DNA from: a virus | Taxonomy: Duplodnaviria > Caudoviricetes | Length of the DNA: 64,000 bases | Reading direction: 5' to 3' (one strand) | IMG/VR virus record: IMGVR_UViG_3300047382_000771 | Coordinates: 128,001 to 192,000 of that record | Shown: positions 1 to 64,000 of the stretch, piece by piece | Numbering within the stretch: position 1 is the stretch's first letter | How the letters are laid out: the number at the start of each line of letters is the position of its first letter | Program-made: the position numbers and the translations under genes | The notes under the pieces: model-generated | What the model saw: only the letters and a program-made list of their open reading frames with translations | Databases searched by the model: none | What the model was told of the DNA's origin: nothing

Positions 1-3000
1 ACTGTAGACTTAATTGTCTCTAAACTTTTTGCATTGTTATCTAGAGCTGATAATTTTAAAGCTTTCTTTTGAACTTCTATAGCTAAATTGTCGGCTTCAG
101 CTGATGCTTCGTCTGCTACAATTTTACCAAGCATATTCAAGTCAGACAACATACCCCTTCTAATGTCAGCCTCAATAGCCGCAGATTCAGCTGAAGACGC
201 CTCTTCGCCTATTTTGATAAGTTGATTCTTCATCAGCAACTGTTGCGTATCTAAAACTTCTTGATTCTTGGATGGGGCTGAAGATAGTAAACTGTTACTC
301 ATTCGAGATGACGACAATCCTTCCATTCCAGATTTTGAAGACTCAATCGCTTGCTTTCTTAAATTTTGAAATATTAATCCTTGAAATGCGAGGCTATCTT
401 GTTCTAATTTTAACCTTTTTGATGCGAACTTATTTTGAACAGATAACGTTGCGGCTTGACCCATAAGGTTTTCGGTTATCGTTTCTTGTGTCGCTAAAGT
501 TTTATTTAATTCTTTTTCTAATAATTTAGCCCCCTCAACTGTTTTAGCTTCTATTAATAATTTCTTTAAAGACTGCTTGTTTTTCTCGTCTTGCCTTTTT
601 GCCTCTAAATCTACAGACACAAGCAGTTGCGAGTATTTATCAGATGCTTCGGCTAATTTCTGTAAAGTACTTTCTTCTACAGCGAGAATGCCAGATTCTA
701 CCGCCGCAAGTGTTGCCGCCAGCTGTACCCTTGGGTCTTGCTCGTCAGCAATTTTTTGAGTTATTTCATTTAATTTTTCTTGGAATTGAGTACCCTCATC
801 GATTTCGGCTCCTTCAAATATTCTACTGACACCATTTTTTATTTCATCATCAACATTTAAATCAGTTATAACCCTAGAATTAAATTCAGTAAATTCAAAA
901 TCTGCATTAGCTGCATTTTGTAATCTTTTATTAAATGTTGAAATTGATTTAGCTAAATCATCTCCTTCTCTCTTTAAATCTGGAGACAATAAATTGGTAG
1001 TCATTATTGTTTTTGCTTGATCAAGTATGGCTATAGATAGTTCATCTTCTGCATCTGCGCGTTTTTTATTTAACGCATCAAGCTGGCTAGCTGCATCCCT
1101 GGATACTTTATTAAAAGCGGCGGTAGCATTACTCATCATGCCATACTCGCTGATTAAATCTTCAGATGCGGCAGACTCTTCTCTTCTTAACTTGTTCAAC
1201 TCTAATTGATGACCGAGGGTTATCTTTTCGTAAGACACTCTTGTTTTAGCTAAGTTAACTAGCTTGTTTAATTCTTTAGCAAATTTAGTGTCAGCCATCA
1301 TGATAGCCTTCTGACCATCAGAGATATCATTTTTAGATAAGCTGTCGGCTAATCTATTAATTAAGGCTGCAAAGCCTTTAATTTCATTATCACTTAAACC
1401 ACCCATATCGTACTCAAACTCATCAGTGGTTTTCTTTAAATTGTCTAGCATACCCTGAATCCCAACGCTACCAACCAATTCGTTAGCGTCAAAATTTAGT
1501 TCGTCTATATCCATTGATGGGTTAGCGGCAAGCTTTCTTAGTTCTGAAATGTTTTTTTGTAATGACGAATCTTGCTCTACGGCACTGGCTCCAGATTTAC
1601 CTTTTAATAAATCCTGCATAGCAAAAGCGCTCCTTGCTCCCTCTGCTTCTGATAGCCTTAAAAATTTCTCTACATTATCATCGCTATCTGCTTTGTCTAC
1701 ATTTTCTGAAAAATTAACCCTGTTTGATTCTACAGCAGTTAACATTTTAGTAACCACCAAAAGATCTTGTAATGCTTTTTTGTTTGCGGCATGAGCTTCA
1801 GTGCTTCCACCCAAAGCTTTATTAACAGCTTTTAATCCAAACTCTCCGACTTTATTCTCATCATAAAGAGCCCCCATGGAATCCATAAGTTTAGAATCAG
1901 CATCTAAGCTTTTTAATCTAAGATCATAATATTCTTGTTCTTGTTTTTGAGTTCTACCTGAGCCTAATATTTCAAGGTCCACCATTTTTTGCTGGATTTC
2001 TTCTTTAGACTTCATGGATTCAAGCGCAGCAGAAACAGTCTCTGAAGTCTTACCCAACTCCTCTATTTGTTTCCTGGCTTTAGAGGCACTACTTGAAAGC
2101 AAATCAAATATACCCTCTCCAACAAAAAACTTAAAAGCCTCATTAACAAGGGTGAAACCTGTGTACAGCTGACCTATTACTGGTAAGAACCTAGTAAATC
2201 CTCTAGCTAATGCACCTACCGACTTACCCAATAGTGGAATTTTTCCACCAGTCATCTTTGCGAGTCCACCACGAACTCCACCTCTTTGCTGGTTCCTTAA
2301 ATTTCTAGATACAGCCTCCCTCTCACCTGCATTTGCTGCAGCTTCTCTTTGCGGATTTCCCCCAAAAATATCTCCGACACTTCTTTGTTCGTCTGAACTT
2401 TGACCAAGAGCTTCCGATATTTCGGGGATTAATTCTTTTTGTTGCATGTATGCCGCAAAAACCTGCGACGCACCCATGCCTAACTCTGCTAAATTCTTAC
2501 TTGCGCCTGACGCTGTTGATGCAAATTCACCAAGGAATCCATTCGCCATAGAAATCATGGACTGGAAGAAGAATAATCTCTGCAGTCCGTTCTCTCTCCC
2601 TTTAGATTCTGCCTCTATAGCTGCCTCAGCCTTGCCAGTTTTTACAGCCAGATCATTAAATACCCTGGCTACTTTATCGCCTTCTTTTATGACCTCACTG
2701 TCACCTCCAGACCTTGCTTCAGCTTTTTGAAAAGCTCCAAACATTTCTTTCCTGGCAAGATCTGTGGCCCCCGTCAGTGCTGGATTAACAAATGCATCCT
2801 TATCTCCACCCGCTGCAGCTTTTTCAGCATGACTAATTTGGGTACTAACTTCCTCCACAGATTTAGATGCCTTCTCAAACTCTGTCTTGGTTAGCTTGTC
2901 TTTTAAAAATTGTAAACCTTTTTCTAAATCTTTAGCTCCTTCATTGATTGAAGTGATTATGGGTTCTAGGATTTTATCTTGATTAGATCCACCAAGAGGA

Positions 3001-6000
3001 GCACTAGGCCCACTAACAGGGACAATAGGCTTTGCTGCAAATTGTGAATAATTACTTTGGCTAGAATCGTATTCACCAAATTTACTCCCTCTTCTTGTAA
3101 GAGCATAGTTAGGTACCAACCCCTTTTGTGCTCCATGTTTTTTAGGGTCGATGTTCATCGACTTAGCTCTTTTAATTCCTTGGTTCACACCTAGAGGTTC
3201 GTCTCTTGTGTTTGTTACAGCTAAACCTAAAGGATTTTTTCTATCCACCAGCTGATTGCTTCTTTCTATCCTGATGGTTGAAGGTGGTACACCAGCAGCT
3301 TTTTCTCTTTTAATGGCTTGAACTAATGGGTCACTAAAATTAGGAACAATTCCTTTATTTGCTACATCATAATATTTATCTTCATCTCCCTTGAAATAAC
3401 CTCTTAGTAAATGATTACTTGTAACTCCTTCTGATATTCCTTTTCTTTGAAAATTCTTTGCCTGAAGTAAAGATTCTGTATGTTTCTTCAAGAAAGACTT
3501 CATTAACTTACTTGGCTGCTTGATTCCATCTTTCTCCATGTTACGAATAACACTTGGGTTATCCATCACAGATTTAATGTGCCTTATGTCTTCCGTGTTA
3601 GCCGATATAGAGAATGTTTCCTTATCAAGCCTAAGACCAGAAACTGGAAACTCCATTTGCATCCACTCTACAATATCCTGAAATTGTTTGTACTCATCAG
3701 GGGTGACTTTTAAATAGTTTTTAGTATCCGCCTTTAAGCCCTTCCTGGCTTTTTCAACCCTATTACTAGCAACAAAGTTAGGGACAAGACCCTTACTTGA
3801 GAACCCCGCCGCAGAATCACCTTTCCCTTTAACCCTTGTGGTCATTAAATCCTGGAAATTTACAGCTTCATCCATATCATATGGACCACCAAATGGCTTA
3901 AAAACTAAACTTGCAATATCTGCATTTTCTGGCTTAGTAAAGTGTTTGTTAATATCACTCTTAAAATTTACAAGACTATCAAAACCCATTTGTTGCTCAT
4001 CATAGCCCTCTGAGTAGCCAAAGACACCCCCAGTTTGTAGACCTTCCTGTACTCTATATTTTATTTGAGGAAACATTGAAACAATATTAGCCCAGGGTGT
4101 CGATCCCATTCCATTTCTCTGGGGAGTCAAAAATCCAGATCCCAAGGATTCGTTATCTTTTAATAATTTATTAAAGTTATTAAATGCGCCTCCTTTTAAA
4201 TCTTTATCCCCTCTGGTTGCGTGCAATATTTCGGCATGTCCCGCAGGGTATTGTCTATACTTCAAGCTGGTTCCCGTTGCAGGGTCTTCCATTTGTCGAA
4301 CAGACATGGCAAAATTTGGCACAAGCCCTTTATTTAAAACCTGCATAACCTCGCTTTCGCCAGGCAAAATTTGACGAGTGCCATTAGGGTTATAACCAAT
4401 ATCTGATTCTGGAACCATTTGTTTCATGGTCTTGTCGTAGAAATCGTATTCTTTTCTACCATATTCCATTTTATAATGGTCCAATAAAGACCTATCATTT
4501 CTTCTACCGTAAACATTCAGATATAGCCCGCCATTTTCTTCGGCCCATTTTTGTATGGCACCACTTGCCATAGCTTCTTTAAATTCCTCAACTTTAGGGT
4601 AGTGTCCTTTTTCGGGGTCAGCTCCCTTGTTTAGTATTCTCAGCATTTTCTTTTTATTGAATACATTTTTTTCTGGGACGGTTTTCTCGAGTACATGACC
4701 TTCTTCTACTGGCTTGCCTGGTCGGATTGCCCCCGCAAAATTCTTAGCAACAGTTTTTGAGGTACTGAAGGATGTCGCTCCAGAAGGTTTCTGGTTCCCA
4801 ACATCTCCAATATCCCTATAGCCAGCCATAACCCCACTTACATGAGATTTAACGAAATCTTGCACAACTCCAACTACATCTTCTGGAGTCTTTACTCCAT
4901 CAAATGATGGCATATTTTTACCAATTGTAGGTTCGTCAATCCCTTGCCTTGATTTATTTTGACCTCGATATAGAGTTAAGTTTGCAAAGTTAGGAACTAA
5001 GCCTTTTGAGAAATCATCTTCTCTTACTGTTTCTCCTGGTTTAGGTTGGTAATAATTTCCAGCTTTTTCTAAAGCCAAACTTATTTCATTAAATAAGATT
5101 CTTTCGTTTTTTATTTTTCCATCTCCACCAGCATAAGAAGTTGTAAATCCCTCAGGGTCATCTGCTTGAGCATCCTGTATTGCAGCCATATATCTATGCA
5201 TATATTTTTCTATCTCTGGAGAATTCATCTGAATCTTACCTCCAGTTCTACGCTCATAAGCGGTTTTAATAGCAGCTTTAATTTGGGACTCTGAAAAATA
5301 TCCAGTTTTTAAATTGAGGGCATTAAAATTCGGCACTAATCCCTGGGCTGTATTTACATAATCTCTATAAATACTCGGCCTAATCCAGTCAGGATTCATC
5401 TTGACCCCTAAGGAATTCATGCCTTGACTTGCGATGTCTTCGACGTCTGGGTCTGAGTTTAATCCGTAATTAATTTTATTGCCAACCATCTCGTAGCCAT
5501 CTAACCCCTTGCTATTAATAAACTCGGCAGCATGAGAAGGGAGAGCTACATCTAATATAGACGACCCACCATCCCTATCCATCATAAATTCTAACCCAGA
5601 TTTTATTGCGGGGGTGTTATTGGCTTTGGCTAGCATTTTTGTAGCTGTATGAGAAAGTCCAGACTTAGCCGCTTCTCCGTGTGTCACGCTTTTGATAACA
5701 TGCGGATTAATCCCTGTGTCGGGGTTGTATTGACCAGGACCAATATTTACATCTCCCTCTGTATTTTTTTCCCAATCAAATCTTGATGTTGGTCCGCCAG
5801 GGTCTCCCATGTAAGCCCTATCACCAAAAGTCGATTGAAAATCTTTACCCATTTTTGACGCTGTTGCTGGAAATCCAGTTCTTAATACTGTTGATGGGTC
5901 TAGCAAATCTGAGACTGGAATAGACTCAGTCTTTACTGAGCTTGTAGTACGATCAAGCACGTCTCCATTAACATATCCTCCCGAAGAAACCATCTGCCCC

Positions 6001-8999
6001 CTATGAGGTCTAAATATTTTACCAGACGCCAAAGTATATTCATTCCTTGCATTGATCGTCTTGCCATCCATATTGTAGACATCTCGCTCGGACGCGTAGT
6101 TAGGTACAAAACCAGAACTTATCCCATGCGACACAACTAAATCCTTAGCGGCTTCATCTATTAATGCTGGATTTTCTCTTAAAGTTTTTTGTAATTGGTT
6201 TTTCTGTATTAAACCTCTAACCTCAGACATGGACATACCAACAGGATTCCAAGAACCCATTCTCGCTAATTGAGCCAAACTTTCTACTAACAAGTCTTCC
6301 TCAATCTTACTGATCATGTAATTTAATTCTTTAGCTACATCATCGTTTGTTAAACCTTTTGCAGATGGATTAGGGGTAGTGTCACCAACAAAAGAATCAG
6401 CTATAGCCCCTACTTGATCCCTGAATGCGAAATTAGAATACCTTCTAATACTCTTAGATGCTATATTATTTAAATCAATTTCTCCAGCTTTTATCTCAAA
6501 AGGCACTTCTCCTGGTTTAATTGCGTCTACTACAAAATTACTTTTACCCTTCGAATTATCTATTTTATAGGAGCCATATTCATCTGTAGCTTCTAGCCCA
6601 GCACTAGATCGATAGCCATCACCTTCTCCGCTCCCCAGAAATAAAGATTCGCCTACATTCCCTTTATGATCATTATTTCCTTTATTTAAATTACTTAAAA
6701 CTTTTTTATGGTAAACTTTTGGCTTTTTAGCCATCCTTGGGACATCATCTATATATCCAAAAGGAATTTTGCTTTCAATTTCCTTAATACCTAACGCCTC
6801 TAAATACTCACCTAAGGACAAAGCAGATTTATCTCCCCCTGTAGCCTTAAAGGAAGAGCCTTTTAATTTATTAGCTTGTGTGGTAAAAGTTATATCTATA
6901 CCAGAGCCCTGTAAATCTTGATCTCCATATTCAGCTATAAACTCTTTTAATTGTTTCCTGTATTCTGAGGTTTTAAACTGTCCAGTCTCTAAACCTCTAA
7001 GCTCCATTGCCTGGGAACCAGTTGTTAAGTCGTTTTGTATGGCTGCGAAGTTTGGTACATAACCCTTGAATGCGTAAGGATCAAAACCATGTTTATTACT
7101 AAACTCTTTTTCGTATTTCTTACCAGCTCTAGAAGATCTAGGCGGCATGATTGCGGGTTGATCCATCCCTGGAAACTTTTTAACTGTTTCTGCTTTATTA
7201 TATACTACTTTCCCGACTCCAGAAATTGACATTGAAGATATACCGCCAGGTGTATACCCAGCTTCTATTGCTCCTTTTCTTTCTTTTCTTTTGGCGGATG
7301 TAGGGATGTGTCCACTCGCTCTTGTGCCCACCTCACCTGTCCCGCTACCATCTAAATCTACAAAAGAATTAGTGTTTACGGTTAAATCTGGATTAACTCC
7401 AGCTCTTAGAGCTGCGCCAGCCAAAGATGAGGCTAATTGTTTTTGCTTAATCATTGCGTTGGTTTGTGCTTCAATAACTTTGAGCATGAATTTTTCTTGA
7501 GCGAGCCTATCTCCCTCTAATTCATTTAAACCTTCTTGAATTTGCTTGTTTTGAGATAATGCACCAATGATGGAATTTTCCATTTGTACAAGTTTCTCTT
7601 TTCTACCAACAACACCTAATACATCTTTTAAACTTTGTGACGCAAACTTACCCACGTTCATAAGCATCTTACCCATTACAGCTGTAAAAGCAACTAAGCC
7701 AGGCCCACTAAGTACATTCCCTATTCCTTTTACGAATCCAGTAAAAAATGTATTACCTGCTTCTTCTCCTCCACCCAAGGCATTCTTTAGACCGTTAGCT
7801 GCACCTTCTACATTTTCTAATATACCTCCGATTGGCCCCTTAAGTGTCAAGTTTCCAATCACTTCAGCCAACTCTTCTATAGATACTGTTGTTCTTTTAG
7901 CTAGAGCGTCTAATGTTTTATTTAATTGCTCATTTTTAATGGCCGCATCGCCCATGGCATCTCCTGCTATAGCGGTTGCTCTTTCAAAGATATTTTGCTC
8001 TTTAGCTAAATCCCTCAATGCAGATTTAAATATATTAGCCTGAAATATACCTGCAGCAAATTGAGTAATATTAGATTGCTGGGATTCAGTTAAAGAATCG
8101 AAAGATTTTGCTATGTTTTGTAAAACTTTATCTGCAGGCAGTAAATTACCTTGTAAATTTTTAACCTGAACACCCATTTCTTCTAGCTGCCTGATGGACT
8201 CAGGTCTTCTTATTCTTGTGAATATTGTTTTAAGTCCATTACCAATCACAGAACCACCTCTAGCAGTGGTTTGTTGTAGCGAGGTTACAATACCAATTAA
8301 GTTATTCAACTTAACACCTGCATCAATTGCTACAGCACCCGTACGCTCCAACGCATTAATTAAATCTTCAGAACTAACCGCAAAGTTGACATCAACAGCG
8401 GCCAACTTATCAATAATGTCGGTCGTCGTGACACCGCTATCCCCAAATGCATTGACTGCTGCAGTTAAACCAGATACAGCCTCTTCAGCCTTTAAGCTTG
8501 TCAATCGAGTTAAAATTAGTGCATCATTTGTCCTTCTCAAGGTTTCCTCCATGGACAAACCCTGTCTTGAAAACTCTAATGCGGCCTCTGCCACCTGATT
8601 AAAAGACTGCCCCGTATTTTTAGCAGTATCAAACAACGCCATCCCAAAAGCTTCTATGCTTTGTTGTGATGAACCCATTATGACATTTATGTCAGCCATA
8701 ACCTTTTGGAACTTAATAGTTTCAGCAACTAACCCTTTAAAGGCATTACTGACAGCGTTAATTATTCCTACGGAAAGACCAAAAGCTATAACACGGGCAT
8801 TTGATGCTTCTAGTGACTTAGTAAATTCGTTAGCTGAAGCAGTGATTCTCCCCAAAGGCTGGGTAAAAGATTTTGAGTTTACTGAAAAATTAGCCTGCCT
8901 ACCAGATAGCCTAGACATCATTTTGTTGAATTGCATTTCAACAGAACGCATGCCTTGAGCATCTAGCTCTGGTCTTATTCCTACTCTAACTCCTGCCAT
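1..8999 (-). CDS. Tail tape measure protein (>2999 aa, 3' end beyond window) with internal motif-delimited cargo modules
   Basis: Hand translation from ATG 8999 (MAGVRVGIRPELDAQ...). Open through the N-terminal domain and all of 7.4-2.9 kb; spot checks to position 3 are in the same open frame. The N-terminal part resembles the TP901-type TMP domain (AEAALEFSRQGLSMEETLRRTNDAL...IGNGLKTIFTRI); the C-terminal part is Ala/Lys/Glu-rich helical. Confidence 0.93.
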   Translation of the reverse strand, partial: MAGVRVGIRPELDAQGMRSVEMQFNKMMSRLSGRQANFSVNSKSFTQPLGRITASANEFTKSLEASNARVIAFGLSVGIINAVSNAFKGLVAETIKFQKVMADINVIMGSSQQSIEAFGMALFDTAKNTGQSFNQVAEAALEFSRQGLSMEETLRRTNDALILTRLTSLKAEEAVSGLTAAVNAFGDSGVTTTDIIDKLAAVDVNFAVSSEDLINALERTGAVAIDAGVKLNNLIGIVTSLQQTTARGGSVIGNGLKTIFTRIRRPESIRQLEEMGVQVKNLQGNLLPADKVLQNIAKSFDSLTESQQSNITQFAAGIFQANIFKSALRDLAKEQNIFERATAIAGDAMGDAAIKNEQLNKTLDALAKRTTVSIEELAEVIGNLTLKGPIGGILENVEGAANGLKNALGGGEEAGNTFFTGFVKGIGNVLSGPGLVAFTAVMGKMLMNVGKFASQSLKDVLGVVGRKEKLVQMENSIIGALSQNKQIQEGLNELEGDRLAQEKFMLKVIEAQTNAMIKQKQLASSLAGAALRAGVNPDLTVNTNSFVDLDGSGTGEVGTRASGHIPTSAKRKERKGAIEAGYTPGGISSMSISGVGKVVYNKAETVKKFPGMDQPAIMPPRSSRAGKKYEKEFSNKHGFDPYAFKGYVPNFAAIQNDLTTGSQAMELRGLETGQFKTSEYRKQLKEFIAEYGDQDLQGSGIDITFTTQANKLKGSSFKATGGDKSALSLGEYLEALGIKEIESKIPFGYIDDVPRMAKKPKVYHKKVLSNLNKGNNDHKGNVGESLFLGSGEGDGYRSSAGLEATDEYGSYKIDNSKGKSNFVVDAIKPGEVPFEIKAGEIDLNNIASKSIRRYSNFAFRDQVGAIADSFVGDTTPNPSAKGLTNDDVAKELNYMISKIEEDLLVESLAQLARMGSWNPVGMSMSEVRGLIQKNQLQKTLRENPALIDEAAKDLVVSHGISSGFVPNYASERDVYNMDGKTINARNEYTLASGKIFRPHRGQMVSSGGYVNGDVLDRTTSSVKTESIPVSDLLDPSTVLRTGFPATASKMGKDFQSTFGDRAYMGDPGGPTSRFDWEKNTEGDVNIGPGQYNPDTGINPHVIKSVTHGEAAKSGLSHTATKMLAKANNTPAIKSGLEFMMDRDGGSSILDVALPSHAAEFINSKGLDGYEMVGNKINYGLNSDPDVEDIASQGMNSLGVKMNPDWIRPSIYRDYVNTAQGLVPNFNALNLKTGYFSESQIKAAIKTAYERRTGGKIQMNSPEIEKYMHRYMAAIQDAQADDPEGFTTSYAGGDGKIKNERILFNEISLALEKAGNYYQPKPGETVREDDFSKGLVPNFANLTLYRGQNKSRQGIDEPTIGKNMPSFDGVKTPEDVVGVVQDFVKSHVSGVMAGYRDIGDVGNQKPSGATSFSTSKTVAKNFAGAIRPGKPVEEGHVLEKTVPEKNVFNKKKMLRILNKGADPEKGHYPKVEEFKEAMASGAIQKWAEENGGLYLNVYGRRNDRSLLDHYKMEYGRKEYDFYDKTMKQMVPESDIGYNPNGTRQILPGESEVMQVLNKGLVPNFAMSVRQMEDPATGTSLKYRQYPAGHAEILHATRGDKDLKGGAFNNFNKLLKDNESLGSGFLTPQRNGMGSTPWANIVSMFPQIKYRVQEGLQTGGVFGYSEGYDEQQMGFDSLVNFKSDINKHFTKPENADIASLVFKPFGGPYDMDEAVNFQDLMTTRVKGKGDSAAGFSSKGLVPNFVASNRVEKARKGLKADTKNYLKVTPDEYKQFQDIVEWMQMEFPVSGLRLDKETFSISANTEDIRHIKSVMDNPSVIRNMEKDGIKQPSKLMKSFLKKHTESLLQAKNFQRKGISEGVTSNHLLRGYFKGDEDKYYDVANKGIVPNFSDPLVQAIKREKAAGVPPSTIRIERSNQLVDRKNPLGLAVTNTRDEPLGVNQGIKRAKSMNIDPKKHGAQKGLVPNYALTRRGSKFGEYDSSQSNYSQFAAKPIVPVSGPSAPLGGSNQDKILEPIITSINEGAKDLEKGLQFLKDKLTKTEFEKASKSVEEVSTQISHAEKAAAGGDKDAFVNPALTGATDLARKEMFGAFQKAEARSGGDSEVIKEGDKVARVFNDLAVKTGKAEAAIEAESKGRENGLQRLFFFQSMISMANGFLGEFASTASGASKNLAELGMGASQVFAAYMQQKELIPEISEALGQSSDEQRSVGDIFGGNPQREAAANAGEREAVSRNLRNQQRGGVRGGLAKMTGGKIPLLGKSVGALARGFTRFLPVIGQLYTGFTLVNEAFKFFVGEGIFDLLSSSASKARKQIEELGKTSETVSAALESMKSKEEIQQKMVDLEILGSGRTQKQEQEYYDLRLKSLDADSKLMDSMGALYDENKVGEFGLKAVNKALGGSTEAHAANKKALQDLLVVTKMLTAVESNRVNFSENVDKADSDDNVEKFLRLSEAEGARSAFAMQDLLKGKSGASAVEQDSSLQKNISELRKLAANPSMDIDELNFDANELVGSVGIQGMLDNLKKTTDEFEYDMGGLSDNEIKGFAALINRLADSLSKNDISDGQKAIMMADTKFAKELNKLVNLAKTRVSYEKITLGHQLELNKLRREESAASEDLISEYGMMSNATAAFNKVSRDAASQLDALNKKRADAEDELSIAILDQAKTIMTTNLLSPDLKREGDDLAKSISTFNKRLQNAANADFEFTEFNSRVITDLNVDDEIKNGVSRIFEGAEIDEGTQFQEKLNEITQKIADEQDPRVQLAATLAAVESGILAVEESTLQKLAEASDKYSQLLVSVDLEAKRQDEKNKQSLKKLLIEAKTVEGAKLLEKELNKTLATQETITENLMGQAATLSVQNKFASKRLKLEQDSLAFQGLIFQNLRKQAIESSKSGMEGLSSSRMSNSLLSSAPSKNQEVLDTQQLLMKNQLIKIGEEASSAESAAIEADIRRGMLSDLNMLGKIVADEASAEADNLAIEVQKKALKLSALDNNAKSLETIKST

Positions 9000-9076
9000 A
9001 ATTACCTTGTTCCTTTATAATCATACTATTATTACACAAGAACTATGGATCTTGCATATAAAATATATAAGACTTT

Positions 9077-12000
9077 TTAAACTTGACCACCGCAATCGCT
9101 CGCAGTTCTTATGAAAGTATTACCTCCACCTAGTGAAGTTCCATTACTATGATTGGTTATTGTTAGGTTTCCGTTACTATCTGTTGTGTAATTTGATGTA
9201 TTAGATACATTTGTATCATATATAATTTCTCCTTCACTACCTGCAGCTGAAATAAACCCATTTGGGTTAATATTAGCGAACAGAGGATGGTACCCAGATG
9301 GAATATAATTTGTATTAGCCAGTATAGTTGAAATCTTATAAGCATTATTCCCAGCTGTTCTATCTATATTACCAGTAAACCTAACACCATAATAAGGTAA
9401 AATCTGGTTTACGGAACTTTGGAAAGTATTATGGTCTGTTATAATAAATAAACCCCCACCTTCGTCAAAGTAATCCAGCAAACCTTGTATAAGGCTATTC
9501 GGCAAATACGCACCACCCGTATAATTAGTCCCTAGCCATACTATTACATCGTATCCGTTAAAATATGTTTTCCATGCTGATCGCGTGGTGTGCAAATTTT
9601 GCAAATACCCACTATGAGTGCTTGCACTCTCACTACCTATAGAGGAAGCTGTAAACCCTGCAACTCTAGCAATATCGAGTACAGTATTGTGAAATACTTT
9701 TGCAGTGTAATTTCCGCCTGGTGCGTCATTGATATATAAAAGTTTTTTCTGTGACCCCTCTTCTCTTTCCACGTGGCTTATGGCATTATAAAAATAAGGA
9801 TACTGGGCTGGCACAGAAGAATCATATATAGAAACACTTCCATTTTTAATGCCCGCGCTATAAGATGCCCACTTGCTATTGTAAAATTTAGGAAAGCCTC
9901 CATCGAATACAAGCCTACCTCCAGGGCCAGATGTCTGGGTCCTGACTTGGCCAGAACCCTCCGCTATGAATAAATTATTAAATTGATCATTAGCTATAGG
10001 CCTAACCAACCCTCTTGTTTCTAGACTTCCTGTTTGTTCAGATATTGTTATTCCGCTATTCGGGGCGGCTCCTGAAATCTGCAAGTTATTATTGGAGTCT
10101 TTAGTCATAGTGTAATTGCCGCAAGGGTTAGTTACAAACTCTACAGTATTTGATGTACCCGTGACAGCTCCCGCGTTCACATTCCCTGTAGCCCTACATC
10201 TACAATAATACTTAGTGTAAGCTATTAAGTCACTAAATATAGTGGACGTTTGAAATGTGGTGAAAACTTTTGCTTCAACTAATTGATTAAAACTTGAACT
10301 CGTACTTATTTCATAAGTATAAGTAGTAGTCCCGTTGTCATTTATAGCCTGATTATCCAAAGCTGACCTAGTCCACCTAAACTCTAATTCTTTAAATGCT
10401 TGGTATGCAGTTGTGCCTACAATATTCTGTTGTCTTCCAACAAATACAAAATTAGCAGTAATTATATCGTCTGATAGTCCCACGGTAAAAGTAGTTGAAC
10501 TACTATTTGGATCACTGATTGAGCCGATTCCAGTATTACTCCAATTTGAGAATTCATAATTAGTATTTGCTGTTGCCTGAATTTGAATTGCCGATTCGTA
10601 ATAATATTGGTTAGCCCCAATAGTGGATGGAGTAGTGGTTACCCCAGAACCATTAGAGTCTCCATTAACTGTCACGGTGTAAGGCACACTATTATACACA
10701 GCACTAATAACTATATCCGAAGCAGGCATCGACAAAACAGCCTCTGGATTATACTGGTCGCTATATGTGATTCCAGATATATTACTTTCCCATCTATCGA
10801 ATGTAAAACCTCGTTCAGGAATAGCTCTAATTGTTACACTATCCCCATAGTTTGCTACAGAATTAGATGTATTTAAGGTTGTGCCATTAATATTTAAAAT
10901 TGCTTCCTCACCAGATAACCCATCAACTCTTACATTATAATTAACCATTTCGTATTTCGGGGTAATGATTGAGTCTCCAGCTCCTACAGTAAATACCGCT
11001 GGATTACTGGTGGGATTGTCTAAAGAACCTGGCCCAGATATTTCCCAACTAGAAAACTGCCATCCAATGTCAGGGGTAGCAGTAACCGTCATAGTTTGAA
11101 ATATATTATTAGGGAAAGCAGCCTTGCTCGCAACCGCAGTCCCGTTAGACCCATCAGCCACATTAACTGTGTAATCTATGGGGCTGTACACAGCTCTAAT
11201 AAAAGAGTCCGCTGGACCAACAGTTAAAACTGTCCTAGCCGAAGTTATATCGTCCAATAATCCAACTCCCTGAATTATCATCCAACTTTCAAACTTGTAT
11301 CCTGCATCGGGTACGGCTAAGATCTCTACTTTATTATCTATGTTGTATAAGCCAGAACCTAATTCTTGAAAATCTAAAGGCCTGCCTGTTGTATCAAAAC
11401 TATCAATATCGCCATCTACTGTAATTAAATAATCTATTGGGTTAATATTTGCCCTGATTAATGTGTCAGAATTATCAACCCTATAAACTGTCGAAGCATT
11501 TAATTCGTCCCCAATTTCACCATTACCATTAACTATTGACCATGATGCAAAAGAATATCCAGGTCCAGGATAAAATACTAAATTTAATACATCAAATATG
11601 TTATATATTCCACTATTATCTTGCAGCGTACCTATGTAACTATAAGGAAGATTATTGGAGTCAGTCCCCCCTGTTAATATATTTCTATCTGGATACCCAT
11701 TTACAATAAAGTCCATTTTAATATCATAATCTATTAACCCAAACACACCCTTGATCTGAGCATCAGCATTAAAAATTCTAAAATTTGTAGACGACTGCAA
11801 TGGCTCTTCTATTATCCCAAAACCAGTTTGTTCCCAACCTATGAAGTAATGCCCCCTTATGTCGTTAGCATTTAATGGGATTAAAGTGTCTTGTGTGCCG
11901 CTGACTTCTATATTTGGCTGTGGTAAAAGTGGGTGGGTGTCAAATTCAATACTTATATTATAAATACTAAAATAAATATTTCTTGTAGCTGAGATAAACC

Positions 12001-12511
12001 CATCTACATTTAAAGATTCCACGGTGAGTTCATGTTCTTGTCCTGTTGGCAAATCTAGCTCTTGGTCCACAATTAAATCATCAATAGATTTATTTATATA
12101 TTCACCATCGTTTACTTTCCATCTCCATGAAAACGCATCAGTCCCTCCTATTTCAACATCAAAACTTAATCTTCCTGGACTAAATGTTTTGTAATCAAAA
12201 TTATTAATAACAAGTTCCACATCCGCAAGGAAATACATATCTATTTGTCCAGGAGATATCCCCGCTTTATTTTTAGCAAATACTGCATAGTACCATTCAC
12301 CCCTCTCTTTTTCTTCATCTATAAAAGAGTATTCTTCTTTCGTAAGGTCTACAGTCCTATATACAAGCTCCCCCTTTTCTGCGACCTCTTCCATGTCGGT
12401 GGTTAAACCTTTAAATGGCTCAAGCCGATATCTAAAGACCACTATTTCATCAGATTCTTCCACAAGCTCTGGTTGACCAAAAGACACATTTAAATCTACT
12501 TTTTTCATCAT
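9077..12511 (-). CDS. Virion adhesin/fibre-like protein: FN3-like N-terminus, multiple InlB B-repeat-like domains, FN3, C-terminal GATase-I-like domain
   Basis: 1144 aa with repeated GY.F..W...G / I.A.Y.P motifs; C-terminal YDVIVWLG...DYFDEGGGLFIITDH. Confidence 0.65.
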   Translation of the reverse strand: MMKKVDLNVSFGQPELVEESDEIVVFRYRLEPFKGLTTDMEEVAEKGELVYRTVDLTKEEYSFIDEEKERGEWYYAVFAKNKAGISPGQIDMYFLADVELVINNFDYKTFSPGRLSFDVEIGGTDAFSWRWKVNDGEYINKSIDDLIVDQELDLPTGQEHELTVESLNVDGFISATRNIYFSIYNISIEFDTHPLLPQPNIEVSGTQDTLIPLNANDIRGHYFIGWEQTGFGIIEEPLQSSTNFRIFNADAQIKGVFGLIDYDIKMDFIVNGYPDRNILTGGTDSNNLPYSYIGTLQDNSGIYNIFDVLNLVFYPGPGYSFASWSIVNGNGEIGDELNASTVYRVDNSDTLIRANINPIDYLITVDGDIDSFDTTGRPLDFQELGSGLYNIDNKVEILAVPDAGYKFESWMIIQGVGLLDDITSARTVLTVGPADSFIRAVYSPIDYTVNVADGSNGTAVASKAAFPNNIFQTMTVTATPDIGWQFSSWEISGPGSLDNPTSNPAVFTVGAGDSIITPKYEMVNYNVRVDGLSGEEAILNINGTTLNTSNSVANYGDSVTIRAIPERGFTFDRWESNISGITYSDQYNPEAVLSMPASDIVISAVYNSVPYTVTVNGDSNGSGVTTTPSTIGANQYYYESAIQIQATANTNYEFSNWSNTGIGSISDPNSSSTTFTVGLSDDIITANFVFVGRQQNIVGTTAYQAFKELEFRWTRSALDNQAINDNGTTTYTYEISTSSSFNQLVEAKVFTTFQTSTIFSDLIAYTKYYCRCRATGNVNAGAVTGTSNTVEFVTNPCGNYTMTKDSNNNLQISGAAPNSGITISEQTGSLETRGLVRPIANDQFNNLFIAEGSGQVRTQTSGPGGRLVFDGGFPKFYNSKWASYSAGIKNGSVSIYDSSVPAQYPYFYNAISHVEREEGSQKKLLYINDAPGGNYTAKVFHNTVLDIARVAGFTASSIGSESASTHSGYLQNLHTTRSAWKTYFNGYDVIVWLGTNYTGGAYLPNSLIQGLLDYFDEGGGLFIITDHNTFQSSVNQILPYYGVRFTGNIDRTAGNNAYKISTILANTNYIPSGYHPLFANINPNGFISAAGSEGEIIYDTNVSNTSNYTTDSNGNLTITNHSNGTSLGGGNTFIRTASDCGGQV

Positions 12512-13254
12512 TCTGGTTTATAGTGAGCGATTAATTCTACATTAGACATTATTCTTGCATTAGTTGTACTAGAAGTTATATCTTCAAATACAGCCGAACC
12601 CTGAGTTTCCCATGTGTCAAAAACATATCCAGGCTTTGGATCTGGAGCAACTATTTCGAAAAAATTATCCCACATTTGCTGGAAACTTATAGAATCCTCC
12701 CCATTGTACTTTAAAGAATTTCCATCTTCTAGCATGGTTACAGAAAATACATCCAAATGATATTCAACTGTTTTAGTTACAGATAGATTTTCATCTCTTC
12801 CCTCTATTATTATTTTTTGAGGACCACTATCTATATTTACTGTTTGAGTAATATTTGTCTCTGATAGGTCGTAGTCAGTTGCAACATAATCTCCATAATA
12901 CCAATGCCAACTACTGACATCTAAACCGCTAATATTTAATTCTAAATATAATATTCCTTTTACATATTCTAAATTTATTATTTCGATATCAGCGTCTATT
13001 GTTAAATAATTTTTCATCGCGCCAGGACAAAGTAAACCCTTCCTGTTTTCCGCAAATATAGCATAATACCAATCCCCCCTCTCAACGGTGTCTCTGTGGT
13101 ATCCAGAATATATTTCACCTGTTTCAAATATCTTCTCTCCGCTTTGGGGCATTTCTTCTATAGACACCTCCCCGCTGTGTCTGTATATTAATATATTCCT
13201 AGTGTCGCCACTAAACAATGGAGTCTTCCATGATAAATGTAATTCTGTAGACAT
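12508..13254 (-). CDS. Virion protein, paralogue sharing the FN3-like N-terminal domain, plus one B-repeat
   Basis: LSWKTP...IYRH...YYAIFAENRKG matches the N-termini of both neighbours; ends in PKPGYVFDTWE. Confidence 0.6.
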   Translation of the reverse strand: MSTELHLSWKTPLFSGDTRNILIYRHSGEVSIEEMPQSGEKIFETGEIYSGYHRDTVERGDWYYAIFAENRKGLLCPGAMKNYLTIDADIEIINLEYVKGILYLELNISGLDVSSWHWYYGDYVATDYDLSETNITQTVNIDSGPQKIIIEGRDENLSVTKTVEYHLDVFSVTMLEDGNSLKYNGEDSISFQQMWDNFFEIVAPDPKPGYVFDTWETQGSAVFEDITSSTTNARIMSNVELIAHYKPE

Positions 13255-13255
13255 A

Positions 13256-15313
13256 TTAAAAAAATTCTATCTCATACAGGTCCCATCCAGTTGATGATGT
13301 GACCGCCTCAACTCTTATAAACGCTATAAAGCCTGTGGTTTGCCCTTTGTCTAAAGATATAGCTACATTACCGTCTGCTTTGTGAAGATTCTGCATAATA
13401 GTTTTGTTAGCATCAACTATCGTTCTGTTTTCTACACCAATTTGACCTGGACCATTTGGGCTGGCGTTACTCCTATTCCCAAAACTTGCTACAGCCGAAT
13501 CGGCACTTGTGTTTGTTAATGTAACCTGCGGTTGAGTTTGAAATTGGCCATTAACCGCATCTCCACCTCCGCCAGTATATAAAAACCTTGTAACTGTAAA
13601 AGTACCTACTCCATGAGGGTTATTGCTATTTCTCAATGCATCCCCAACATAAAGCGAATCTGCCACCAAATGAGCAGGATCCCCTGGGTTAGTAGCACCG
13701 TCAGGGTTAAAATATATCTGAAACCTGTCTGGAACATTATAGGCATTAAAATGACAAACAACTTTCACGGGATCTGTCCCTATAACCAAGGGTATATCGT
13801 AAAGGCCCTGGCGAGCACTAAAGTTGACAGAATCCCCCCTGGAAACCCCAACACCTATTTCTACCGATGTTTCGTTACTGTCAGACTGACCATCATTGAC
13901 TTTGTATTTAAATTCATCCACCATATCGAAACTATCGTCATGTTGATATTTAATATGACTTCCATTTGGGTCAGGGTTTCCACTTGCGTCTGTAATAGTT
14001 GCGGTTCCATGTGCGGGCACCTGTGTAATTATGATTGTTAATACATCTCCATCTGGGTCAAAGTCGTTACTCTTAACATCGATTATAATAGACCCCCCTT
14101 TTTTTCCAACGGCTCTAGGGTCTTTATTGGCTATGGGCGGAGCATTGTCAAGAAAAACTCTTGCTAGTAAATCTATTTTGTTTTCAGTTACTTCGAAGCT
14201 GTAACTATTTCCATCAACAATCTTTCCATTAGTATCATCAATAGATTGCACTAAATATCTATCTCCAGGATCAGGTATAGTGAATGTTGCGATATCTCCA
14301 CACTTATATGTTTGATCAAATAAAACTTGGCCATCCCTGCTATCACCATAACCTATCGATTTAACTTGGACTTGATAGCTTGGAACTTCAACAATCGCTG
14401 TAAGATTAACATCTTGAGTCATCCTTACTTTTGTCTTATTGGAAAATTTATCTAATACAGCGGCACCACTCCATTCAACGAATTGCAGACATGCACTCCC
14501 AACATCAGCCTCAAATTCAACAAGATCGTTTCTTTCATAAGGCCCTGCTCCTATAAAATCTAAAGTGCCAGGATCTTGAAGGGAGTCTTTGTCAAGAGCA
14601 CTAAGTGTTAAATCAAATGTCACTAGGCCAAAATGTCCAGTTATTACTTTGTCCCTATCCATAATTATAGTACTATGTGGATCTAGCGGGTCAGTTACTT
14701 CATCTCCATCCCAATATTTAAATTCTAAATTATCAGTATCATTACCTACTCCTCTTAATTGAATTTCTCCACCATTTGGATATATACCAGTAAAAGCACT
14801 AGTACCATCTCCATGTCTAATAATTAATTGTCTATTGTAAAATAATGGAAATGGATCATCTTCATCTAACACACCATCATTATCATCATCAAGATCATAA
14901 TCATTAGTAATTCCATCTCCATCAGTATCTAGCTTTAAATAATTTAAACCAAAATCAGCATCTTGAAGATCGGGAATACCGTCATTATCAAAGTCATATG
15001 GATATATGTCTTCGTCGTCAGGTATCCCATCTCCATCTGAGTCTGGGTAAACTTTAAAAGTTTTTAAAGTACATTCTGTATAGCTAACTTTATTTCTTGC
15101 AATAGCTATATATTTAAACTCGCCAACTGAATTCAGTTGATCAATATATGTGCCATTAGATATTCTATTGGTAACGTATATAGGCTGTGTAGAGTTAACT
15201 ATTCTATCGCAACTTCTCAACGCACTACCTTTATATATTTCAATGGTATCAATATCAGATGTGTCATCTGGTGTTTCCCATGAAACTAATATATTGTAAG
15301 GTAGGTAGCTCAT
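13256..15313 (-). CDS. Virion adhesin-like protein: FN3-like, TSP3-type Ca-binding repeats, B-repeats, Big_9/cadherin-like domain
   Basis: DSDGDGIPDDED / DTDGDGITNDYDLDDDNDG repeats; APPIANKD...NDFDPDGDVL...PAHGT. Confidence 0.65.
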   Translation of the reverse strand: MSYLPYNILVSWETPDDTSDIDTIEIYKGSALRSCDRIVNSTQPIYVTNRISNGTYIDQLNSVGEFKYIAIARNKVSYTECTLKTFKVYPDSDGDGIPDDEDIYPYDFDNDGIPDLQDADFGLNYLKLDTDGDGITNDYDLDDDNDGVLDEDDPFPLFYNRQLIIRHGDGTSAFTGIYPNGGEIQLRGVGNDTDNLEFKYWDGDEVTDPLDPHSTIIMDRDKVITGHFGLVTFDLTLSALDKDSLQDPGTLDFIGAGPYERNDLVEFEADVGSACLQFVEWSGAAVLDKFSNKTKVRMTQDVNLTAIVEVPSYQVQVKSIGYGDSRDGQVLFDQTYKCGDIATFTIPDPGDRYLVQSIDDTNGKIVDGNSYSFEVTENKIDLLARVFLDNAPPIANKDPRAVGKKGGSIIIDVKSNDFDPDGDVLTIIITQVPAHGTATITDASGNPDPNGSHIKYQHDDSFDMVDEFKYKVNDGQSDSNETSVEIGVGVSRGDSVNFSARQGLYDIPLVIGTDPVKVVCHFNAYNVPDRFQIYFNPDGATNPGDPAHLVADSLYVGDALRNSNNPHGVGTFTVTRFLYTGGGGDAVNGQFQTQPQVTLTNTSADSAVASFGNRSNASPNGPGQIGVENRTIVDANKTIMQNLHKADGNVAISLDKGQTTGFIAFIRVEAVTSSTGWDLYEIEFF

Positions 15314-16743
15314 TTTAATCTGTCGATGTCAATTTCAACAATATTTGATTCGTCAAGCACTCTTATTACTTCTAAATCTTCAGGAGCATCAACATCTTCA
15401 AGAACCCTAGTAATATCAAAATCATGCGGAGTATGCTTGTGTGAAGGAGTACATTTGTCATCTCTCCAATTTGGAAATGAACCGCTAGCAAACACTCCAT
15501 GCTCAGTACCCACACAGAATGTAAAACTACAAGATACGGTAGATTGAGAACCTCCTATACCTGCGTTTAAAGAGTAACTTTCAAATTTAGCATTATCAAT
15601 AACAAAACGCATAAAGCTATCTTTACTCCTAGAAGGCAAACAAGATATAGTACAACTGTTATTTAATAATAAATCTATTTTGTATTCTCTATCACTGCAT
15701 AACATTGGCTTAATATTCCCAGTGTTAAAAGCGCTAGATAATAGTTCAATAGTAAGGGAGCCGATTTGAGGTAATTTTAACCTTCTACCATAGACATGTA
15801 AAGATTCCATTCCGTATAAATCTTCCCTCTCGAAGGGAACACTCAAATCAAAAGCTTGTATATTTGCGTGACCTCTAGAGCATTCCCCGACATAATCCCC
15901 AGAGATTATTGGTCCCCCAAACTCTAAATTATCTAATTCGATTGTAATCCCACCAGGTGCTATTGCCGATGTAGCGGATTTATATATATTAGGGTCAAAA
16001 ACGTACCCAGTCCCTTCTATAATAGAAGCTCTACCTGTTAGGTCTAAAGATGGGATTGGGACTCCAGAAACTTTTTCGATCTGCTCGTCTCCTTGTAGTG
16101 TAACTTTTCCAGCCTCTTCTTGGAGTCTTATGAAATCAAAATCATTTACATCTTCATTGTTGAGTAGGCTAGCCAGCTCTTTAAGCTCTCTCTCAAACTC
16201 AAAAGACCCGACACAAGAATAAGTCATGTTAGAGCAAGCCATAGATACATTAGCTGTAGCAAAAGAGCCTACAGATGCACTGACGGAATAGTTTGTTATA
16301 AAACAATTACCAAACCCTGCTGCGTCTGTACCCCCGAAATTATTATCCTGCCTATAATAACTAACTAAATCAAAAGGCTCTTCTCCTACTAAAAAATAAG
16401 CCGATTTATCTTCTTTAATTCCCTTGTGAATTGTGCCATTCATGGGGTCATATCCAGACGCAATATTTAAACCCATGACATGCTCTTCATGTCCGTCTGT
16501 TAAGAAGTATTGAAAACTCAGATCAATTGTCGGCTGAGAAATTACTTTTCTAGCAAGGTAGTCATCCGACCCTATTTGAGCTACATCTTGCCTGACAGCG
16601 GAAACATTAAAAGTTGCCGTCTGAACCCTGTTAAGAAATGTTAATACATCTGAGTCGGGTTTATGTGCTGGAGAATCTGTAAGAAATAATCCTACAGAGT
16701 TGTATCTTATAGCGTTCCGTATATGTTTAGGGGAGGTGGACAT
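15310..16743 (-). CDS. Tail tube-like protein paralogue 3 (divergent)
   Basis: RNAIRYNSVGLFL...RVQTATFN...PTIDLSFQYFLTDG aligns by eye with the 518- and 519-aa paralogues. Confidence 0.6.
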   Translation of the reverse strand: MSTSPKHIRNAIRYNSVGLFLTDSPAHKPDSDVLTFLNRVQTATFNVSAVRQDVAQIGSDDYLARKVISQPTIDLSFQYFLTDGHEEHVMGLNIASGYDPMNGTIHKGIKEDKSAYFLVGEEPFDLVSYYRQDNNFGGTDAAGFGNCFITNYSVSASVGSFATANVSMACSNMTYSCVGSFEFERELKELASLLNNEDVNDFDFIRLQEEAGKVTLQGDEQIEKVSGVPIPSLDLTGRASIIEGTGYVFDPNIYKSATSAIAPGGITIELDNLEFGGPIISGDYVGECSRGHANIQAFDLSVPFEREDLYGMESLHVYGRRLKLPQIGSLTIELLSSAFNTGNIKPMLCSDREYKIDLLLNNSCTISCLPSRSKDSFMRFVIDNAKFESYSLNAGIGGSQSTVSCSFTFCVGTEHGVFASGSFPNWRDDKCTPSHKHTPHDFDITRVLEDVDAPEDLEVIRVLDESNIVEIDIDRLK

Positions 16744-16795
16744 ACATAATGTATATACACCTCCCCTAAGAAAGTAAGAATACTAAATTCTTATT

Positions 16796-18268
16796 TTAGT
16801 AACGATAAATAAGAGTTTGATCAGTTGTTGGAGGAAATGTTTCTCTCCACACCAAATCACTAGATCCATTTTCTGTAGCAATGCCTCCACTACTGTAACT
16901 GATGTTAGCTCTTCCAGCTGTACCGTCGAGACGGAATTGATTATCATTAACAACGTCAATTGTAAAACTTCCATCGTATGCAACATCTACACCAGAGATT
17001 ACAATCGTATCTCCATCTGTTAGCCCATGAGCTGATACAGTTACTACGGCGTCCGTAGTAGCTTGAGCAGATGCAAAGGATTCAATTTCTAAAGCCCTAA
17101 CAGTATTGGATCCTCCTGAAGCTACATAACTTCCAGCATAATTTCCTGCTGGGTCAGCACCTGCAACACCTGCAGAACCTACTGATTGATCATAGTCTTC
17201 GATGAAGTTTTCTGAAAGAAGATTCCAGTAATCAAGGTCTGCAAGATCGTTAGCTGTCGTGATAGCTAATACTGCAGCATCAGTAGCAGTAGCTGTACCA
17301 GATGAAAACTGCAAAGGAGTAGCGAGCGCTGGAATTTCTTCCCAGTATTCGTTACTTGCAGAAGGATCAGCTAAACGTGTGATCTGTGCGGCATCAAGAA
17401 GGTCAGCGACCTCTGTAGTCTCTAAAGCATAACCTGTGGAATTTGAAAGAATAACTTGAACTCCACCAGTATTAAGCGCCCATACATAACTTGCCAAGCT
17501 TCCTGAAACGACTGCACTTTGGTCTGCGAAGATAGCACTTGTAAATGTATTTGCATCAGTGAAATCTACATCGCCTGCAGTAGAGTTAAGGTAGTAACCA
17601 GCGGCGCTAGGAGCAGTTCCAGCTCCGATGTCATCACCAGCATAATAAAACCATGCTCCGCTTGGTACTATACTAGTAGCGGAAATCTTACCGAAGTAAG
17701 GAGCTGTAAACCTCCTATGTCCACCTGTTCCAGCAAAAGTAAAATCAAGGACATTAACAGTTCCGCCACCTGTGAAGGCAGCAGCTACAATATCAGATGT
17801 AAGTAAAGCAGGGACTAATGTTTTGTCTGAAATTAAAATATTCTCATCGACATAAGCATCCGTAGTGGTGGAATCATTAACTCCGCCAGTAAAGATTTCA
17901 TAAGAGCGTTTAAAATATTTGTTGTTCTTCTTGTAAAGCCCATCGGCATCAAAAGCTTCCATTTCCGCAGAAGTGGTAGCTGTTGTGTCAATTGCAGCAA
18001 GATCTCCATTTTTAACTAAGTTAAAAGAAGATTGTGATTCAAGAATAGAAGTGTGTGCATCTCCAAGGTCGTCAACAGTTGTGAACCTCATAAGGTCACC
18101 TGCGACGATATTAAATCCAGCAGCTGTAGCTGGGTCATATTCTTTGGCGGCCCATCGGCACTCATAAACGAAACCTTCTGTGGCTCCACTATCTGTTGCG
18201 TCGAAGGAATTTAACACTGTTTCGCCTTTGGCGACTTGGGCTAATGCTGATTGTTTTAGTAAACTCAT
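16796..18268 (-). CDS. Virion structural protein (Ala/Gly/Thr-rich, C-terminal HGLxxGDxIxI beta domain)
   Basis: 490 aa; motif SAHGLTDGDTIVISGV, related to QHGFLDFDDVEIFNV in 22092..22781. Confidence 0.5.
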   Translation of the reverse strand: MSLLKQSALAQVAKGETVLNSFDATDSGATEGFVYECRWAAKEYDPATAAGFNIVAGDLMRFTTVDDLGDAHTSILESQSSFNLVKNGDLAAIDTTATTSAEMEAFDADGLYKKNNKYFKRSYEIFTGGVNDSTTTDAYVDENILISDKTLVPALLTSDIVAAAFTGGGTVNVLDFTFAGTGGHRRFTAPYFGKISATSIVPSGAWFYYAGDDIGAGTAPSAAGYYLNSTAGDVDFTDANTFTSAIFADQSAVVSGSLASYVWALNTGGVQVILSNSTGYALETTEVADLLDAAQITRLADPSASNEYWEEIPALATPLQFSSGTATATDAAVLAITTANDLADLDYWNLLSENFIEDYDQSVGSAGVAGADPAGNYAGSYVASGGSNTVRALEIESFASAQATTDAVVTVSAHGLTDGDTIVISGVDVAYDGSFTIDVVNDNQFRLDGTAGRANISYSSGGIATENGSSDLVWRETFPPTTDQTLIYRY

Positions 18269-18286
18269 TTTAATTATTCCTGTCTA

Positions 18287-19843
18287 TTAGTTAATGTAGT
18301 TCATGGCAATCTTAGACTCGTAGTACTTAGTGCCTACTTGAATGACTTTGCCAGCAAGATATTGTCTTGAAATATCGAAAGGTTCCGCATCGGGTGGTAC
18401 CTCAGAAAAGAAAGGAACATTTTCCTCACCTTGTTCATTGATCCATGCTGGAGGAATGCCTGGGATAGAAGCTTTAGTATTTTCTTTGCCCCATAGGAAT
18501 AATCCTCTATTAGCATCATCGGCTCCACCAATTTGGGTAGAAAATACCAAGTCAACACTTTTATTTTCTCCGATAGAAGAACTAAAGTTTTCAGACTCAA
18601 GTCTAGCTCCCTTTAATGTGAATTTAATAGCTTCTGCATCAGACTTAACTTCACATCCATAACATTCTGGATCAAATACTGTGACAGACACTTCGTGTTC
18701 ATCGCATCCGCAAAGAAGATCAATCATGTTTCCTGCTTGTAAATCGGAAAGTGTCGCACTAACATTGAATGTCGCTGTTAATGGGAAGTCGATTGACTTA
18801 GAAAAACCAAATGTAGAACCAAGACGTTGCAAGGTTGTTCTAGCTAAAGGAAGGTTGATAGCACAAGACTGGATATGAGCACTTCCACGAACTGGAGCGT
18901 CAAGACTTCCTGTTACCTGCTTACTAATCAACGATTGTCCAGCTAAATCTAGAACCACATCTCCTGGTCGAAGGGCTGCGGTATCTTCGCATCCTGCATA
19001 ACCACTGTCCGCTTGAGGAAGAGAGAATAATCCAGTACAACCTGGTGCTGAAGCTGGCTTGCATTTACCGCGTTCTCCGTTGTGCCATGCATCACTAATT
19101 ACAGCTGAATTAGCTGTGTCAACAGAAGGAAGGTCTAATCCAGTAGCTCCAACGTCACTACGGATATTCATGCCTTCAACCGTGCAGCTTACAGTAGGAA
19201 TACTTCCTACAGAAATGTCAATACTATAGTCGGTAAGAAAACCATTTCCAAGAGAAATAACCGTTTTCTTCTCATCTCTTCCCTCTTCATCCAAAGTAAC
19301 ATCTGCGCCAATTGCATCACGAGCCTCAGGAACAGTTAAGATGAAGAAGTTGTGGCCAGCTTGGTAAAGCTCTGGAGACATAGCTCCACTCAAAGCATTA
19401 GTTACACCATTGGTTACGAATTCAAGCATACGCTCATTGTAGCCATCAAGCAAGTAATAAGAAAAGTCTAAGTTAACAGTTGGGGAGTCAATGACAATAG
19501 AGTCAAGCTTAGAAAGTTGACCGTATTGATTGATGTCTTGTTTGTTGATAGTGAAGCCATAGTTCGCACTCTGGATTCTCTTTAACTGTTTAATGATAGA
19601 ACCGTGGCCTTCTGCATAATTAGCATCAGATCCATCTGGATTCCACTTTGGCCATTGGTCGCCGCAGCGCCATCCAACCATTTGACCCTTTGAATTGACC
19701 CCGCCAGCAGCTTGGTCAGAATTAAGAGGAGGTGTCATTAGACCGTAACCGCCTTTACCAGTAAAATGGTATCCAGTGGAGTCGGGGCTAATGAAGAGCG
19801 CCTCTGATTGATAAATTACTCGATTTCTGTGAATAGATGACAT
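18287..19843 (-). CDS. Major tail tube-like protein paralogue 2
   Basis: MSSIHRNRVIYQSEALF; near-identical blocks with the adjacent gene; beta-rich; tail region position. Confidence 0.65.
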   Translation of the reverse strand: MSSIHRNRVIYQSEALFISPDSTGYHFTGKGGYGLMTPPLNSDQAAGGVNSKGQMVGWRCGDQWPKWNPDGSDANYAEGHGSIIKQLKRIQSANYGFTINKQDINQYGQLSKLDSIVIDSPTVNLDFSYYLLDGYNERMLEFVTNGVTNALSGAMSPELYQAGHNFFILTVPEARDAIGADVTLDEEGRDEKKTVISLGNGFLTDYSIDISVGSIPTVSCTVEGMNIRSDVGATGLDLPSVDTANSAVISDAWHNGERGKCKPASAPGCTGLFSLPQADSGYAGCEDTAALRPGDVVLDLAGQSLISKQVTGSLDAPVRGSAHIQSCAINLPLARTTLQRLGSTFGFSKSIDFPLTATFNVSATLSDLQAGNMIDLLCGCDEHEVSVTVFDPECYGCEVKSDAEAIKFTLKGARLESENFSSSIGENKSVDLVFSTQIGGADDANRGLFLWGKENTKASIPGIPPAWINEQGEENVPFFSEVPPDAEPFDISRQYLAGKVIQVGTKYYESKIAMNYIN

Positions 19844-19877
19844 GATTTTTTTTCCTCGTGTATTAATGTATTAAAGT

Positions 19878-21437
19878 TTAAGCCCTATAACCTAAGATTT
19901 GCGCATCCGTGATACCATTACCAAGAAGATCTGCAGCGACAGCTGCAGTTAAAGCTCCGTCACTTGGATGTGTTGGTATATTTACCGCTCCTCCTGCTCC
20001 TGTCCATGCTGGAGGGATGCCTTTATGGGAGTTTTGGCTAGCACTATAGCCAGACAAAAATACTCCATTTCTTGAATCATCTGCTCCTCCTACTTGTACT
20101 GTAAATGTCATATCTACAGTTTTATTGTCGCCGATTGTTGATGAAAAATTCTCAGACTCTAGACGACAGCCTTTAAACCCAAACTTCATGGCAGCTTCAC
20201 CTGTTTTCAGGTTACAAGAAGCACACTCTGGTGGGTAAATTGTTACAGTTAAATCTACAGATCCACATTCACATAATAGATCAGCAACATTTCCACGCTT
20301 CACATCTGCGAGAGATGCCGAAACATTCATTGTTGCTGTAATGGGTACATCGATAGATTTCGAAAATCCAAAAGTATTACCAAGTCTTTGGAGCGTGGTC
20401 CTAGACATTGGAATGTTCATTGAAACAGACTGGATATGAGCAGTACCCTTTTGAGGTACATGACTATCTCCAGAATTCGTAATTGCAATAAGAGATGAGT
20501 CTTTTAAATCTACCACAACATCTCCAGGCCTAAGTGCCGCAATATCGCCACACCCTGAAAAACCAGTTACTGCTGCGGGTAATGAATAAAGCCCCGTGCA
20601 TGTGTTTGGATCACTGTGTATAACTTGATTGTTGTCATTATCATACTCCCATGCATCACTAATTTTAGAACCGTCGGTTAACCTAATGGCTGGAAGATTT
20701 AATCCAGTTTCTCCAATATCACTTTGCATATTCATGCCTTCAACAGTTACATTGGCTGTAGGAATAGAGCCTACGGCTACATCAATATTATAGTCTGTAA
20801 TAAATCCGTTACCTAATGCTATTACTGTTTTCGATGTTGAACCGAATCCTGATTCAGTATCAAGTCTAACATCTCCAGCTACCGCATCACGGGCTTCAGG
20901 TACAGTTAGTAAGAAAAAGTTGTTTCCAGCTTGGTAAAGCTCAGGGGACAGTGCTCCGCTCAAAGAGTTTGTTCCCCCATCAATATTAAATTCTAGTAAT
21001 CTTTCGTTTTCTCCATCAATAAGGAAATAACTAAAATCCATGTTTACAGTTGGCTGTTCTGTAACAATTGAGTCAAGCCTAGATAGTTGGCCGAACTGAT
21101 TGATATCAACCCTGTTTACAGTGAATCCGTAATTAACAGACTGGATTCTTTTTAGCTGCTTAATAATTGAACCATGGTCTTTAGCAAGATTAACGTCATG
21201 CTTAGGGTCGTCGTAAGGAAAAGCGTTCCATTTTGGCCAAGCTGCTTGCGTATCATTCGGGTGCCAACCGCAGAGATATTCGCCCAGGGTACTGGACCCT
21301 GCGATTTCGGTACGGGTTTTGGGGGGAGTCATTAGACCCATTCCTCCGTTTCCCGTGAAGTGATAACCTGTGGCGTCTGGACTTAGAAATAAAGCTTCAG
21401 ACTGGTAAATTACTCGGTTTCTGTGAATTGCAGGCAT
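19878..21437 (-). CDS. Major tail tube-like protein paralogue 1
   Basis: MPAIHRNRVIYQSEALF; shares IIKQLKRIQS.NYGFT, LSPELYQAG.NFF and TLQRLG.TFGFSKSID with paralogue 2. Confidence 0.65.
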   Translation of the reverse strand: MPAIHRNRVIYQSEALFLSPDATGYHFTGNGGMGLMTPPKTRTEIAGSSTLGEYLCGWHPNDTQAAWPKWNAFPYDDPKHDVNLAKDHGSIIKQLKRIQSVNYGFTVNRVDINQFGQLSRLDSIVTEQPTVNMDFSYFLIDGENERLLEFNIDGGTNSLSGALSPELYQAGNNFFLLTVPEARDAVAGDVRLDTESGFGSTSKTVIALGNGFITDYNIDVAVGSIPTANVTVEGMNMQSDIGETGLNLPAIRLTDGSKISDAWEYDNDNNQVIHSDPNTCTGLYSLPAAVTGFSGCGDIAALRPGDVVVDLKDSSLIAITNSGDSHVPQKGTAHIQSVSMNIPMSRTTLQRLGNTFGFSKSIDVPITATMNVSASLADVKRGNVADLLCECGSVDLTVTIYPPECASCNLKTGEAAMKFGFKGCRLESENFSSTIGDNKTVDMTFTVQVGGADDSRNGVFLSGYSASQNSHKGIPPAWTGAGGAVNIPTHPSDGALTAAVAADLLGNGITDAQILGYRA

Positions 21438-21508
21438 TTTATATACTATGGTTTAATTGTGTTTACTTGCTAAGAATTACATTATCTTTTTCATAATGTG
21501 AAATAAAA

Positions 21509-22090
21509 TTATTCTTGTTCATTTTGGTTATCGCAAAGATTCAAGCAGTCATCACCAATAGCTTGCCTAGGTACAGATCCATACATATTATATGCATATA
21601 TCAAATCTTTTAATCTGCTATCTACTACCTTTGACATGTCTTGGAATTTTGCACTAACACTCGTTTTGTTTACAGCTGAATTAGAAAGAGACGCAGAACT
21701 TCTTTTTATTACTGTGTCACCTTCTCTTAATTCAATCCAATCGTTATCTGCTTGAGCCGCGCTTGTTGTAGTAGAGGCGGTAGCATTATTATTAGTAGCT
21801 ACATTGCTATCGTATATTCCTCTAAGTATTTTTTGAGACTCTCTTCTATTATAATCTCTTAGGTATATTAATTGAAGTATTTCTGATTCCTCATACTGTA
21901 ATCTTGGGTATGGGTTTCCATCGTCACCAGTAAAATGAAAGCTTTGGTTAATTAATGCATTCAGCTCCCCCAATCTACCACTCAATGTTCCAGAGATTGT
22001 TTGTAATTCCGCAGTCCTGTTGTCTGCCCCAGTAATGTAAGCGAATTCATATTCCATTAATCCGCTCGCTATTTGTCCTATTTGATTCAT
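21509..22090 (-). CDS. Putative head-tail connector/adaptor
   Basis: 193 aa, helical; call rests on position only. Confidence 0.35.
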   Translation of the reverse strand: MNQIGQIASGLMEYEFAYITGADNRTAELQTISGTLSGRLGELNALINQSFHFTGDDGNPYPRLQYEESEILQLIYLRDYNRRESQKILRGIYDSNVATNNNATASTTTSAAQADNDWIELREGDTVIKRSSASLSNSAVNKTSVSAKFQDMSKVVDSRLKDLIYAYNMYGSVPRQAIGDDCLNLCDNQNEQE

Positions 22091-22091
22091 T

Positions 22092-22781
22092 TTATAATAT
22101 TCCTTCTACCCTGCCCCATGCATTTTCTCCATCTATATTTAAATAAAGAGCAGGCTTTTTGTCGTAATATACTTCTTTAACAGTAGATAAGTTTATTGAT
22201 AATCCTGATTCGAGTTTCCTTGTGTCGTATTCTTTTTGGTAAATATCTAATCTATACCCACCTCTTTTCCAACAAAGACCTCCTTCTCCTGGGTAAATAT
22301 TAGCATGGTCTGCACTACCCCTAGTTCCTTTGAGGAAAAAAGAATCTTCATCTATCACTTCTATTTCCCATTTTTGATTAACAGTAACATCTACATTAAA
22401 TATTTCTACATCATCAAAATCTAAAAAACCATGCTGTGGGCAAGTTATAATACAATTAGCAGCATCTGTTTGCGGTATAACATCTACAATATTAATTTGA
22501 ATATCAATCTCTGTAATTTCATAGTCAGCTGCACCAATTCCTTGACCACCACAATATAGCACCTTAGACTCTGGTTCAAATACAAACGCTTTTGGTTTTT
22601 CTACAATAACTAGCTGGTTACTATCTTTATCGTATGTAACTTTAGTGGTAATCATCGCATCTGAAATCGCACACATAAATGTCTCATTAATACCTATGTC
22701 TGTTGGACTTGCTACGGGAATCAAATAACCAGTAGTTGGAACTATTGGTTCTAATTGTCGTATCTTTCTAAACCCTAACAT
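22092..22781 (-). CDS. Virion protein with fibre-type N-terminal anchor motif
   Basis: RKIRQLEP...GYLIPVAS N-terminus and an HG-type beta domain. Confidence 0.45.
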   Translation of the reverse strand: MLGFRKIRQLEPIVPTTGYLIPVASPTDIGINETFMCAISDAMITTKVTYDKDSNQLVIVEKPKAFVFEPESKVLYCGGQGIGAADYEITEIDIQINIVDVIPQTDAANCIITCPQHGFLDFDDVEIFNVDVTVNQKWEIEVIDEDSFFLKGTRGSADHANIYPGEGGLCWKRGGYRLDIYQKEYDTRKLESGLSINLSTVKEVYYDKKPALYLNIDGENAWGRVEGIL

Positions 22782-23704
22782 AATTTTGACTCTAGTTTAT
22801 TTATTCTTTCTTCTTGGTTTTTTATACACTCTATTAAAAGTGGAATTATCTTATGATAAGCTACTGTAAGTTCCCCTCTACTATTTGGCTCAACAGCTTC
22901 AGGAATTATAGATTCGATTTCTTGAGCTATAACTCCTATATCTTCTTCACCATTTTTATTGGTTTTATCATTCCAAGTAAAAGTTACACCATTTATTCCA
23001 TCTATCAAAGATATAGGGTTTTGTATTTTTTTAACATTATTTTTTAGAGATATGTCTGATGTATAGACTGCACCTTCTGATGAAGCGCCCCAATTAGTTA
23101 TAGATAAAGTTCCGTCCGCTGAAGCAGATAATCCTCCTCCGACTTTTACCCCTCCTAAAACACTATTAGTTGCAATAGGGAGGCTGTCAAGCGCTGCACT
23201 TAGTATACCATTACTATCTATATTTAACCCGTCCCCAACTCTTATAACTCCTATAGAACTATCAGAAGCAACCCTGAATGCATCGTAATTTAATGTAGTG
23301 GTTCCATCTGAAGTTACTAAAAAACCATTGCCTACTTTAATTCCACCCAAAGTAGTTGCTGTCGCTTTAGGTAAAACATTGTAGGTCTCATCAAAAAATT
23401 GATTCAAAGTAAAAGAGGCTAGCTCGGTTTGGTTGCCATCCTCAAGGATTATTTTTGAGTCTTCTATAACTCCTGTTGCAACAGGCACCCCACTTACCTT
23501 AAGAAATTCTGTGAAATCCCCTCCTCTCACATATCCAGTAAAGTCTCTAGCCGTACCAGAGAACATATCATCACAAGTAAACGAACGGGTTTCATATGGC
23601 ATGTCTGGGTGATTTATCGCAATAGCCAATAAATTCTCCCCAGTAAAGTCTTCTGGTGATCCGCTAGGTAAATTTCTAAGTTTGATTAATCCCATATATC
23701 TCAT
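22775..23704 (-). CDS. Fibre protein with C-terminal intramolecular chaperone (Peptidase_S74-type); start possibly 23695
   Basis: Three LPxAT..TLGG(I/V)KVG.G repeats; SDISLKNNV...GVIAQEIE...V.Y.K.IPLLIE.IK plus terminal coiled coil. Confidence 0.85.
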   Translation of the reverse strand: MRYMGLIKLRNLPSGSPEDFTGENLLAIAINHPDMPYETRSFTCDDMFSGTARDFTGYVRGGDFTEFLKVSGVPVATGVIEDSKIILEDGNQTELASFTLNQFFDETYNVLPKATATTLGGIKVGNGFLVTSDGTTTLNYDAFRVASDSSIGVIRVGDGLNIDSNGILSAALDSLPIATNSVLGGVKVGGGLSASADGTLSITNWGASSEGAVYTSDISLKNNVKKIQNPISLIDGINGVTFTWNDKTNKNGEEDIGVIAQEIESIIPEAVEPNSRGELTVAYHKIIPLLIECIKNQEERINKLESKLC

Positions 23705-23738
23705 GGGATATTACACCTATATTTATATCAGGCGAATA

Positions 23739-24725
23739 TTAAAAACCGTTTAAATCCATCAAGTCTTTCATGGATAACCTGCCACCTTTAGCTTTGGCTG
23801 CTTCATGCATAGACTTTTGGCTTGACTGCGTTTCGACACCCATATCTTCGTAATCTTGTTTTGTGGCCCCAACTACAGAAGATACTCCACCTTCATTATT
23901 TTTTAATTTTTGCTCCATCTTTTCTCGGCTTGATTTGCCTTCTGCATAGTCCAATAACGCTGATGGGTTAGTTTTTACTCTTTCTGGGATATCTTTATTG
24001 GTTTCAAATATGTTTTTGAATATTTTTGTATAAATCAACAAGTGAAGCTGGAAATTAGTTAAATACACCACAGGCTTACCGTAAAAATCGTTTGAGGTTT
24101 CAGAAAAAGTATAGTAAGTTTTAAAAAAATCTTGAATAGCTAAATACTGTATTGACTCTTCAGAGAATCTTTCATTGAATTCATTATATGCAGATATCAT
24201 TGATTTTAATGTTTCATCATCTAGGAACTCAAATTCTTCTTCTGTATACAAGGGCTCTTTCTGCCTCACATCTTTGTAAAAAGATTTAGTTATATAATAA
24301 TCATTAGCCCTATTAGTTGCGTATCTCTCTGCCGAGTTTGAAATGATAATTTCCTTCTTTGCTTTCAAGACCTGAACATGCGCCTCTGCATCTTCTATTT
24401 GAGACTGCAATGTATCCTTTACCGACTGTAGAACCATTTCACTTTTAGTCGCTTTTAAATTCTTTATGAAATGCTCTTTTTCTACAATAACTTGATCGTC
24501 ATTAGGATCCCATTCACCAGCTTCTATTTGTTCTTCTAATACATCTTTTTCTTCAGGCATACCTTTCTGGATAGCATAATCTAGAAAGTTTTTATATACT
24601 AGGTCGTAATCTACAACATCAGATATTTTCTTGTGTTGTATGTATACTCTTTTGTGCTTAATGAATGCGGTTGAGCATCCATCAATTATTTCTACGAAAT
24701 TTCTTCTGTATTCAGACTGTTCCAC
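23739..24725 (-). CDS. Conserved-looking phage protein, possible tail assembly chaperone
   Basis: 328 aa, charged and helical; context only. Confidence 0.3.
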   Translation of the reverse strand: MEQSEYRRNFVEIIDGCSTAFIKHKRVYIQHKKISDVVDYDLVYKNFLDYAIQKGMPEEKDVLEEQIEAGEWDPNDDQVIVEKEHFIKNLKATKSEMVLQSVKDTLQSQIEDAEAHVQVLKAKKEIIISNSAERYATNRANDYYITKSFYKDVRQKEPLYTEEEFEFLDDETLKSMISAYNEFNERFSEESIQYLAIQDFFKTYYTFSETSNDFYGKPVVYLTNFQLHLLIYTKIFKNIFETNKDIPERVKTNPSALLDYAEGKSSREKMEQKLKNNEGGVSSVVGATKQDYEDMGVETQSSQKSMHEAAKAKGGRLSMKDLMDLNGF

Positions 24726-24733
24726 ATAGAGTC

Positions 24734-25495
24734 TTACACTGCTCCATCATCCATGTCTTGCTCTAATTTCTTAAAATCTTCTTCAGTAGTGTTTTGGCTG
24801 AAGTACCAAAAACTAACAAAAGCCATAAGTTTTTCTTTTGCTAGATCATAAATGGGATCTCCATTCTCGTCTTTTTCATAATAAGAGTCGAGCTTATCCT
24901 CGTAATCTTCACCCTGAAATAAAGGTCTATCAACACCATCGGGACCCTTACTGAAAGTTAGATTTACAAGATACCATAAAATAGTTTTGTTCTGAGCTTT
25001 TGTGTCAGCGGTATGGTTGAATACTGCTTGGTAAGTTGTTTCAAGATCCACGATAGCTCTTCTTACTTCAGCAAACTCTTCAGTAAGGCTCGTTACGGAT
25101 TCTTCATCTTCTTTGCTTTTAGACTTTTTGCTCATTAGCTTGGAAAGATTTGTTTGGATTTCTGCTAACTCAGAATAGCTCCTAACTAACTTTTGAGAAT
25201 CTTCTTCGCTGAGTAACCCCCCAGAGTCACTGTATTTTTTAGCAAGCATAGCTTTAGTGAGAATGCCTTTTTTAATGCACTTACTCATTTCTATAGAAAA
25301 TTCCATGTCGGCATCTTCCACTTGCCTCCTGGAGGGCTGGTAAATAGTCACATCATGAGATGTTGGCTTTTTCACTTTTTTTGTTTTAGTGATTTCCTCC
25401 ATTTCCCCAGTTTCTTTATTTTTAACTTTTGAAGTAGTACTTTCCTCTACTTCGCGCTCAACAGTAACCTTAAAGCTGTATATAACTTTTTTCAT
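24734..25495 (-). CDS. Possible tail assembly chaperone
   Basis: 253 aa, charged and helical; context only. Confidence 0.3.
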   Translation of the reverse strand: MKKVIYSFKVTVEREVEESTTSKVKNKETGEMEEITKTKKVKKPTSHDVTIYQPSRRQVEDADMEFSIEMSKCIKKGILTKAMLAKKYSDSGGLLSEEDSQKLVRSYSELAEIQTNLSKLMSKKSKSKEDEESVTSLTEEFAEVRRAIVDLETTYQAVFNHTADTKAQNKTILWYLVNLTFSKGPDGVDRPLFQGEDYEDKLDSYYEKDENGDPIYDLAKEKLMAFVSFWYFSQNTTEEDFKKLEQDMDDGAV

Positions 25496-25519
25496 TTATT
25501 ATTCCTTATACCTTGTAAT

Positions 25520-25810
25520 TTAATTATTAAATTTAAAACTTATTGTGAAGTGCTCTATATTATTATCATAATCTCTCATAACTTCGTTTCCCATATCTAA
25601 GATTTTCTTTCTTAAATATTTGAGTTTACTCTCGTCAAAATAATCTGCCTGCTCAATGATTGGGCCTAGAGCAGTTGGCATATTTGACTTAAGTTTACCA
25701 AAATGTATCTGGTGTTCTTGATGCAGATCTTCTACTAAAACAAGATAAGACTTAAATAAGTTCTTAATATTTTTCTTGTTTTTTTCTAATAATATTTTTT
25801 CCGCTTCCAT
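25520..25810 (-). CDS. Hypothetical protein (96 aa; start revised to MEAEKILL)
   Basis: The upstream extension in the ORF track overlaps the divergent + strand gene and its promoter motif. Confidence 0.55.
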   Translation of the reverse strand: MEAEKILLEKNKKNIKNLFKSYLVLVEDLHQEHQIHFGKLKSNMPTALGPIIEQADYFDESKLKYLRKKILDMGNEVMRDYDNNIEHFTISFKFNN

Positions 25811-25886
25811 ATTGCACCTTTTTCCTTGATATATTATATTAAAAGAATTACCTGTTTTTTTCAACTCGTGTGTAATAATATTTGTT

Positions 25887-26333
25887 ATGTCATATTTATC
25901 CTCCTCACAAAAGCAACTTTTTGAAAATGCTATGCAAAAAGTGCATGACACATTTGCTCGTTCAATTTTTGTCTACAAAGAGTCTCTGAAAGTTATAGTT
26001 AGCACTGATCCAAACTTTAATTATTTATATAATAATGTAAAAGGGGTTAGTCAGACTGTCCGCAAATCTCAATTTAGTGTCATCACTGCTAGAATTCATT
26101 ACATGAATAAACAAGACGAGATAAGCTTTGACGGAGAAGCTAATTCACAATTAAACTTAACTCAAAATGTCGGAGAAGTTAGAATAAAAGTTGACACAGA
26201 AGGTTATAAATATTTTAAAGACGCACAAAGAGTAGAGATAGATGGAAGAATGTTTTTTAAAGTTTCAGATGTAAGGAAACATGGTTTATTTTCTCCTAAA
26301 TATTATACATTTTATTTACAGCCAAGTGATTAA
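25887..26333 (+). CDS. Putative head-closure/neck protein
   Basis: 148 aa, beta-rich; ends VEIDGRMFFKVSDVR..GLF..KYYTFYL, typical of head-stopper folds. Confidence 0.45.
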   Translation: MSYLSSSQKQLFENAMQKVHDTFARSIFVYKESLKVIVSTDPNFNYLYNNVKGVSQTVRKSQFSVITARIHYMNKQDEISFDGEANSQLNLTQNVGEVRIKVDTEGYKYFKDAQRVEIDGRMFFKVSDVRKHGLFSPKYYTFYLQPSD

Positions 26334-26970
26334 TCCAAGAATAACACTGCGCGTAGATTCTGCGGGCCTTAGAAAAGATATACTATCTAGCTTACCTAGG
26401 ATGAATAACCACAAGGTGTTAGAGAGAAATCTAAGAGACTCTTCGGGGCAATTAATTTACAAAAAAATATTAAGATATAAAAACGAAATGATTAAAGAGT
26501 TCCTGCAGCATCCTGTTACAAAAGAGATTCTTGCTGGAGCTTCCTCTGGGAATCAGAGTGGTACATTAAGCGGCTATGGAAACCTTTTTACTTTTATTGG
26601 TTTCAATAAAGGGGACAACCCGATACAGCCAATTATACAATTATTAAATCAAACTAATTACCATTTTACTAAATTCGACAACAAGGGAAGCTTTACTGTC
26701 AATATAGAAATACCTAGTGCCGACCAAATATTTAGAGCGACACCCTTGCCTTGGGCCCCTGGAATGAGCTGGGCACAAAGAATAGAAGTAGGCATGCCTG
26801 GATTTGGTCGATACATGAATAAAACTAGTGATACAAGTCGGTCTGGCTTAGGTATACAAACAAAAAACCCTATTAGAGGTGGTGGATTTAAAAACACAAG
26901 ATATATATCTGATTTAATAAACAGGTGGACGAAGAAATTTAAAACAATAGGAAGTGTAACTACGCTATAA
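26326..26970 (+). CDS. Putative neck/tail-completion protein (GTG start 26326; ORF track start 26281)
   Basis: GTG overlaps the upstream stop; located between the putative head-closure and tail-terminator genes. Confidence 0.4.
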   Translation: MINPRITLRVDSAGLRKDILSSLPRMNNHKVLERNLRDSSGQLIYKKILRYKNEMIKEFLQHPVTKEILAGASSGNQSGTLSGYGNLFTFIGFNKGDNPIQPIIQLLNQTNYHFTKFDNKGSFTVNIEIPSADQIFRATPLPWAPGMSWAQRIEVGMPGFGRYMNKTSDTSRSGLGIQTKNPIRGGGFKNTRYISDLINRWTKKFKTIGSVTTL

Positions 26971-27875
26971 TGAAACCTCAATTCCAACACGAAGCAACCA
27001 CAAGCTTTTCCTTATGGCTGGACAATTATTTTGTCAAAAAAGGTGAAGCTTTTTCCAACAAAACTGGAGAGCTATTCTATAAAGAAGATTTTAGAATACC
27101 TAGTTACCCTGACGATCCAGCAGGCTACATAACTTATTCAAGTGAATACAAGCAATGGGTATATAATGCAGACATGACAGACGCAGCTATTCCCGATGGA
27201 GTTTATGTCGATAGTGGTGATGGATATAAGTTTGTTAATAGAGGTGAAAATGGATTAGTTATAGATTTTGACAATGGCAGAGTTTTATTAAGTGGTGCAT
27301 ACTATGCAGGGGTTCATGATCAATTAAAGATAGAAGCAGATTTTGCGGTTAAAGATTATAATGTATATTTAGCTAGCGAAACAGAGGAAACACTCATATT
27401 AGAAAATAAATACAATACAAATAGTAGAACTATACCAGACTATGGAAAAGGCACAGGCATACCTCCTTACGAGCCAGTTGCCCCAGCCGCTTTCATTTCC
27501 ATGGAGAGTACGAACAATACTCCTTTTGCTTTGGGAGGAGAGGACTTAACAACACTTTACTTCAGGGTAGTTTTATTTGCTGAAAATTTATATCAACTTG
27601 ATGGAGCAATGTCCCTGTGCGCAGATGCATATAATCTAGGTGTCTGCAATATAGGTTACGATGATTACCCCTTAACAGAATATGGGGATGTTAAGGATGG
27701 TAATTTTTCTTACTCAGATACAGTTAAGAATTCTACAAAAGTTCCAAAAATAATGTTTATTGAAAATGTAAATTCTTCAAAGATAAGTGATAGGGTTACG
27801 AATAAATCAAACCCTGGACTGCACCTAGGCTATGTAGATTTTACTGTTGCTCAGTCTAGGTTCCCTAGGCATTAA
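26970..27875 (+). CDS. Putative tail terminator/neck protein
   Basis: 301 aa; APAAFISME...PFALGGED.TTLYFRVVLFAE.LYQLDG resembles tail-terminator folds. Confidence 0.45.
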   Translation: MKPQFQHEATTSFSLWLDNYFVKKGEAFSNKTGELFYKEDFRIPSYPDDPAGYITYSSEYKQWVYNADMTDAAIPDGVYVDSGDGYKFVNRGENGLVIDFDNGRVLLSGAYYAGVHDQLKIEADFAVKDYNVYLASETEETLILENKYNTNSRTIPDYGKGTGIPPYEPVAPAAFISMESTNNTPFALGGEDLTTLYFRVVLFAENLYQLDGAMSLCADAYNLGVCNIGYDDYPLTEYGDVKDGNFSYSDTVKNSTKVPKIMFIENVNSSKISDRVTNKSNPGLHLGYVDFTVAQSRFPRH

Positions 27876-29509
27876 GGAGCGGACCAAGCTGTATAGTTAT
27901 CGTAATAAGAATCTAATTCGTATACAGTTCCATTAGATATTGCTGCTGCGTTTCTAACATCTACATTTTCTATAACCGCTGGACTATAAAAAGTGGCACC
28001 TGGCCACCTATTAGTTTCCTGGCTTCCGTCCTCTTTTCTTAAAGTTGTATTTGTAGCTATTGTGCAAAAACCTTCAGCATATATTGAAAAATCAACACCC
28101 AATGTTACACCAAGAGCTCTAGTGACCAAAGCGTTCTGTTGAAATGTTGAGTTTCTTTTTAAAGCTACGAAATTACTTATATTATTAACATTAGACGAAA
28201 AACAAATTCTTGATGGTAGCTCTGTATCAGGATCGTATAAACCACCTTGGTATTCTATGGTTAAAATTTTAGCAGAGTCTTCGGCTAAAAACAGATTACC
28301 CGCATAACTTAAATCATCCAGGTCTAATTCTAAACCCGATACAAAGCCACCTTTATTTGCAGGATCTCTAAGGTCGTCTGTAGGTGACCCGTCGTATATG
28401 TTTTGTATGTGTAGTCTACTACCATCTCTGACATCGAAAATTTGAGCCATGCCATGCCTGTTTCCATCACTAGCATTGTAATCTCTAATAGACCACTTGC
28501 ATTGGGCAAAATAACCATCTGTTCCCTTGGTTTGCCTGTAAGCCGCAAAGACACCAAAAGTGTATGTTTCCAATACAAAATGTATACCTCTCCAATATGT
28601 ATTGGTTGTAATCCAAAAAGGTAAAGTTGTAAATTGGTATAAATCTACTCCCGCTGGCAAAGTAGACATAACTGCACCAGTTTTGCCTTGATAGACTCCT
28701 GCTTTTTGCTGGGGCACGCGATCCCACTCTGCAGATAACGCTGGATCAGATGCTAAAGTATACCCAACACCTAGTCTTAATTTAATAACTTTTAATGAAG
28801 ACGCATTGTAATCAGAGCCATAAACATTTATTCTGTTTATAGGTAAATTCAAACTATAACCATTACCGTAAATAAATCCTTCATCCGTATCAGTTTCAAT
28901 AAAAATATTTACTGTAATAGCGGTAGACACAATCTCGTCATTTATATATTGGTATGCACCCCTTAAATTAAGAAATCTCTGAGATACAGCCCCATCAGAA
29001 CCAACCGTAAAACCTGACTTATTGTTCAGGTAGTCTGACCCTGTGTTGTTTACATATAAAGTTAATGTCTTAGATGACGCACTCTTTGCGAACGACAATT
29101 TCTTCTTTTTGTACTTTACGAGAGGGTTTAAGGTGCCTGGAGGGCTCTCGCAAAGAATTTCTGTATACGATGCATCATAACAGGTGCTAACGACCTCTAG
29201 GCCACTCCCTGGGTCTACAAGACTATCTAGGTTAGCGGATGTAATTGGTGTTGCGTCTACAATTACTTCTTGGCCATTAATAATTTCAACTTCTGAAGCG
29301 GTACTGTTGCCTAGTGGGTTGTTAGGGTCAGCTTGCTCGTTGGCTTTTTCTTTATTATATTCACCAACGAGGTCGCTAACCTTTATCCTGAAGGTTTCTT
29401 CAACGGCGGAACCGTCAGGATTAGATGCAGCTATAAAGTAATCACTTGTCTTTACAGAAGCGTCTTGTTGAAACTCCCTAAGTTCTCTGATTAATTTATA
29501 ACTACTCAT
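27872..29509 (-). CDS. Tail spike/fibre-like protein (anchor motif plus probable beta-helix)
   Basis: N-terminal KLIRELREF..S..TSDYFI; RFLNLRGAYQYIN beta-helix-entry-like segment. Confidence 0.45.
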   Translation of the reverse strand: MSSYKLIRELREFQQDASVKTSDYFIAASNPDGSAVEETFRIKVSDLVGEYNKEKANEQADPNNPLGNSTASEVEIINGQEVIVDATPITSANLDSLVDPGSGLEVVSTCYDASYTEILCESPPGTLNPLVKYKKKKLSFAKSASSKTLTLYVNNTGSDYLNNKSGFTVGSDGAVSQRFLNLRGAYQYINDEIVSTAITVNIFIETDTDEGFIYGNGYSLNLPINRINVYGSDYNASSLKVIKLRLGVGYTLASDPALSAEWDRVPQQKAGVYQGKTGAVMSTLPAGVDLYQFTTLPFWITTNTYWRGIHFVLETYTFGVFAAYRQTKGTDGYFAQCKWSIRDYNASDGNRHGMAQIFDVRDGSRLHIQNIYDGSPTDDLRDPANKGGFVSGLELDLDDLSYAGNLFLAEDSAKILTIEYQGGLYDPDTELPSRICFSSNVNNISNFVALKRNSTFQQNALVTRALGVTLGVDFSIYAEGFCTIATNTTLRKEDGSQETNRWPGATFYSPAVIENVDVRNAAAISNGTVYELDSYYDNYTAWSAP

Positions 29510-29513
29510 CTAA

Positions 29514-29879
29514 TTAACCATTCATAATCTCTATGAATTTTTTTGCAGCATCACTACTGGGAGAAAGAATTGATTCACTCTTTCTCGGCATAGGGGTTCT
29601 CCCGTTAGCTGCTACGAACTGTTTGAAAGCTTTCTTTATTTTATTTTTAAGAGAGAGCTTTGTCCCAGAAGGGAAGATACTGGCGGTTACAGCCATTGCT
29701 TGTAATTCAGATAAACTAGAGGATTCTAATTTCTTATCAAGTTCATCAGCACTAGATGTGCCGAAATGATTTTTTTCCTTAAAACCCAAAAGATCGTTGA
29801 TATCTGGTTGCTTAGTATCTTTTGCTTTTCCGTCTGAGAATTCTATTTGATTCTTTGTTTGTTTCCTTTTCCTTGGCAT
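29514..29879 (-). CDS. Hypothetical basic protein
   Basis: 121 aa ORF preceded by AGGAGG. Confidence 0.6.
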   Translation of the reverse strand: MPRKRKQTKNQIEFSDGKAKDTKQPDINDLLGFKEKNHFGTSSADELDKKLESSSLSELQAMAVTASIFPSGTKLSLKNKIKKAFKQFVAANGRTPMPRKSESILSPSSDAAKKFIEIMNG

Positions 29880-29940
29880 AATAACCTCCTTTTTCTAGAT
29901 TTGAAAGAATATACACTATTATAGTAATATTCAGAAACAA

Positions 29941-29966
29941 AAAATCCACCCGAAGGTGGACTTTTT
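29941..29966 (-). terminator. Rho-independent terminator after the major capsid gene
   Basis: TCCACC-TTCG-GGTGGA hairpin (minus strand) with T runs on both sides. Confidence 0.85.
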
Positions 29967-29990
29967 GAAGAGTCGCTTTGTATCTTAGTA

Positions 29991-31094
29991 TTACAGATCA
30001 AGGACGATTCCAGTCAAGACCCTATTATCAAGGATCATACGACCTTCTTCCATAGAACCGTAGTAACCGATCTTGGACTGACGAACACTGTATTGGTCGT
30101 CTGCAAGCAAGGACATTTCTGAACCAGACTCAGCGTCAAGAGCAATAGCACGGAATAAAGATTCACGGCTACGATCAAGACCAAGTACCAATTCATCAGA
30201 AGATCCGAATGAGAAACCATGGTTAGTGTTGATCTTTCCACCTGCTGTTTCAAGAGCTGCAAAAGCTGAGTTCAACTTTTGGCCAGCGCCGAGCTCATTG
30301 ATTTCCATGATAGAAATACCATAGAATTCAGGAACTCCTGCGTTGTTGTAGATAGCGTTACGCATATCATCTGTAGCAGCGATGTCAGTGTTAGAACCAG
30401 AATGGACAGGCTGATAGGCAAGGGCACGAAGACCTTCTACCATTTCAGGACTCATAATGAGGTCAGTCACACCTTTGATGCGGCCACCCTCAGGAGAAGA
30501 ACCAGTCCAAGCTGTGTTGATTCTTTTGGCTTTAGTAAGTAACTTATTGAAATCGTCAAGATTCAATGATTTACCAGCAGCTTTAACAAGATGGTCATCA
30601 CCATTTGTTGCGGCATCGTAAAGAGCTCCAAGGATCAAAGAAGAGGAAGTACTTTCCATCTTCAAGAGAACTTCTTGAGCGATACGTGTAAATGTTTTTC
30701 CGACTACATCCATGCGGGATTTAGCAGCATAACGCTTATCAAAGTCAACAGAACTGTCGAGGCGATAAGTGTTAAACTTCATTTCAGAAACAGTAGGAGT
30801 AACAGTATTGGTTGGTAAACCACCAGGTACTGTAGTACTGTAAACTGTTACGTAGTCAGGAGCTGAAACATCATAGTAAAGGTCAAGCGGAATACTTGGG
30901 CTATCCATTTCGTTGAACTGGAAGCTAGTAAACAAGTTACTAAGAACTGGTGCTTGATTAATGACTTTGACGAGAACTGGTCCGATGAATTCTGCTAATG
31001 CCATTTGTGCTTCGTATGCAACATCTCTGTTGCGGGATGCCATAGCTTTAACAAGTTCGACTTGTTCTTCTGTGCGCTTAAGTGTAATTTTCAT
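29991..31094 (-). CDS. Major capsid protein (HK97 fold)
   Basis: 367 aa downstream of protease and decoration genes, followed by a strong terminator; ends GYYGSMEEGRMILD. Confidence 0.8.
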   Translation of the reverse strand: MKITLKRTEEQVELVKAMASRNRDVAYEAQMALAEFIGPVLVKVINQAPVLSNLFTSFQFNEMDSPSIPLDLYYDVSAPDYVTVYSTTVPGGLPTNTVTPTVSEMKFNTYRLDSSVDFDKRYAAKSRMDVVGKTFTRIAQEVLLKMESTSSSLILGALYDAATNGDDHLVKAAGKSLNLDDFNKLLTKAKRINTAWTGSSPEGGRIKGVTDLIMSPEMVEGLRALAYQPVHSGSNTDIAATDDMRNAIYNNAGVPEFYGISIMEINELGAGQKLNSAFAALETAGGKINTNHGFSFGSSDELVLGLDRSRESLFRAIALDAESGSEMSLLADDQYSVRQSKIGYYGSMEEGRMILDNRVLTGIVLDL

Positions 31095-31121
31095 TGTAAT
31101 ATATTATGTCCTCTCTACGAA

Positions 31122-31787
31122 TTAAAGTTCCAACTTGATAACATAATAAGAACCATTACCAGTGGAGGGAGCTCCAGCGAAGTAATCGTCTTTACCATAC
31201 GCTTCACGATCACCAACAGCAAGACACTTGCCGATACGGTTGGTACCTGTTCCGTCGAGTTGTCCGTTAGCTCCAGCGAATACATCAGCGCCTGCTGCAG
31301 GAGCTGTTGCTGGATCTACGAATGCGGAAGCGGCCAATGTGACAAGTCCTCGTGTAAGAACGGGAACAACTTCACCTGGAAGTACAGCTTGCATTTCAAG
31401 TGCTTTTTGACGATAGTAGAGAAGTTTTTCTCCATTTTCATCGTGGGTTAAAGTCTGATTAAGAGTTACCCCCAAAATATTAGCTTCGTCTCCTGCAGGC
31501 TCAATTGTGAGTTGAGCGAAGGGATATGCGTTGCCTCCAATGTGGGGGTAGTCTGTTTTGCCGAGATAGCTGTTGTCAACATACTTGACTGGTTCCCATG
31601 GCTGGCCATTGGATCCTGTCAAGGAAGCATTCTTAACTTTAACTAAAACTCCGTTATCGTTTACGCCGTTAGCTCCGTTAAGAACTTGGTCAGCGCTGAT
31701 TGCGTCTGTAATAGTTTTGTCAAGTGCATAGAGGTTGACAACATCATGCTCGTTGTATTGCCTGAACGGTAATAATCTTAGTGCCAT
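31122..31787 (-). CDS. Capsid decoration/cement protein
   Basis: 221 aa between scaffold and MCP; GEVVPVLTRGLV...AGADVFAGANGQL. Confidence 0.6.
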   Translation of the reverse strand: MALRLLPFRQYNEHDVVNLYALDKTITDAISADQVLNGANGVNDNGVLVKVKNASLTGSNGQPWEPVKYVDNSYLGKTDYPHIGGNAYPFAQLTIEPAGDEANILGVTLNQTLTHDENGEKLLYYRQKALEMQAVLPGEVVPVLTRGLVTLAASAFVDPATAPAAGADVFAGANGQLDGTGTNRIGKCLAVGDREAYGKDDYFAGAPSTGNGSYYVIKLEL

Positions 31788-31803
31788 TTTTGTTTCCTCG
31801 TGT

Positions 31804-33378
31804 TTAGTATTGAATTGTTATGCTATCTTCTGAGAAAGCTTGTAGAAATTTTTCTCGAAGCGATTTTTCTTCTTCAGTGCTGGAACCGTTGTTGTTAGCT
31901 AATGCTTCGTCTTCGACTTCTGCATTCTCAATCGCTTCTTCAACGATTTCTTCTTCGGAAGGTGTTTTTTCGGATGCTTCGCTTTGCAAAGATGCCAAGC
32001 GTTCTTGCACTCCAGCTTCGATTTTATCCTGAAGAGCTTTTTCAGTCTCTTCAAGGTGGGCTTTATTTTTATGTTTCCATAATACAGACATCTTTTCTTT
32101 AAAAGATGCGTAAGCCTCTTCGGAATCTAAAGATTGAATTTCATCAGCAAGTAAAGTACGGTCTTCGTCTTCAAGAGCGAAAAGCTCGTCAAGCTCGTTC
32201 ATGCGATCATTGAATAGATCGACGGCTTTCTTAGCTTCAACTTCCGACTTAATTGTGCCGAGTTCTTCTGATGTTTCTTGAAGTTGCTGTTTAATAGCCT
32301 CTAATTCCTGGGCTGTGGATTCAGCAACTTTTTCGAGTTCTTCCTTTTGTCCTAAGAGCTGGTCTTTTTCTGATTGCCATTTTTCACTACGCTCGATAAT
32401 AGCATCATGAAAAATTTTAGTCATGTTAGCAACAGCCTCTTCAGACAACTTCTTGGAAGATTTACTCTCCTCAAGAACATTTTTGAATTGGTCTAGAATT
32501 TCTTGTTCCATAATTTGTTTGTTGTGAATGTTATAAGATTGTACATTCCCTTTTTCTGTTTGGGAAATTTTTTGTTCAGTTTTTATTTCTATTTTATTGA
32601 ACTGAAAATCATCTTCTGAGGCAATTAAATCCTCAGGTATATCGTCATGAGCCATAGTGATACCTTCTACTGATGCAGCGGGATTGGCAGTAAAGCCTAT
32701 TCCTAGGGGGTAAATATCTCCTTTAATTAATCGGTAGACATTTTCTCCTTCTTCGGTTTTGCCTGAACCGCCGTAGCATTTAAGGCATTTTGTGAGTTTT
32801 TCTTTTTCTTCCGAACTTGTGACTATTTTTGCTTCAGATAAATTTTCGCTACCCACTGCGATGTCATATTCATTGAACCCAAGCTCCCAACTAGCGGAAA
32901 CTTTATGGTGAAACTCACTTGATTCATCGGTTGATTTTTCTATCAATTTTGCAAAATCGGGGTTAACTGATTTATATACAACAGCTGACAGTGCAATATT
33001 AAAAGGCTCATTAGATGCAAGGAGTTCTGATGACTCTGTAATCTGACTACTCTCATAAGAAGAAAGAGATGATCCAACTATATGACCAACAACTTTATCT
33101 CTTTGGTGCTCTATATTCGTAGGCTTATGCATGAAGTGATCCTTAATTGCAACTGCCGTTATCCCATTTATTCCATCTCCATTTTTATTAAATAAGTTAG
33201 CTACCGCAGCATTAAAAGCAACTCCGATTATATCTATATTTTTCTTAAAGTCTATGTCTTGAGGTATGAGGCTTTTTAGATCTTCTAAATTCGAAGCACT
33301 TGAAATAAAATCTTCTTCTACTTCTTGTGTCGAAATCTCACTAGCAAAGGACGCAATATACTTGAATGGTAAATTCAT
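31804..33378 (-). CDS. Prohead protease fused to coiled-coil scaffold
   Basis: KPTNIEH...VVGHI, VSASWELGF, GIGFTANPAA; C-terminal half is a Glu/Lys coiled coil. Confidence 0.75.
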   Translation of the reverse strand: MNLPFKYIASFASEISTQEVEEDFISSASNLEDLKSLIPQDIDFKKNIDIIGVAFNAAVANLFNKNGDGINGITAVAIKDHFMHKPTNIEHQRDKVVGHIVGSSLSSYESSQITESSELLASNEPFNIALSAVVYKSVNPDFAKLIEKSTDESSEFHHKVSASWELGFNEYDIAVGSENLSEAKIVTSSEEKEKLTKCLKCYGGSGKTEEGENVYRLIKGDIYPLGIGFTANPAASVEGITMAHDDIPEDLIASEDDFQFNKIEIKTEQKISQTEKGNVQSYNIHNKQIMEQEILDQFKNVLEESKSSKKLSEEAVANMTKIFHDAIIERSEKWQSEKDQLLGQKEELEKVAESTAQELEAIKQQLQETSEELGTIKSEVEAKKAVDLFNDRMNELDELFALEDEDRTLLADEIQSLDSEEAYASFKEKMSVLWKHKNKAHLEETEKALQDKIEAGVQERLASLQSEASEKTPSEEEIVEEAIENAEVEDEALANNNGSSTEEEKSLREKFLQAFSEDSITIQY

Positions 33379-33402
33379 ACTTTAAGTAGATACACCTTTT
33401 TT

Positions 33403-35466
33403 TTACTTTTTACCATTTTTACTGTGATATAAAATTGCAGCAGGATAAGATACTACTTCATGTTCTACAGATATATTAAGTATTTCAGGTAATGTATCAA
33501 GTGTTTCTATTTTATTAAAATCTTGAATGCATTCCTTTAAGGTATCACTCCAAGAAGTTTTTTCAGTTGACACAATAACTGACTCCACCAAATTATCAAG
33601 TAAATCTTTTTGGTTTTTGGAGAGTCTTTTTTTATTGTAATGAGACTTCATTAATTTTTCAGCATCTTTAGACAAAGACTCTATATCATATACCACAGAC
33701 TGAATATCTTGCCTACTATAAAAATTATCAGTAGATGCAATTGAATTAGTTTTAGTATTTGTTCCTGCTGGTCTACCAGGCTCACCAGAGGGCTTTTGCT
33801 GAGGATCTTCTTTGCTAGGCTCATTTTGAAGGTCTTGGCTTTCCATCTGTGAGTCATGCTGCTCTTGCTTCATCTCTTGATCTTCTTCGGTAAGAATAGG
33901 CTGAGCTGCAGCAAGAGGAGTGTAGTAGCCTTTTCTCCTGTCTTCTACAAGTTTTTCTTGAGCACTCTTGAGTTCTGAAGGGTTGGGGTAAATACCCTGC
34001 TTGATAGCGGTCATTCCTTGCTCAGGAGTAATAATACCCATCTCAATTAATCTAGACGCAACTCTTTGTAGTTGGACCTCATCCTTAATATCTATCTCTA
34101 CAAATTTAGCTGTTGGAAAGTTTTTTAATCCAACCATTTTGCAAACCTCTTTGATTTGAGGTTGAAGAAAATCGTTAAGGAATGAATTTCTAGCTTCTTT
34201 TAATCTTTCAAGAAATATCTGAGCCTTTACCTGCGTACTTGAGTAATTTTCTTTACCCACAATAATGTTCTGCAAACCTTCCTTGATATCTTCATTTACA
34301 ATCTGGTATTTTTCAGGGCCTAAAACTTTATTTAAATCAGGTATAACGAAATCAGCTTTAGTTGTATAGTCTGCAATCAATGCCCTTCCAACACTCTCAT
34401 TTAAGAATAGTTGCTGCATTGCTTTTAAGTTGTTAGGATTAACCCCTCCTTTGTCAGGAGTGTTACCCATGGTAATTAAAAGAATTACATTTTCTACTGT
34501 TCTACTAATTGCTTGGTCAACTTTTTTTAATTCTATTTTCCAGTTAATATCATCTAGCACAGGAAAACCAAAAGGAGTCGCAAAAGGTTCGTAATCTTGT
34601 TTTTTATAAAAAGAATAAATTAATTTATCTGGGTCAAGATCAATAAGAACACCATCACTCTCGAATGAATTTTGGCTTATTTTTTCTTTTGCATCCTGAG
34701 GCAAAGAGTCGTATACTTCTTTATCGTAATCCGTTTTTGGGTTTTTTAACCTTTCGATATCGTACTCACTTAGTAGTTTTTTATATACTCCATTTTTTTC
34801 CTCGAATGTAATACTCCTGTGAGCTACAAAGTCATAAGGATTGAGGAATACATACCTCATTGGAATTTTTGTTGCAGCAGCGGTAGATTGCTCTGCGTAT
34901 ATTTTATTTAACTTAGACAAGTCCGAAGACTTAAACTTACCATCAAGCTTGTATACAAATATATTACCAGACCTATAAAACTCTCTAAAATATTGATCTT
35001 TAATTTTCCAGCCCTGAATTTTTTCGAGCCACTTGTAAATAAAGTTCTTTGATTTTTCCGATCCGCCATCTAAATATATATCCGAATTAGCAAACTCCGC
35101 CATTACATCTACAGCATTTCTAAAGATGGGTACATTAGCATATGCTTTTTGACATAACAGTATAGTATCACGAGGAGAAATATATGAATCCTTATAAGAA
35201 TAAGGTAAGTCCATATTTTTTATGTGAGAATATTTATCGCACGAAGGTTCCCTTGCATGTATAGCTCTCCTAGACCTACTTGAGTCTGCTGAAGTGGTCT
35301 GGTTTATATTCCTTGAATATGCAGCGTTACTGTAAAATGTTTCCCCTGCGAATACTGGACCAGTATTATCTGCAGCCGATGAGCTTTCTAAAAGTTGATC
35401 AATCGACTTTTCTTGACTTTTAAACTTGTTCCAGTAGTCCGACTTCTTAGTGTATTTCCTAGCCAT
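33403..35466 (-). CDS. Portal protein
   Basis: 687 aa between TerL and the protease; helical core followed by an acidic linker. Confidence 0.75.
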   Translation of the reverse strand: MARKYTKKSDYWNKFKSQEKSIDQLLESSSAADNTGPVFAGETFYSNAAYSRNINQTTSADSSRSRRAIHAREPSCDKYSHIKNMDLPYSYKDSYISPRDTILLCQKAYANVPIFRNAVDVMAEFANSDIYLDGGSEKSKNFIYKWLEKIQGWKIKDQYFREFYRSGNIFVYKLDGKFKSSDLSKLNKIYAEQSTAAATKIPMRYVFLNPYDFVAHRSITFEEKNGVYKKLLSEYDIERLKNPKTDYDKEVYDSLPQDAKEKISQNSFESDGVLIDLDPDKLIYSFYKKQDYEPFATPFGFPVLDDINWKIELKKVDQAISRTVENVILLITMGNTPDKGGVNPNNLKAMQQLFLNESVGRALIADYTTKADFVIPDLNKVLGPEKYQIVNEDIKEGLQNIIVGKENYSSTQVKAQIFLERLKEARNSFLNDFLQPQIKEVCKMVGLKNFPTAKFVEIDIKDEVQLQRVASRLIEMGIITPEQGMTAIKQGIYPNPSELKSAQEKLVEDRRKGYYTPLAAAQPILTEEDQEMKQEQHDSQMESQDLQNEPSKEDPQQKPSGEPGRPAGTNTKTNSIASTDNFYSRQDIQSVVYDIESLSKDAEKLMKSHYNKKRLSKNQKDLLDNLVESVIVSTEKTSWSDTLKECIQDFNKIETLDTLPEILNISVEHEVVSYPAAILYHSKNGKK

Positions 35467-35511
35467 ACATTATAATACACAAAAAAGTTAAAAGTTACAA
35501 TAAAAGTTACA

Positions 35512-37389
35512 TTAAATTAAAATCGGGGTAAAAGTAGAAGCAACATCTTGGTCTTCTACATTTATCATATCGTAATATGTCTTAATCATCCAGTTCCCTA
35601 GAACCAAAGCTGAATAAGAGTCTTTTCTAGCTTTGCCTGGACCAGTCTGCCTCCTTAGATTTGACGGTAAATTAAATGTTTGAGTCCCCTGTGGGGTTGA
35701 TGTGACCTGTATCAATGCACATTGATTCTTTGTGTAATTCAACATGTCATACTGGTGGTCAACAAAGTCAATCATCATTGCCTGACCCTTAGCTTTGATT
35801 AGTTCTTTCTGGTTAGGCATGAATGTCAGATCGTCAATAGGTATTTTTTTACCTATTTGCTCTCTGTAATCTTTATCTAAGGCCCTAGAGGCAAACCATA
35901 TTCTCTTATGGTCAAAGTTAGCTTGCAGCAGCTCATTGGACCTCCTAATCCAATCTGATGTAGCTTTCCTTAATACGCAGATTCTTTTATCTTTAACATT
36001 ATACTGCGTTTTAGCTACCCTCAACTGTTCTTGATAGTTTTCAAGGTCATCAAAATTTGCTGTTATTTCTTCTAGCTTTATTTTGTCGTTACTAAATTTT
36101 TGGCTAGCATTAGCCGCCTGCATAAACTGTACACCTCCACCGTAGTCACCTACAATTGCTACAATATTAAAACTATGCAATAGATAATGAAAATAATTAA
36201 TATGGTCATTCATCTTTAAGCCAGGCATAGCATAACTATGAACCAATGTACCAGTTTTAGTATTATCGTTCAACTTGAAGACATGCATTGCAAAGTCGTC
36301 AGAACTCTCACTCTCAGCCCAACTAGGATCAAATGCTAAAAGATACTTCGAATCTTTATGGCCAGCGACTTCCACACAAGGGCCTTGCCCGTCTTCAACC
36401 GTGCAGGCAGCCATAGTAGATGTCTTAAAGAAGCCAGAGCTATCGTCAGTAAATATAGCACCAAACTCACGGTCGAATTGAGATTGGCTCATGGTCTGCC
36501 TTGATTGATTAATCAAGTTTTGATCGTAGAGAGCTTTAGGTGCCACATCATAACTAAAATGCATAATCACTCTATTGGCTTCATCCATTTCTTTAGCTTC
36601 CTTTGGGCCATGAATTATTAGGTCTTCAAAAGTTTCATATACCTTGTATAAATATTCAAATTTATAACTAGCAGAAGATAGGGCTATTAATTTATTGTTT
36701 GGCCAAACTTTTCTCTCATCTTCATTCATTTTGCCAGAAGCTATTAATTGGTTCTCCATCTTTGTGAACCTCTCTCTTTCTGTAGGGTTTTGAACGACAC
36801 TCAAAAACGGCAATATAACTTCATTATATACATGCTCAGGCATCAACAAGAATTCGTCAATAATAATTCTATGAAACCTAAAACCACGAAGCTTAGAACC
36901 GTCACCCAATGGCAAAGCAATTATTTTAGAATCCCCAATCTCTAAGGTCCACTGATCATTCTTTTTTGATTTTTTTGTAATGCATTGACCCAAAAACGCA
37001 GCCTCTGGTTTTTTAGCGATATCTTCAATCTTTTCAAAAATCATTTTAGACTGCCTAAATGTAGCAGCCAAGATACCTATCTGTATTCCTTGGTTGAATA
37101 TAGCATCCAAGAAAGCATATATAGCAGTACTGAATGACTTTGACATACCACGACTCCATATGCCAAGAAAGTAATCTGCTTCTAGCATAGACTTGATAGC
37201 TAAATGCTGAAAAGGAAACAAGTCAACTCCTGCTATGAGGTTTGAAGTGAAAGTAATATTTGACCTTAAAAATTTATACAAATAATATTGGGCTTCCTCC
37301 TCATCCAGGTATCCTTGTAGATCAAGTATTTCTTGGTTTGTTTTATCGAACTCAAGATTGTATTTTTGTACTCCTGGTTCCCAAGTCAT
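35512..37389 (-). CDS. terL: Terminase large subunit
   Basis: LFPFQ, Walker A SRGMSKS, Walker B IIIDEF, RNase H-like AFDPSW...DDFA and KDSYSAL. Confidence 0.9.
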   Translation of the reverse strand: MTWEPGVQKYNLEFDKTNQEILDLQGYLDEEEAQYYLYKFLRSNITFTSNLIAGVDLFPFQHLAIKSMLEADYFLGIWSRGMSKSFSTAIYAFLDAIFNQGIQIGILAATFRQSKMIFEKIEDIAKKPEAAFLGQCITKKSKKNDQWTLEIGDSKIIALPLGDGSKLRGFRFHRIIIDEFLLMPEHVYNEVILPFLSVVQNPTERERFTKMENQLIASGKMNEDERKVWPNNKLIALSSASYKFEYLYKVYETFEDLIIHGPKEAKEMDEANRVIMHFSYDVAPKALYDQNLINQSRQTMSQSQFDREFGAIFTDDSSGFFKTSTMAACTVEDGQGPCVEVAGHKDSKYLLAFDPSWAESESSDDFAMHVFKLNDNTKTGTLVHSYAMPGLKMNDHINYFHYLLHSFNIVAIVGDYGGGVQFMQAANASQKFSNDKIKLEEITANFDDLENYQEQLRVAKTQYNVKDKRICVLRKATSDWIRRSNELLQANFDHKRIWFASRALDKDYREQIGKKIPIDDLTFMPNQKELIKAKGQAMMIDFVDHQYDMLNYTKNQCALIQVTSTPQGTQTFNLPSNLRRQTGPGKARKDSYSALVLGNWMIKTYYDMINVEDQDVASTFTPILI

Positions 37390-38312
37390 GACTTATCTAA
37401 AAAATATTGCATATCTGTATTCCATAATTTTTTTCCGTGAAACAATAATCTAGGTATCAGGAATTTTGATTTTTCTCTACTACCAGAAAATATAAATTGA
37501 CATGTACCCGCATAATCATGAGATATAGCTCTAACATTATGCCAAATATAGGAAAGGTTTGATTTATGTGGACCATAATCATTATTCTCTATAATACTAT
37601 CGATACTCGATTCCGTAACAATAAAAACATAAGAAGAGAATTCCTTAGCCCTATCGAGTTCTCTGCGAAACCTCTGTATACCTGTCGAAAAAGTTCCCTT
37701 AAAATCTGATTCACTTTTTCGATCTATGTAAGTATAATCATAATGAGGCTTACCTATAGCATAGTCGCCGAAATCTAGCTTCATGAACATACTGCGCGGA
37801 AATTTCAAGGGCTGTTGTTCACGTGTGTCAACTAATATTTTAAGTTCATCAAAAAAACTATCTTCTGTAAAAAAGCCCGCCATTATATTCTTGTTGAATA
37901 ATGGCCTTATTTTCAATTCGTCGCAAGCCGACGAATAGGAACCAAAAAAACTTTTATATAAATCTATATCAGGTAATTTATTTAATAGAAGCTCTATATG
38001 ACTTGGAGCAAACTCTAACTTCTTTTCTTCTATTCTATTCTTAAGTCGCTTAAGCAAATATAATTTAACATTATCTGGATCAGCATATTCTACCCATTTA
38101 AGAAAATTATCATAATTAATAAAATCATTATTAAAATAATCATTCTTATTTTTAAAAGGCAAAAGTTCACCTGAATGTAAATCTTTTCTACTATAGAAAT
38201 TAACATAATACTCAGCAAGAGTAATTTTATGTATTTTAGATACATGCATATGCAGGCCCTTATCGTTCTTAAAGGACTCGCCGCAAACCTTACACTTAGC
38301 AGGCATAAACAA
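37386..38312 (-). CDS. C2H2 Zn-finger plus ERCC4/XPF-type nuclease
   Basis: CKVCGESF..DKGLHMHVSKIH; ILVDTREQ...GDY...DRKSESD. Confidence 0.8.
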   Translation of the reverse strand: MFMPAKCKVCGESFKNDKGLHMHVSKIHKITLAEYYVNFYSRKDLHSGELLPFKNKNDYFNNDFINYDNFLKWVEYADPDNVKLYLLKRLKNRIEEKKLEFAPSHIELLLNKLPDIDLYKSFFGSYSSACDELKIRPLFNKNIMAGFFTEDSFFDELKILVDTREQQPLKFPRSMFMKLDFGDYAIGKPHYDYTYIDRKSESDFKGTFSTGIQRFRRELDRAKEFSSYVFIVTESSIDSIIENNDYGPHKSNLSYIWHNVRAISHDYAGTCQFIFSGSREKSKFLIPRLLFHGKKLWNTDMQYFLDKS

Positions 38313-38316
38313 ATAA

Positions 38317-38685
38317 TTAATAAGGCCTTACAACGCCTTCAGACAGCATGAGGTCATTGATACATACTTTTGTATCTGAATCGTCGTAATATAACTCACC
38401 CAGTACACGCCCGTATTTACCACTACCCACTGAATGCAAATATATAATATGCTCCTTACATGTTTTTGCCAAATGTGATTTGGCTATTAGCCCCAACTTT
38501 TTCTCATGTATTCTATCATCTAGATTTTTAATTTTACTTTGTAATCTAGTCTCTGGTGCATTTATTCTATTTAATCTTATTCTTTGTCTAGTAGATACTT
38601 TAAAGCCTAAGTCTATATCTGCATCTATAGTATCTCCATCTACAACTCTTATATTGGAGAGCTTATAGTAATATAGTTGACTCAT
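38317..38685 (-). CDS. Thermonuclease (SNase-like)
   Basis: VVDGDTID...RIRLNRINAPE...KYGRVLG. Confidence 0.9.
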   Translation of the reverse strand: MSQLYYYKLSNIRVVDGDTIDADIDLGFKVSTRQRIRLNRINAPETRLQSKIKNLDDRIHEKKLGLIAKSHLAKTCKEHIIYLHSVGSGKYGRVLGELYYDDSDTKVCINDLMLSEGVVRPY

Positions 38686-38940
38686 TTAGATTTTGAACTC
38701 TACATCACCAGAATCGAGATCTTTGTCTTCTGGCTCTAAGACTTTACTTACGGTTAGAGACTCGGTCTCTGCACCACCTACATCTTCTTCCTTTAGGTTA
38801 TTTGGGCTAACGATAGCCCTCATTGCCTGAATTAAGATTTTGTCTGTCTCAGTCATTGGGTTAAACTCCTCTTCGCTATCAAAGAGAGATTTGATTTGAT
38901 TGTATTCGTGATCACCGATTAATAATTCTACTAATTTCAT
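38686..38940 (-). CDS. Hypothetical acidic protein
   Basis: 84 aa ORF abutting both neighbours. Confidence 0.6.
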   Translation of the reverse strand: MKLVELLIGDHEYNQIKSLFDSEEEFNPMTETDKILIQAMRAIVSPNNLKEEDVGGAETESLTVSKVLEPEDKDLDSGDVEFKI

Positions 38941-39990
38941 TTATATTGCATCCTTTTTTGAGATTCCTAATATTCTAGCCTTCCAGCTTTCCATATTGTC
39001 AAGCCGTTCGACTTCTTCCTCGACTAGAGCTTTTTGCATGTCAGCTAACTGAATCATTTGCTTCCTCTGCTCCTCTAGTTGGAAATTCTTAACAAGCGAT
39101 AATATACTGGCATGATCGTCACGCCGATTCTTTAGTCGCTCTGCACGGTCACCATTTAATTTCTTAATAAGTGATTCCATGCGTTTCTCACATTTGTCGT
39201 ATTCGTCAGTTTTAGATTTTAATACTTCTGCTAGTCTAACAGTCATATCTTGCTGATCCTCAACCTCATTAAACATATTATTTAACTTTTCTATATGAGA
39301 AGATATATTTTTTAAATTAATATAATCCACACAGACATTAATATATAAATTTATTTCGTCTGCTGTAAGATCTGGTTTATCCCATGTAGCCCTTATGAAT
39401 TCAGCCTCAAATAATTTTCTATCTTTATCACTACTATAGTTACCTATTACCTGAATGAATCTAGGAGAAGAAAGGTTCCTGATAAGGTTCTTGGCACATT
39501 CTATATCATCGTGTGTCATCTTATCTTCAACGAACTCTGTATGAGCAAATTCGTTAATTTTACCTACAGCTGTTTTTATTATTTTAGGCGGATGGTATTG
39601 CCTGTTAATAGCTGTTTCGCTTTCATGGACAAAATTAGGCTCATATTCTCTTAAAAACTCTAATACGCAGACATGGTGCTTGGAGAATCTTTTAACAGTG
39701 ACATCTGGAAACAGTATTTCTGCAATTTGAAATGCACTCAACCCGTTCTCAGCCTGAGCCTTAATAAAATCTACTTGAGCTTCGGTTAAATCTATATCTT
39801 CCATTTTCTCCCAAGCACTAGTCTCATATTCCAAGTTTTGACTTGCTAGAAATTTCCTAACCGCCCTGCCTTCTTTTGTGCGACCATCTAAGTCGGGATC
39901 GCCGAACAGTCTTCTAGTTAAATCAATAAGACTTGGATTTTTCTTAAACTCTTCAGTTAAGAACTGTTGCTGCTCGTCAGTTAAGTCCAT
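38941..39990 (-). CDS. HTH plus coiled-coil protein, possible terminase small subunit
   Basis: GLSAFQIAEILF HTH-like segment; long C-terminal coiled coil; upstream of TerL. Confidence 0.35.
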   Translation of the reverse strand: MDLTDEQQQFLTEEFKKNPSLIDLTRRLFGDPDLDGRTKEGRAVRKFLASQNLEYETSAWEKMEDIDLTEAQVDFIKAQAENGLSAFQIAEILFPDVTVKRFSKHHVCVLEFLREYEPNFVHESETAINRQYHPPKIIKTAVGKINEFAHTEFVEDKMTHDDIECAKNLIRNLSSPRFIQVIGNYSSDKDRKLFEAEFIRATWDKPDLTADEINLYINVCVDYINLKNISSHIEKLNNMFNEVEDQQDMTVRLAEVLKSKTDEYDKCEKRMESLIKKLNGDRAERLKNRRDDHASILSLVKNFQLEEQRKQMIQLADMQKALVEEEVERLDNMESWKARILGISKKDAI

Positions 39991-40720
39991 CTAGATCGTC
40001 CTCCCCTTTTAGGAATGTGATACCCTTATCTTGCAGTATTTTTACCGCTTTTTCTTTTAGTAAATTTTTAAGGTTTTTTATTTGTTTGTAGCCAGCCTTC
40101 CTTCCAGACTCACTGCTTTTAAAGCCCATCTCTTTGGCTGCTTCTTCGTCTGTTAATTTTTGTACATATAGTAATTGAAATGCTTGCCACTGCCTTTTAT
40201 TTAAAGCACCCTTTAATTCATGTATTAATTTACCAATAGATTTATCTATATTATGGTCATCATACTCTTCATGATTATTTATTTCGTGATAATGATTTTC
40301 TATAGATAATGTAATCTTTACATTGTATGCTTGTCTTTTTGTTTTTTCCCACTTAGCATATAAAGGACAGCCCCCATCTTGCTTGCCGCTAACAGTAAAC
40401 TTACATTCGTTTTCTATAGAATCATTAGAGAAAGGACAATTCAAACAAGGTCTAGCGTAATTACTGTAATTATTTCTTAATATATTTTTAAATTGATTAC
40501 TTATTATTTTATTAAGCCAAGGCTTTATTGGTCTGTCTTGATCCCATTGAGCCCATTTCTTATGTATGTGCGCACGGATGATTTGGCAGACGTCATCAAA
40601 GTCAAGCCAGGATACGGATGTCAAGAACCAGTTGTTGCGCCTTTTATTTAATTCAGCGTCAATTAATTCTGAGAAATCTTCGTATTTGTATTCTGGGTCA
40701 GGGTCTTTCTTTGTCCTCAT
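39977..40720 (-). CDS. Phage RNA polymerase sigma factor (sigma70 family, regions 2 and 4)
   Basis: DFDDVCQII...KPWLNKIISNQFKNILR (region 2); LNKRQWQAFQLLY..LTDEEAAKEMG (region 4 HTH). Confidence 0.8.
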   Translation of the reverse strand: MRTKKDPDPEYKYEDFSELIDAELNKRRNNWFLTSVSWLDFDDVCQIIRAHIHKKWAQWDQDRPIKPWLNKIISNQFKNILRNNYSNYARPCLNCPFSNDSIENECKFTVSGKQDGGCPLYAKWEKTKRQAYNVKITLSIENHYHEINNHEEYDDHNIDKSIGKLIHELKGALNKRQWQAFQLLYVQKLTDEEAAKEMGFKSSESGRKAGYKQIKNLKNLLKEKAVKILQDKGITFLKGEDDLDGLN

Positions 40721-41000
40721 TAAATATATCTGACATTTTGTGTATATTGTCTTGAGGTACGTCTACATCATACTCCAATTTAGCGATAGAAGGAACCTCG
40801 TCGATATCCGTCTCGTCTTCCTTTAATTGCTTAGTTGGAGTTTTTTTAATTAACCCTTTTCGTTTTGTTTGTGTAGTTGATGGCGATTTACTAAACGATG
40901 CTAATGAATCGAACGGTGCACCGCAATTACTACAGAATTTCGGAGGTTGATAAGAAAATTCGTTTTTCCCTCCGCAGTTTGGACAAAATTTAGACCTCAT
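40698..41000 (-). CDS. Zinc-ribbon protein
   Basis: KFCPNCG...KFCSNCGAP. Confidence 0.75.
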   Translation of the reverse strand: MRSKFCPNCGGKNEFSYQPPKFCSNCGAPFDSLASFSKSPSTTQTKRKGLIKKTPTKQLKEDETDIDEVPSIAKLEYDVDVPQDNIHKMSDIFNEDKERP

Positions 41001-41035
41001 GTTTTATTATAAAAACAAAAGACTAAAAAATCTAA

Positions 41036-41659
41036 TTAAATTAAATAAGCCGAAAGTATTCTCCCCTGGCAGCGCATGAATTCTTTCATTTGCTCTTTAC
41101 TGGTGATTTCCAACTTGTCGCATTTTGCAAATATTGGGTCAGCTTTATTTTTAACATAGTCCAACCCTAACATTCCGATTATCTTTCCATCTAAAGTTTT
41201 TAAAGGTATATTATACAACGATATCACACCTTTTGAAAGAACGAGATTTTTTAGTGTTTCATCTTTTATCTGAGAAGTATTACTATAATAATACTCGCCA
41301 TTATTAATTAATAGATGTATGTAATTATGGTAATTTGAAACTAAATGGTTTTGTGACCTTGTCGCCTCCCTACTTGTTCCTGGGGTGCAGGACTCATGCG
41401 TGCAACTAAATTTCTGTTGGCTTTTTCCAGAAACATAATACCCACCATTATGGAACTGCAATACATACGCACGGTCAGCCCCAGTCTGCTCAAGTATATA
41501 ATCTAGGCATAATAATATATTTTCGTTAGTCTCTAGATCGTCTCTTATCGGGTCTTTTTTAGCTTTAGCTCTTCGACTAACAACAAACTTACCTAGCAGC
41601 ACACTAGCGATAGTGGCTGAAGCACTTATAACTGCAACAACAATTTCTGTCCAATTCAT
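41036..41659 (-). CDS. Putative holin with one N-terminal TM helix and a GAF-like domain
   Basis: Hydrophobic residues 5-26; GADRAYVLQFHNG...IPLKTLDGKIIGMLGLDY. Confidence 0.6.
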   Translation of the reverse strand: MNWTEIVVAVISASATIASVLLGKFVVSRRAKAKKDPIRDDLETNENILLCLDYILEQTGADRAYVLQFHNGGYYVSGKSQQKFSCTHESCTPGTSREATRSQNHLVSNYHNYIHLLINNGEYYYSNTSQIKDETLKNLVLSKGVISLYNIPLKTLDGKIIGMLGLDYVKNKADPIFAKCDKLEITSKEQMKEFMRCQGRILSAYLI

Positions 41660-41679
41660 ATCTAAAATAGTACACAGAT

Positions 41680-42405
41680 TTAACTTTTGTGTGATTTTAG
41701 TTTTTTTATTATAAATTTTAATATTTCACTGCGCATAATATCGTTCTCTGTAAATCTAAAGCAATATATTCCTTTTTCTTTACTTTCGTCGTCGTCGAAC
41801 AAATCAATCATTGGCTTTAAGCCAGATTTTCCGTTGATATCACTTTGCATTAAGTCGCCACAAATAAAGAGTTTTGAATTTTCTCCTAGCCTAGTCACCA
41901 TGGTTACTAGCTCTTTAAAAGTGAAGTTCTGAGATTCATCCGCAACGACAATTTTATTTAACCAACTAGCTCCCCTAAGAAAGTTGATTGGCATAGCCTG
42001 GATCCTGTTGCTCTTGAGTAATTCTGTCTTCAGCGTTGTGTTGCTAGGTAAAAGTTCGGCCAACTTATCCTCAAGGGGAGCCATGTAGGGATTAAATTTC
42101 TCCTCCAAGGTTCCTGGTAAGGCACCTAAGCCTTTTTCAGCACTCTCAATTGCGGTGCGCACATAAAATAAATCCAAGGCATCATCTTTTTGTAAATGAC
42201 GTAGAGCTGACATTACAGCCATGTAGGTTTTCGTGGAACCAGCTGGCCCTAGCACGAAAACTATCTTGGCATCGTCTCTAAGTGAAAGTTCTAGGAATTT
42301 TTTCTGCTTTTCGGTTAATTTAAGACCTTTAATTTTTACCTTAGCCTTAAGTGCGTTATCGTTTAAGTTTAAATCTTCGGGGTTGGTAGCTTTTTTTCTA
42401 GCCAT
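41680..42405 (-). CDS. phoH: PhoH-family ATPase
   Basis: GPAGSTKT, LGALPGTLEEKFNPY, FLRGASW...DESQN, TRLGENSKL..GD..QSD, R.TENDIMRS. Confidence 0.95.
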   Translation of the reverse strand: MARKKATNPEDLNLNDNALKAKVKIKGLKLTEKQKKFLELSLRDDAKIVFVLGPAGSTKTYMAVMSALRHLQKDDALDLFYVRTAIESAEKGLGALPGTLEEKFNPYMAPLEDKLAELLPSNTTLKTELLKSNRIQAMPINFLRGASWLNKIVVADESQNFTFKELVTMVTRLGENSKLFICGDLMQSDINGKSGLKPMIDLFDDDESKEKGIYCFRFTENDIMRSEILKFIIKKLKSHKS

Positions 42406-42426
42406 ATAAAATTGGTTGTAACTGTA

Positions 42427-42449
42427 ATTACACTTGAAATTAGTGTAAT
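42427..42449. promoter_or_regulatory. Back-to-back GTGTAAT motifs, candidate divergent late promoters
   Basis: ATTACAC-N9-GTGTAAT between divergent genes; the same motif precedes about 12 late genes. Confidence 0.5.
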
Positions 42450-42477
42450 ATATATTAATAATAACATTATTATTTAT

Positions 42478-42684
42478 ATGTCAAGAATTTCTAAATCCGA
42501 AATAATGAATCTGCTATGCAAGAACTTCACTGCATACGCATCAACTCAATGGCTAAAAAACCCAAACAAACACATGGATGGGTTAACACCTTCTGAGTGC
42601 ATGACTAAAGACCAAAATATAAAAAAAGTCTACAATGCACTCAGCAAGGAAATAGCAGAAACAAAAAATAAAAAATGCAAATAG
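42478..42684 (+). CDS. Xre/MbcA/ParS antitoxin C-terminal-like domain protein (68 aa; start revised)
   Basis: QWLKNPNKHMDGLTPSECM matches the W-L-x-x-P-N-x-x-L-x-G-x-x-P signature. Confidence 0.7.
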   Translation: MSRISKSEIMNLLCKNFTAYASTQWLKNPNKHMDGLTPSECMTKDQNIKKVYNALSKEIAETKNKKCK

Positions 42685-43823
42685 AATATTTATCAGATGA
42701 AGAGGTTGTCTCCTGGGGGACTGTGTTTGAGTACGATACACGCGATTGGTTATTCAATAATAGCAATATAGAAAACTATGTGCAGTACCCTTCCGCTCAA
42801 CTTATGACGGCTCAAGGCGACCCGCCCTGGAAGGGGGCTACGGCATTAATACTTGATATTGATGTAGCAGACGAATCCCCTTATACAGCCTCCAATGTAA
42901 AGGTTAAACTAAGAAAACAAGCCACAGGAGGAGGTATACTTATTCCTGGTGGCGGAACAGTAATGAATGAAGAAATTACTGCGGTAAACCTTAGGGGTTT
43001 TGAGTCTTCTCCTAGTTGCAAGCAGGTTCAGGTCATTGTACCTCTTTCCGCACTTGGAACCTTTGAATACGCATACGAAGTAGAAGGAGAACTTCCTCTT
43101 CTCAAACATATAAAGGTTATAGGGAAAATTTCTGAATTTGATTTGTCTTCACTTAATAGTGGTACAAAAATAAGTGACCTTAGTTATGTAGAGGGTAGAG
43201 ATGATGACCTTTTTGTTATCTCTAGATGCTCCGACACAGAAGGTGAAAGAAAATTTATTACAGATGAGAGATCTGGATCTAGGATCCCAGATTTTTCAGG
43301 AGATAGTAGGAAGTGGGTATCAACACACGCTGTCTCAATGTACCACCTAAGGCAGGGTTTAGGATTAGGGGCCTATGCAGTCATAGAGAAAGGCGGCGGA
43401 GGTGATAGTGTATTTGTTAACTGTTTTATGGTTAACCAAGGTGGTTCAGATACATATACCATCAAAACCCTAAATGGACTTTTCCCTAATAAACAGTGCG
43501 TCGTATTAACATCTTCCACTATGAGTAAAAAAGCTGGCAACCCAGGCATGGGAGATTTGGATGGAGGATACCTCGCCGTGGGCAAAGTATCATTCCCAAG
43601 TGCAGCTGGATCTCCTGCAACTTTACCTAATCAAAAAATTAATGAAAGTTATGATGCCCAAGTTGATGTGACTCAATGCCAGCCAAATATGAAGGTGGTC
43701 CAGGTAAGTACTGGTGGTGACGACAGAAAAGATTATGGTAAGGCCAAAGTTTATGCCCCTGTAGAGGGTAACCCACTTACATACCAACCTGGGTATATGT
43801 ACATAGCATTTATAGGAAGATAA
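42675..43823 (+). CDS. Tail fibre-like protein
   Basis: 382 aa with internal KISDL...DDLFVI anchor-like motif; followed by a fibre-chaperone-like gene. Confidence 0.4.
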   Translation: MQIEYLSDEEVVSWGTVFEYDTRDWLFNNSNIENYVQYPSAQLMTAQGDPPWKGATALILDIDVADESPYTASNVKVKLRKQATGGGILIPGGGTVMNEEITAVNLRGFESSPSCKQVQVIVPLSALGTFEYAYEVEGELPLLKHIKVIGKISEFDLSSLNSGTKISDLSYVEGRDDDLFVISRCSDTEGERKFITDERSGSRIPDFSGDSRKWVSTHAVSMYHLRQGLGLGAYAVIEKGGGGDSVFVNCFMVNQGGSDTYTIKTLNGLFPNKQCVVLTSSTMSKKAGNPGMGDLDGGYLAVGKVSFPSAAGSPATLPNQKINESYDAQVDVTQCQPNMKVVQVSTGGDDRKDYGKAKVYAPVEGNPLTYQPGYMYIAFIGR

Positions 43824-43825
43824 TC

Positions 43826-44272
43826 ATGGCTACTCGAATATTTATAAAACCAGAACCAAACAAAAGTTTTTCAACTTTAGAGTTTGATGATTTAGATAAC
43901 GAAGTTATGCTGAATTACGCAGCAACTAATGGTTATGTAGAGTTTCAAAAACCTCTTACCCTTGAAGACCCTGAGGGATGGTTTGCTCGTGCATACGAAT
44001 ACGACCCAGAAGCTAAAAAAGTTACCATCAACCTAGATAAGGCTAAAAATGGTTACATGGAATTCTTAAAAGAAGCAAGGAGCAACAAACTGAAGGAGCT
44101 AGACGCCCTACAACTCCGCTACTTGGTTCAAAAAAATGAAAAAAAGGTAGAAGAAATTGAAGAAATAAAAATCGCACTCAGAGACATGCCTGAAACTATC
44201 CCTATGGATAAAATCAAAAATGTGTTTGAATTGGTTCACTTATTTCCTCCGATTTTACTACCTGATGAATAG
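43826..44272 (+). CDS. Tail fibre assembly chaperone-like protein
   Basis: EARSNKLKELDAL...KIALRDMPE, typical of fibre-assembly proteins. Confidence 0.5.
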   Translation: MATRIFIKPEPNKSFSTLEFDDLDNEVMLNYAATNGYVEFQKPLTLEDPEGWFARAYEYDPEAKKVTINLDKAKNGYMEFLKEARSNKLKELDALQLRYLVQKNEKKVEEIEEIKIALRDMPETIPMDKIKNVFELVHLFPPILLPDE

Positions 44273-44804
44273 ATTTACTCCTGAAGGAGACCTGCTTAAG
44301 GCTGTAAATGTCTTAAGTGAAAAATATGGAGAACTCCCCCCCGAAACTTACGAGGGTGGTGATGCTAAAAAATATATATCTGAAGAATATTATAATATTC
44401 ATAAATCATCAGATATTCCCGAAGCTGAAATGAGTGTCCTTAGGAATTTGTATCTAAAACCAAAAGAAAAATATGACATGATCAGAGGGTTAGCGAAAGT
44501 ATATAACTCTGCGTCTATAATTCAAAGCGGAGATTTCTATTACCCACCAAAAGGGTATATGGGATGGCATACTAACTCAAACACCCCTGGCAGGAGGGTA
44601 TATATAACTTACTCCGCAAAGGCTGGAGAGAATAGTTTTCTATACATAAAAGAGGGTAAAATCGTAAAAGACTACGATGACGCAGGTTGGACTGCTAGAG
44701 AATTTATTGTAGGAGACCAGCCTAATAATTTATTCTGGCATGCCGTGGACGCACAGGCAGCTAGAATCTCTATGGGGTTTAGGGTTTTTGACAATCTTAC
44801 ATAA
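44265..44804 (+). CDS. 2OG-Fe(II) oxygenase-fold protein (start revised to MNRFTP)
   Basis: YYPPKGYMGWHTN...FWHAV...RISMGFR. Confidence 0.65.
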   Translation: MNRFTPEGDLLKAVNVLSEKYGELPPETYEGGDAKKYISEEYYNIHKSSDIPEAEMSVLRNLYLKPKEKYDMIRGLAKVYNSASIIQSGDFYYPPKGYMGWHTNSNTPGRRVYITYSAKAGENSFLYIKEGKIVKDYDDAGWTAREFIVGDQPNNLFWHAVDAQAARISMGFRVFDNLT

Positions 44805-44827
44805 AAAGCCCTCTGAAGAGTGCTTTT
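44803..44827. terminator. Bidirectional terminator between convergent genes
   Basis: AAAAGCCCTCTGAAGAGTGCTTTT imperfect hairpin with A/T tails. Confidence 0.6.
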
Positions 44828-44832
44828 AATTA

Positions 44833-45807
44833 TTAAACCTCTTTGAGGCCTAATCCTTTTTGGTAATTATTGTCGGAGTATACATATAAATCATTACCCA
44901 TTGTGGTCGGGTGAGCGGTACAATAATATCGATAAACTCCATGCTGTGATGCAGTCCAGGTTGTTACTGTCCCACTTTCTGTAGCAATATCATTACCGTC
45001 GGCATCTTTAATTGCTAGAGGGTGTCCACCAGTATTGTTGGTAAAGCTTATAGTGTCACCAACTCTCATTGTTAAGACTGGGTCAGTTTGATTGGCAAGC
45101 GGTCCTGCTCCAAATTTATAGCCATTAGAAGTTCCGTTTACTGATGCCAGGATATAGTCAAGATTAGTTGCTGGGGGTTGCACAAAATGATTAGCACCAT
45201 TTACTCCAATATCTGGAATTGTTGTTAAACCTGAAGATTCTCCTAAGCGCCAGTAATGCTTTGGTTGTTTTTGTAAATTCATCCAGTTTCTCGTGACTCC
45301 TTTGTTGTAAATTTCTGGAGCTATGTCACTAATATCTTCATCCCAGTATGCCAAATCTCCGACTTGCATATTGCAGGCATTATTTGGATCAAGTTCCCAA
45401 TCAAAATTAGGATCGGGATAATAACTTGCTGTATCTGTATTGTATGCAACCTTTTCGCCGTTAAACCAAAATTCCATCGAAGTTGGATTTTTCTTCAAGA
45501 ACAACCAATTATTTAATTTTTTGGGTTGGTAATTAACTTTAAAAGTTGAACTATTTGGTTCAACAATATCTGGATTATACCAAGATGTTGCTGTGGTAAT
45601 AAATCCGTGACTCCTAGGTTCTATTTTTTTGGTATGTTGATTGAATGTTACACCTGATATTTGGCCACCCGTTTGCCCTCGCAAAAATACTGAATTATGA
45701 GCTGGAATATCACTTATATCTTCGTATGGATCGTAAAACCAAAATGAATAGCCGTACCCAGATGCGTTATTAAAGGTTACACCACCGTTTTGAGTAACTA
45801 ATTTCAT
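44833..45807 (-). CDS. LamG/ConA-like domain plus cupredoxin (plastocyanin-like) domain
   Basis: GDTISFTN...GHPL...YRYYCTAHPTTMG (His, Cys, His, Met). Confidence 0.7.
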   Translation of the reverse strand: MKLVTQNGGVTFNNASGYGYSFWFYDPYEDISDIPAHNSVFLRGQTGGQISGVTFNQHTKKIEPRSHGFITTATSWYNPDIVEPNSSTFKVNYQPKKLNNWLFLKKNPTSMEFWFNGEKVAYNTDTASYYPDPNFDWELDPNNACNMQVGDLAYWDEDISDIAPEIYNKGVTRNWMNLQKQPKHYWRLGESSGLTTIPDIGVNGANHFVQPPATNLDYILASVNGTSNGYKFGAGPLANQTDPVLTMRVGDTISFTNNTGGHPLAIKDADGNDIATESGTVTTWTASQHGVYRYYCTAHPTTMGNDLYVYSDNNYQKGLGLKEV

Positions 45808-45812
45808 AATTA

Positions 45813-46073
45813 TTATTCTATAGCCCCAGGGAAGCCCATTAAATTAATGTTTGTTAATTTTGCCGTTAAATTTGCAGCCTTGTAAATGCTGCAGGAATCA
45901 ACGGTAGATGTTTCTTTAGCTATATATAATGCTGGGGCATCTCCAGTTACTAATAACATCTCACCTGCAACTGCATCGCCAGTAGCATTTGTGATATCTC
46001 CTCCTGTGCGTATTTTTAGACGGTAAGTTTGATTATTTAAATACTGCCCGCTATATCCTATATCTTCTTTCAT
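45813..46073 (-). CDS. Stand-alone virion anchor domain (86 aa)
   Basis: YSGQYL..RLKIRTG.DI....AVAGEM, shared with the N-termini of 46076..46975 and 46956..47993. Confidence 0.55.
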   Translation of the reverse strand: MKEDIGYSGQYLNNQTYRLKIRTGGDITNATGDAVAGEMLLVTGDAPALYIAKETSTVDSCSIYKAANLTAKLTNINLMGFPGAIE

Positions 46074-46075
46074 TA

Positions 46076-46975
46076 TTAAATCCCTGGGTATTCTGGTGAA
46101 AATACTACATTGCTAGCTGTGGGGTGAAATTGATTTACCCCATCATCATAAAGAACTCCATCCAAAGCTAGGTGTTGTACTGGATTAAGTTCATCAATCA
46201 AAGTCTTAGGATTCGAAAGTCCATTACCGTAAAGAAAACCTATCTGAGCTGCTGAAAGTGATTTATTAAATATAGCAATATCAGCCATATTTCCTTCTAG
46301 CCATTGAGTGCTAGGTGTTCCTCCAGACACGGTACTACCTCCAGAATAAAACCCCTGACCAATATCAACCATACTAACTCCAGTACTTGGAACTTGTTTA
46401 GATAAAACACCATTCATGTATACAGAGATAATTGCATTAGCGATATCAAAACTCAGAGCAAAATGATTCCATTCGCCTTGTACAAATGTAGCTACATTGT
46501 CATCCCTGAAAGTTTGAGTAGAGCCATTAAAACCTATGAGTCTTACTGTTGGCGCACCTCCAGTACAGTCAATTAAAAATCCATCGGTTGCTGACTGCCT
46601 ATAATTTACTGTCGTAAGCAAAGTTTGAGCAATAAGCTGGTTAGGTTTAAAAAATAAAGAAAGAGCGATATCTCCAGAAAAATTAAAACCAGGGGATGCG
46701 GCTCCAGTAAGGTAGGAACTCGTGCCATTGAAATTAGCAGAAAGACTATTGTAAGGAATTTCTTGGTTTTCTGCGATATCAAATAGTGCCGACACTCCAT
46801 GGTTAGTCGGATTAGAGGTTTTTTGGCCTACACAGACCCCATTAACCTTTGTGTCATACAAGATTTCGCCAGGGATTGCATCCTTTATACCTTTGTATAT
46901 ATCGCTTCCTGTTTTTTTCTTAATGCGATATGATTTATCGCCAAGCAATTGTAAGTTATGATCTTTGTTTTCCAT
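46076..46975 (-). CDS. Anchor domain plus LamG/ConA-like lectin
   Basis: EWNHFALSFD...VYMNG...ADIAIFNKSLSAAQI. Confidence 0.75.
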   Translation of the reverse strand: MENKDHNLQLLGDKSYRIKKKTGSDIYKGIKDAIPGEILYDTKVNGVCVGQKTSNPTNHGVSALFDIAENQEIPYNSLSANFNGTSSYLTGAASPGFNFSGDIALSLFFKPNQLIAQTLLTTVNYRQSATDGFLIDCTGGAPTVRLIGFNGSTQTFRDDNVATFVQGEWNHFALSFDIANAIISVYMNGVLSKQVPSTGVSMVDIGQGFYSGGSTVSGGTPSTQWLEGNMADIAIFNKSLSAAQIGFLYGNGLSNPKTLIDELNPVQHLALDGVLYDDGVNQFHPTASNVVFSPEYPGI

Positions 46976-47993
46976 ACCTAATATTATTGTGAGGAGAATC
47001 GTAACTTAATTCGTAAGGAGCATTACCCCCTGGGCCAGAAACATTATCGTCATTCAGGTCTTGGTCTGTTAGATATAATGCTGCATCTGAATTTACTCCA
47101 TGGCTACTAAAAGCTTCTAATCCTTGTGGAGCATTACCGAAATTCCACCAATAAAGTGGGTTATAGCTACCAGCGCTTTTATTATCGTATACGCCTTGGA
47201 CTTGGGCAGAGGTCAACTCTGCATCAAAAAATGCTATCTCATGATATTTTCCAAAAAGAGTATACTGCATTGCATTTGTTCGTTGACCAAATGCCCAGGA
47301 TGAATTAAGTCCAAGCATCCCAGTAAAGCTACCAATATCATTGCGAGTAATAGAATTTGTTTGCTCCATGCCGTCTATATAAAGTTTCAAACCACTTGAG
47401 ACTGTTCCCCCATCATATGTTAAAACGAAATGATGCCATTTGTCTTTGGTTATGGGTGCATTATTTTGAATAAGCTGTATTTTGTCGCCCGTACCACCTC
47501 CACCGTTAGAGCCAGTATAAACTGTAATTGATGTATCATTGTTGGACGGATTGTAAAACCATTCTAAATCATAAGTATAACTATTTCCAGCTTTTCTTGC
47601 GAAGAATGTTGATCCTTTTTGTCTAGGGTCAATCTTAATCCAAAGAGAAATTGAAAGTGGGCTGTTATTCTTGAAATGCATTTCGTGGCTATTATTTGAC
47701 CCAATAAAAGTTCTAAAAGCTGTATCCCTAAAAATCTCTTGAGAAAAAGCATAATTATTGTAATCTCCTCCAGAAATTAAACCACCAGCGTCTGCGACCT
47801 TGTAAATACCAAAATCATCATCTATGGAAGTTTCAGTACATACATATAAACTTTGGTCGGAAACCCCTGTTGTTAAAAACATTTCTCCTGCTACTGCATT
47901 TCCAGTAATATTTGCAATATCTGATCCTGTTCGGATTTTCAATCTAAACTCTTTACTGTCGAGAAACTGCCCACTATATACTATATTTGACAT
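46956..47993 (-). CDS. Anchor domain plus LamG/ConA-like lectin
   Basis: KWHHFVLTYDG...LYIDG...EIAFFDAELTSAQV. Confidence 0.75.
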   Translation of the reverse strand: MSNIVYSGQFLDSKEFRLKIRTGSDIANITGNAVAGEMFLTTGVSDQSLYVCTETSIDDDFGIYKVADAGGLISGGDYNNYAFSQEIFRDTAFRTFIGSNNSHEMHFKNNSPLSISLWIKIDPRQKGSTFFARKAGNSYTYDLEWFYNPSNNDTSITVYTGSNGGGGTGDKIQLIQNNAPITKDKWHHFVLTYDGGTVSSGLKLYIDGMEQTNSITRNDIGSFTGMLGLNSSWAFGQRTNAMQYTLFGKYHEIAFFDAELTSAQVQGVYDNKSAGSYNPLYWWNFGNAPQGLEAFSSHGVNSDAALYLTDQDLNDDNVSGPGGNAPYELSYDSPHNNIRYGKQRS

Positions 47994-47998
47994 AAAAT

Positions 47999-49636
47999 TT
48001 ACCCTATTAGTATTGACACTCCAGCTCCGTTAGCTAAACCGTTTCCAAATGCTCTGAAATTTTGTCCAGCTGGTACAGTTAATGAACTTCCGACTGCACC
48101 GCCATTAAGACCTGTTGCTCCACCACTTGTTATTGTTATAGCTGCCCCAGTGCAATTTAAAAATGTAGCATGCCAACCTTCTCCGTAACTCGCATTAAAC
48201 CCTACGCTAGTGACTCCAGCGTCTAGACGCACGACTTTAGCCAACATAGTACCATTTGCGGTAAAGTTGCCGCTCTGCACCATAAAATCAGGCCTTTTTG
48301 AGAAAAGTGGCTGAAGAATGCCTTTTTGTTTGAAAAAGAATGTTCCATTACCCAAGTCAAATAAAGCTTGCCCGTCTTCAACAAAATCACCAATAGTAGT
48401 ACCTGCTACATTTACCCAACTTTGGTTTGTAGCATCGTATTGAAATGTTTCGTTTGTTTCAATATTAAATACGAGATCATTGGTTGCTGCATCGGCAAAT
48501 GCCGCACCTTGCTGAGCAATAAATAATTCAGTCCAAGAACATCTTGGTTGAGATCTTGCAACTAGTCCCCATCTGCATGGGTTTTGAAATCTAGCCATAG
48601 TAGCTTGTGGTACTGTAGCTAACCTAGTGGCCATAGACACGTTACTTGCAAGACTATTAGCTGCCTGAGTTAAATCTATACTCATATATCCAACCCATGA
48701 TGGATCATCATCAGGCGGGACAGTAGCTACATTATATGCAACCCATACTTCAATTTGATTTGATTTTCTTGATACTTTAAATGCGTCACCGTTTGGATAA
48801 TAGGTCTGCCAACGTTGACTACTACTATATGGTACCGTGCTTTCTGCTTCCGCAAGCCAAGATTCATTGGATTTATTAAAATTATAACAAACACCCCATC
48901 GATATGCCGCCCCGTCTCTGCTAGTACCCTTAGTATTTGACCTAATAATACTAAGAGTTTCATCAGATCCAGTGGATTGATCTAGAGCTATAACAAATCC
49001 AATGGCATCATCTTCGTCAGCACTTCTTGCTATAAGTCTAGCTTCGTAACCACTGTAAAAATCTTGACTAGCAAAACCTACTGCATATTGAGTATTTGTT
49101 GGTTGAGTAATGTTTCCATTTCCATCTATAGACCAACCTTGTTCTCCAGAAGGGGAATTGTGATCATCATTTAAATAATGACTAAACCTATAAAAATTAT
49201 CTAAAATATCTTGGAATGATATGTAAATCGCAGTCTGATTAAAGATAACTTCAGGAGCACCTCTTCCAGCCAAAGCTTTTTGAAGAAAAGGTTTATTTAC
49301 TAGATTAGTACCATTTGTACCCTCGTAAATTAAATGTTCTCCAGCATCTGTGTTTGTGGGAATTGCAAATACAGGTTGACCGCCAATTGTTGGGGGATTA
49401 TTTGTGGTATATGTAACTGTTGTGTTTCCAGCTGAGTTGATTGTATTAATCGTATCACCAAGTTGGGTTTGAACAGTTGGATCCGTAAGAGCTTCTTTTA
49501 CAATTTCACCTACGGTTGCAGATACTGTTTGGTTTGCACCGCCCGCACTTCTTGCTACAGGAATTAAATCCCCTGGAAGTATTGTTATACTCGCTCCTGA
49601 CGCGGAAGTAAGTTGTCTTATAGTCTGGAATGACAT
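47999..49636 (-). CDS. Fibre-like protein with lectin-like (TSP-C-type) domain
   Basis: TIRQLT...GDLIPVA anchor motif; DEDDAIGFVIA motif. Confidence 0.5.
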   Translation of the reverse strand: MSFQTIRQLTSASGASITILPGDLIPVARSAGGANQTVSATVGEIVKEALTDPTVQTQLGDTINTINSAGNTTVTYTTNNPPTIGGQPVFAIPTNTDAGEHLIYEGTNGTNLVNKPFLQKALAGRGAPEVIFNQTAIYISFQDILDNFYRFSHYLNDDHNSPSGEQGWSIDGNGNITQPTNTQYAVGFASQDFYSGYEARLIARSADEDDAIGFVIALDQSTGSDETLSIIRSNTKGTSRDGAAYRWGVCYNFNKSNESWLAEAESTVPYSSSQRWQTYYPNGDAFKVSRKSNQIEVWVAYNVATVPPDDDPSWVGYMSIDLTQAANSLASNVSMATRLATVPQATMARFQNPCRWGLVARSQPRCSWTELFIAQQGAAFADAATNDLVFNIETNETFQYDATNQSWVNVAGTTIGDFVEDGQALFDLGNGTFFFKQKGILQPLFSKRPDFMVQSGNFTANGTMLAKVVRLDAGVTSVGFNASYGEGWHATFLNCTGAAITITSGGATGLNGGAVGSSLTVPAGQNFRAFGNGLANGAGVSILIG

Positions 49637-49653
49637 TATTTAAAAATTCGGGG

Positions 49654-50628
49654 CTATTTAGTTTTTTTCTTCTTATATCCAGATTCTGCTGGAGTATGAG
49701 TATAACCCATTTTTTTGTATTTCAAGTGCTCCTCTTGACTTTTAGCTTTGTAGGCTTTTCCAGTTTTGGGGTCATACATGTCATGAGGCTTGAAAGCTTT
49801 AGCTTTTTCGTCCATCTCGTCATGGTCGCCACAATCACTTGCTTTACCCTTTTTTTCTAAAATCTTTTTTTGTATAGCGGGAGGTAAACTTTTTTGCTCT
49901 TTTGTTAGGCTGTCTTTTTTTTCGTCGCCTTTTTCATCTTCAGCTTTAGATTTCTTATCTTTACTGGATTTTTGGGCTTTCTTTAAAGCTTTAGGGTCTG
50001 GGTAATCTTTATCACCTGGTTTTGCAGGTTTGTAGTTTTTACCTTCACGTTTCTTTTTGTCACGGATATTCTCCCATAAGCCCTTTTTGGCATCAGACTC
50101 TTTTTCTTCCTCCTTGGAATCCTTAGAATCTTTCTTGTCTTTTGAACCGCCCTTTTTGCTTTTTTCAATTTTTTCTTGAATAGCTGGAGGCAATTTTTTT
50201 TGCTTTTCTGAAAGTTCTGCTCCACTCTCATCTAAAAAGTCTGCCATCTCATCTTCTAAGTCAGCTTCTCCTTTAGTCACACTTTTCACACTTTTCTTAC
50301 TCCACATTTTGCAACTCCAGTATTTAGCCTTAGTCTTGGGCCCAGGATTATCGCAACCATGACGGGCACGAAAACTTCGGCGGCGTGCAGGATCATCACG
50401 TTTAATTTCCATGTTGGGGTCACCAAAGTTTACTTTTACTACATTGCCCTTCTCGTTTTTCACATATACGGAAAACTTCTTTGGCCCACCTGAAGTCCTA
50501 AAAGGTTTGTTTAGTTTTTTTCCTTTTTTTTCTTCTTTTGCCCAGGATTCTGCGTTAATTTCTTCTTCATTACCCTCGCTTGCGAGTAATTGAAGTCTAA
50601 TTTGTTCTGTAAAATCTAGTTCTTCCAT
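49654..50628 (-). CDS. Lys/Glu-rich mosaic protein, probable internal virion protein
   Basis: Short conserved-looking motifs joined by charged linkers; repeated QK.LPPAIQ.KI. Confidence 0.45.
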   Translation of the reverse strand: MEELDFTEQIRLQLLASEGNEEEINAESWAKEEKKGKKLNKPFRTSGGPKKFSVYVKNEKGNVVKVNFGDPNMEIKRDDPARRRSFRARHGCDNPGPKTKAKYWSCKMWSKKSVKSVTKGEADLEDEMADFLDESGAELSEKQKKLPPAIQEKIEKSKKGGSKDKKDSKDSKEEEKESDAKKGLWENIRDKKKREGKNYKPAKPGDKDYPDPKALKKAQKSSKDKKSKAEDEKGDEKKDSLTKEQKSLPPAIQKKILEKKGKASDCGDHDEMDEKAKAFKPHDMYDPKTGKAYKAKSQEEHLKYKKMGYTHTPAESGYKKKKTK

Positions 50629-50905
50629 TTTTTTTTAATTTGGTGATTTATTAATATTACACTTATTATAAACTTTGTACTAGTTATTTTTCTAGTTTTA
50701 TTTTATAGCCTCCAAATTTTTTTCGATTAAGCAAATATTTGAAAGTATACTTGTTTATTTTGAGAATGAGAAATACCACCCCCCGCCGCTATTTGAAAAG
50801 ACCTATTAGTGATTTATTCAAAAAATGGGGTGGGTAGCAATAATTAATTTAAAAAAAAAGTTCAATTAGCTTGACTCGACCCCCCTGTTTTGCTACCTTA
50901 TATAT

Positions 50906-51124
50906 ATGACAGTTAAAGATATAAAGTTCGAAATTCAATCACTAAAGCGCCGACTTGTTTCTGATCATTACGATCATGAAAAGCATACCTTTGTTCCTGC
51001 TGAAGGAAAAACTAGAGATTGGATCTTGTCAGCGATTGACGAATACACAAAGATGCTACCACGTGCGAGCTATGATGACGACGTGCGCCGTTATGGTTGG
51101 AAAAGTGTTGAAAGAAATGCCTAA
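50906..51124 (+). CDS. Early hypothetical protein
   Basis: TTGACT-17-TACCTT-6-ATG. Confidence 0.75.
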   Translation: MTVKDIKFEIQSLKRRLVSDHYDHEKHTFVPAEGKTRDWILSAIDEYTKMLPRASYDDDVRRYGWKSVERNA

Positions 51125-51166
51125 AAAGCTTGACTCGCACGCCTTAAAACGTTAACTTACTTATAT

Positions 51167-51358
51167 ATGAAAATCAAAAACGGATCAATCTATCATAGCA
51201 AAACAAATAATAAAGCCGTGCGAGTTGTTCGCGCACATCAAGACGAGCAAATTGCATACGTCAAACACCACGAACAAACGCAAATCGAAACAGAGGTTTT
51301 CTTCTCTGACTTACAGCCCGCAACAAAAATGCAAGTAAAACTTTACTTGGGTCGATAA
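51167..51358 (+). CDS. Early hypothetical protein (SH3/KOW-like)
   Basis: Own promoter; beta-rich 63 aa. Confidence 0.7.
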   Translation: MKIKNGSIYHSKTNNKAVRVVRAHQDEQIAYVKHHEQTQIETEVFFSDLQPATKMQVKLYLGR

Positions 51359-51427
51359 TCATGTTAATAGCAGAATTCATCTTGGGCATAGTAGTAACAT
51401 TAATTTTAGTTTCAAAAGGATAAGAAA

Positions 51428-51736
51428 ATGAGAAAAGTAACACAACAAATCAAGGAAGCTTTCGAGCAAGGCAAATCTTTAAAAGTAGGTAATACCAAGA
51501 CAGACGGCAAGACTGTTTGGTTGCATGGCAACGCTATTGTTAAGCGTGATCCTGACGGGCTTGTCAGGTGGTCGCTTGCGGGATGGAATACCCCCACCAC
51601 ACGCGAACGCGTCAATGGTATAGCAAATGCAGGAGTTTGTCAATATAAATTCGAGCCTGTGTTAAATGGTCAAGAAATTGACTCATCCGATTGGTTCGCC
51701 TGTAATACCACATTGCCTGATCCTCTCATTTTCTAA
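51428..51736 (+). CDS. Phage hypothetical protein
   Basis: LHGNAI...AGWNTPTTRERVNG, a motif pattern I associate with uncultured phage proteins. Confidence 0.7.
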   Translation: MRKVTQQIKEAFEQGKSLKVGNTKTDGKTVWLHGNAIVKRDPDGLVRWSLAGWNTPTTRERVNGIANAGVCQYKFEPVLNGQEIDSSDWFACNTTLPDPLIF

Positions 51737-51747
51737 CAAAAGCCTTA

Positions 51748-51817
51748 CCTAAGTGCTTGACTATCAGGCACTTAGGCGGGCCCGCCCGCATAAGTCGTTG
51801 GTATTCAATGACTTATG
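51748..51817. repeat. Double-palindrome element R1
   Basis: cctaagtgcttgactatcaggcacttagg-cgggcccgcccg-cataagtcgttggtattcaatgacttatg. Confidence 0.95.
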
Positions 51818-51931
51818 AAACATCCGTACAAACATCGCGCCAATTCACATGGTCGGATAGTGCAATAAAATAGTTGCTAGATAATTGCGAATAAATTTGA
51901 CTTTAGCTATAATTTCCCTTAGTTTATATAT

Positions 51932-52282
51932 ATGAAATCATTATATAACACAGACACACAAGAATTCACTTTTAACTTTATCATGGGCATCGATGGTACA
52001 TCCTACCGAGTCGAAGCGGTAGCTTGTCAAGATGATATCCTATTGAATGATCAGTATCGCGCCGAATACATCGACGTTTACATGGCTAAATTGACTGAGG
52101 AGAAAACAGGTGAATTGACCGAATCAAACACCTACAAGAACACAGATCTTTTAAAGGTTGTAAGCGATAAGCTCACAGAAAGGTTAATCACTAATGCAAG
52201 CAAAACATGGTTTGTGACTGATGCGCCAAGACTTTTCCTTGAGCAATTGGACACTTGTTTAGAAATAATGTTTGATAAATAA
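51932..52282 (+). CDS. Early hypothetical protein
   Basis: TTGACT-17-TAGTTT-6-ATG. Confidence 0.75.
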   Translation: MKSLYNTDTQEFTFNFIMGIDGTSYRVEAVACQDDILLNDQYRAEYIDVYMAKLTEEKTGELTESNTYKNTDLLKVVSDKLTERLITNASKTWFVTDAPRLFLEQLDTCLEIMFDK

Positions 52283-52328
52283 TTGTTTTAGTGTTGACTC
52301 AAGCAAGCCGATAATCTACCTTATACAT

Positions 52329-52664
52329 ATGAATATAACAAATATAACATTCTCAAAAATCGATCACAAACTAATCACAGCACATCTATCCTTTGCTGAT
52401 GCTAATCATGAGTATGGAACTATACGTGCCGAAGGTGTATCTCGCAAGCAGTGCATATATAACTTATGCAAGGAGGGCAAGTTGCCGTGGAAGTTGTTTG
52501 GCGCAGCTCGCGCGATGGCAATGCGTCACACCGACCCCAGGTTTCCCAGGGTTAGTAGTAGCAGAGAAGACGACAGACTCGCAGACATCTGCGACGATCT
52601 GAATTGCTCGGTTAGTGAAGCTCGCCACTTTCAGGAGACAGGCGAACACCCCGTAAATTGGTAA
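52329..52664 (+). CDS. Early hypothetical protein (start revised to MNITNITF)
   Basis: TTGACT-17-TACCTT-6-ATG at 52329. Confidence 0.7.
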   Translation: MNITNITFSKIDHKLITAHLSFADANHEYGTIRAEGVSRKQCIYNLCKEGKLPWKLFGAARAMAMRHTDPRFPRVSSSREDDRLADICDDLNCSVSEARHFQETGEHPVNW

Positions 52665-52671
52665 AAGTTTG

Positions 52672-52741
52672 CCTAAGTGCTTGACTATCAGGCACTTATG
52701 CGGGCCCGCCCGCGTAAGTCGTTGGTATTCAACGACTTATG
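52672..52741. repeat. Double-palindrome element R2
   Basis: cctaagtgcttgactatcaggcacttatg-cgggcccgcccg-cgtaagtcgttggtattcaacgacttatg. Confidence 0.95.
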
Positions 52742-52858
52742 TAAAAATCGCTATAACGCGGCTTTTAGCCCGTGTCAAGATTATTTGGTAAAAAATAAAT
52801 CACAATTAAACATCTTTTTTCTTGCTATGTATTAGTATATCCCTTATGTTGTATATAT

Positions 52859-53098
52859 ATGACAGATAATTACGATTCACTCGACCGCCTCGCTCACGCC
52901 TCAGGGATGACTGACCTTGAATATGAAGCTCAACAAAAAGAGCTTGCTCGCCTTGCTCGTTTCGACAAAATCATCGAAGACGTTAGGGACAGCGATGAGC
53001 CTGCTGAAATGCCTGAGGTTCATCGCAACCATGAAGAGCCTAGCATAGACGCTTATGATGACTATGACTATGGCTACCATGACCAATACGAGCAATAA
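52859..53098 (+). CDS. Small very acidic early protein
   Basis: Own promoter; D/E/Y-rich C-terminus. Confidence 0.7.
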   Translation: MTDNYDSLDRLAHASGMTDLEYEAQQKELARLARFDKIIEDVRDSDEPAEMPEVHRNHEEPSIDAYDDYDYGYHDQYEQ

Positions 53099-53101
53099 GC
53101 T

Positions 53102-53172
53102 CGTAAGTCGTTGGTTATCAGCCCTTTATGCAGGGCGGCCCGCCATAAGCCGTTGAATACCAAGGACTTATG
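53102..53172. repeat. Double-palindrome element R3
   Basis: cgtaagtcgttggttatcagccctttatg-cagggcggcccgc-cataagccgttgaataccaaggacttatg. Confidence 0.95.
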
Positions 53173-53276
53173 TAAAAACTTCTATAGCGCGGGCTTAGTC
53201 CCGTGTCAAGATTATTTGATGGAAAATAAAACACAATTATGTTTGACATTCGCCCTCAAATATAGGATAGTAAGGT

Positions 53277-53465
53277 ATGACAAAAATTAAAGAACCATTC
53301 AATAAAGGCGATGTTCTTATATCGCGCGACAATCAAATACTGCAATACCAGGGCGAGTTCAATCATCCCGAGCTTGGTCTAATAGCTGAAGTGCGTATCT
53401 ATCGTACAGATCGCATAGTAGGCATTCGTTTCGAGGATGTAAAACTTCACCCGTTTTTCGCATGA
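53277..53465 (+). CDS. Early hypothetical protein (SH3-like)
   Basis: Promoter-linked; PFNKGDVL...; 62 aa. Confidence 0.7.
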   Translation: MTKIKEPFNKGDVLISRDNQILQYQGEFNHPELGLIAEVRIYRTDRIVGIRFEDVKLHPFFA

Positions 53466-53677
53466 GTGAACGCGAACCATATCCTCAACTTGACTGCGCT
53501 CTTGCTATGAGTAAGGCTCGTGGTAATCTTAACTTTCTTCTAAATAGAACAAAAGAAGAATGGAGCGAAACCTTTACTACGGCAGAAGCCATAAGGGATG
53601 CTCATGCCGCGCTTGACCAAGCTCAAAAAGAATACAAAAAAGTCTTGACTCTACTAACAAACTCTAATACATTGTAA
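53462..53677 (+). CDS. Hypothetical helical protein
   Basis: ATGA overlap with the upstream gene. Confidence 0.65.
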   Translation: MSEREPYPQLDCALAMSKARGNLNFLLNRTKEEWSETFTTAEAIRDAHAALDQAQKEYKKVLTLLTNSNTL

Positions 53678-53681
53678 ACAT

Positions 53682-53867
53682 ATGATCTCAATCAAAAAAA
53701 ATCAAAACTTCTCTAATTGGTTTCAAGTATTCGCTTTCGGTAAAATGATAGACGAATTCAGTCGCAGAAGCAAGGCGGTGCGTCGTGCTGAAGAATTAGC
53801 GATACAAGCAAACCAAAAATACATCAATGTCGAAGGACTTGCACAAAAAATTAAATATGGCAACTAA
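53682..53867 (+). CDS. Early hypothetical protein
   Basis: TTGACT-17-TACATT-8-ATG. Confidence 0.65.
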   Translation: MISIKKNQNFSNWFQVFAFGKMIDEFSRRSKAVRRAEELAIQANQKYINVEGLAQKIKYGN

Positions 53868-54066
53868 AAAACTCGTACTCACCACAATATCCCAAGGCAA
53901 GATTGCCGTTGTAGAAAGTGCCGAAAGGGCAGATGACAAGAGGGGAGAAAGATACATAAGCGAAGATTGCTTGGCTGTCAATCTTAAAAACGGAGCGTTT
54001 ACTGACATTACCGCAACAGGTGCAAACCCCGAAGGTAGATTGTATATGTTCACCGAAGATATGTAA
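53827..54066 (+). CDS. Hypothetical protein (start may be 53857)
   Basis: Last + strand gene before R4. Confidence 0.55.
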   Translation: MSKDLHKKLNMATKKLVLTTISQGKIAVVESAERADDKRGERYISEDCLAVNLKNGAFTDITATGANPEGRLYMFTEDM

Positions 54067-54132
54067 GTCGTTGATTATCAAGCCCTTAGGCGGGGCGGCC
54101 CGCCATAAGTCGTTGACTTACAGGGGTTTATG
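54062..54132. repeat. Double-palindrome element R4 (at the convergence point)
   Basis: tgtaagtcgttgattatcaagcccttagg-cggggcggcccgc-cataagtcgttgacttacaggggtttatg. Confidence 0.95.
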
Positions 54133-54135
54133 TAA

Positions 54136-54363
54136 TTAATCTTCCAAGAGCAACTCATCAAGTGCATTGATGTCAAGATCGGGATCGTTGTAGCTCGCCC
54201 CGTCAGGAGTCTGAAATGTTTCCATTTCTTCCAAACGATCTGCAAAATCAACATACCTCACACATCTGCGAGCTAACTTGTAAAGCAATTCGTCATTAGA
54301 TAACCAAAGTGCAACATTCCAAGTTGCCCAATTTTTCCATCCGTGATATGTTGTATCTGTCAT
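54136..54363 (-). CDS. Phage hypothetical protein (YxGWxNWxTWNVALW family)
   Basis: YHGWKNWATWNVALWLSND motif. Confidence 0.75.
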   Translation of the reverse strand: MTDTTYHGWKNWATWNVALWLSNDELLYKLARRCVRYVDFADRLEEMETFQTPDGASYNDPDLDINALDELLLED

Positions 54364-54365
54364 AA

Positions 54366-54569
54366 TTAACTTTCTTTAAATTCTTTTATAATTTGCTCCA
54401 TTTGTGAAAGTACAGATTTTTTGTTTCCTTTGAATCCGTATTGTTCTTTAATGATTGAATATGCTGATTGACCTCTTCTCTTCATTCCGACGCACTCCAT
54501 TTTGAGAGCGGATCTGAGACTGAGAAATCGAAACATATCTTGTTTTTCGGGTGTGTCTAATGTAATCAT
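54366..54569 (-). CDS. Early hypothetical protein
   Basis: TTGACA-17-TAGATT-6-ATG. Confidence 0.75.
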   Translation of the reverse strand: MITLDTPEKQDMFRFLSLRSALKMECVGMKRRGQSAYSIIKEQYGFKGNKKSVLSQMEQIIKEFKES

Positions 54570-54600
54570 AATAATAATCTAGTTCAGTTTGTTTTGTTTG

Positions 54601-54840
54601 TCAAGCTACTTCAGCCAAATCCTTTGCCAATGCTTTTTCTGCATCCACCTGCTGTTGTAGTAAGTTGAGTTTGTTGAGTAAACCTTTGTAGCCGATATAG
54701 TCGCCACGAAAGTGACCCTTCCAAACCCCGTCAACTCTTTGGAATGTAACATCCCAAGCAGATTTATAGTCATAAGTTCTTAGCAAGCCATTTGGCAAGC
54801 GCTCGAAGTAGAATTCTTTTCCGTTGTCTTTAATTGTCAT
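54601..54840 (-). CDS. Early hypothetical protein
   Basis: TTGCTA-17-TAGTGT-6-ATG. Confidence 0.75.
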   Translation of the reverse strand: MTIKDNGKEFYFERLPNGLLRTYDYKSAWDVTFQRVDGVWKGHFRGDYIGYKGLLNKLNLLQQQVDAEKALAKDLAEVA

Positions 54841-54903
54841 ACCAACACACTAAGGCATCTAACTAACTATAGCAAGAAAAAACTTCAATAAAAAAAAGAT
54901 TGT

Positions 54904-54974
54904 TCTAAGTCGTTGAATGTTAACGGTTTACGCAAGGCGGCCCGCCGTAAGTCGTTGACTTACAGGGGCTTATG
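54904..54974. repeat. Double-palindrome element R5
   Basis: tctaagtcgttgaatgttaacggtttacg-caaggcggcccgc-cgtaagtcgttgacttacaggggcttatg. Confidence 0.95.
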
Positions 54975-54977
54975 AAA

Positions 54978-55706
54978 TTAATGGGCTAAGTAAGCAATGC
55001 CTTTCTTGCATCCTTTGATGAAGCATAAGTTGCAATTATGGGCTTGACAAGTTGCAAGAATCTTGCCGTCCTCACCTTTAACATAAGTTGCGGGGCAAAC
55101 AAAATGTCCGTCTTGCTCGGCTTGCTCTTTGCTAGTATAAACCGAAGTGCCTGCGTCAAGCCCGTCTACTTGAGGGGCTGGCTCGTCAACATAGATTGCG
55201 CTCGGCTTAATGCAAACATTTTTAAGACTAGCTAACTTTTGCAAGTGTGGAAGTTGAGAGTCGCGTTTCCATTCTCTAGTTGGAAACCAAAATTTAATAG
55301 TTGGAAATTGCTCGCAAATTCTAACCCATGCAGAAATATACCTGGGGGAAAAGAGGTCGCCTGAATCATGAACGCGAAACAAATCCGTGTTTGTCTTTTT
55401 GAGTTTTTTCTTGTTGCCATGCTTGTCGAAATACTTTGCGCGAATTTGTTTGCACATTGCATTAACAAAAGTGTCTCCATTGTCTTGATGTAAAGACTTT
55501 GTAATGAGATCCGCCTTGCCTTGCAAGCTTGCCTTGACATTGGAAAACATATAAAAACCTTTGCAAGCATAGCAAGAATCGCAAATGAATTTCTTGCCCG
55601 CTTCTTTAATCTTTGCTAATAGCTGCGCGGCAGGGCAATACTTGAAAGCAGGAATGTTGAACGAATAGCAAGGCATCTTGCTCGGGTTGGATAATAAGTT
55701 AATCAT
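54978..55706 (-). CDS. Gp88-family protein (Cys-rich, radical-SAM-like fold)
   Basis: SKMPCYSFNIPA..CP...CDSCYA...FRVHDSGD...KFWFPTRE. Confidence 0.75.
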   Translation of the reverse strand: MINLLSNPSKMPCYSFNIPAFKYCPAAQLLAKIKEAGKKFICDSCYACKGFYMFSNVKASLQGKADLITKSLHQDNGDTFVNAMCKQIRAKYFDKHGNKKKLKKTNTDLFRVHDSGDLFSPRYISAWVRICEQFPTIKFWFPTREWKRDSQLPHLQKLASLKNVCIKPSAIYVDEPAPQVDGLDAGTSVYTSKEQAEQDGHFVCPATYVKGEDGKILATCQAHNCNLCFIKGCKKGIAYLAH

Positions 55707-55769
55707 AAGAATACATTACCACCGAACTTAACTAAACACAAGAAAAAAGTGAATTAAAATAAAAGTTGT

Positions 55770-55840
55770 CATAAGTCCTTGGTAGTCAAGCACTTACGCG
55801 GGGCCGCCCGCCATAAGCCGTTGAGTATCAACGACTTACG
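55770..55840. repeat. Double-palindrome element R6
   Basis: cataagtccttggtagtcaagcacttacg-cggggccgcccgc-cataagccgttgagtatcaacgacttacg. Confidence 0.95.
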
Positions 55841-55990
55841 GGGTTTCTTATCCGCGTCCCGCTAAAAGGGTGAGTTCTTATTTACCTGAACTCTATTTCG
55901 TCCCTGTCGCTGAACATACATTCAAACATAAGAAAGAAAGCAAAAAAGGTTGGCATGAGAAAGAATAAATAAACAAAAAATTCTAATATA

Positions 55991-56266
55991 CTATCCATTG
56001 TAGACTCCTTTCATTTGGTCAGATATACCTAAGCCCATGAAGTTGTCTTCTTCGTCAATGTCTTCGGCATTTGGGGAATGCTTTAACAATGAGGACTCAT
56101 CTTCAATGTCTGACTTTTGCGCGTCTAGTAAACCATGCTCGCCCAAAACCTCTTGAGACTTAATCTCTGAGACGAAATCCTCAAGGGAAGTTTTAAGACC
56201 AAGACCCTTGGAGTCTTGGACGGCGTGCTTAATGATGGCGATTCTTTGATCTTCTGTTAATGTCAT
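55991..56266 (-). CDS. Small acidic early protein
   Basis: TTGACT-17-TACCTT-6-ATG. Confidence 0.7.
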   Translation of the reverse strand: MTLTEDQRIAIIKHAVQDSKGLGLKTSLEDFVSEIKSQEVLGEHGLLDAQKSDIEDESSLLKHSPNAEDIDEEDNFMGLGISDQMKGVYNG

Positions 56267-56287
56267 AATAATAAGGTAATCTAGTTT

Positions 56288-56632
56288 TTAGTGAGAGTCA
56301 ACAAGTTTTTGATTAAAGTCTGCCCGTATTGCTACAAGCAAATCTTCGTGAGCTTTGCCGTCCATCTCAAATTGATGCATAAGAGAAGTAATTCTGTGTG
56401 GCTCTTGCCAACCTAGCACATCATCAGAGACAGATAAAGGAACCCAACTTCCGTCGGGATTAAATACTGCAACTTCAAAAGTATCGGGATAACGACCATA
56501 AAATGGCTCAAATGCTCCCTCATTTTTACCCGCAATAACTGAAAAAGAATATCCGTTGTCAAGTGTGAGCGATGCCATCCATCTTCTCATGGATTCATCG
56601 TAAGTGAATTTTAAATCATCGAATGTTTTCAT
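56288..56632 (-). CDS. Phage hypothetical protein (NGY.xSVI...FEVAV family)
   Basis: Own TTGACA promoter; motif pattern typical of phage early proteins. Confidence 0.7.
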   Translation of the reverse strand: MKTFDDLKFTYDESMRRWMASLTLDNGYSFSVIAGKNEGAFEPFYGRYPDTFEVAVFNPDGSWVPLSVSDDVLGWQEPHRITSLMHQFEMDGKAHEDLLVAIRADFNQKLVDSH

Positions 56633-56668
56633 ATAATAATATATATACTATTGGTTATTGTCTGTCAA

Positions 56669-56875
56669 CTAAAACTTTAGCGCTTGAATGGAAGTATTCT
56701 CTCTGCACCATTTTCTTAATGGATGATGAGCCTTTGGACTCAAGTGAGTCAAATACTGCTTCCCATTAGTTGCCATAAGCATATAGCCTTTGGCGGTTGC
56801 GCGGATGTCTTTGATTTCTGGACATTTACGCAATTGCTTTAGTATCTTTAAGTTTCCGCTATCTCTGTGTTTCAT
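56669..56875 (-). CDS. Small basic early protein, possibly HicA/dsRBD-like
   Basis: TTGCTG-17-TAATGT-6-ATG; alpha-beta-beta-beta-alpha pattern. Confidence 0.6.
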   Translation of the reverse strand: MKHRDSGNLKILKQLRKCPEIKDIRATAKGYMLMATNGKQYLTHLSPKAHHPLRKWCRENTSIQALKF

Positions 56876-56939
56876 ACTACTACATTAAGACGGATAGCAA
56901 GTGACAGCAAGAAAAAAAGTGTTTTTTTTTACTTAGCTA

Positions 56940-57010
56940 CATAAGTCGTTGGTTATCAAGCATTTATGCGGGGCGGCCCGCCGTAAGTCGTTGAATATCA
57001 ACAACTTATG
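56940..57010. repeat. Double-palindrome element R7
   Basis: cataagtcgttggttatcaagcatttatg-cggggcggcccgc-cgtaagtcgttgaatatcaacaacttatg. Confidence 0.95.
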
Positions 57011-57026
57011 AAATAAATCAGCCCAC

Positions 57027-57055
57027 AAAAAAGCCCCTCCGTTTGGAGGGGCTTT
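57027..57055 (-). terminator. Rho-independent terminator after the DUF932 gene
   Basis: AAGCCCCTCC-N4-GGAGGGGCTT followed by a T run on the minus strand. Confidence 0.85.
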
Positions 57056-57076
57056 CTATATTTGTCAAGCTTTTAT

Positions 57077-57940
57077 TTAAGCTTCGACTAATTCACCTTC
57101 AACTACCTCCATATCGAGAACATTTTCGACATGGTTTTTAATATCAAAGTTGACCTCGCCATCAAGAACGGAGTGCAAGGCATCCGAGCGATTAGGTAAG
57201 GCAACTAAGTTTCCTTTATACACCTCAGTAAAAGCATTGTAAAGAGAATTTACATTGCGATCCCAAAATTCGGGGTGATCGGAAGACTCCCATTGATTGA
57301 CAACATCCATGATTTTAGACTTAGGCAAAGCACCTGCCTTGCAAGCCCTAATCACAAGATCGTTAGCATGGGAATTTGAAAGATCAAAATCTTTATAGGC
57401 ATTGATGCGATTGTCTTGACCATTCCAAAAGCCAAACAATTTGCCCAATGCACGATTGATAGTAAAATCAAGATCTTGCAAAATGTTGCGAGTGTGGCGA
57501 CGCGCTAATTTAATAGTATTGGTAAAAATAAGATTATCGCACACAAAGGGAGCATCACCTGCACACAATCCCGCAGGAAATGTTTTGTCGTGAGAGTTGC
57601 GAAGACCAACTACACAACCACGATCACTAGCCTTACGATTAGGGTGATCGACTGAAAATAAACCAAAATAGTGGTTATCGTTGCGAGCAAGAGAGTGAAC
57701 CTCATCTTGAATGGTGAAGCCATTGGTTTCCAAAAAACCTTTGGTGCGATGCACTAATGCCTCATGGGCGATAGGCTGATAAGAGACGGCTCTTTCGCCA
57801 TTGGCATTTTCTTTCTTGCGATACTCTACGGGCGGAGTAGGAACCCCGACTACTTGATCGAAATCTACAAGAGTACGATTGCCTCCGCAGATATGAAGAT
57901 TAACTTTGGGTGAGTTGTTGGTATTTTCTGTAGTATTCAT
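57077..57940 (-). CDS. DUF932-family protein
   Basis: YQPIAH...GLRNSHDK...PFVCDNLIF...RRHT...SLYNAFTE. Confidence 0.8.
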   Translation of the reverse strand: MNTTENTNNSPKVNLHICGGNRTLVDFDQVVGVPTPPVEYRKKENANGERAVSYQPIAHEALVHRTKGFLETNGFTIQDEVHSLARNDNHYFGLFSVDHPNRKASDRGCVVGLRNSHDKTFPAGLCAGDAPFVCDNLIFTNTIKLARRHTRNILQDLDFTINRALGKLFGFWNGQDNRINAYKDFDLSNSHANDLVIRACKAGALPKSKIMDVVNQWESSDHPEFWDRNVNSLYNAFTEVYKGNLVALPNRSDALHSVLDGEVNFDIKNHVENVLDMEVVEGELVEA

Positions 57941-57978
57941 AATAGTGATAATATAGTAGTGATTGTTTTTGTCAATAG

Positions 57979-58212
57979 TTAATTTTTATAAACTTGAGAT
58001 AGTTGATCGTAGGCATAAGCTTTTTCAGCGATACTACCGAATACCTCTTTTAATAAAGAGTAGCCTAGTAAATCCCTAGCATCTAAATCTGCCTTGTCAA
58101 TAATATTGACTTCTAATAATTCAGTCGCTGTATCCATTGCTTGTATGGAATCTAAATTACTAAAGTCGATTTCTGTGTCGCCTTCGTTGTGTGAGTTAGG
58201 TATATAATACAT
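57979..58212 (-). CDS. Small acidic hypothetical protein
   Basis: 77 aa, D/E-rich. Confidence 0.6.
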   Translation of the reverse strand: MYYIPNSHNEGDTEIDFSNLDSIQAMDTATELLEVNIIDKADLDARDLLGYSLLKEVFGSIAEKAYAYDQLSQVYKN

Positions 58213-58321
58213 AATTTTTCTTGTGTTTAACTTTGCGGTCTAAGACTTTGTTTCTCATTTTGAATGCTCTTGCCTTAGTGAAAAGGATTGGCTTTCTTAC
58301 TTTTACTTCTCTTGCTTTCAT
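58196..58321 (-). CDS. Small very basic early protein (41 aa, MKAREVKVRK...; start revised)
   Basis: TTGCTA-17-TACTAT-6-ATG at 58321; the longer ORF-track version runs through R8. Confidence 0.6.
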   Translation of the reverse strand: MKAREVKVRKPILFTKARAFKMRNKVLDRKVKHKKNYVLYT

Positions 58322-58385
58322 ATAAGTATAGTAAGCTATAAAAGTAATTATAGCAAGAAAAAAGTTAAGTAAATTGGCATTTTGT

Positions 58386-58456
58386 TGTAAGTCGTTGAAT
58401 ATCAACGAGTTGCGCGGGGCAGGCCGACCTAACCCCTTGATAACCAAGGAGTTAGG
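58386..58456. repeat. Double-palindrome element R8 (divergent core)
   Basis: tgtaagtcgttgaatatcaacgagttgcg-cggggcaggccga-cctaaccccttgataaccaaggagttagg. Confidence 0.9.
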
Positions 58457-58647
58457 CCTTTTAACTACTAACTAAGCTGTAATGTGGCGAGTTCTTTTCT
58501 CCGCCCTATAGAGTTGATATAATAAATCCTGGTGGGACCTTTTTAAGGTGAAGTACTCGGGGGTGTTTTCCCCGTATATTTCTCTGACCGCTAATTGGTA
58601 CCCAAGTTTACGAATGTTTTCTCTGAGAGTTTTAATTTGCATTTTTT

Positions 58648-58881
58648 TTATCCTTTGTTAAGTGAGATTATACGATCATAACGAAAGGAGCGAACAGCTC
58701 CCCTGTTGAAGCAGTAGCTCCTGAAGCCCGCAACAGCGAGACCTTCTTTGACATTACCGAACTCATTTTTGTGTTTCGGCTTTGTGATAGTGTACATCTG
58801 CGTTTTACCGTCTTTAGTATTGTAAACAACACTGTATACGGGGAGTAATAACTTAAGCAACTTCAATAACATTTTCTTCAT
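58648..58881 (-). CDS. Stand-alone WYL-like domain protein
   Basis: YSVVYNTKDGK...RSFRYDRIISL. Confidence 0.6.
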   Translation of the reverse strand: MKKMLLKLLKLLLPVYSVVYNTKDGKTQMYTITKPKHKNEFGNVKEGLAVAGFRSYCFNRGAVRSFRYDRIISLNKG

Positions 58882-59107
58882 GTTGATCCTTTCTTACGGG
58901 GTTTAAGTTGTAGTGATTGTAAGCATCAGTCACTTCCTGTGCTGATTCGAAACTTACAGAAATTAAATCTCTCTCTTGGCTTGGATGCCATGGTGTCTCT
59001 GATTCCTCAAAGAATAGTAACCAAAGTTCTGATTCCTCGTCCCATTCGGGCAAACCCAAAGGCTTCCCGATACAAGTTGCTTCTATGTAATTGTTCATGA
59101 TTATCAT
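58853..59107 (-). CDS. Small acidic hypothetical protein
   Basis: 84 aa, preceded by TTGACA. Confidence 0.6.
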   Translation of the reverse strand: MIIMNNYIEATCIGKPLGLPEWDEESELWLLFFEESETPWHPSQERDLISVSFESAQEVTDAYNHYNLNPVRKDQHEENVIEVA

Positions 59108-59142
59108 AATGTACTACTTAGTTGTTGGTGTCAACTCCTTAA

Positions 59143-59364
59143 TTAACAAGGAATTGGTGAATCTTCTTCTGTTTCAATGGTAATGCAAAAGTGGCTTGCG
59201 AGCTCCTTGATCATTACATCATTATTGAAATAATTATAAGCAAAAGTTAAAAGTTGCTCTTGCTCTTCCCCTGTATGGCCGTCTCTGAGTTCGTCATATA
59301 TCTCAAAGATATTCATATTCCAATTCCATCCCTCTACTCTTGATTCTATCTGTGATTTTGTCAT
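59143..59364 (-). CDS. Small acidic hypothetical protein
   Basis: 73 aa with AAGGA RBS. Confidence 0.6.
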   Translation of the reverse strand: MTKSQIESRVEGWNWNMNIFEIYDELRDGHTGEEQEQLLTFAYNYFNNDVMIKELASHFCITIETEEDSPIPC

Positions 59365-59377
59365 AATGTTCCTTGTG

Positions 59378-59611
59378 TTATAGTTGTGCTGATTGAAAAG
59401 ATGATTCTATCCTAATCTCGTTTTGTAGTGATGTCAAACTCAAAATGATATCTTCCAAGGTTTCTTCGGCAGACATTATAGTCGCACCAAGTGGAAACTT
59501 TTCAGGATGACGCTCGTGTTGTTGAAGACATACCTTGGACATTGGATCTGCCCACGCAAGTTCTCCTCGAACTATGTTTAAGATTTCTTCTCTAATTTTA
59601 CTTTGCGTCAT
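59378..59611 (-). CDS. Hypothetical protein
   Basis: 77 aa, overlapped by the upstream 57-aa ORF. Confidence 0.6.
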   Translation of the reverse strand: MTQSKIREEILNIVRGELAWADPMSKVCLQQHERHPEKFPLGATIMSAEETLEDIILSLTSLQNEIRIESSFQSAQL

Positions 59612-59771
59612 TTTTTGCCCTTTCGTTTAGATTGTCCGCTATCTTTGCAAGACGAAGAATTTCCGCTTGAACAAACTTTTTAGCTTGTGGTTCTGCTTTT
59701 GGGTTCTTCAGCACCTCGATCATTGGAAGAATGAGCGCTGACCATTTAGGTGTTACATCAATCGTTTTCAT
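59598..59771 (-). CDS. Hypothetical protein (57 aa, MKTIDVTPKWSALI...; below ORF-track cutoff)
   Basis: TTGACA-17-CATACT-7-ATG; hand translation. Confidence 0.6.
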   Translation of the reverse strand: MKTIDVTPKWSALILPMIEVLKNPKAEPQAKKFVQAEILRLAKIADNLNERAKNDAK

Positions 59772-59912
59772 GTTTTACAGTATGCTTTAATTCTTGGATG
59801 GTGTCAAATATAATTTTATGAATTTCATCAGTAAATTCGATTGGAGCACCCGCGTCTGATAAGTAATCACGAACTCTATCTTGAAGTTTTACTTGTAATT
59901 TGTGTATTGGAT

Positions 59913-60119
59913 TCATCTGTGCAAAGCTACCCTCACTTCATTCTCATGTTTTTTTTGTTCAACTAAATCTTTTAAGTCAAAGCTAATACTGCAGAGAGTA
60001 CTACTGATATTCTCCATCACCTTGACGAGATCCCCCATGTTTGCGTGTCTACGATTTTCTAACATCTCGTCAGCGACTCCGTCAATGGCGGTTTTAATTG
60101 CATATAATTCTTCTTTCAT
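59913..60119 (-). CDS. Hypothetical coiled-coil protein
   Basis: 68 aa abutting its neighbours. Confidence 0.55.
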   Translation of the reverse strand: MKEELYAIKTAIDGVADEMLENRRHANMGDLVKVMENISSTLCSISFDLKDLVEQKKHENEVRVALHR

Positions 60120-60317
60120 TTAGCTATACTTTACTCCTTCTAATTCTGATTGCAACCATAAAATGGCTTTTTGTCTGATGTCACAGTGTGAGACTTCAGT
60201 AAATACATTGTCATTGACTCGAAGATAAAGATCGTTTCCGTTCTTTTTTTCTGTCTCTAAGTCGTTTGCTTCATACCACTTTTGGGCATAATCTATCATT
60301 CTTTGTTCGTGGCTCAT
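60120..60317 (-). CDS. Hypothetical protein
   Basis: 65 aa. Confidence 0.55.
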   Translation of the reverse strand: MSHEQRMIDYAQKWYEANDLETEKKNGNDLYLRVNDNVFTEVSHCDIRQKAILWLQSELEGVKYS

Positions 60318-60440
60318 TTTAATCCTCGCTGTTTATGAAAGCATTGTATAATTTTATTAAATCTGCATCAGATCCATGCTCAATGATGCTCATTAGATAA
60401 TCAACTATGTCTGATTGTGATAAGTTTTGTGTTTCTTTAC

Positions 60441-60842
60441 TCATGGTATGTAGGCGGTTACTTGGTTGTGTGATAATAAAACTTCATCTGCGTAGTATAC
60501 AAACTTTTCGGTGTTCTTGTCAACAAAAGTCTCATACTTGTATGGATTATATGTTACCTGGGTAGCGGGTCTGTCGGTGTTTACATTCTCAGCATCCTGA
60601 AGGTAACCCTTGACAAATGCGTGAACATTCTTCTTCTTTTCACGAAGAACTTTTTCTCTACCCTTGATATCAACATGAAAGTAGCAATCCCACAAACCAA
60701 TAGAATGATCCTTTGGGATGTGAGCCTTAACTAACCCGTGTTGCTTGACTGACCAGCAGTCCTTGTGGAGATTCTTGTATACATAAACAGGTCGATTGGA
60801 CTTGAGAATGTATCTTGGGTCTTGTTGGTTTCTCTTAATCAT
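60441..60842 (-). CDS. Phage hypothetical protein (VYxNLHKxxWSV...KNVHAFV...VTYNPY family)
   Basis: TTGCGT-17-TATTGT-6-ATG; motif pattern. Confidence 0.75.
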   Translation of the reverse strand: MIKRNQQDPRYILKSNRPVYVYKNLHKDCWSVKQHGLVKAHIPKDHSIGLWDCYFHVDIKGREKVLREKKKNVHAFVKGYLQDAENVNTDRPATQVTYNPYKYETFVDKNTEKFVYYADEVLLSHNQVTAYIP

Positions 60843-60906
60843 ATAACCACAATAGTCTACTTAGGCAGTTGACGCAAGAAAAAAGTGAAATTAATTTCAA
60901 TGTTGT

Positions 60907-60977
60907 CGTAAGTTGTTGTTTACCAAGCACTTACGCGGGGCGGCCCGCCATAACTCGTTGACTATCAAGCACTTACG
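60907..60977. repeat. Double-palindrome element R9
   Basis: cgtaagttgttgtttaccaagcacttacg-cggggcggcccgc-cataactcgttgactatcaagcacttacg. Confidence 0.95.
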
Positions 60978-61165
60978 GAAGTCAAGTTTTTGAGCAAAAA
61001 AAATGACAACTAATTATTTAGCTGCCACTTATTTATAATATATTTATTTGTAATTGATTTGTAATATATGTATTTGTAATTTAATAATTTATTATGTCTT
61101 ATAGTTTTGTACTAGTATAAAAAACACTATAGCTGTAAAAGATAAAAACATTATTGCATCCACTG

Positions 61166-61456
61166 TTATCTAGCTCTTATTTTGTTTATAGCTAACTTGA
61201 TAAAATTTGGTGTTAAGTGGTGCTCTAACATGGAGTCTAATTCCCTAGAGGATAAGAATACTTCTCTGCAGTAGTCAGTATTGTCACTTTCTACAGCTGC
61301 AATTCTTGCCGATGCTTTAGACGCAGCTATCTGCTCCCTAGGCATCCCGCCCCATTTAATAATAACGGGAAGATCGGGCAACTCTGCCGATAAAGCTTTT
61401 AATTGAACGGAGTCTATGTAACCCCAATTATCGATGATGTCTTTTAATATAGTCAT
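61166..61456 (-). CDS. Early hypothetical protein (96 aa; start revised to MTILKDII)
   Basis: TTGCCT-17-TATATT-6-ATG at 61456. Confidence 0.7.
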   Translation of the reverse strand: MTILKDIIDNWGYIDSVQLKALSAELPDLPVIIKWGGMPREQIAASKASARIAAVESDNTDYCREVFLSSRELDSMLEHHLTPNFIKLAINKIRAR

Positions 61457-61504
61457 AAGAGTAATATAGATTAAGCCCCAGGAAGAGGCAAGAAAAAAAT
61501 ACAT

Positions 61505-61544
61505 AAAAAAAACCCCACTCGCCGAAAGGAAAACGAGTGGGGTT
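61505..61544 (-). terminator. Strong Rho-independent terminator
   Basis: AACCCCACTCG-N12-CGAGTGGGGTT followed by a T run on the minus strand. Confidence 0.85.
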
Positions 61545-62016
61545 TAGGGATGGGGGACGTGAGCTTTCGCTCGAAATAGATGTGGGACAGGAATACTGAA
61601 TACCTGCAACTTTCGGTGTGAACATCAGTTCATTGGTTATCCTACTTGTACTACAATTGAATTGGACATTCTACCTCAGACATTTGTCCATTGGCACTCC
61701 ACCACAGAGAATCATATACCTTACCTCGCACACAAAGAGGTCTTCGGTCACCCACAGGGAGGATTATAAGCCCTCCCAAAGAGAATCACGAAGGAGAAAC
61801 AAAACTGACAACTCTGCTTGGCGCCTTCTTTGCAGGGGTTCGTCAACCAATGTCATATCAAGTTTCTGCTTAGCGAGCAGTCTTCAATCAGTACGGAGAT
61901 GTAAGATTGTAAGTACTGAAGCTAAAACTTCGTAAAATTATTTAAAATGTAAAAGATCGAAAAGTCTGGGGTTATTTTATTTGATTGAGTTACCCCTTCT
62001 CAATTATGGAGAATAT
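61505..62016 (-). ncRNA. Candidate structured ncRNA of about 510 nt
   Basis: TTGACA-17-TACTAT promoter with no ATG at the start site, many hairpins, own terminator, no convincing ORF. Confidence 0.5.
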
Positions 62017-62051
62017 ATTAGTATAGTACTATATATGCCCCAATTTGTCAA

Positions 62052-62213
62052 CTATTTTTTTGAATATAGATGACTTTTTTCCAACGGATCATCACATAGA
62101 AAGCAAGGTCCATGACCTGCCTTTGGGCAAGAATGGCTGAAGTCAGGCTCTTCTTGCAAGCAATGATTACATCCTGCAGACAATAACACAGATAATAGAA
62201 TAAAATATTTCAT
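62052..62213 (-). CDS. Small Cys/His-rich putative lipoprotein (53 aa)
   Basis: MKYFILLSVLLSAGCNHC...; signal peptide with an imperfect lipobox. Confidence 0.55.
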   Translation of the reverse strand: MKYFILLSVLLSAGCNHCLQEEPDFSHSCPKAGHGPCFLCDDPLEKSHLYSKK

Positions 62214-62282
62214 TGAATTATAATTATAGTTTATAGATTTGTAAATGTATTATATAATTACTAGTATGTTTATCAAGATAAA

Positions 62283-62480
62283 TTATGCAACCCCCTTGGC
62301 TAGACGCAACGCCCTTTGGGCTTGAATTTCTTTTAACCTGCGATCTGCCTCCATCTGTTGGGCTAATATGCCCTCCGTTTTAGCATTGTAACCTGCGAAC
62401 CTAGAATTAAAAGCATGAGGGTTTTGTCCTTTTACTTTACTTAATACTTCTGATGCTCTTGCACATTTTGCTACGTTCAT
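62283..62480 (-). CDS. Small basic hypothetical protein
   Basis: TTGACT-17-TATAGT promoter and AAAGGA RBS. Confidence 0.65.
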   Translation of the reverse strand: MNVAKCARASEVLSKVKGQNPHAFNSRFAGYNAKTEGILAQQMEADRRLKEIQAQRALRLAKGVA

Positions 62481-62544
62481 TTTATTCCTTTCGTTAGTGA
62501 TTGTTTTGGTTATAGAGTTACTATATAAGATTTAAAAATTAAAG

Positions 62545-62796
62545 TCAAGCCCCTTTTTGCAATAATCTGCATTCTCTTAAAATTTGTTTTAATTTAAAAA
62601 ATGCTTGGTCGGGCGGAAACAACTTAGCGTTAGCTTCGGAAGTAGTAGCACGATACAAATCTTCTACGAACTCTTCTGCTTTAACCAAATTAATTAAAGT
62701 AATTTCTTTTGAAGTTAATTTGTCGTACATCTCTTCTTTAGAGGCGAATAGACCTATGTTTTTAATTCCTTGTTGTTCTGCTATATTTTTTATCAT
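62545..62796 (-). CDS. Early hypothetical protein
   Basis: TTGACA-17-TAGTAT-6-ATG. Confidence 0.7.
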   Translation of the reverse strand: MIKNIAEQQGIKNIGLFASKEEMYDKLTSKEITLINLVKAEEFVEDLYRATTSEANAKLFPPDQAFFKLKQILRECRLLQKGA

Positions 62797-62877
62797 AAGG
62801 GGATACTAAGGGATATTCTGTGTTGTGTCAACTATCTTTTTGATATTAATTAAAATTTTGGGGCACGCTCGCATAAA

Positions 62878-63054
62878 TTACTGATGAGCAAATACTTGTG
62901 AATCAAATTGGAAACAAGCGGGGCAATAGGTCTTCCTCCATATGGGGTTGTCGGCGCGACAAAATGGACAAATTTTTCCTCCAATTATTTGAGACTTCGG
63001 TGCGCAACTAGAAAGTAAGCAAGTTATTATTAAGTATTTTATAAAATTTTTCAT
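62878..63054 (-). CDS. Small putative lipoprotein with CxxC...CxxC (58 aa)
   Basis: MKNFIKYLIITCLLSSC-APK...CPFC...CPAC; canonical LSSC lipobox. Confidence 0.65.
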   Translation of the reverse strand: MKNFIKYLIITCLLSSCAPKSQIIGGKICPFCRADNPIWRKTYCPACFQFDSQVFAHQ

Positions 63055-63193
63055 TCAATTATTTATAATGCCAAACAAATCGAGTGTTCAATGAAGGCAC
63101 AAAACCCCAGTAACAAAGGGTAAAACAACCTCGTCCGATAACATCTATCGACTCTATGCCTCGATTTATTATTTGGCAAAAATTTATTTACAA

Positions 63194-63499
63194 TTATTTG
63201 GGCTTATTCTGTTCCTGTTCTACTATTAATTGATCCTGTATTACATCATTCACATAGTATATGTTGTCGAATAACCCTTTGGCTCTCTTTCCATTATTTG
63301 TAATTTTATTTAATTCAGTAAAAATTCTGTCCAACATATCATCCACTACCTTATTTGCCTCTTCTACATCCACCTTCTGCCCTGTCTTGATGTTTGTTAT
63401 TTGGGCATCTGCGTTTATATTTTCGAGCATCCTGTTCATTTCTGACTTGATGGACAAGATTTCATCTAACTTGATATTAATTTCTTTTGCTAAACTCAT
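63194..63499 (-). CDS. Hypothetical coiled-coil protein
   Basis: 101 aa; TTTACA-17-TATACT upstream. Confidence 0.65.
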   Translation of the reverse strand: MSLAKEINIKLDEILSIKSEMNRMLENINADAQITNIKTGQKVDVEEANKVVDDMLDRIFTELNKITNNGKRAKGLFDNIYYVNDVIQDQLIVEQEQNKPK

Positions 63500-63665
63500 A
63501 ATAGAAGCAGTATATTAAATTATTTGGCGTTTGTAAAGTATAAAATTTATTATTTATTGCCCCGATTATTGTATTAAAATTTTTATTTAATTATTTGGGG
63601 CTTTCTATTTACAATTATATATTTATCTTATTTAAGTTATATTCAAAAAGTGGGCGGTTTTATTC

Positions 63666-63908
63666 TTATTTAAATTTTTTATGATTAAATGGGGGCAATA
63701 ATAATATTAAATTATTTGGCTCATCTCTATTTATAGGCATAACATCCAAGAACGGATAGACTTCTTCTTTACTCAAGTCAGTCCAACATATGTCATCCAA
63801 GACATGGGAGCAAGCCTTTGAGGGGTCAAGAAGACTACCTAGAATGTGTGCGTATCCACTCTCGATGCAATCTTCTACGTGCTTTATGCTTGCTTCTTGT
63901 AAATTCAT
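63666..63908 (-). CDS. Early hypothetical protein
   Basis: TTGACT-17-TATTTT-6-ATG. Confidence 0.65.
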   Translation of the reverse strand: MNLQEASIKHVEDCIESGYAHILGSLLDPSKACSHVLDDICWTDLSKEEVYPFLDVMPINRDEPNNLILLLPPFNHKKFK

Positions 63909-64000
63909 AAAACTAAAATAAGTTATTATTTATTAAAAGTCAATACATAAAACTAAACAAATTTAAAGTAAAACAAAATCAATTAAAATTTATTAAAATT

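Follow-up and report, generated by a model that had tools for sequence, protein, structure and literature searches.

The tape measure protein (TMP) of an uncultured marine phage carries, we conclude with near certainty, a polymorphic array of modules delimited by a short junction motif, the connector. The protein is laid out as a conserved N-terminal region, an insert of ~1400 residues and a ruler rod of ~2250 residues, and the array occupies the insert. As the best explanation of the data we suggest that the array is ejected TMP cargo, which would separate at the connector and act on the host; for this explanation as a whole our confidence is evenly balanced. Since the modules are shuffled in more than 100 related phages, the tail may carry an exchangeable set of proteins into the host.

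The tape measure protein and its connector

The TMP gene is located on the minus strand at 3..8999 of the window (the whole stretch of 64,000 nucleotides that was analysed), where codons 1-2999 of 4218 are found. It had been described as a 9-kb ORF, which is the wrong length: the open frame runs past the window start, and in the full genome it spans 12,657 bp (124343-136999) and encodes 4218 aa, 2999 of them inside the window. Pfam finds PF10145 (PhageMin_Tail) at aa 124-312 with E = 2e-28 and 100 bits against a cut-off of 33.2. Beyond PF10145, searches of the whole TMP and of each module at E <= 5 returned sub-threshold noise only. More than 120 giant metagenomic homologues were found, all of them from uncultured phages, and some are named TP901-family TMPs in their source. 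The genes directly downstream of the TMP gene in relatives are of the lambda-like tail-tip kind (Phage_min_tail, Phage_tail_L, Prok-JAB and Phage-tail_3). In the phage's own genome the TMP gene is preceded by the terminase and candidate head genes and followed by three co-directional ORFs, with a gpK-like Prok-JAB ORF further on, at genome 111032-111307; Pfam and PHROGs gave almost no matches for the neighbouring genes. Judged by the open frame, PF10145 and the homologues, the ORF is the TMP of an uncultured marine lambda-like long-tailed phage with a genome of ~200 kb (200,094 bp).

The conserved N-terminal region (aa 1-562, 7314..8999, minus strand; module family 0) is present in 114 relatives. 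It contains hydrophobic segments at aa 70-88 and 429-447. A topology model with hydrophobic segments solely after the array was rejected, as the strongest segments precede it. The C-terminal ruler part begins at aa 1966 and extends to aa 4218, its first portion (aa 1966-2999) being encoded at 3..3104 on the minus strand; the rod is poor in Pro and Gly and rich in A/E/L/K/Q.

Eight octapeptides built on G-x-V-P-N-[FY] had been noted in this frame, and their sequences and coordinates are all exact. The cores, all on the minus strand, are GYVPNF (motif 1, aa 646-651, 7047..7064), GFVPNY (motif 2, aa 963-968, 6096..6113), GLVPNF in motif 3 (aa 1220-1225, 5325..5342), motif 4 (aa 1333-1338, 4986..5003), motif 5 (aa 1558-1563, 4311..4328) and motif 6 (aa 1737-1742, 3774..3791), GIVPNF (motif 7, aa 1883-1888, 3336..3353) and GLVPNY (motif 8, aa 1960-1965, 3105..3122). 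The Gly-to-Gly spacings of 317, 257, 113, 225, 179, 146 and 77 aa were recovered as well, together with the degenerate SGHIPTS (motif 0, aa 562-568, 7296..7316, minus strand), whose Gly is residue 563, 83 aa upstream of motif 1. At the position of junction 0 most relatives have an intact G-F-[VI]-P-N-[FY].

The eight copies in the TMP compare with 0.0018 expected from composition. No copy is found in any of the window's remaining five frames, nor, with a looser pattern included, outside the TMP in the six frames of the whole 200,094-bp genome. The original prediction proposed a search of other TMPs for the motif, and this was productive: between 2 and 14 copies are present in each of more than 120 giant TMPs from metagenomes, the family consensus being A-[SA]-x-G-[FLY]-[VI]-P-N-[FY]-[AS]. 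The logo built from 845 instances shows high information across ~10 positions and nothing beyond; every junction carries roughly 20 or more bits over 7-10 residues.

Shuffling and identity of the modules

Modules were defined as segments cut at the motif and clustered at a mutual coverage of at least 70%. Across the relatives this gives 111 families and 154 singletons in shuffled order, more than 260 module families in all, and the cargo polymorphism foreseen from the single sequence is thus real: number, kind and order of modules differ among relatives. Two frame modules, c2 at the first position and c1 at the last, are kept across the family, and those between them are gained, lost and reordered. 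Delimited by alignment, c2 (aa 569-645, 7065..7295, minus strand) ends with HGFDPYA just before motif 1 and is the most conserved element of the family, with a mean column identity of 59%. Frame module c1 (M7; aa 1889-1959, 3123..3335, minus strand) is present in 77 relatives, usually as the final module ahead of the rod, and has 22 invariant columns with both flanking motifs counted; R, E, N, D-E-P, Q-G-I and H belong to these. Homology between c1 and c2 was considered and rejected, as they have nothing in common past the motif and the DP/HG lead-in; profile searches of both against PDB sequences found nothing meaningful.

Between the frame modules lie M1 and M4, discussed below, and four modules with fewer relatives, all on the minus strand: M2 (aa 969-1219, 5343..6095; family 26, 5 relatives), M3 (aa 1226-1332, 5004..5324; family 6, 14 relatives), M5 (aa 1564-1736, 3792..4310; family 11, 10 relatives) and M6 (aa 1743-1882, 3354..3773; family 27, 5 relatives). 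M6 has a sub-threshold RhoGAP-like Pfam match (E = 4.5e-4, 20.5 bits versus a cut-off of 24.5). The seven inter-motif segments had been called mostly mutually unrelated and globular-looking, and both descriptions hold. No BLAST similarity was found among the seven, bar a weak match between M4 and M6 (E = 0.003). Their content of Pro and Gly and of aromatics is higher than that of the C-terminal rod, and M1 and M4, modelled separately with AlphaFold2, are predicted to fold as globular alpha/beta domains and not as helical ruler repeats.

The modules are free in their combinations. Next to modules of the M4 family, 15 different neighbours are found upstream and 14 downstream, and of the 41 larger families 33 have at least two different downstream neighbours. 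Among 1.84 billion representatives the cargo modules gave 27 matches, only in this context; 14 of the 27 are not giant TMPs themselves but shorter, and 12 of these 14 bear the motif, which is consistent with TMP fragments. When compared with 50,697 phage records by tblastn, the cargo region had no match. Natural gene fission at the motif was considered for N-terminally truncated relatives and rejected, as P0006 begins after a 100-N scaffold gap. No profile similarity was detected between family 3, to which M1 belongs, and position-equivalent modules of other sub-lineages; hence, the family lacks a third universal core module as a potential built-in protease.

The motif had also been proposed to be a protease cleavage or recombination junction. 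It does mark the junctions of modules: uncut BLAST matches end at a median of 4-5 residues from it, versus 46 at random. Such coincidence of homology breakpoints with the motif would also be given by a motif that is chiefly a DNA-level recombination signal for in-frame cassette exchange and has no protein role, and the association of the hexamer variant with the module upstream is as weak as that with the module downstream, as exchange within the motif would give. However, the codons differ among the copies, as had been stated: the eight DNA copies share on average 12.9/18 core bases, the longest exact in-register run being 11 nt, with synonymous positions varying freely, and the amino acids are near-invariant over more than 840 copies in divergent phages. 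Conservation therefore acts on the protein; microhomology may aid the exchange but cannot be the target of selection. By the codon data the DNA-level reading is largely refuted, and we hold it to be extremely improbable.

M4 (aa 1339-1557, 4329..4985, minus strand; family 5, 26 relatives) is a predicted ADP-ribosyltransferase (ART)-fold domain. L-x-R-G, S-G-x-x-S and E-x-E follow in the canonical R-S-E order and are invariant in 26 sequences of 24-81% identity, the invariant residues in M4 being R1345, S1406/G1407/S1410 and E1548-x-E1550. The AlphaFold2 model has a pLDDT of 79.5, with values below 50 in the downstream motif. A VIA structure search with it returned 66 of 48,161 PDB representatives at Z >= 2, and the top rows are almost all of the ART fold: the best match is TreX (Z 6.8, rmsd 2.7, 99 aligned), followed by TccC3, pertussis S1, PltA and Scabin at Z 5.1-5.2; all these Z scores are modest. 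Foldseek gave weak rows, which are also ARTs, including those of polyvalent proteins. Pfam gave no match for any of the 26 family members, and the profile search against PDB sequences returned no ART chain and nothing meaningful. We regard M4 as an enzyme-like R-S-E (cholera-toxin-like) ART candidate, with the fold and the catalytic residues present in the model and the activity predicted.

M1 (aa 652-962, 6114..7046, minus strand; family 3, 57 relatives) gives a confident globular AlphaFold2 model with a pLDDT of 85 and below 50 in both flanking motifs; the connector is a flexible element in the models of M1 and M4. It has the signature E..D..ExK..KSxR, placed on a helix and strands of the model, with E147 near-invariant and D188, E198 and K200 invariant. 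By this signature M1 is a possible PD-(D/E)xK nuclease. No fold match was found in the PDB (Foldseek, VIA wide), AFDB clusters or the ESM Atlas, and the comparison with nucleases gave no structural or sequence match. Another module, found in relatives, is a staphylococcal-type nuclease (SNase; PF00565, E = 2e-7); it is the sole match among 20 representative modules of other families searched with Pfam, the other 19 giving none. As most modules are without a recognisable function, calling them effectors extrapolates from two or three module types.

The cargo of the family contains 3 cysteines in 129,758 residues, versus ~1,444 expected at the genome's 1.1%. T5 pb2 and lambda gpH, both known to be ejected, have zero cysteines, and the neighbouring virion genes of this phage have 1-10. 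Such avoidance suits any extracellular or periplasmic role, including that of structural parts of the injection path, i.e. plugs, lumen fillers, or domains that bind the wall or span the periplasm, whose diversity would suit different host envelopes. This structural role would agree with the absence of an enzyme signature from most modules, with M1 having no known fold, and with the trans-envelope conduit that TMPs form (PMC12617516). However, the ART fold with its catalytic residues intact in 26 divergent copies and the SNase module point to intracellular targets, the span of the array and the length of the rod are uncorrelated across the family (r = 0.15), and a freely shuffled order is unexpected for one fitted structure. 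We find it rather improbable that the modules are such parts.

Proposed delivery and separation of the modules

From the biology of TMPs and the avoidance of cysteine, we suggest that the modules are probably virion-borne, ejected cargo. They would ride in the tail as part of the TMP, exit with it at infection, before the DNA and in a translocation-competent form, and affect the host early, as effectors or in counter-defence, the candidates being the ART and the possible PD-(D/E)xK nuclease in this phage and the SNase nuclease in relatives. The tail-tube lumen is ~4 nm wide, and three copies of folded modules of 20-35 kDa are hard to fit into it, which counts against this reading.

Cleavage of the connector is a separate question, on which we stand slightly short of even. 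The connector would be processed with high specificity, allowing the modules to come apart. Precedent is given by T5 pb2, which maturation cleavage after R1127 converts to pb2* and pb2C, the C-terminal piece remaining in the tail (Linares et al. 2023, PMC10038345). Lambda gpH is likewise cleaved, to gpH* and gpHC, and the enzyme that cuts either TMP has not been identified (PMC12617516). The T5 site NSFVPR|A is in register with xSxGFVPN-F and ranks 2/1209 windows by the motif matrix, yet it scores -13.4, lower than the -9.1 that shuffled T5 sequence reaches as its mean maximum; hhalign picks the same T5 segment, but with E = 0.48. The likeness of the connector to SFVPR|A is thus suggestive, not significant, and near the C-terminal cleavage region of lambda gpH no motif-like site was found. 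If the connector is read in register with the T5 site, Asn would be the last residue before the cut. The cut might be made once the tail has assembled, as in T5 and lambda, or following ejection, and its agent might be a protease of the phage or of the host, or else assembly-dependent self-cleavage at Asn.

The connector may also never be cut and be a tether or docking site, a short linear motif that binds in trans to the tail tube on its inner wall, to the chaperone of tail assembly or to the two remaining TMP chains. The bulky modules would then be held in register in the lumen and work while attached to the TMP. Two conserved aromatic positions with an invariant Gly and Pro, the confinement of the motif to the TMP within the genome, and its mostly unstructured state in the monomer models of M1 and M4, as for a peptide that folds on binding, would suit such docking, and a continuous chain suits the role of the TMP as a ruler. 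Searches of the genome for proteases agree with it too: Peptidase_S77, Peptidase_S78 (prohead protease) and NlpC/P60 gave no match, and the ORF at 31804-33378, named as a protease in the original prediction, has no Pfam or PHROG match, the hint being a language-model lead and nothing else. However, a motif this rich in information is more typical for cleavage sites of polyproteins than for docking peptides, the decay of junction 0 in the clade of this phage left the neighbouring modules in place, enzymes with different cellular targets would remain chained, and cleavage of the TMP has its precedent in T5 and lambda. We consider docking possible but on the whole unlikely.

The cleavage reading can be carried further, to a tail ruler that is a cargo train: once the tail is assembled or upon ejection, each connector would be cut after its invariant Asn, freeing up to 14 cysteine-free effectors ahead of the DNA. 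This we put forward as a speculation that is probably wrong in full. The cutter would be a very specific phage protease or assembly-dependent Asn self-cleavage, which is known in noda- and tetravirus capsids. N-terminal Phe and Tyr are destabilising in bacteria, so the freed modules, starting with Phe or Tyr, would make the injected enzymes self-limiting. If true, the cargo train would mean that long-tailed marine phages widely deliver several effectors by a route not recognised before, and that its junction is of the plug-and-play type.

The proteins that phages are known to inject along with their DNA are few and come mainly from the head, and to our knowledge a TMP has no more than one or two wall-degrading motifs. 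The tail ruler described here has a long set of folded modules, which is rapidly reshuffled and linked by a universal connector, in more than 100 abundant uncultured marine phages. If the modules are delivered, they would be a large unexplored reservoir of early host-takeover and counter-defence proteins, most of their families being without known fold or family, and cysteine-free modules with connectors of ~10 residues would be the rule for cargo in a narrow tail. The connector would then be a natural modular junction, testable for the loading of foreign proteins into phage tails, and the question of how and why the T5 and lambda TMPs are cleaved would become testable on a motif that is present hundreds of times.

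Relation to known systems

We found this arrangement described nowhere in the searchable literature (motif strings; TMP with polyvalent, cargo or effector).

In T5 pb2 an enzymatic domain is split from the ruler by a cut made as the tail assembles, and the resulting piece remains there until its expulsion at infection. The T5 site and the connector have a [S/G]-F-V-P core in register, in a match that is not statistically significant; after Pro, R|A is found in T5 (AEGG follows the cut) and N-F in the connector. T5 pb2 has one site and one C-terminal domain, whereas here an array is found in the N-terminal half. Similarly, Sle1-type effectors of actinobacterial contractile injection systems (CIS) have a TMP-derived scaffold in a tail-like tube and an exchangeable domain that differs among relatives (Nagakubo et al. 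2026, PMC13277306). However, these belong to a bacterial CIS and not to a phage and have a single C-terminal functional domain, and the abstract of that work mentions neither a multi-module array nor a junction motif.

Virion-borne enzymes such as the ART T4 Alt are injected with the DNA (PMC7824862). Unlike the modules of a tail ruler, T4 Alt and the internal proteins are separate head-packaged proteins, whose capsid-targeting sequence is cut by the prohead protease. MuF-linked polymorphic toxins have a single C-terminal toxin on a head protein, again not on the tail ruler. In polymorphic toxins generally the variable toxin is C-terminal and adjacent to an immunity gene, whereas here the modules are internal and multiple, with conserved TMP on both sides, and no small immunity-like ORF was found after the TMP gene.

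Polyvalent proteins, giants found in phages and in conjugative elements (Iyer, Burroughs, Anand, de Souza, Aravind 2017, PMC5512222), likewise have many unrelated domains per giant chain, mosaic and rapidly reshuffled. Their domains are of the conflict type, including ARTs and nucleases, and the proposal for them is delivery together with the DNA, followed by processing that yields separate units. However, they are head- or conjugation-associated, tape measure proteins are not mentioned in that work, and it describes no conserved junction motif comparable to the connector. The processor proposed for them is a built-in zincin-like MPTase, and none was detected in this TMP; Pfam at E <= 5 found no hallmark polyvalent domain (MPTase, LPD families, ART-PolyVal PF18760) in the TMP or its modules. 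The only traces of such domains are weak structural rows of M4 to ART-PolyVal entries and a feature score of 0.77.

A giant tape measure protein built around a junction motif

The reading frame that holds the G-x-V-P-N-[FY] motif is open on the minus strand from window position 8999 down to the first window bases. The original prediction called it a 9-kb ORF; in the whole 200,094-bp record, an IMG/VR virus contig rated complete by CheckV, the gene is longer and has 4218 codons (genome 124343-136999), which is the sole correction to that observation. Bases 128001-192000 of this record make up the window. Pfam places PhageMin_Tail (PF10145) at residues 124-312 (E = 2e-28) and finds no other above-threshold domain. 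A word-index search gave 150 proteins at E <= 1e-3, and among the best 120 of these nearly all have 2300-5800 residues and PF10145, several being labelled TP901-family tape measure protein (TMP) by their source. Directly downstream of the TMP in relatives are genes with Phage_min_tail, Phage_tail_L, Prok-JAB and Phage-tail_3 domains, a set that is a lambda-like tail tip. The large terminase subunit gene (window 35512-37389) is upstream of the TMP. The gene immediately upstream (window 9077-12511, minus strand) encodes 1144 residues that include four divergent InlB B-repeat (Flg_new_2) domains, and it matches a virion-structural PHROG; this position lacks the small tail-chaperone pair that is usual there. 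The relatives are all metagenomic, several from Tara or JGI marine samples and one binned as Verrucomicrobiales, and the cargo region has no match to any cultured phage in a collection of 50,697 records.

Translation gives eight exact hexamers at TMP residues 646, 963, 1220, 1333, 1558, 1737, 1883 and 1960, in exact agreement with the coordinates and spacings first reported, against 0.0018 expected from composition. The motif is absent from the other five frames of the window and, even as a looser pattern, from everything outside the TMP gene in a six-frame translation of the whole genome. Its codons do differ between copies, as first reported: synonymous sites vary, a mean of 12.9 of the 18 core bases is common and no exact run exceeds 11 nt. 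The eight-copy array is solid and confirmed. The degenerate SGHIPTS, 83 residues upstream of the first copy, is present as claimed. In alignment A4 this junction motif 0 (window 7296-7316, minus strand) has decayed to G-H-I-P-T-S, close relatives having G-h-[IN]-P-x-[ST]; the decay is limited to the query's clade and the adjoining module c2 is still highly conserved.

The original prediction proposed searching phage TMPs for the motif and comparing the number and order of modules. The search finds the motif in every giant relative (133 proteins), with V or I in the third position and 2-14 copies (median 7), in arrays that span 191-3544 residues. The logo of 845 instances reads A-[SA]-x-G-[FLY]-[VI]-P-N-[FY]-[AS], with background information outside these ~10 positions. 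All proteins were cut at the motif and the pieces clustered by BLASTP at >= 70% mutual coverage, giving 111 multi-member families and 154 singletons. Coverage of this extent requires modules to be bounded at the motif. When the uncut query is compared with uncut relatives, BLAST matches end a median of 4-5 residues from the motif centre (46 for random positions), and ~78% of the ends lie within 15 residues of a motif, versus 18% at random.

The architecture strings show a fixed frame, consisting of a ~556-residue N-terminal region, the very conserved c2 (~80 residues), the conserved 71-residue c1, usually the last module, and then the C-terminal rod; the variable content sits between c2 and c1. 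For the query the string is 0-3-26-6-5-11-27-1-28, and the nearest relative (74% identity) is collinear with it; others lack some modules, have extra ones or are reordered, so that content varies by gain, loss and rearrangement. One module, the fourth of the query (M4), occurs in 26 proteins, where it has 15 kinds of upstream and 14 kinds of downstream neighbour. Among the 41 families that comprise at least five members, 33 are followed by two or more different modules. The identity of the hexamer variant is associated only weakly, and to the same degree, with the upstream and with the downstream module (14% and 15% identical, baseline 10%), and thus the connector belongs to neither cassette. 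No correlation is seen between array span and rod length (r = 0.15). Taken together, these data show a modular, shuffled TMP architecture throughout the family. One relative (P0006) seems truncated at the N-terminus only because of a 100-N scaffold gap (L003:7803-7902), and other relatives without PF10145 may likewise be artefacts.

Folds and predicted activities of the cargo modules

The seven segments between the motifs (M1-M7, the last being c1) were described as mostly mutually unrelated and globular-looking. They have no BLAST similarity to each other, the only match below E = 0.1 being a weak one between M4 and M6 (E = 0.003), and both modules modelled with AlphaFold2, M1 and M4, are folded in their models. 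A full phmmer scan, with 1200 cargo residues as the query and 1.84 billion representative proteins as the target, picked up just 27. Fourteen of these are not themselves giant TMPs; they are shorter, 12 of them bear the motif, and they are consistent with TMP fragments. The cargo domains are thus known solely in the TMP context.

M4 (residues 1339-1557) has invariant L-x-R-G, S-G-x-x-S and E-x-E in 26 copies of 24-81% identity, and no sequence match in Pfam or PDB. Its model (pLDDT 79.5, pTM 0.77) reaches Z >= 2 with just 66 of 48,161 PDB representatives in an exhaustive comparison, and nearly all of the top 50 are ADP-ribosyltransferase (ART)-fold proteins. The Rhs toxin TreX is the best match (Z 6.8, rmsd 2.7, 99 aligned), followed by TccC3, pertussis S1, PltA and Scabin (Z 5.1-5.2) and, further down, by PARPs, diphtheria-type toxins, ParT, DarT and Arr; a domain of a cyanophage pre-ejectosome protein is also among the matches. 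Foldseek in PDB and BFVD gives weak matches, likewise ARTs, including ART-PolyVal entries and ModB. From the model and the conserved residues, we accept for M4 an ART fold with intact catalytic residues, and regard it as a candidate ADP-ribosyltransferase.

M1 (residues 652-962) is the commonest variable module, found in 57 relatives. Comparison of its confident model (pLDDT 85, pTM 0.82) with PDB, AFDB and the ESM Atlas gives no significant match. E147 is near-invariant and D188, E198-x-K200 and K212-S213-x-R215 are invariant, and the model places them on a helix and consecutive strands. This is the residue pattern of PD-(D/E)xK nucleases, making M1 a candidate nuclease. Profile comparison finds no relationship between M1 and the modules that fill the equivalent position, as first large module, in other sub-lineages (alignment A6). 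The latter have an F-E-x-A ... D-F ... D-x-K pattern, so nuclease-like domains of varied origin may often occupy this slot.

Relatives have one module family that is, by Pfam, a staphylococcal nuclease domain (PF00565, E = 2e-7); 19 other representative modules have no Pfam match. The presence of an ART-fold and a nuclease module among the cargo is supported. M6 has a RhoGAP-like Pfam match below threshold, and M2 a weak feature-space lead and nothing else. Apart from the motif and its lead-in, frame modules c1 and c2 have nothing in common, and neither matches any solved structure.

Cysteine avoidance and the proposed route of the modules

The whole 4218-residue TMP has no cysteine. Family-wide, the cargo has 3 in 129,758 residues (695 modules, relatives P0004-P0122), where the 1.1% frequency in the other ORFs of this phage predicts ~1,444, and the rods have 37 in 291,363. 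T5 pb2 and lambda gpH have none either, which suggests that cysteine avoidance may be a general, little-noted property of TMPs. Except for the capsid candidate, the virion genes nearby in this genome have 1-10 cysteines each. Hundreds of unrelated module families thus obey the constraint of known ejected TMPs, which speaks for a route in common with the TMP and against cytoplasmic enzymes that are removed before assembly; the signature supports passage of the modules with the TMP. On this route the modules would pass a narrow channel and an oxidising compartment, presumably not locked by disulfides.

Functionally, the polyvalent proteins of phages and conjugative elements are closest to this TMP. 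However, the paper on them (PMC5512222) mentions no tape measure proteins and describes no junction motif, and their hallmark domains and built-in peptidase are absent from this TMP by Pfam, in the whole protein and in the modules. Other resemblances are to T5 pb2, which has a single enzymatic domain that is cleavable, and to the Sle1-type TMP-related effectors that actinobacterial injection systems carry, each with one exchangeable domain (PMC13277306). Literature searches with the motif strings, and with TMP combined with polyvalent, cargo, effector or ART, found no description of this layout, which we class as a variant of polyvalent effector proteins and enzyme-bearing, cleavable TMPs.

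Possible cleavage of the connector

In the M1 and M4 models the fold starts 2-3 residues past the upstream motif and ends 2-6 residues short of the downstream one. The models cover four motif copies, of which three have a pLDDT below 50 and one has ~73; despite this, motif positions are the most conserved alignment columns. The connector is therefore a short linear motif between domains rather than part of a fold. Tentatively, and at somewhat less than an even chance, we favour its cleavage, because the site is information-rich and uniform, because it lies exactly between domains, because enzymes with different targets should separate, and by analogy with T5 and lambda.

Cleavage of a TMP within the tail has precedent. 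In T5 pb2 the cut follows R1127 and separates a hydrophobic stretch from the muralytic domain, and the C-terminal piece remains in the tail (PMC10038345); lambda gpH is cut near its C-terminus, at an exact site and by an enzyme that are unknown (PMC12617516). The T5 site, NSFVPR/AEGG (slash, cut), has the F-V-P core in common, in register, with x-S-x-G-F-V-P-N-F. Under a matrix built from 841 family motifs the T5 cleavage window ranks 2 of 1209, with a score (-13.4) below the mean maximum of shuffled T5 (-9.1), and hhalign aligns exactly this segment with the motif at E = 0.48. Nothing close to gpH's C-terminus resembles the motif. We treat the likeness to the T5 site as a lead, not as evidence.

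The genome has no S78, S77 or NlpC/P60 match and no protease was found. The ORF proposed as the protease (window 31804-33378, minus strand) has no Pfam or PHROG match; one feature-space neighbour (0.93) is annotated S77, with few features in common. It lies between a portal-sized ORF (window 33403-35466), which adjoins the terminase, and a capsid-sized, cysteine-free ORF (window 29991-31094), so that a prohead protease or scaffold role is positional guesswork. A connector that stays uncleaved and acts as a docking or register motif seems somewhat less likely to us than cleavage. Along with cleavage, we infer that the modules would be stored in the virion and act as effectors.

Just one gene with a recognisable peptidase fold was found in the tail region. 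It lies ~13 kb past the TMP gene and is a 244-residue minus-strand ORF with a Prok-JAB (MPN metallopeptidase-fold) match (G000:C1:111032-111307, in L007; E = 3.5e-12). It resembles lambda gpK, with no detectable NlpC/P60 part. Near the TMP C-terminus, outside the window, are two copies of G-G ... V-P-A-M-L-T-A-G-E ... [VI]-P (residues ~3751-3760 and ~4010-4020; approximately 5740-5770 and 4960-4990 of L001, where the TMP gene is at 4343-16999). The element reads G-x-[VI]-P-S-M in relatives and resembles the G-G ... G-E-x-V of lambda gpH and T5 pb2 that adjoins their cleavage region.

Follow-up and report, generated by a model that had tools for sequence, protein, structure and literature searches.

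Paired, mirror-symmetric IHF-like arms between the early genes of an uncultured marine phage

Known repeated sites and the elements of this phage

In phage lambda, an IHF site is located upstream of the sigma70 early promoter pL, and both the C1 operators of P1 and the OB sites of KorB in RK2 are palindromes that recur at many promoters and are bound by a regulator encoded on the element itself. For phage Mu, IHF is reported to exert positive control on the early promoter (titles cited in PMC3820752). Repeated modules between genes have been described as well: insulator roles have been proposed for the E. coli BIMEs, of which BIME-1/RIB is composed of two inverted REPs that flank a linker with an IHF site (PMC3333891), and the PeSLs of T4-type phages are repeated intergenic modules associated with cassette shuffling (PMC2839356).

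The present analysis concerns a window of 64 kb, to which all positions refer, from an uncultured marine phage of about 200 kb. Its early region contains nine intergenic elements, each with two mirror-symmetric IHF-like arms, and a fuzzy search of the whole genome finds copies only at 51750-60975 (n=9). One element consists of two 25-bp arms with a GC-rich core between them, and arm 2 starts 41-42 bp past the start of arm 1. No strand is assigned to the elements, which are:

R1, 51750-51815: arms 51750-51774 and 51791-51815, GC core 51775-51790
R2, 52674-52739: arms 52674-52698 and 52715-52739, core 52699-52714
R3, 53104-53170: arms 53104-53128 and 53146-53170, core 53129-53145
R4, 54064-54130: arms 54064-54088 and 54106-54130, core 54089-54105
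R5, 54906-54972: arms 54906-54930 and 54948-54972, core 54931-54947
R6, 55772-55838: arms 55772-55796 and 55814-55838, core 55797-55813
R7, 56942-57008: arms 56942-56966 and 56984-57008, core 56967-56983
R8, 58388-58454: arms 58388-58412 and 58430-58454, core 58413-58429
R9, 60909-60975: arms 60909-60933 and 60951-60975, core 60934-60950

R1 begins 13 nt past the stop codon of the plus-strand gene 51428-51736, R2 9 nt past that of the plus-strand gene ending at 52664, and R3 5 nt past that of the plus-strand gene 52859-53098. R2 is a recent duplicate of R1 (93% over 76 nt), and the core of R1 is inverted relative to the cores of R4-R9. R4 is positioned exactly between two convergent stop codons (plus-strand gene end 54066, minus-strand gene end 54136) with no promoter on either flank; both half-sites are perfect in its arm 54064-54088, and its arm 54106-54130 is degenerate. 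The arm centres of R5 are at about -78 and -120 relative to the start of the minus-strand gene 54601-54840, and R6 lies upstream of the GP88-family gene 54978-55706 on the minus strand.

Like the early-promoter sites of Mu Pe and lambda pL, the arms are consensus-type sites some 60-120 bp upstream of an early promoter, with an A/T tract adjoining the -35 box and a host architectural protein as the binder, which is putative here. Unlike those sites, the predicted site is a perfect dyad, it is paired around a GC core, and it recurs in nine elements per genome at a fixed distance from leaderless promoters. With BIME-1/RIB (RIP), the elements share the character of a repeated extragenic mosaic of a GC-rich palindrome and IHF(-like) sites at the 3' ends of transcription units, but the layout is inverse: in BIME-1 the IHF site is in the middle, with a REP on either side, whereas here the GC palindrome is in the middle, with an IHF-like site on either side; moreover, the elements are phage-borne and promoter-coupled, and the genome has no RAYT-type (Y1) transposase. 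PeSLs likewise lie beside strong sigma70-like early promoters among small non-essential genes and form junctions of cassette gain and loss between related phages, but the PeSL stem-loop is a working terminator, whereas the arms described here lack pairing selection and look like protein sites, with covariation in the GC core. The networks of P1 C1 and RK2 KorB also place one palindromic site at many promoters of a single replicon; their regulator is element-encoded, whereas no such gene was identified here.

Selection on the arms and their likeness to IHF sites

The half-sites were scored against the IHF consensus WATCAANNNNTTR, which is that of E. coli. Among the 36 half-sites of the nine elements with two arms each, which as copies of one repeat family do not constitute independent evidence, 8 are perfect, 25 have one mismatch, one has two and two have three, i.e. 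33/36 have at most one mismatch. This rescoring reproduces exactly the tally of the original prediction (8, 25, and 3 with two or three mismatches), and the perfect examples named there (R6b, R9b and both strands of R4a) are correct; its arm positions 15-27 and 3-15 correspond to 13-25 and 1-13 here, as its count begins 2 nt earlier. A comparison with the genome background, which it had suggested, was made over both strands of the 200-kb genome minus the arms and gave 26 perfect matches and 446 with one mismatch, where 23.8 and 445.6 are expected from base composition. As the rest of the genome fits this expectation, the excess of IHF-consensus matches is confined to the arms. The claim that the N4 positions vary while CAA and TTR are retained is true of the right half, whose N4 is the only freely variable one in the window arms, but not of the left half, whose N4 (GTCG) is as conserved as the flanking boxes (14-16 of 18 copies per position).

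The meaningful statistic is the comparison of the family consensus with the IHF consensus. An unbiased family logo was built from 236 partner arms picked by position alone. Its information peaks at TAA, TTG, CAA and TTA, and its degeneracies at position 18 (A.80, G.17), at position 25 (A.81, G.14) and in the centre (A.42, T.46) are the R, R and W of the IHF consensus WATCARNNNNTTR. The family PWM achieves 13.7 of 16 bits against the IHF consensus, a value equalled by 1 of 20,000 column-and-base permutations, which puts the chance probability, uncorrected for other motifs, at about 5e-5; the IHF likeness is therefore statistically real at the family level. The logo also reveals conservation beyond the E. 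coli IHF consensus at N4 (0.3-0.9 bits) and at the flanking CG (0.6-1.1 bits), and as these positions are informative, the specificity of the arm is higher than that of the bare IHF consensus. Summed over the palindrome, the information exceeds that of typical IHF sites and fits a dedicated regulator at least equally well.

The covariation test used 717 unique related arms, which come from about 85 phage contigs with several copies each, and 317 arm pairs for the comparison between arms. Compensation is absent within arms, where just 2-12% of the non-consensus cells are Watson-Crick, as well as between arms (0-13%), and the predicted minimum-energy folds vary from copy to copy. The selection is thus of the protein-recognition type and not of the hairpin type, as had been expected, and because the arm halves do not compensate each other, the arms are read as double-stranded DNA. 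The 17-nt GC core does covary (pairs 5-13, 6-12 and 7-11; z 4.7-8.6), and in the 58-bp lineage it takes the form of a GACCCC/GGGGTC stem closed by loops of the UUCG or UACG type.

In the IHF-DNA structure, the centre T of TTR lies at a distance of 6 bp from the closest kink (PMC5829579), and the kinks are 9 bp apart, with the consensus on one side (bioRxiv 10.1101/382655; PMC8421141). The AA steps of the arm, between positions 8 and 9 and between positions 17 and 18, are likewise 9 bp apart, with the TTR centre 6 bp from the nearer step, and the arm geometry is thus coherent with the structure. The arm centre falls on the W and thereby on the IHF dyad, whose exact position in the crystal structure we take to be the W or one base further. 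Compared with an IHF site of the WATCARNNNNTTR type, the consensus core and the kink geometry are matched, but the other half of the arm is the mirrored consensus, without the A-tract. The original prediction had regarded each arm as a back-to-back pair of IHF boxes and had counted 36 sites. As the IHF footprint is about 35 bp, two boxes that overlap in the central W cannot be bound at the same time, and since the arm centre is on the IHF dyad, each arm is best read as one predicted symmetrised IHF/HU-type site and not as two, which results in 18 sites.

Promoters, gene ends and cassette exchange

The predicted promoter modules beside the elements, all of the type seen at R5, and a terminator near R7 are:

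54838-54882, minus strand: promoter module by R5, with T-run, -35 box TTGCTA, 17-bp spacer, -10 box TAGTGT, 6 nt and ATG
55704-55748, minus strand: promoter module by R6
56873-56918, minus strand: promoter module by R7
58319-58363, minus strand: promoter module by R8
60840-60884, minus strand: promoter module by R9
52815-52861, plus strand: promoter module by R2, 75 nt from the element, versus 24 nt at R5
57030-57055, no strand: canonical bidirectional intrinsic terminator between the stop codon of a DUF932-like gene (57077) and R7

The R5 module has a leaderless geometry, with the onset of its T-run 24 nt from the arm. Five of the nine elements (R5-R9) lie upstream of a predicted leaderless early promoter, at a distance of 30-31 bp from its -35 box, one more (R2) is the 75 nt off given above, and the distance to the next -35 box is 70-81 nt for R1-R3. 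Strict modules of T-run, -35, -10 and ATG occur eight times in the genome, and six of them adjoin an element. Family-wide, 199 of 625 element flanks have an outward-pointing sigma70-like promoter, as compared to 60 with one on the opposite strand, and the -35 starts show sharp peaks at 16-17 and 30-31 nt from the arm, the distance differing between lineages. The arm-to-arm spacing also differs (41/42, 48-50, 53 and 58 bp), and there is therefore no single conserved three-dimensional architecture; the suggested in-phase spacing of two bends holds for the 42 bp found here but is not a family trait, as 48-50 bp is the commonest class.

Since a separate terminator is present beside R7, this element is not itself the terminator there, and canonical terminators adjoin elements in relatives too. 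A terminator scan calls one of the nine elements, with a stem at 52694-52719 across the R2 core and a tail that is not a uniform U-tract. In none of the nine does a U-run come directly after a GC-rich hairpin, and the elements thus lack the form of intrinsic terminators. In metatranscriptomes, two runs contain small shares of one gene; the contigs are fragmentary and belong to 90-95% relatives, and their element "joints" are ambiguous arm mappings that do not bear on transcript ends. No RNA run covering the whole 64-kb stretch is listed.

The R6-R7 interval (1,170 bp with three ORFs) is missing from a close relative, with breakpoints at the elements. There, the GP88 gene and the DUF932 gene are neighbours with a single element between them, and a fragment of one of the R6-R7 ORFs adjoins a different element.

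Candidate binders and rival explanations

A close relative, whose TerL is 78% identical, is represented by a contig of 210.8 kb that was binned into a MAG with the title Cellvibrionales. The other contig of this MAG resembles the phage in its GC content (36-37%), and the link to the MAG is one of binning and GC only. This low-GC, gammaproteobacterial candidate-host MAG encodes IHF alpha (159.5 bits, cut-off 120) and IHF beta, the latter split in two by the assembly. A check for an IHF/HU-like protein of the phage itself had been suggested, and there is no PF00216 match at E<=1 in the complete phage genome, as the IHF idea predicts, and none above the cut-off in three related phage records.

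We propose, with moderate confidence, that the arms are sites for host IHF and that the element acts as an architectural upstream element and as a boundary between early genes. The arm, together with the CG on both flanks, would be a double-stranded protein-recognition site, and with TTR, a stretch of four bases and a CAA-type kink step placed in mirror image on the two sides of a central W, it would have the form of a two-fold symmetric site of the IHF/HU family. Most likely, one host IHF dimer would bind per arm, in either orientation, and IHF on both arms would bend the DNA sharply at two points, 42 bp from each other, with the stiff GC-rich dyad between them. With the element placed where one early transcription unit ends, the wrapping of the DNA could boost or time the T-tract-preceded early promoters, at which transcription would start at the ATG, and the element may at the same time serve as an insulator between individually promoted early genes. 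The likeness of the copies also makes them junctions at which recombination adds and removes gene cassettes. The anatomy, the pattern of selection, the match to the IHF consensus, the placement relative to promoters and the cassette indel are observed, whereas we infer that IHF binds, that it bends the DNA and that transcription responds. We know of no earlier phage lineage in which a symmetrised and paired IHF site is a standard part before many early genes, and if IHF binds, this would be the first case known to us, as well as a clean natural system for studying the effect of architectural bending on promoter strength, the insulation of adjacent leaderless units, and cassette exchange driven by regulatory repeats in marine phages that are uncultured. 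A far-reaching extension, which we regard as doubtful, would be a portable "gene socket" of a large marine phage clade, in which two symmetrised IHF sites clamp a GC-rich dyad and the early genes are insulated, individually promoted and leaderless; the 18 predicted high-affinity sites per genome would recruit host IHF in bulk, which could time early transcription and drain IHF from e.g. CRISPR adaptation, and the sockets would be points of cassette exchange. The compacting of the DNA that is injected first, another role named in the original prediction, would be equally speculative as the titration of IHF.

What alternatives exist to host IHF? The main rival is a phage-encoded dimeric regulator. 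More generally, the arms could be operators of a dedicated dimeric regulator (phage-encoded, co-injected or another host factor) that reads a 29-bp palindrome and switches the early promoters as a set, with the IHF likeness being a partial coincidence, which we consider possible but rather unlikely. The conservation of N4 and of the flanking CG in excess of the IHF consensus would be explained in this way, and as the element-bearing phages, all uncultured, are one clade (TerL 39-93% identical), a clade-specific phage protein could be the binder. In the candidate-host MAG, the full motif at <=3 mismatches occurs only on the phage contig, and dispersed operator sets are a well-known design, for which P1 C1 and RK2 KorB are the analogues. 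On the other hand, no DNA-binding domain is recognisable in 30 small early ORFs (Pfam, PHROGs), and no protein family is common to most element loci, the best being shared by 30 of 123 sequences (122 loci and this window), a weak argument since the loci are partial windows. In addition, the conserved blocks at 2, 9, 17 and 24 have the spacing predicted by IHF wrapping, which would be awkward for a helix-turn-helix dimer, and the low chance probability of the IHF fit, uncorrected for other motifs, speaks against a coincidence. Should the binder be a phage protein after all, the elements would delineate both its regulon and its operator to the single base, and the protein would be easy to find by pull-down.

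Much less probable is that the elements are structured nucleic acids, i.e. RNA hairpins or DNA cruciforms at gene ends with a function in termination, processing or mRNA stabilisation. It would agree with the fact that 6 of the 9 elements begin at most 17 nt after the preceding stop codon, with the position of R4 between convergent genes, with the good folding of single strands (z -1.5 to -7.5) and with the covarying core and its stem-loop form in the 58-bp lineage; but the arms do not covary under either fold model, the folds disagree among the copies, no U-tract follows the elements, separate canonical terminators adjoin them here and in relatives, and no element matches Rfam at gathering thresholds. 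Slightly less probable still are elements that are mainly recombination modules, either PeSL-like cassette shufflers or sites of a site-specific recombinase, with no dedicated binding protein. The R6-R7 indel and the similar action of PeSLs (PMC2839356) are in favour of such modules, but repeats maintained only through homologous recombination would not retain a position-specific logo in a clade where spacer and flanks become random at TerL identities down to 39%, and the complete genome has no match to the tyrosine recombinase family PF00589 and no Y1 transposase. The former result, together with the lack of between-arm covariation, also led us to reject an attC-like or tyrosine-recombinase core site, and the latter, with the lack of arm pairing, a REP/RAYT reading. 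N4-like hairpin promoters were dismissed because the product of the giant ORF is not a virion RNA polymerase but a tape-measure protein.

The nearest cultured phages by TerL and GP88 are at 22-30% identity and thus too distant to name a host. Megablast and blastn searches of GenBank phages with the region and with single elements gave only partial matches of chance size, and nothing relevant was found in the literature on the literal arm sequence or on IHF-repeat arrays in phages. The arm pattern also occurs at >=120 bacterial loci of many phyla, often in hairpins after tRNA genes and with unrelated neighbour genes, and a cross-phylum bacterial site was rejected; as the pattern has 17 fixed bases, about 70 chance matches are expected in 596 Gb and more due to hairpins, and these loci are therefore not used as evidence. 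The "bacterial" contigs with several arms are of phage origin and were binned into MAGs, and PhoH falls into viral clusters only in a protein atlas. At least half of the sampled words of the stretch occur in seawater runs of 11 studies (one possibly the source sample), and the phage is thus widespread.

Build, genomic setting and family of the elements

The viral record (IMG/VR; 200,094 bp, of which bases 128001-192000 form the window) is a complete phage genome according to CheckV, and the recurrence of its first 100 bases at 199933 points to ends that overlap by about 160 bp. Its GC content is about 38%, and the minus strand carries nearly all genes. In a fuzzy search of the whole genome, the repeat was restricted to window 51750-60975, a region of small genes in which all nine elements (R1-R9) are intergenic. 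Each element is built from two 25-bp arms (a and b), 41-42 bp apart from start to start, that flank a 16-17-nt core of nearly pure G+C. Positions 1-3 (TAA), 8-10 (TTG), 17 (A) and 23-24 (TT) are invariant in 18 of 18 arms. The second arms of R4 and R5 represent a "collapsed" variant, in which the left half and the spacer form a short perfect dyad, TAAGTC GTT GACTTA (54106-54120 and 54948-54962), and the degenerate right half has three mismatches to the IHF consensus. A lone degenerate arm-like sequence (60258-60282, five mismatches) lies inside a small ORF with neither partner arm nor core, and is probably a chance match or a decayed copy.

On the minus strand, each of R5-R9 is followed by 24-25 nt of AT-rich linker, a T-run, the -35 (TTGCNN) and -10 (TAnnnT) boxes with 17 bp between them and, 6 nt further on, the ATG. 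This order places the arm centres of R5 at about -78 and -120. The strict module of T-run, -35, -10 and ATG occurs eight times in the genome, six times adjoining an element. Family-wide, sigma70-like promoters in the flanks (n=625) point outward in 199 cases vs 60 on the opposite strand, a threefold difference, and the distance between arm and -35 start has its maxima at 16-17 and 30-31 nt. R4, placed between two convergent stop codons, lacks a promoter, and at R1-R3, which are located among plus-strand genes, the next -35 box is 70-81 nt away. The preceding stop codon is at most 17 nt from the element start in six elements; as a separate canonical terminator is present between gene and element at R7 and at many elements of relatives, the element is not simply the terminator.

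Other promoter-like sequences are found nearby. Just right of R2 and R3, minus-strand sites at 52750-52778 and 53181-53209 (TTGACA, 17-bp spacer, TATAGC or TATAGA) are directed at the adjoining element and run antisense to the plus-strand gene that precedes it, and these two flanks are 76% conserved over 107 nt. In some related lineages (locus L112, e.g. 3656-3671 and 3778-3793; also L011 and L014), elements have a sigma54-promoter-like motif (TGGCAC, five bases, TTGC) at a distance of 13-20 nt; 23 of its 42 matches in 1.1 Mb are no more than 60 nt from an element, facing either way and often into it.

In IMG/VR, at least 120 stretches carry the arm motif. About 85 of them contain several arms, which are nearly always paired, with pairs every 0.3-2 kb and a few preferred spacings.

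Start-to-start spacing of paired arms in the family
41-42 bp: 96 unique pairs
48-50 bp: 131 unique pairs
53 bp: 16 unique pairs
58 bp: 29 unique pairs

In four of five element-bearing records tested, TerL is 39-93% identical to that of this phage, and the element-bearing contigs have early genes in common (PhoH, a sigma-like factor, GP88, an L5 gp82-like protein and DUF932). These contigs are pieces of a single broad clade of large phages. BLAST searches did not find the arm motif in cultured phages in GenBank. The phage itself has a wide marine distribution: 12 runs of seawater or viral metagenomes (11 studies; one of the runs may be the source sample) contain at least half of the words sampled from 51700-61000.

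Consensus fit and mode of selection

The original prediction had read every arm as a back-to-back pair of IHF boxes, giving 36 half-sites, and had ascribed their pattern to IHF-type rather than hairpin selection. Rescoring of all 36 against WATCAANNNNTTR gave exactly the tally it had reported, namely 8 perfect half-sites, 25 with one mismatch, one with two and two with three. The rest of the genome contains 26 perfect and 446 one-mismatch matches, where base composition predicts 23.8 and 445.6, and outside the arms the pattern frequency is thus that expected from base composition. As the 36 half-sites are paralogous copies, their number is no independent evidence, and the case has to be judged by how far the agreement of the family consensus with IHF exceeds chance.

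To counter ascertainment bias, a family logo was derived from 236 partner arms picked by position alone, each at its lineage's usual distance from a strong arm across the GC-rich core. It reads cg TAA gtcs TTG A n W a T CAR sgac TTR cg, and its information is highest exactly at the CAR and TTR boxes and at their mirrored counterparts. Its degeneracies agree with those of the IHF consensus, with A.80/G.17 at position 18, A.81/G.14 at position 25, and A.42/T.46 at the centre. The family PWM scores 13.7 of possible 16 bits against this consensus, a value attained only once when columns and base labels were permuted 20,000 times; a coincidental fit is therefore unlikely, even allowing for the many motifs that a reader might recall. 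In the same logo, the four-base stretch within each half-site (N4) and the outer CG are conserved in addition to the IHF-like boxes.

A selection for hairpins would be expected to leave Watson-Crick compensation, and none was found, either within 717 unique arms or between arms a and b in 317 pairs. Within arms, cells in which either partner deviates from the consensus are Watson-Crick in only 2-12%, and at every symmetric pair the fraction that is paired is the same as expected after shuffling; pairing of arm a with arm b likewise showed no excess. Predicted folds also vary among the nine elements, from three hairpins to one long hairpin or a mixture. Within an arm, each half therefore evolves on its own toward a shared sequence, which is the signature of a dimeric or pseudo-dimeric protein that reads double-stranded DNA. 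This strongly suggests that the arms are protein sites, and the prediction's argument against hairpin selection holds. Pairing selection is confined to the core (pairs 5-13, 6-12 and 7-11 of the 17-nt class, z 4.7-8.6), and in the 58-bp lineage the core has an unchanging GC stem capped by UUCG- or UACG-type loops. In several elements (53121-53137, 54082-54097; 12449-12462 and 13724-13738 in the related locus L243), the variable right-half N4 of arm a could base-pair with the start of the GC core, with changes that look compensatory (CCCT/AGGG, GCCC/GGGC, CCGG/CCGG, GCGC/GCGC) and a register that differs from copy to copy.

The putative binding protein

In the IHF-H' complex, two proline-induced kinks are 9 bp apart and the consensus is on one side of the site (bioRxiv 10.1101/382655; PMC8421141), the centre T of TTR being 6 bp from the nearer kink (PMC5829579). 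In the arms, the AA steps 8|9 and 17|18 are separated by 9 bp, the TTR centres (positions 2 and 24) are 6 bp outside them, and the palindrome centre coincides with W. We take the kinks of the crystal structure to be at 28/29 and 37/38, with the pseudo-dyad running through the W that matches the arm centre. With this spacing and centre, each arm would constitute one symmetrised IHF/HU-type site. The geometry of the predicted boxes thus fits IHF, but the two boxes of an arm could not be filled together. An IHF footprint covers about 35 bp, and arms spaced by 42 bp would thus leave room for two neighbouring dimers.

The strongest single candidate for the arm-binding protein is IHF. This choice is based on the fit to the consensus and to its degeneracies, on the structural geometry, on the absence of a homologue from the phage genome and on the precedent of IHF-stimulated phage early promoters, for which we refer to references in PMC3820752. 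A phage-encoded IHF/HU-like protein, which the prediction had proposed to look for, was not found at E<=1 in the complete genome, nor above cut-off in three related records. Also in play is a dedicated regulator whose sites the arms would be instead. It could account for the extra conservation of N4 and the outer CG, for the restriction of the element to one clade, for the spacing differences between lineages, and for the finding that within the metagenome-assembled genome (MAG) of the candidate host the full motif at up to three mismatches occurs on the phage contig only.

This MAG, titled Cellvibrionales, contains a close relative of the phage as a 210.8-kb contig (G004:C4; TerL 78% identical). 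Its other contig has a phage-like GC content (36-37%) and encodes IHF alpha (TIGR00987, 159.5 bits) as well as IHF beta and HU, both assembly-split. The MAG organism is a candidate host, linked by binning and composition only.

IHF sites, promoter-linked repeats and mosaic elements at gene ends are known ingredients (PMC3333891), and searches on the arm sequence and on IHF-repeat arrays in phages did not find the composite element described. Apparently new are paired symmetrised IHF-like sites around a GC dyad, arranged serially before leaderless early promoters across an uncultured marine phage clade.

Cassette junctions and other phage features

The relative G004:C4 shares synteny with the window and carries about 12 elements. 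Many positions differ between orthologous arms, but the TAA, TTG, CAR and TTR boxes are kept. Its GP88-DUF932 gap holds one element, vs R6, three ORFs and R7 here: the R6-R7 interval (55839-56941, three small ORFs) is missing as a 1,170-bp indel that ends within elements, and a piece of one of these ORFs adjoins a different element in the relative. The elements thus mark cassette junctions, the same role as that of the promoter-early stem-loops (PeSLs) of T4-type phages (PMC2839356). Neither a tyrosine recombinase nor a Y1 transposase was found in the phage genome.

The phage encodes two or three sigma-like proteins, with Sigma70_r2 matches of 27.2 and 24.4 bits at window 39977-40720 (-) and genome 19802-19990 (-), and one sigma-70-family gene belongs to a conserved cluster of PhoH, sigma and a 350-aa gene that is common to many element-bearing contigs. 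Within a gene-poor stretch, 61577-61777 (-) matches the Rfam manA RNA (RF01745) over the full model length (61.8 bits, gathering 55.2). A PhageMin_Tail (tape-measure) domain lies near the N-terminus of a frame that stays open for at least 2,999 aa (window 3-8999, minus strand), and the tail encoded by this siphovirus-like 200-kb genome should accordingly be very long.

Follow-up and report, generated by a model that had tools for sequence, protein, structure and literature searches.

A 67-nt palindromic element, in five of nine copies at a near-constant short distance from a predicted leaderless promoter, recurs between early-gene cassettes of an uncultured marine phage

The BIME (RIP) elements of E. 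coli consist of two inverted REP palindromes around a linker, and some of them bind IHF; they are host chromosomal elements that are mobilised by RAYT transposases. IHF also stimulates the Mu Pe promoter, and the A/T-rich tracts at −40 to −60 known as UP elements raise promoter output by way of the alpha subunit's C-terminal domain in RNA polymerase. At lambda PL, IHF acts with a distant UP element (Giladi 1998, as cited in PMC1784095). T4-type phages carry PeSL (promoter-early stem-loop) cassettes, for which both the anatomy (a stem-loop, an AT-rich region and a sigma-70 promoter) and a role in gene shuffling have been described (Arbiol 2010, PMC2839356; Comeau 2014, PMC4122927). In the Stenotrophomonas phage DLP6, paired 13-mers have been published as 'phage promoters in groups of two' (PMC5349666). 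The PeSL/PmSL cassettes are the closest known system to the locus that we describe here.

We analysed a window of 64,000 nt (positions 128,001 to 192,000 of IMG/VR record IMGVR_UViG_3300047382_000771) from a 200-kb uncultured marine phage. It contains nine copies, R1–R9, of a tripartite 67-nt element in which a 25-nt palindromic arm is followed by a GC hairpin and a second arm, all of them inside 9.2 kb. Matches to the element pattern numbered 32 against 0.04 expected from shuffles, and a search of the rest of the 200-kb genome found no further copies. The features are listed below in window coordinates, with no strand assigned to the elements themselves; gaps in brackets are those of an earlier note on this DNA.

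51750..51815, no strand: R1 element, inverted in orientation relative to R3–R9; begins 13 nt past the stop of gene 51428-51736
51897..51934, + strand: R1 promoter, TTGACT-17-TAGTTT-6-ATG, gap 81 (79)
52674..52739, no strand: R2 element, inverted orientation
52740..52821, + strand: R2 long spacer, with an extra module of a CTATAAC box, a small hairpin and a TGTCAAG box (reverse complement TTGACA), then the CTTTTTTC tract
52822..52861, + strand: R2 promoter, TTGCTA-17-TATGTT-8-ATG, gap 82 (80)
53104..53170, no strand: R3 element
53243..53279, + strand: R3 promoter, TTGACA-17-GATAGT-5-ATG, gap 72 (70), lacking the 10-nt T-tract piece of R2
54064..54130, no strand: R4 element, occupying the entire gap between convergent genes 53827-54066 (+) and 54136-54363 (−)
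54838..54875, − strand: R5 cassette promoter, TTGCTA-17-TAGTGT-6-ATG, leaderless as predicted from its layout
54876..54905, − strand: R5 spacer, 30 nt of A/T with CTTTTTTC at its end adjoining the −35
54906..54972, no strand: R5 element, 3 nt past the stop of gene 54978-55706 (−)
55704..55741, − strand: R6 cassette promoter, TTGTGT-17-TAATGT-6-ATG, gap 30
55772..55838, no strand: R6 element
56873..56910, − strand: R7 cassette promoter, TTGCTG-17-TAATGT-6-ATG, gap 31
56942..57008, no strand: R7 element
57030..57055, − strand: ordinary terminator, a hairpin and T-run between gene 57077-57940 and R7
58319..58356, − strand: R8 cassette promoter, TTGCTA-17-TACTAT-6-ATG, gap 31
58388..58454, no strand: R8 element, which has diverged most among the copies, 17 nt past the stop of gene 58472-58642
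60840..60877, − strand: R9 cassette promoter, TTGCGT-17-TATTGT-6-ATG, gap 31, at the head of an 11-gene operon running from 60842 down to 58472
60909..60975, no strand: R9 element
61454..61491, − strand: element-free promoter of the same T-tract type, TTGCCT-17-TATATT-6-ATG
61510..61545, − strand: ordinary terminator, a 14-pair stem and T8, at the position that elements take in other cassettes

Every element follows a stop codon, at a distance of no more than 45 nt in seven of the nine copies. Both convergent arrays stop at R4, which fits a layout in which elements bound every cassette; an outward promoter, sought on both sides of R4, was absent. The other eight elements are each linked to a promoter of one pattern, TTGnnn-17-TAnnnT-like (GATAGT at R3), with an ATG 5–8 nt past the −10 and exactly 6 nt past it in six cases. 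Because this spacing leaves no room for a leader, the eight promoters are predicted to be leaderless transcription starts. We took each gap as running from the final base of the 25-nt arm core up to the T of TTG; by this measure R5–R9 have gaps of 30, 30, 31, 31 and 31 bp, and R1–R3 have gaps of 81, 82 and 72 bp. The earlier note had drawn the element edge 2 nt wider than the arm core, which lowers every gap by 2; after this correction, its values of 28, 28, 29, 29 and 29 bp (R5–R9) and of 79, 80 and 70 bp (R1–R3, + strand) were recovered exactly. Its placement of the proximal arm centre near −79 agreed with our −78/−79 (TSS set to the A of ATG), and the A/T tracts that it saw filling the short gaps were present in 5/5 short spacers, each of which ends in CTTTTTTC abutting the −35. 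This tract covers about −36 to −43, where relatives have A- or T-runs, and its composition fits a candidate UP element.

The fixed 28–29-bp gap is thus confirmed, and it belongs to a repeated unit of palindrome, A/T tract, promoter and predicted leaderless start that lies between exchangeable early-gene cassettes. The whole unit of 99–130 nt, which spans ATG and element, forms a repeat family with 61–79% identity (families D2 and D5, within the window), so the short gaps of R5–R9 do not represent five independent events. R2 and R3 are also homologous cassettes: their flanks share 76% identity across 107 nt (family D6), and they differ by a 10-nt indel that corresponds to one helical turn.

Like PeSLs, the elements are intergenic composite repeats: small early genes are headed by a sigma-70-like promoter, with an AT-rich region before it and, just upstream of that region, a sequence capable of forming a stem-loop. 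Copies of both kinds cluster in plastic regions, and related genomes differ by whole cassettes exactly at the elements. Whereas PeSLs have a single, loosely conserved stem of a G-run and a C-run, the unit found here is tripartite and carries an arm word common to many phages. Since conservation of this word far exceeds that of PeSL stems, simple homology-driven shuffling may not explain everything. A PeSL closes with a Shine–Dalgarno sequence and start codon, but the starts here are predicted to be leaderless and have no Shine–Dalgarno sequence. The PeSL stem-loop is a terminator, and the elements here lack a T-run; this lack, together with a separate terminator-like hairpin just upstream of each of R7 and R9, makes a PeSL-like terminator role doubtful. 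PeSL hosts are T4-type phages; this phage, with its tape-measure protein and remote terminase, is not T4-like.

We found the element in more than 90 IMG/VR contigs, where it is usually followed by an outward promoter that is predicted to be leaderless. The family comprised 129 elements at 45 loci in a first set, with 74 such promoters, and 100 elements at 48 further loci in an independent set. The proximal arm showed a polarity toward the promoter in the first set (30 versus 11), and this was replicated in the second (25 versus 12). The earlier note had taken element, UP tract, promoter and leaderless ORF to be a single unit. Their oriented co-travel was borne out by 114 oriented cassettes of the same architecture at more than 70 other phage loci, but the linkage is not obligate: R4 has no promoter, and the promoter at 61454–61491 and at least five perfect-TTGACA promoters in the same region, also predicted to be leaderless, have no element. 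Across phages the gap ranges from 13 to 108 bp and the arm-to-arm spacing takes values of 41, 48, 50, 53 and 58 bp. Conservation of the short spacer extends to three other contigs, and seven spacers of gap 31 form one cluster (L016, L038, L043 and the window); gaps near 30 also occur with unrelated spacer sequences in several contigs. The GC centre hairpin varies in sequence, and relatives sometimes have UUCG- or GNRA-like loops there.

Comparison with relatives revealed that whole cassettes have been gained or lost exactly at the elements, and that the promoter core moves together with the downstream genes. In L043, the homologue of window 54103–54933 is one element away from the homologue of 57071–57984, so that the window has two extra cassettes (R5–R6 and R6–R7). 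Conversely, L022 has two extra cassettes at the site that is occupied by R1 alone in the window. Contigs from seawater metagenomes lose their homology to the window at the element edges 55804, 55840 (two runs), 57008 and 58380, although the sides of these joints span only 26–30 nt, the length of an arm, and the joints could be repeat artefacts.

On balance, we favour the explanation that the constant gap is a feature of a PeSL-like junction module of about 130 bp that separates early-gene cassettes in this phage and many uncultured relatives. The module would run from a 25-nt palindromic arm through a GC-rich hairpin, a second arm and about 30 nt of A/T tract to a sigma-70-type −35/−10 and an ATG about 6 nt past the −10. 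Each module would launch a new transcription unit, leaderless here, and would mark a point of cassette gain, loss and swapping. R5–R9 would be five copies of its minimal form, other forms carrying optional spacer boxes with gaps of 13–108 bp; their common gap would stem chiefly from their being copies of a single minimal module with a conserved spacer. Counting against this explanation, descent alone predicts neither the gaps near 30 with unrelated spacers nor a peak at a 10.5-bp period in the pooled gaps (n=80, R=0.36, p=2e-5).

One alternative is that the element works as RNA, its three hairpins or one long hairpin serving as a terminator, RNase III site or 3′-end protector of the upstream operon, with the promoter merely following the end of that unit. 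The position of every copy past a stop codon would suit this, as would the place of R4 between convergent genes that have no further terminator, the varied GC centre with its occasional tetraloop-like sequences, the T-run-bearing hairpin at the corresponding place in DLP6, and predicted folds that are very stable (−20 to −50 kcal/mol). However, we found no pairing-specific covariation in the arm stems, the compensated fraction being 0.30/0.14 for intra-arm pairs, 0.13/0.14 for inter-arm pairs and 0.22/0.145 for non-pairing controls. Sense-strand mismatches showed no excess of G·U (45) over A·C (66), sense RNA folded no more stably than antisense, which was slightly better, and an Rfam search with the element returned no matching family. 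Across phages, moreover, the stem sequences are kept as words, and a plain hairpin has no need of that. In a scan for the intrinsic-terminator consensus, eight of the nine elements failed and only the centre of R2 passed, weakly; the terminators at 57030–57055 and 61510–61545 passed the same scan clearly. We consider an RNA-level role improbable. Also improbable, in our estimate, is a selfish or recombination-only repeat of the REP/BIME, MITE or attC kind, which would have spread or been kept as a recombination site with no role in transcription and would adjoin promoters because cassettes begin there. The cassette indels and homology breaks at elements are consistent with such a repeat. So is the resemblance to BIMEs, which are likewise extragenic nested palindromes at operon ends in many copies but are not known to keep a set distance from a promoter, and to an attC hairpin, which the inner half-arms and GC centre recall. 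The copies are confined to the plastic early region, as a repeat of this kind could be. However, a search of the phage genome found no Y1/RAYT transposase and no tyrosine recombinase, and no target-site duplications were visible at the element edges. The replicated polarity relative to the promoter and the preferred gap classes would be unexpected for a repeat blind to transcription.

Rather than as stems, the four half-arms each behave as a copy, independent of the others, of an 11–13-nt word with the core TCAACGACTTA. We infer from this that a sequence-specific DNA-binding protein reads them and that they are not maintained as RNA hairpins; given the lack of pairing-specific covariation and of RNA-strand bias, the arms look like protein-recognition words. 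IHF is one candidate only among the proteins that may bind them. The earlier note saw helical phase roughly kept on the other strand and pointed to the phase-dependent activation of lambda PL and Mu Pe by IHF from upstream sites; a fuller version of this reading has IHF or an IHF-like protein bound on a fixed face upstream of the UP tract, its bend activating an adjacent promoter with a weak −35 in the manner of those two promoters, and the spacing under selection. The half-arm word TATCAACGACTTA does fit the IHF consensus WATCAANNNNTTR, and element-linked promoters in the window have weak −35 hexamers (TTGCTA, TTGTGT and others) compared with TTGACA at element-free ones. Like the sites at lambda PL and Mu Pe, the site here lies upstream with its centre near −80, an A/T tract separates it from the −35, and there is a hint that helical phase plays a part. 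In the discovery set the gaps had a 10.5-bp periodicity (R=0.48, p=3e-6) with a periodogram peak exactly at 10.25–10.75 bp and the short and long classes in the same phase, and the eight gaps of the window all fall inside a 2.5-nt phase band; the replicated polarity of the proximal arm points the same way. But in the independent set the periodicity was not replicated: R was 0.15 with p=0.52, and a directed V-test gave p=0.13. It was also lost when every gap value was counted once (p=0.13). Strict consensus matches were found in 67/268 half-sites, a quarter, and in none of the four half-sites of R1, R2 or R5. Only 44% of half-sites carry the A of WATCAA, whereas the nominally free NNNN (CGAC) is 62–87% conserved, as much as the consensus positions themselves. 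No HU/IHF gene was found in the phage genome, R4 lacks a promoter, the promoter at 61454–61491 uses the same tract without an element, and the arm-to-arm spacing varies among phages. Neither phase-keeping nor a role for IHF was thereby established. Action of a bound protein on the promoter from one face of the helix is plausible; the full IHF explanation, with its candidate sites, a partly kept consensus and four half-sites arranged as two palindromes, seems unlikely to us. Short-gap promoters in relatives often carry a perfect TTGACA, which also speaks against it.

The junction module that we favour may have further layers: protein binding at the arms, an effect on promoter output, and termination or insulation. 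A tentative extension, itself rather unlikely, is that the arms dock one conserved architectural DNA-binding protein, probably from the host and possibly IHF-like, that the marine group and DLP6, a T4-like phage of an unrelated lineage, both exploit. From a fixed face about 80 bp upstream, the bound protein would switch the early leaderless promoters, and the sites that it marks would also be the joints for cassette exchange. If true, this would be a combined regulatory and recombination element of a kind not yet described. In the unrelated DLP6, the same 13-mer, AATCAACGACTTA, occurs 31 times upstream of promoters and fits the IHF consensus perfectly in 28 copies. DLP6 is T4-like and has nearly no proteins in common with this phage: the comparison yielded RNR, PhoH, a tail-fibre chaperone domain and one 99-aa ORF of unknown family, with no evident common regulator, which points to a host factor. 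In both phages the word is paired at gene-cluster boundaries, beside a GC hairpin and upstream of a promoter. The DLP6 words, however, are direct rather than inverted repeats, 25 bp apart and all reading with transcription, its hairpin has a T-run and is a predicted terminator, and its promoter resembles the T4 middle (MotA-box) type.

We found nine copies of the element in the window by repeat and pattern searches, each 66–67 nt long (R1–R9, in coordinate order). Every copy has three parts: a 25-nt palindromic arm with the consensus TAAGTCGTTG-N5-CAACGACTTA, a GC-rich centre with the potential for a 5-bp hairpin, and another arm 41–42 bp after the first. The arm search returned 32 matches against 0.04 expected, and no copy was found in the rest of the 200-kb genome outside this 9.2-kb stretch.

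Element copies, with the gap between the arm core and the T of the -35 TTG (in brackets, the gap from the element edge used in an earlier note, which is 2 nt wider)
51750: R1, promoter on + strand, gap 81 (79)
52674: R2, promoter on + strand, gap 82 (80)
53104: R3, promoter on + strand, gap 72 (70)
54064: R4, without a promoter
54906: R5, promoter on - strand, gap 30 (28)
55772: R6, promoter on - strand, gap 30 (28)
56942: R7, promoter on - strand, gap 31 (29)
58388: R8, promoter on - strand, gap 31 (29)
60909: R9, promoter on - strand, gap 31 (29)

All eight gaps in the earlier note were reproduced exactly. The eight promoters share a 17-nt spacer and a TAnnnT-like -10 hexamer, and the ATG lies 5–8 nt past the -10 (exactly 6 nt in six of them); by sequence, these promoters are predicted to be leaderless. 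For R5–R9 the predicted starts, at the A of each ATG, are at 54840, 55706, 56875, 58321 and 60842, and the regular TTGnnn-17-TAnnnT-6-ATG geometry supplies a clean set of leaderless predictions open to testing. Every short spacer (R5–R9) ends in CTTTTTTC abutting the -35. The stretch running from ATG through promoter and spacer to element is itself a repeat family in the window (D2, 99 nt, 64–79% identity; D5, 56 nt). Because R5–R9 are copies of one module, their five short gaps are not five independent facts, and the spacing is inherited together with the module. R2 and R3 have homologous flanks with a 10-nt indel between them. R4 fills the gap between two convergent arrays, and this position, together with its missing promoter, fits a layout with an element at both ends of every cassette.

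The element is not confined to this phage. An exact-arm scan of IMG/VR gave 45 loci with 129 non-redundant tripartite elements, and a second scan with a common arm variant, TAACTCGTTG-N5-CAACGAGTTA, gave 69 loci, 56 of them new; the family comprises about 250 copies on more than 90 viral contigs. In the relatives, as in the window, the elements form arrays about 1 kb apart. The sequence of the centre varies from phage to phage, and the arm-to-arm spacing is constant inside one phage and takes values of 41/42, 48, 50/51, 53 and 58 between phages. In the first set we counted 74 promoters of the form TTGnnn-16..18-TAnnnT-4..9-ATG pointing away from an element; an element followed by an A/T spacer, a promoter and a leaderless start is thus the general arrangement. 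The earlier proposal that these parts form one unit thus holds in that the unit is real, recurrent and oriented. We found no published description of the element in the searchable literature. In the Stenotrophomonas phage DLP6, its word had been recorded merely as a 'phage promoter' predicted by computer.

Bacterial genomes contained 45 matches to the exact arm palindrome, mostly in unrelated long hairpins or other repeats, a number compatible with chance, since 596 Gb contain many perfect stems of 10 bp. The same 25-nt palindrome occurs within multi-copy repeats of ~170 nt in two Treponema metagenome-assembled genomes (MAGs) and within a repeat of at least seven copies in one Verrucomicrobiae chromosome (among L053–L097), with flanks unrelated to the phage element. 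True tripartite elements were present in only three MAG contigs (L058, L059 and L064), which are probably phage DNA. These matches point to no host.

The earlier note also described the 28–29 bp gap as fixed, with phase roughly kept on the other strand. Between phages the gap varies, from 13 to 108 bp, and its modes lie at 30–31, 37–40, 47–50, 69–73, 79–84, 91–93, 101–102 and 106–108. When similar spacers in the first set were clustered and counted once (51 clusters, 26 contigs), the gaps showed a sharp periodicity at 10.25–10.75 bp (R=0.48, p=3e-6; p ~0.003 at one value per contig), with short and long classes in the same phase. However, the predicted phase was not replicated in an independent set of 29 new clusters from previously unused contigs (R=0.15, p=0.52; directed V-test p=0.13). 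The pooled gaps (n=80) still carried the signal (R=0.36, p=2e-5, peak 10.5–10.75), but it was gone when each gap value was counted once (p=0.13). Phase-keeping is thus suggestive only, and common ancestry of the module classes can account for much of the periodicity. In both sets, the triplet at the centre of the proximal arm shows one polarity towards the promoter more often than the other (30 versus 11 in set 1; 25 versus 12 in set 2). This replicated polarity and the 10-nt indel between R2 and R3 favour an oriented, geometry-sensitive unit.

The long gaps contain optional boxes, among them TGTCAAG (reverse complement TTGACA), CTATAAC and GTTAGA repeats, and the first two also occur after R2 and R3. 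A conserved TGTCAAG box lies ~32–45 nt upstream of the -35 in the window spacers at 52740–52800 and 53171–53242 and in the spacers of five database loci (L042, L035, L052, L020 and L157). A CTATAAC box, or two to three GTTAGA repeats ~10–12 nt apart, often come before it. Such an arrangement could serve as an inward-facing promoter or as a second regulator site.

The unit is not obligate. Ordinary terminators passed our scan clearly at 57030–57055, directly upstream of R7, and at 61510–61545. The latter sits in the element's place, upstream of a T-tract promoter on the - strand (61454–61491), which therefore needs no element. The elements themselves are without a T-run, and only the centre of R2 passed the terminator scan, weakly; at most, then, the element is a terminator of a weak or unconventional kind. 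A weak terminator-like hairpin with a T-run (61001–61030, - strand) is found just ahead of R9 along the direction of transcription, so that R9, like R7, has a separate terminator candidate before it. RNA run X20 yielded short contigs of a relative that all lie within genes, none spanning an element, and that carry no transcript starts or ends. The arrays also contain a second class of predicted leaderless promoters, with at least five members and with neither element nor T-tract.

Second-class promoters, each with a perfect TTGACA or TTGACT -35
54576–54604, - strand, -35 hexamer at 54604 (scan)
56267–56287, - strand, read by eye
56636–56664, - strand, -35 hexamer at 56664 (scan)
57948–57975, - strand, -35 hexamer at 57975 (scan)
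59106–59134, - strand, -35 hexamer at 59134 (scan)

Each has a 17-nt spacer and an ATG 6–7 nt past the -10, and each abuts the stop of the preceding gene.

A role of the arms as RNA hairpins was unsupported by wobble bias, folding or covariation. With elements oriented by the downstream promoter, the sense strand had 45 G.U and 66 A.C mismatches, and sense RNA folded no better than antisense. Compensated changes at variable stem positions were 0.30/0.14 within arms and 0.13/0.14 between arms, against 0.22/0.145 for half-sites that never pair, and the elements had no Rfam matches. The four half-arms thus act like independent copies of a word with the core TCAACGACTTA. Among cultured phages this word, as the 13-mer AATCAACGACTTA, occurs only in DLP6, an unrelated T4-like phage, which has 31 copies. 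These form direct repeats spaced by 25 bp, and a GC hairpin and a promoter come after them. The DLP6 authors listed them as PHIRE-predicted 'phage promoters in groups of two' (PMC5349666). In DLP6 (KU682439.2; for example, L099–L112), the 3' side of the hairpin runs into a MotA-box-like GCTTTAC, with TATAAT ~13–19 nt beyond; by their sequence, the pairs look like promoter-middle stem-loop cassettes.

A sigma-54 or T7-like promoter reading of the word was dropped on inspection by eye, since a GG-N10-GC geometry is lacking and the words stand in inverted orientation. The word fits the IHF consensus WATCAANNNNTTR, and perfectly so in DLP6. However, only 67 of the 268 half-sites in this phage group meet the strict consensus, none of them in R1, R2 or R5; just 44% of half-sites have the A of WAT, and the nominally 'free' positions, CGAC, are 62–87% conserved. 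IHF is thus a candidate reader of the arms, not a finding, and phase-dependent, IHF-like control is possible but unproven. Searches of the phage genome for HU/IHF, a Y1 transposase and a tyrosine recombinase found none. DLP6 and the present phage have in common only RNR, PhoH, a tail-fibre chaperone domain and one unknown 99-aa ORF, and we found no regulator common to both. With almost no shared proteins, a reader protein, if any, is more likely to be host-encoded. If a protein does read the arms, it would be a point at which early transcription is controlled in common in distant phages.

The unit fits best with the PeSL (promoter-early stem-loop) cassettes of T4-type phages, as a new variant of more elaborate build. 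PeSLs are intergenic repeats consisting of a stem-loop and, directly downstream, an AT-rich region with a sigma-70-like early promoter. They cluster where the genome is plastic; in reporter tests the stem-loops brought transcription to an end, and through recombination between PeSLs small genes are deleted, inserted or swapped (PMC2839356, PMC4122927). Cassettes are gained and lost at elements in the present phage group, which is the same evolutionary behaviour. In the related locus L043, homologues of window 54103–54933 and 57071–57984 are only one element apart; the window therefore has two extra cassettes, bounded by R5, R6 and R7. Conversely, at the point where only R1 stands in the window, L022 carries two further cassettes, each flanked by elements. 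The promoter core of the L043 cassette is similar to that of the R5 cassette, which indicates that the promoter travels with its genes and that the break is in or at the element. Metagenome contigs from related strains cease to be homologous to the window at the edges of elements (55804, 55840 in two runs, 57008 and 58380). Joints between elements in these data (R4–R6, R6–R7, R6–R8, R8–R9, R2–R4 and R9–R5) were set aside as evidence for deletions or circles, because their matching sides of 26–30 nt may be repeat-induced. If the elements are cassette joints, they would explain the shuffling of accessory early genes in these uncultured phages and help to mark off early transcription units in phage genomes from metagenomes.

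The record holding the window (bases 128001–192000) is a 200,094-bp IMG/VR virus, rated complete, that codes for terminase, tail proteins and a giant tape-measure protein. We found no close cultured relative: none of 50,697 phage records matched the region by megablast, and tblastn with the terminase gave remote matches only (≤25% identity). Near-identical DNA was found in seawater or viral metagenomes from 18 studies. Outside the window, at least 115 nt of identical sequence occur at genome positions 57 and 199990, one copy per record end; this is a terminal repeat or, if the map is circular, an overlap from assembly. A manA RNA motif (Rfam RF01745; 61577–61777, - strand; 61.8 bits against a gathering score of 55.2) is located directly upstream of the early arrays. 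At 62970–63733, a 32% GC stretch, short direct repeats cluster around AATTATTTGG (families D7–D12); they resemble iterons and might represent an origin or a further regulatory array.

Follow-up and report, generated by a model that had tools for sequence, protein, structure and literature searches.

The segment between positions 61505 and 62016 of a marine phage genome raises the question of whether it is an RNA gene in its own right or the untranslated leader of the gene that follows it. It lies on the minus strand of the window, by which we mean the whole 64,000-nt stretch of DNA analysed (positions 128,001 to 192,000 of the virus record IMGVR_UViG_3300047382_000771). The full record, 200,094 bp long, comes from a marine tailed phage with a giant tape measure protein. 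Its terminase has only remote relatives, a search of the genome found no psbA, and its DNA is present in many seawater metagenomes. The original prediction described a structured noncoding RNA with its own promoter and terminator, richer in GC than its neighbours. This description is supported by the promoter and terminator scan, by an Rfam match in the core and by covariation, and the GC fraction is indeed 0.44-0.475 over 61500-61900 compared with 0.21-0.41 on the flanks. The 512-nt RNA has a folding z-score of -2.67, with none of 100 dinucleotide shuffles folding equally well. Judging from the sequence, we consider it probable that 61505-62016 is an independent gene for a stable, folded noncoding RNA of about 510 nt, equipped with its own predicted promoter and terminator, and not a riboswitch.

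The core of this RNA belongs to an already catalogued family, manA. The gene is thus an extended version of a known RNA, transcribed on its own, and does not found a new family. The analysis adds the conserved stand-alone layout, a site where modules are inserted, and a leader made of a pseudoknot and a boxA-like box, which the phage tmRNA shares. The features are listed below in the direction of transcription.

62023-62051, minus strand: sigma-70-type promoter from a consensus scan, with -35 TTGACA (62051-62046), a 17-nt spacer and -10 TACTAT (62028-62023)
61968-62003, minus strand: 5' hairpin and H-type pseudoknot, with stem 1 formed by TTGAG (62003-61999) and CTCAA (61989-61985)
61942-61958, minus strand: boxA-like box GATCTTTTACATTTTAA
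61786-61935, minus strand: lineage-specific branched insert with an 8-bp closing helix, ACGAAGUU.../...CUCCUUCGU, and a predicted fold of z = -2.62
61577-61777, minus strand: manA RNA core (RF01745), 61.8 bits against a gathering score of 55.2, E 2.6e-13, model positions 1-192
61561-61572, minus strand: small hairpin GAGC-GAAA-GCTC in the spacer between manA and the terminator, read from the sequence
61505-61545, minus strand: intrinsic terminator with a GC-rich stem of 12-14 bp, AAACCCCACTCG/CGAGTGGGGTTT (61545-61510), a loop and a T8 run reaching 61505
61166-61491, minus strand: next gene, outside the RNA, with promoter TTGCCT-17-TATATT (61491-61463), ATG at 61456 and an ORF from 61456 to 61166

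Both hexamers of the promoter had been named in the original prediction and were found again by the consensus scan. The closing terminator was likewise confirmed as an intrinsic one, its stem somewhat longer than the 11 bp first given. Within the 2.5-kb region scanned, terminator-like sites numbered 4 against 1.4+/-1.3 expected, and promoter-like sites 15 against 8.8+/-3.0. The position of the promoter places the predicted transcription start near 62016; the start, end and abundance of the window RNA are all predictions.

The promoter-to-terminator architecture is conserved. In 50 related phage loci, the order of the unit is promoter, 5' hairpin, boxA-like box, an optional swappable module, manA and terminator. 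The flank features of the manA copies were counted by script over 50 unique upstream and 50 unique downstream contexts. A promoter of the form TTGAC-N16-19-nAnnnT is present in 46 of the 50 upstream contexts, the 5' hairpin in 40 and the box in 44, and all three occur together in 37. Downstream, a GC-rich hairpin with a T run lies no more than 140 nt from the manA 3' end in 38 of the 50 contexts. The small GAGC-GAAA-GCTC hairpin is not conserved in the relatives.

The identity of the core follows from the Infernal search against Rfam that the original prediction had suggested, which returned manA above its gathering threshold as the sole Rfam match above threshold in the 64-kb window. Consistent with the absence of a tRNA or tmRNA noted at the outset, ARAGORN finds neither in the window. 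The whole virus record holds a single copy of manA. A collection of homologues and a covariation analysis had also been proposed, and for this purpose the window copy was aligned with 56 IMG/VR copies retrieved by the conserved 3' pattern. On this 57-copy alignment, RNAalifold predicted 38 pairs, 24 of them with compensatory changes. The window copy retains P1 (GGGAGG 61777-61772 / CCTCCC 61762-61757), the long-range UGUGGG/CCCACA (GUGGG/CCCAC) pairing and the blocks GUGAC-GAA, UAAGGU, GUGGUG, GGUAUNCAGUANUCC and GGUAUUCAGUAUUCC. Membership in the family is thus established, although the window copy has the lowest score of the copies examined (71-97 bits in relatives). It falls in a divergent subgroup together with L042, L052, L065, L120, L123, L152 and L201, and its peripheral helix is shortened. 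The individual stems named in the original prediction are all present where it had placed them. One of them, TGGACA/TGTCCA, is nevertheless doubtful: the closest relative of the window copy, L052, does not keep it and reads TGACCCA, and the family alignment prefers a local hairpin, GGAC-AAAT-GTCT.

Searches for copies outside this set gave little. Blastn of the window region, of one relative's region and of the S-CREM1 manA against cultured phages returned nothing except the query itself; the manA family is too divergent for blastn, and close records may be missing from the set searched. Exact 16-mer matches in IMG/VR numbered 19, none of them alignable to the region, and were set aside as chance. 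A scan of genome contigs with the manA pattern gave a match count close to the chance expectation and just two real copies, binned into the MAGs Rickettsiales MED606 and Ca. Neomarinimicrobiota. This binning is no evidence of a host.

Could the region instead encode one or more small proteins? ORFs exist here in the mechanical sense, namely sense frames of 30-42 aa and an antisense 105-aa GTG ORF at 61618-61935, and a hypothetical ORF is annotated over manA in P-SSM4. However, none of these frames has a Pfam match, which agrees with the earlier statement that the stretch lacks a credible sense ORF. The region is moreover conserved as RNA, with compensatory pair changes and with insertions and deletions that break the frames. 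The 5' hairpin was also considered as a conserved peptide of 8-9 aa (MRRGNSIK in the window, MRRGDSLK in L021) and rejected: in relatives the start codon has become TTA or TCG, or the stop is missing as in L024, while the stem is kept. A coding function is therefore highly improbable. A further ORF of 65 aa (61428-61625) gives a weak sub-threshold Pfam match; it extends over the terminator and the start of the next gene.

The original description of the manA motif, in 2010, presented it as a candidate riboswitch; members came from two gamma-proteobacteria, T4-like cyanophages and marine metagenomes, and the genes downstream of it were an odd mix (PMC2864571). It has been an orphan candidate ever since, and the mix of downstream genes never made sense. 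The window copy resembles the published motif (RF01745; Weinberg et al. 2010, PMC2864571) in exceeding the gathering score over the whole covariance model and in being phage-borne and marine, like most members. It differs in its genome, a tailed marine phage of ~200 kb and not a T4-like cyanophage, and in possessing its own promoter, terminator and 240-nt leader with the pseudoknot, the boxA-like box and the 150-nt insert. It also differs in that it does not lie in a 5' UTR, the position on which the Rfam type 'Cis-reg' is based, since a terminator and a separate promoter stand between manA and the next ATG. This last feature concerns context and not structure. The family assignment consequently stands, and only the label 'cis-regulatory' is called into question.

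It is nonetheless necessary to consider that manA acts in cis here, possibly as a riboswitch, with the terminator at 61545-61505 serving as the expression platform for the gene at 61456. The order found here, with an aptamer-like fold, an intrinsic terminator and then a gene, is classic for a riboswitch, and this is the role proposed by Weinberg et al. 2010 (PMC2864571). In principle, the 3' arm of the window terminator, GUGGGG, could pair with the manA 3' strand CCCAC. Inspection of 38 loci, however, revealed no conserved alternative or anti-terminator pairing with manA. The terminators of the relatives are unrelated in sequence to each other, which together with the absence of a shared alternative pairing argues against the terminator as an expression platform. 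The spacer between manA and the terminator, ranging from 7 to about 100 nt among relatives, also speaks against such a role.

The gene downstream points in the same direction. Its own promoter lies between the terminator and the ATG, which is only 6 nt past the -10 and has no Shine-Dalgarno sequence. A read-through mRNA from manA would thus lack a ribosome-binding site and be poorly translated. The start at 61456 is favoured over an ATG at 61504 because the homologue in the syntenic L021 begins MKLLKDIIDNWG, compared with MTILKDIIDNWG here. In related phage loci, a separate promoter that abuts the next ATG recurs after the terminator of the manA unit. Specifically, a new TTGAC promoter with the ATG 4-7 nt past the -10, again lacking a Shine-Dalgarno sequence, was found at 29 of the 38 loci with a terminator. 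The gene after manA varies between close relatives, which weighs against a regulatory link to it. The 96-aa product of the window's downstream ORF matches no Pfam or PHROG family, and its Atlas matches are at noise level. The idea that this gene is an obligate partner of manA was discarded, as close relatives have other genes in its place.

Other members of the family speak for a cis role. In T4-like cyanophages, manA starts right at a TTGACA-17-TATAAT promoter and directly precedes an ORF, as in P-SSM2 (a purL-like ORF), P-SSM4 and phages of the L036 type (gp32). There, manA sits like a 5' UTR, and a cis role for the family may follow from this. In the cultured T4-like cyanophage S-CREM1 (OP535465), by contrast, manA (96.6 bits) belongs to a tRNA cluster in which wcaG is found as well. 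Its immediate neighbours there are tRNA-Leu and tRNA-Asn, at distances of 1 and 0 nt. With tRNA genes on both sides, RNase P and 3' tRNA processing would release a free manA RNA. A similar case is that of rnaC and rnaD in the T4 tRNA cluster: these stable phage RNAs, which have no known function, are transcribed together with tRNAs and set free by tRNA processing. The S-CREM1 manA would be freed likewise, whereas the sequences are unrelated, and the window manA has no flanking tRNAs and uses a promoter and a terminator.

There would then be three ways to free manA: a unit of promoter, boxA-type leader and terminator, as in the window; flanking tRNAs, as in S-CREM1; and a position at the transcript start, as in the T4-like cyanophages. 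Three distinct genomic routes to the same free RNA suggest that the free RNA is the functional form. The stand-alone architecture is much easier to reconcile with a free RNA that acts in trans or has a structural role than with a riboswitch, and the boxA-like leader considered below adds to this, boxA leaders being typical of untranslated stable RNAs. We therefore regard a riboswitch at this locus as unlikely. The window RNA would most likely act in trans, being a free folded particle and not a sensor in the 5' UTR of the gene that follows.

The leader of this free RNA opens with a structured element. Stem 1 of the 5' hairpin begins about 13 nt past the predicted start and encloses the loop AAGGGGTAA. 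Part of this loop, GGGGT (61996-61992), pairs with ACCCC (61972-61968) across the A-rich linker TCAAATAAAATA to form stem 2. Because MAFFT alignments of the 5' leader set the pseudoknot strands out of register, pairs were counted by script instead. Stem 1 covaries among relatives, occurring as TTGAG/CTCAA in 25 sequences and elsewhere as TTAAG/CTTAA, ATGAG/CTCAT, CTGAG/CTCAG and TCGAG/CTCGA. In the class with a 9-nt loop, 4-5 loop bases complement a segment past the A-rich linker, and this segment changes with the loop (GGGGT/ACCCC, GAGGC/GCCTC, GGGGC/GCCCC, GGGC/GCCC, GGAT/ATCC, GGGT/ACCC and AAGCT/AGCTT). As a control, a loop with a Watson-Crick complement of at least 4 bp in its own linker was found in 12 of 17 cases, compared with 38 of 246 cross-type pairings. 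The 5' hairpin is thus an H-type pseudoknot in a subset of loci, the window included. No Rfam family matches the hairpin or the pseudoknot.

The pseudoknot is followed by the box, which has the form G(A/T)TCTTT(A/T)ANATTTTA and resembles the E. coli rrn leader. In the manA units, the box starts 44-80 nt past the -10, with a covarying hairpin between and manA downstream. The gamma-proteobacterial boxA consensus is GYTCTTTAANA (PMC5725501). Compared with this gamma-proteobacterial sequence, the window box GATCTTTTACA agrees at 9 of 11 positions. The 50 unique contexts mostly carry GATCTTTAACA (23), GTTCTTTAATA (8) or GATCTTTTACA (7), or close variants of these. A perfect match to the gamma-proteobacterial consensus occurs in 9 of 50 manA leaders (8 with GTTCTTTAATA and 1 with GTTCTTTAAAA), and a 10/11 match in 25 of 50 (23 with GATCTTTAACA and 2 with GATCTTTAAAA). 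Most manA leaders have A at position 2 of the box, which is a pyrimidine in the consensus.

For comparison, the E. coli rrn leader was verified on the RefSeq genome and consists of the P2 promoter, a hairpin and then CTGCTCTTTAACAATTTATCAG, 100 nt before 16S. The phage boxes are identical to the E. coli GCTCTTTAACAATTTAT at 13-14 of 17 positions, and the window box at 13. The phage leader shares with the boxB-boxA leader of the E. coli rrn operons (PMC5725501, PMC4807359) the order of promoter, hairpin, boxA-like box and long untranslated structured RNA, as well as the exact GYTCTTTAANA in some relatives. It differs in that the box precedes a noncoding RNA and a tmRNA and not rRNA, that position 2 is often A, and that the hairpin is conserved in sequence, with a pseudoknot in a subset.

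The link to tmRNA comes from a 14-mer, TCTTTTACATTTTA, which occurs just twice in the 200-kb genome, once before manA and once before the tmRNA gene. The latter lies outside the window (genome positions 31043-30645, minus strand; Rfam 124.8 bits; ARAGORN tag AESSQRVVDLDSIELGLEMAA). The second copy of the 14-mer ends 4 nt before the first tmRNA base, and the longer box, GTTCTTTTACATTTTAT, abuts the tmRNA. Four relatives were searched for a tmRNA; the three that have one carry GTTCTTTAAAATTTTAT or GTTCTTTAATATTTTAT directly before it. With these sequences, 3 of 4 tmRNA leaders contain a perfect match to the boxA consensus. The degenerate 11-mer box is not enriched genome-wide (5 seen, 5.5 expected), and the weight of the box comes from its position and conservation. 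When IMG/VR was scanned for the combined leader of hairpin and box, all genuine leaders preceded manA, the 4 exceptions being chance matches in coding DNA. Conversely, the T4-like cyanophages in which a translated ORF directly follows manA (P-SSM2, P-SSM4, and L036 before gp32) have neither box nor terminator, as would be expected if the box protects untranslated RNA. The box thus looks like a leader for untranslated stable RNAs.

We infer that the best-fitting known mechanism for the box is the loading of Nus factors (NusB/S10), as on rRNA operons, and that the stand-alone manA transcript is probably Nus-antiterminated. It is, however, conceivable that the RNA gene is real and the box is not a Nus boxA. 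It could instead serve as a -10-like or phage-specific promoter element, mark a site for RNase processing or be contacted by a phage protein. A promoter element is suggested by the box before the tmRNA, the 3' half of which (TAAAAT or TAATAT), 5 nt before the first tmRNA base, makes a plausible -10. Most box copies, however, lack a matching -35. At manA, the box is preceded by a promoter and by a hairpin that covaries and is hence transcribed, which places the box within the manA transcript. The conserved block also extends beyond boxA and takes in ATTTTA, which may point to a different function; yet the shared order of promoter, hairpin and box and the 13-14/17 identity to E. coli extend over the ATTTAT flank as well. 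The predominance of A at position 2 and the two mismatches in the window box also favour a different function. On balance, we consider such an alternative rather unlikely, and Nus loading remains our preferred explanation.

On this basis, the following course of events can be proposed. Host sigma-70 RNA polymerase would transcribe the gene from the promoter at 62051-62023 and stop at the intrinsic terminator at 61545-61505. The transcript would carry, from 5' to 3', the H-type pseudoknot, the boxA-like box, the 150-nt branched module and the 200-nt manA core. By analogy with the rRNA leader, the box would load NusB/S10 and other Nus factors onto the polymerase. The polymerase so loaded could read through about 450 nt of untranslated RNA and escape Rho-dependent termination, and Nus loading could also aid the co-transcriptional folding of the RNA. 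Cyanobacteria are not known to have Rho; if they do lack it, the presence of a boxA here would be in keeping with a host outside the cyanobacteria, which is speculation. The boxA-like leader on the phage tmRNA is another hint that phages recruit the rRNA antitermination system of their hosts for untranslated RNAs.

Between the box and P1, most relatives have a gap of 11-12 nt. In others, this gap is occupied by hairpin modules of 37-218 nt that in every case close just before P1. These modules belong to several unrelated recurring types, each of which covaries within its type. The window insert, at 150 nt the third-longest seen, includes the pairings CAGTAC (61918-61913) / GTACTG (61894-61889) and CTGCT (61880-61876) / AGCAG (61870-61866). 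No homologue of it was found among 214 fetched loci, and its predicted structure therefore derives from folding energy.

A possible function for the whole is suggested by a 2026 preprint (10.64898/2026.07.01.735769), in which cryo-EM of five manA RNAs revealed pentamer-based octamers, decamers and a 60-subunit icosahedral cage in vitro. The same preprint still terms manA a putative cis-regulatory (5' UTR) element. RNA-only cages are also formed by ROOL and GOLLD, phage RNAs often found near tRNA islands (PMC12286853). As a tentative reading by analogy, manA in this abundant lineage of marine phages might not be a regulatory leader at all but the building block of a particle made of RNA only (a pentamer-based closed oligomer or cage), transcribed early and on its own under rRNA-type Nus antitermination. 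The exchangeable 5' modules, among them the 150-nt domain of the window, would then be appendages that each phage displays on the particle or packs into it. If this were true, the presence of the same boxA leader on tmRNA would mean that these phages use the host rRNA transcription machinery for all their stable RNAs.

ROOL and GOLLD (PMC12286853) have several features in common with manA. All are encoded by phages, manA is adjacent to tRNA genes in S-CREM1, and closed homo-oligomers form in vitro, for manA as reported from other copies (10.64898/2026.07.01.735769). In contrast, manA has no sequence or secondary-structure relationship to ROOL or GOLLD, and its core, at about 200 nt, is much smaller. 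With GOLLD in particular (PMC12286853), the window RNA has in common that its 3' part is conserved and its 5' part variable.

Interchangeable hairpin modules occupy the stretch that separates the boxA-like box from P1, the first helix of the manA RNA (Rfam RF01745). At least three module types recur at this position, each with covariation inside the type, and none of them is found in Rfam. Their distribution among the manA-bearing phage loci is as follows.

Type 1: L120, L152, L023
Type 2: L125, L212, L040, L081
Type 3: L042, L052, L065, L030, L142, L172

The box that stands before manA, GTTCTTTTACATTTTAT, is also present immediately 5' of the phage's tmRNA gene, which lies outside the window.

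G000:C1:30645-31043 (locus L109 846-1244), minus strand, tmRNA gene (Rfam, 124.8 bits; ARAGORN)

The tag peptide encoded by this tmRNA is AESSQRVVDLDSIELGLEMAA, as determined with ARAGORN. A tmRNA was found in three of the four related phages searched (G002, G003 and G004), and in each case a perfect GYTCTTTAANA box occupies the same place; this consensus is the gamma-proteobacterial one (PMC5725501).

Other phages place manA in different settings. In the Synechococcus phage S-CREM1 (OP535465; L083 1333-1703), it sits between the genes for tRNA-Leu and tRNA-Asn, the gaps being 1 and 0 nt, within a tRNA cluster that also contains wcaG and a match to the abiF motif. Some T4-like phages (L036 10552-10773, and also L053, L069 and L071) carry manA between gp23 and gp32, with a TTGACA/TATAAT promoter adjoining manA and the gp32 start codon located ~49 nt past it. 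In phage T4 this place is held by the autoregulatory pseudoknot leader of gene 32. In the Prochlorococcus phage P-SSM4 (NC_006884; L085 1085-1258), the manA RNA almost wholly covers an annotated hypothetical ORF, PSSM4_169.1 (record 164829-165014), which is probably mis-called.

Four loci (L028, L037, L070 and L098) contain a second conserved RNA-like element between manA and the terminator, ~20-130 nt past manA. This element, absent from Rfam, begins as GCAAATATGCGGAGGTTGTGTGTTGCCTC... and continues into a hairpin that covaries and whose loop is TAACTCAATAAAAG. In L058, the pseudoknot-type element recurs ~35-85 nt 3' of manA as TTGAGAAGGGGAACTCAAGAGAATAAAATACCTCAG and then T7, occupying the place of the terminator in other loci.

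Early genes in the window possess sigma-70-type promoters of their own.

61463-61491, promoter; ATG at 61456
62803-62831, promoter; ATG at 62796
62217-62245, promoter; ATG at 62213

Because the −10 element is only 3-6 nt from the ATG and a Shine-Dalgarno sequence is absent from these three starts, the early mRNAs are probably leaderless. The true start of the ORF listed as 61166-61504 is most likely 61456. Another small ORF is situated just upstream of the RNA gene's promoter.

62052-62213, minus strand, 53-aa ORF

Its N-terminus is lipoprotein-like (MKYFILLSVLLSAGC) and its end is Cys-rich (HSCPKAGHGPCFLCDD), with no family match in Pfam or PHROG. The relative L041 has a homologous end, HSCPKSGHGPCYLCD, in the same position.
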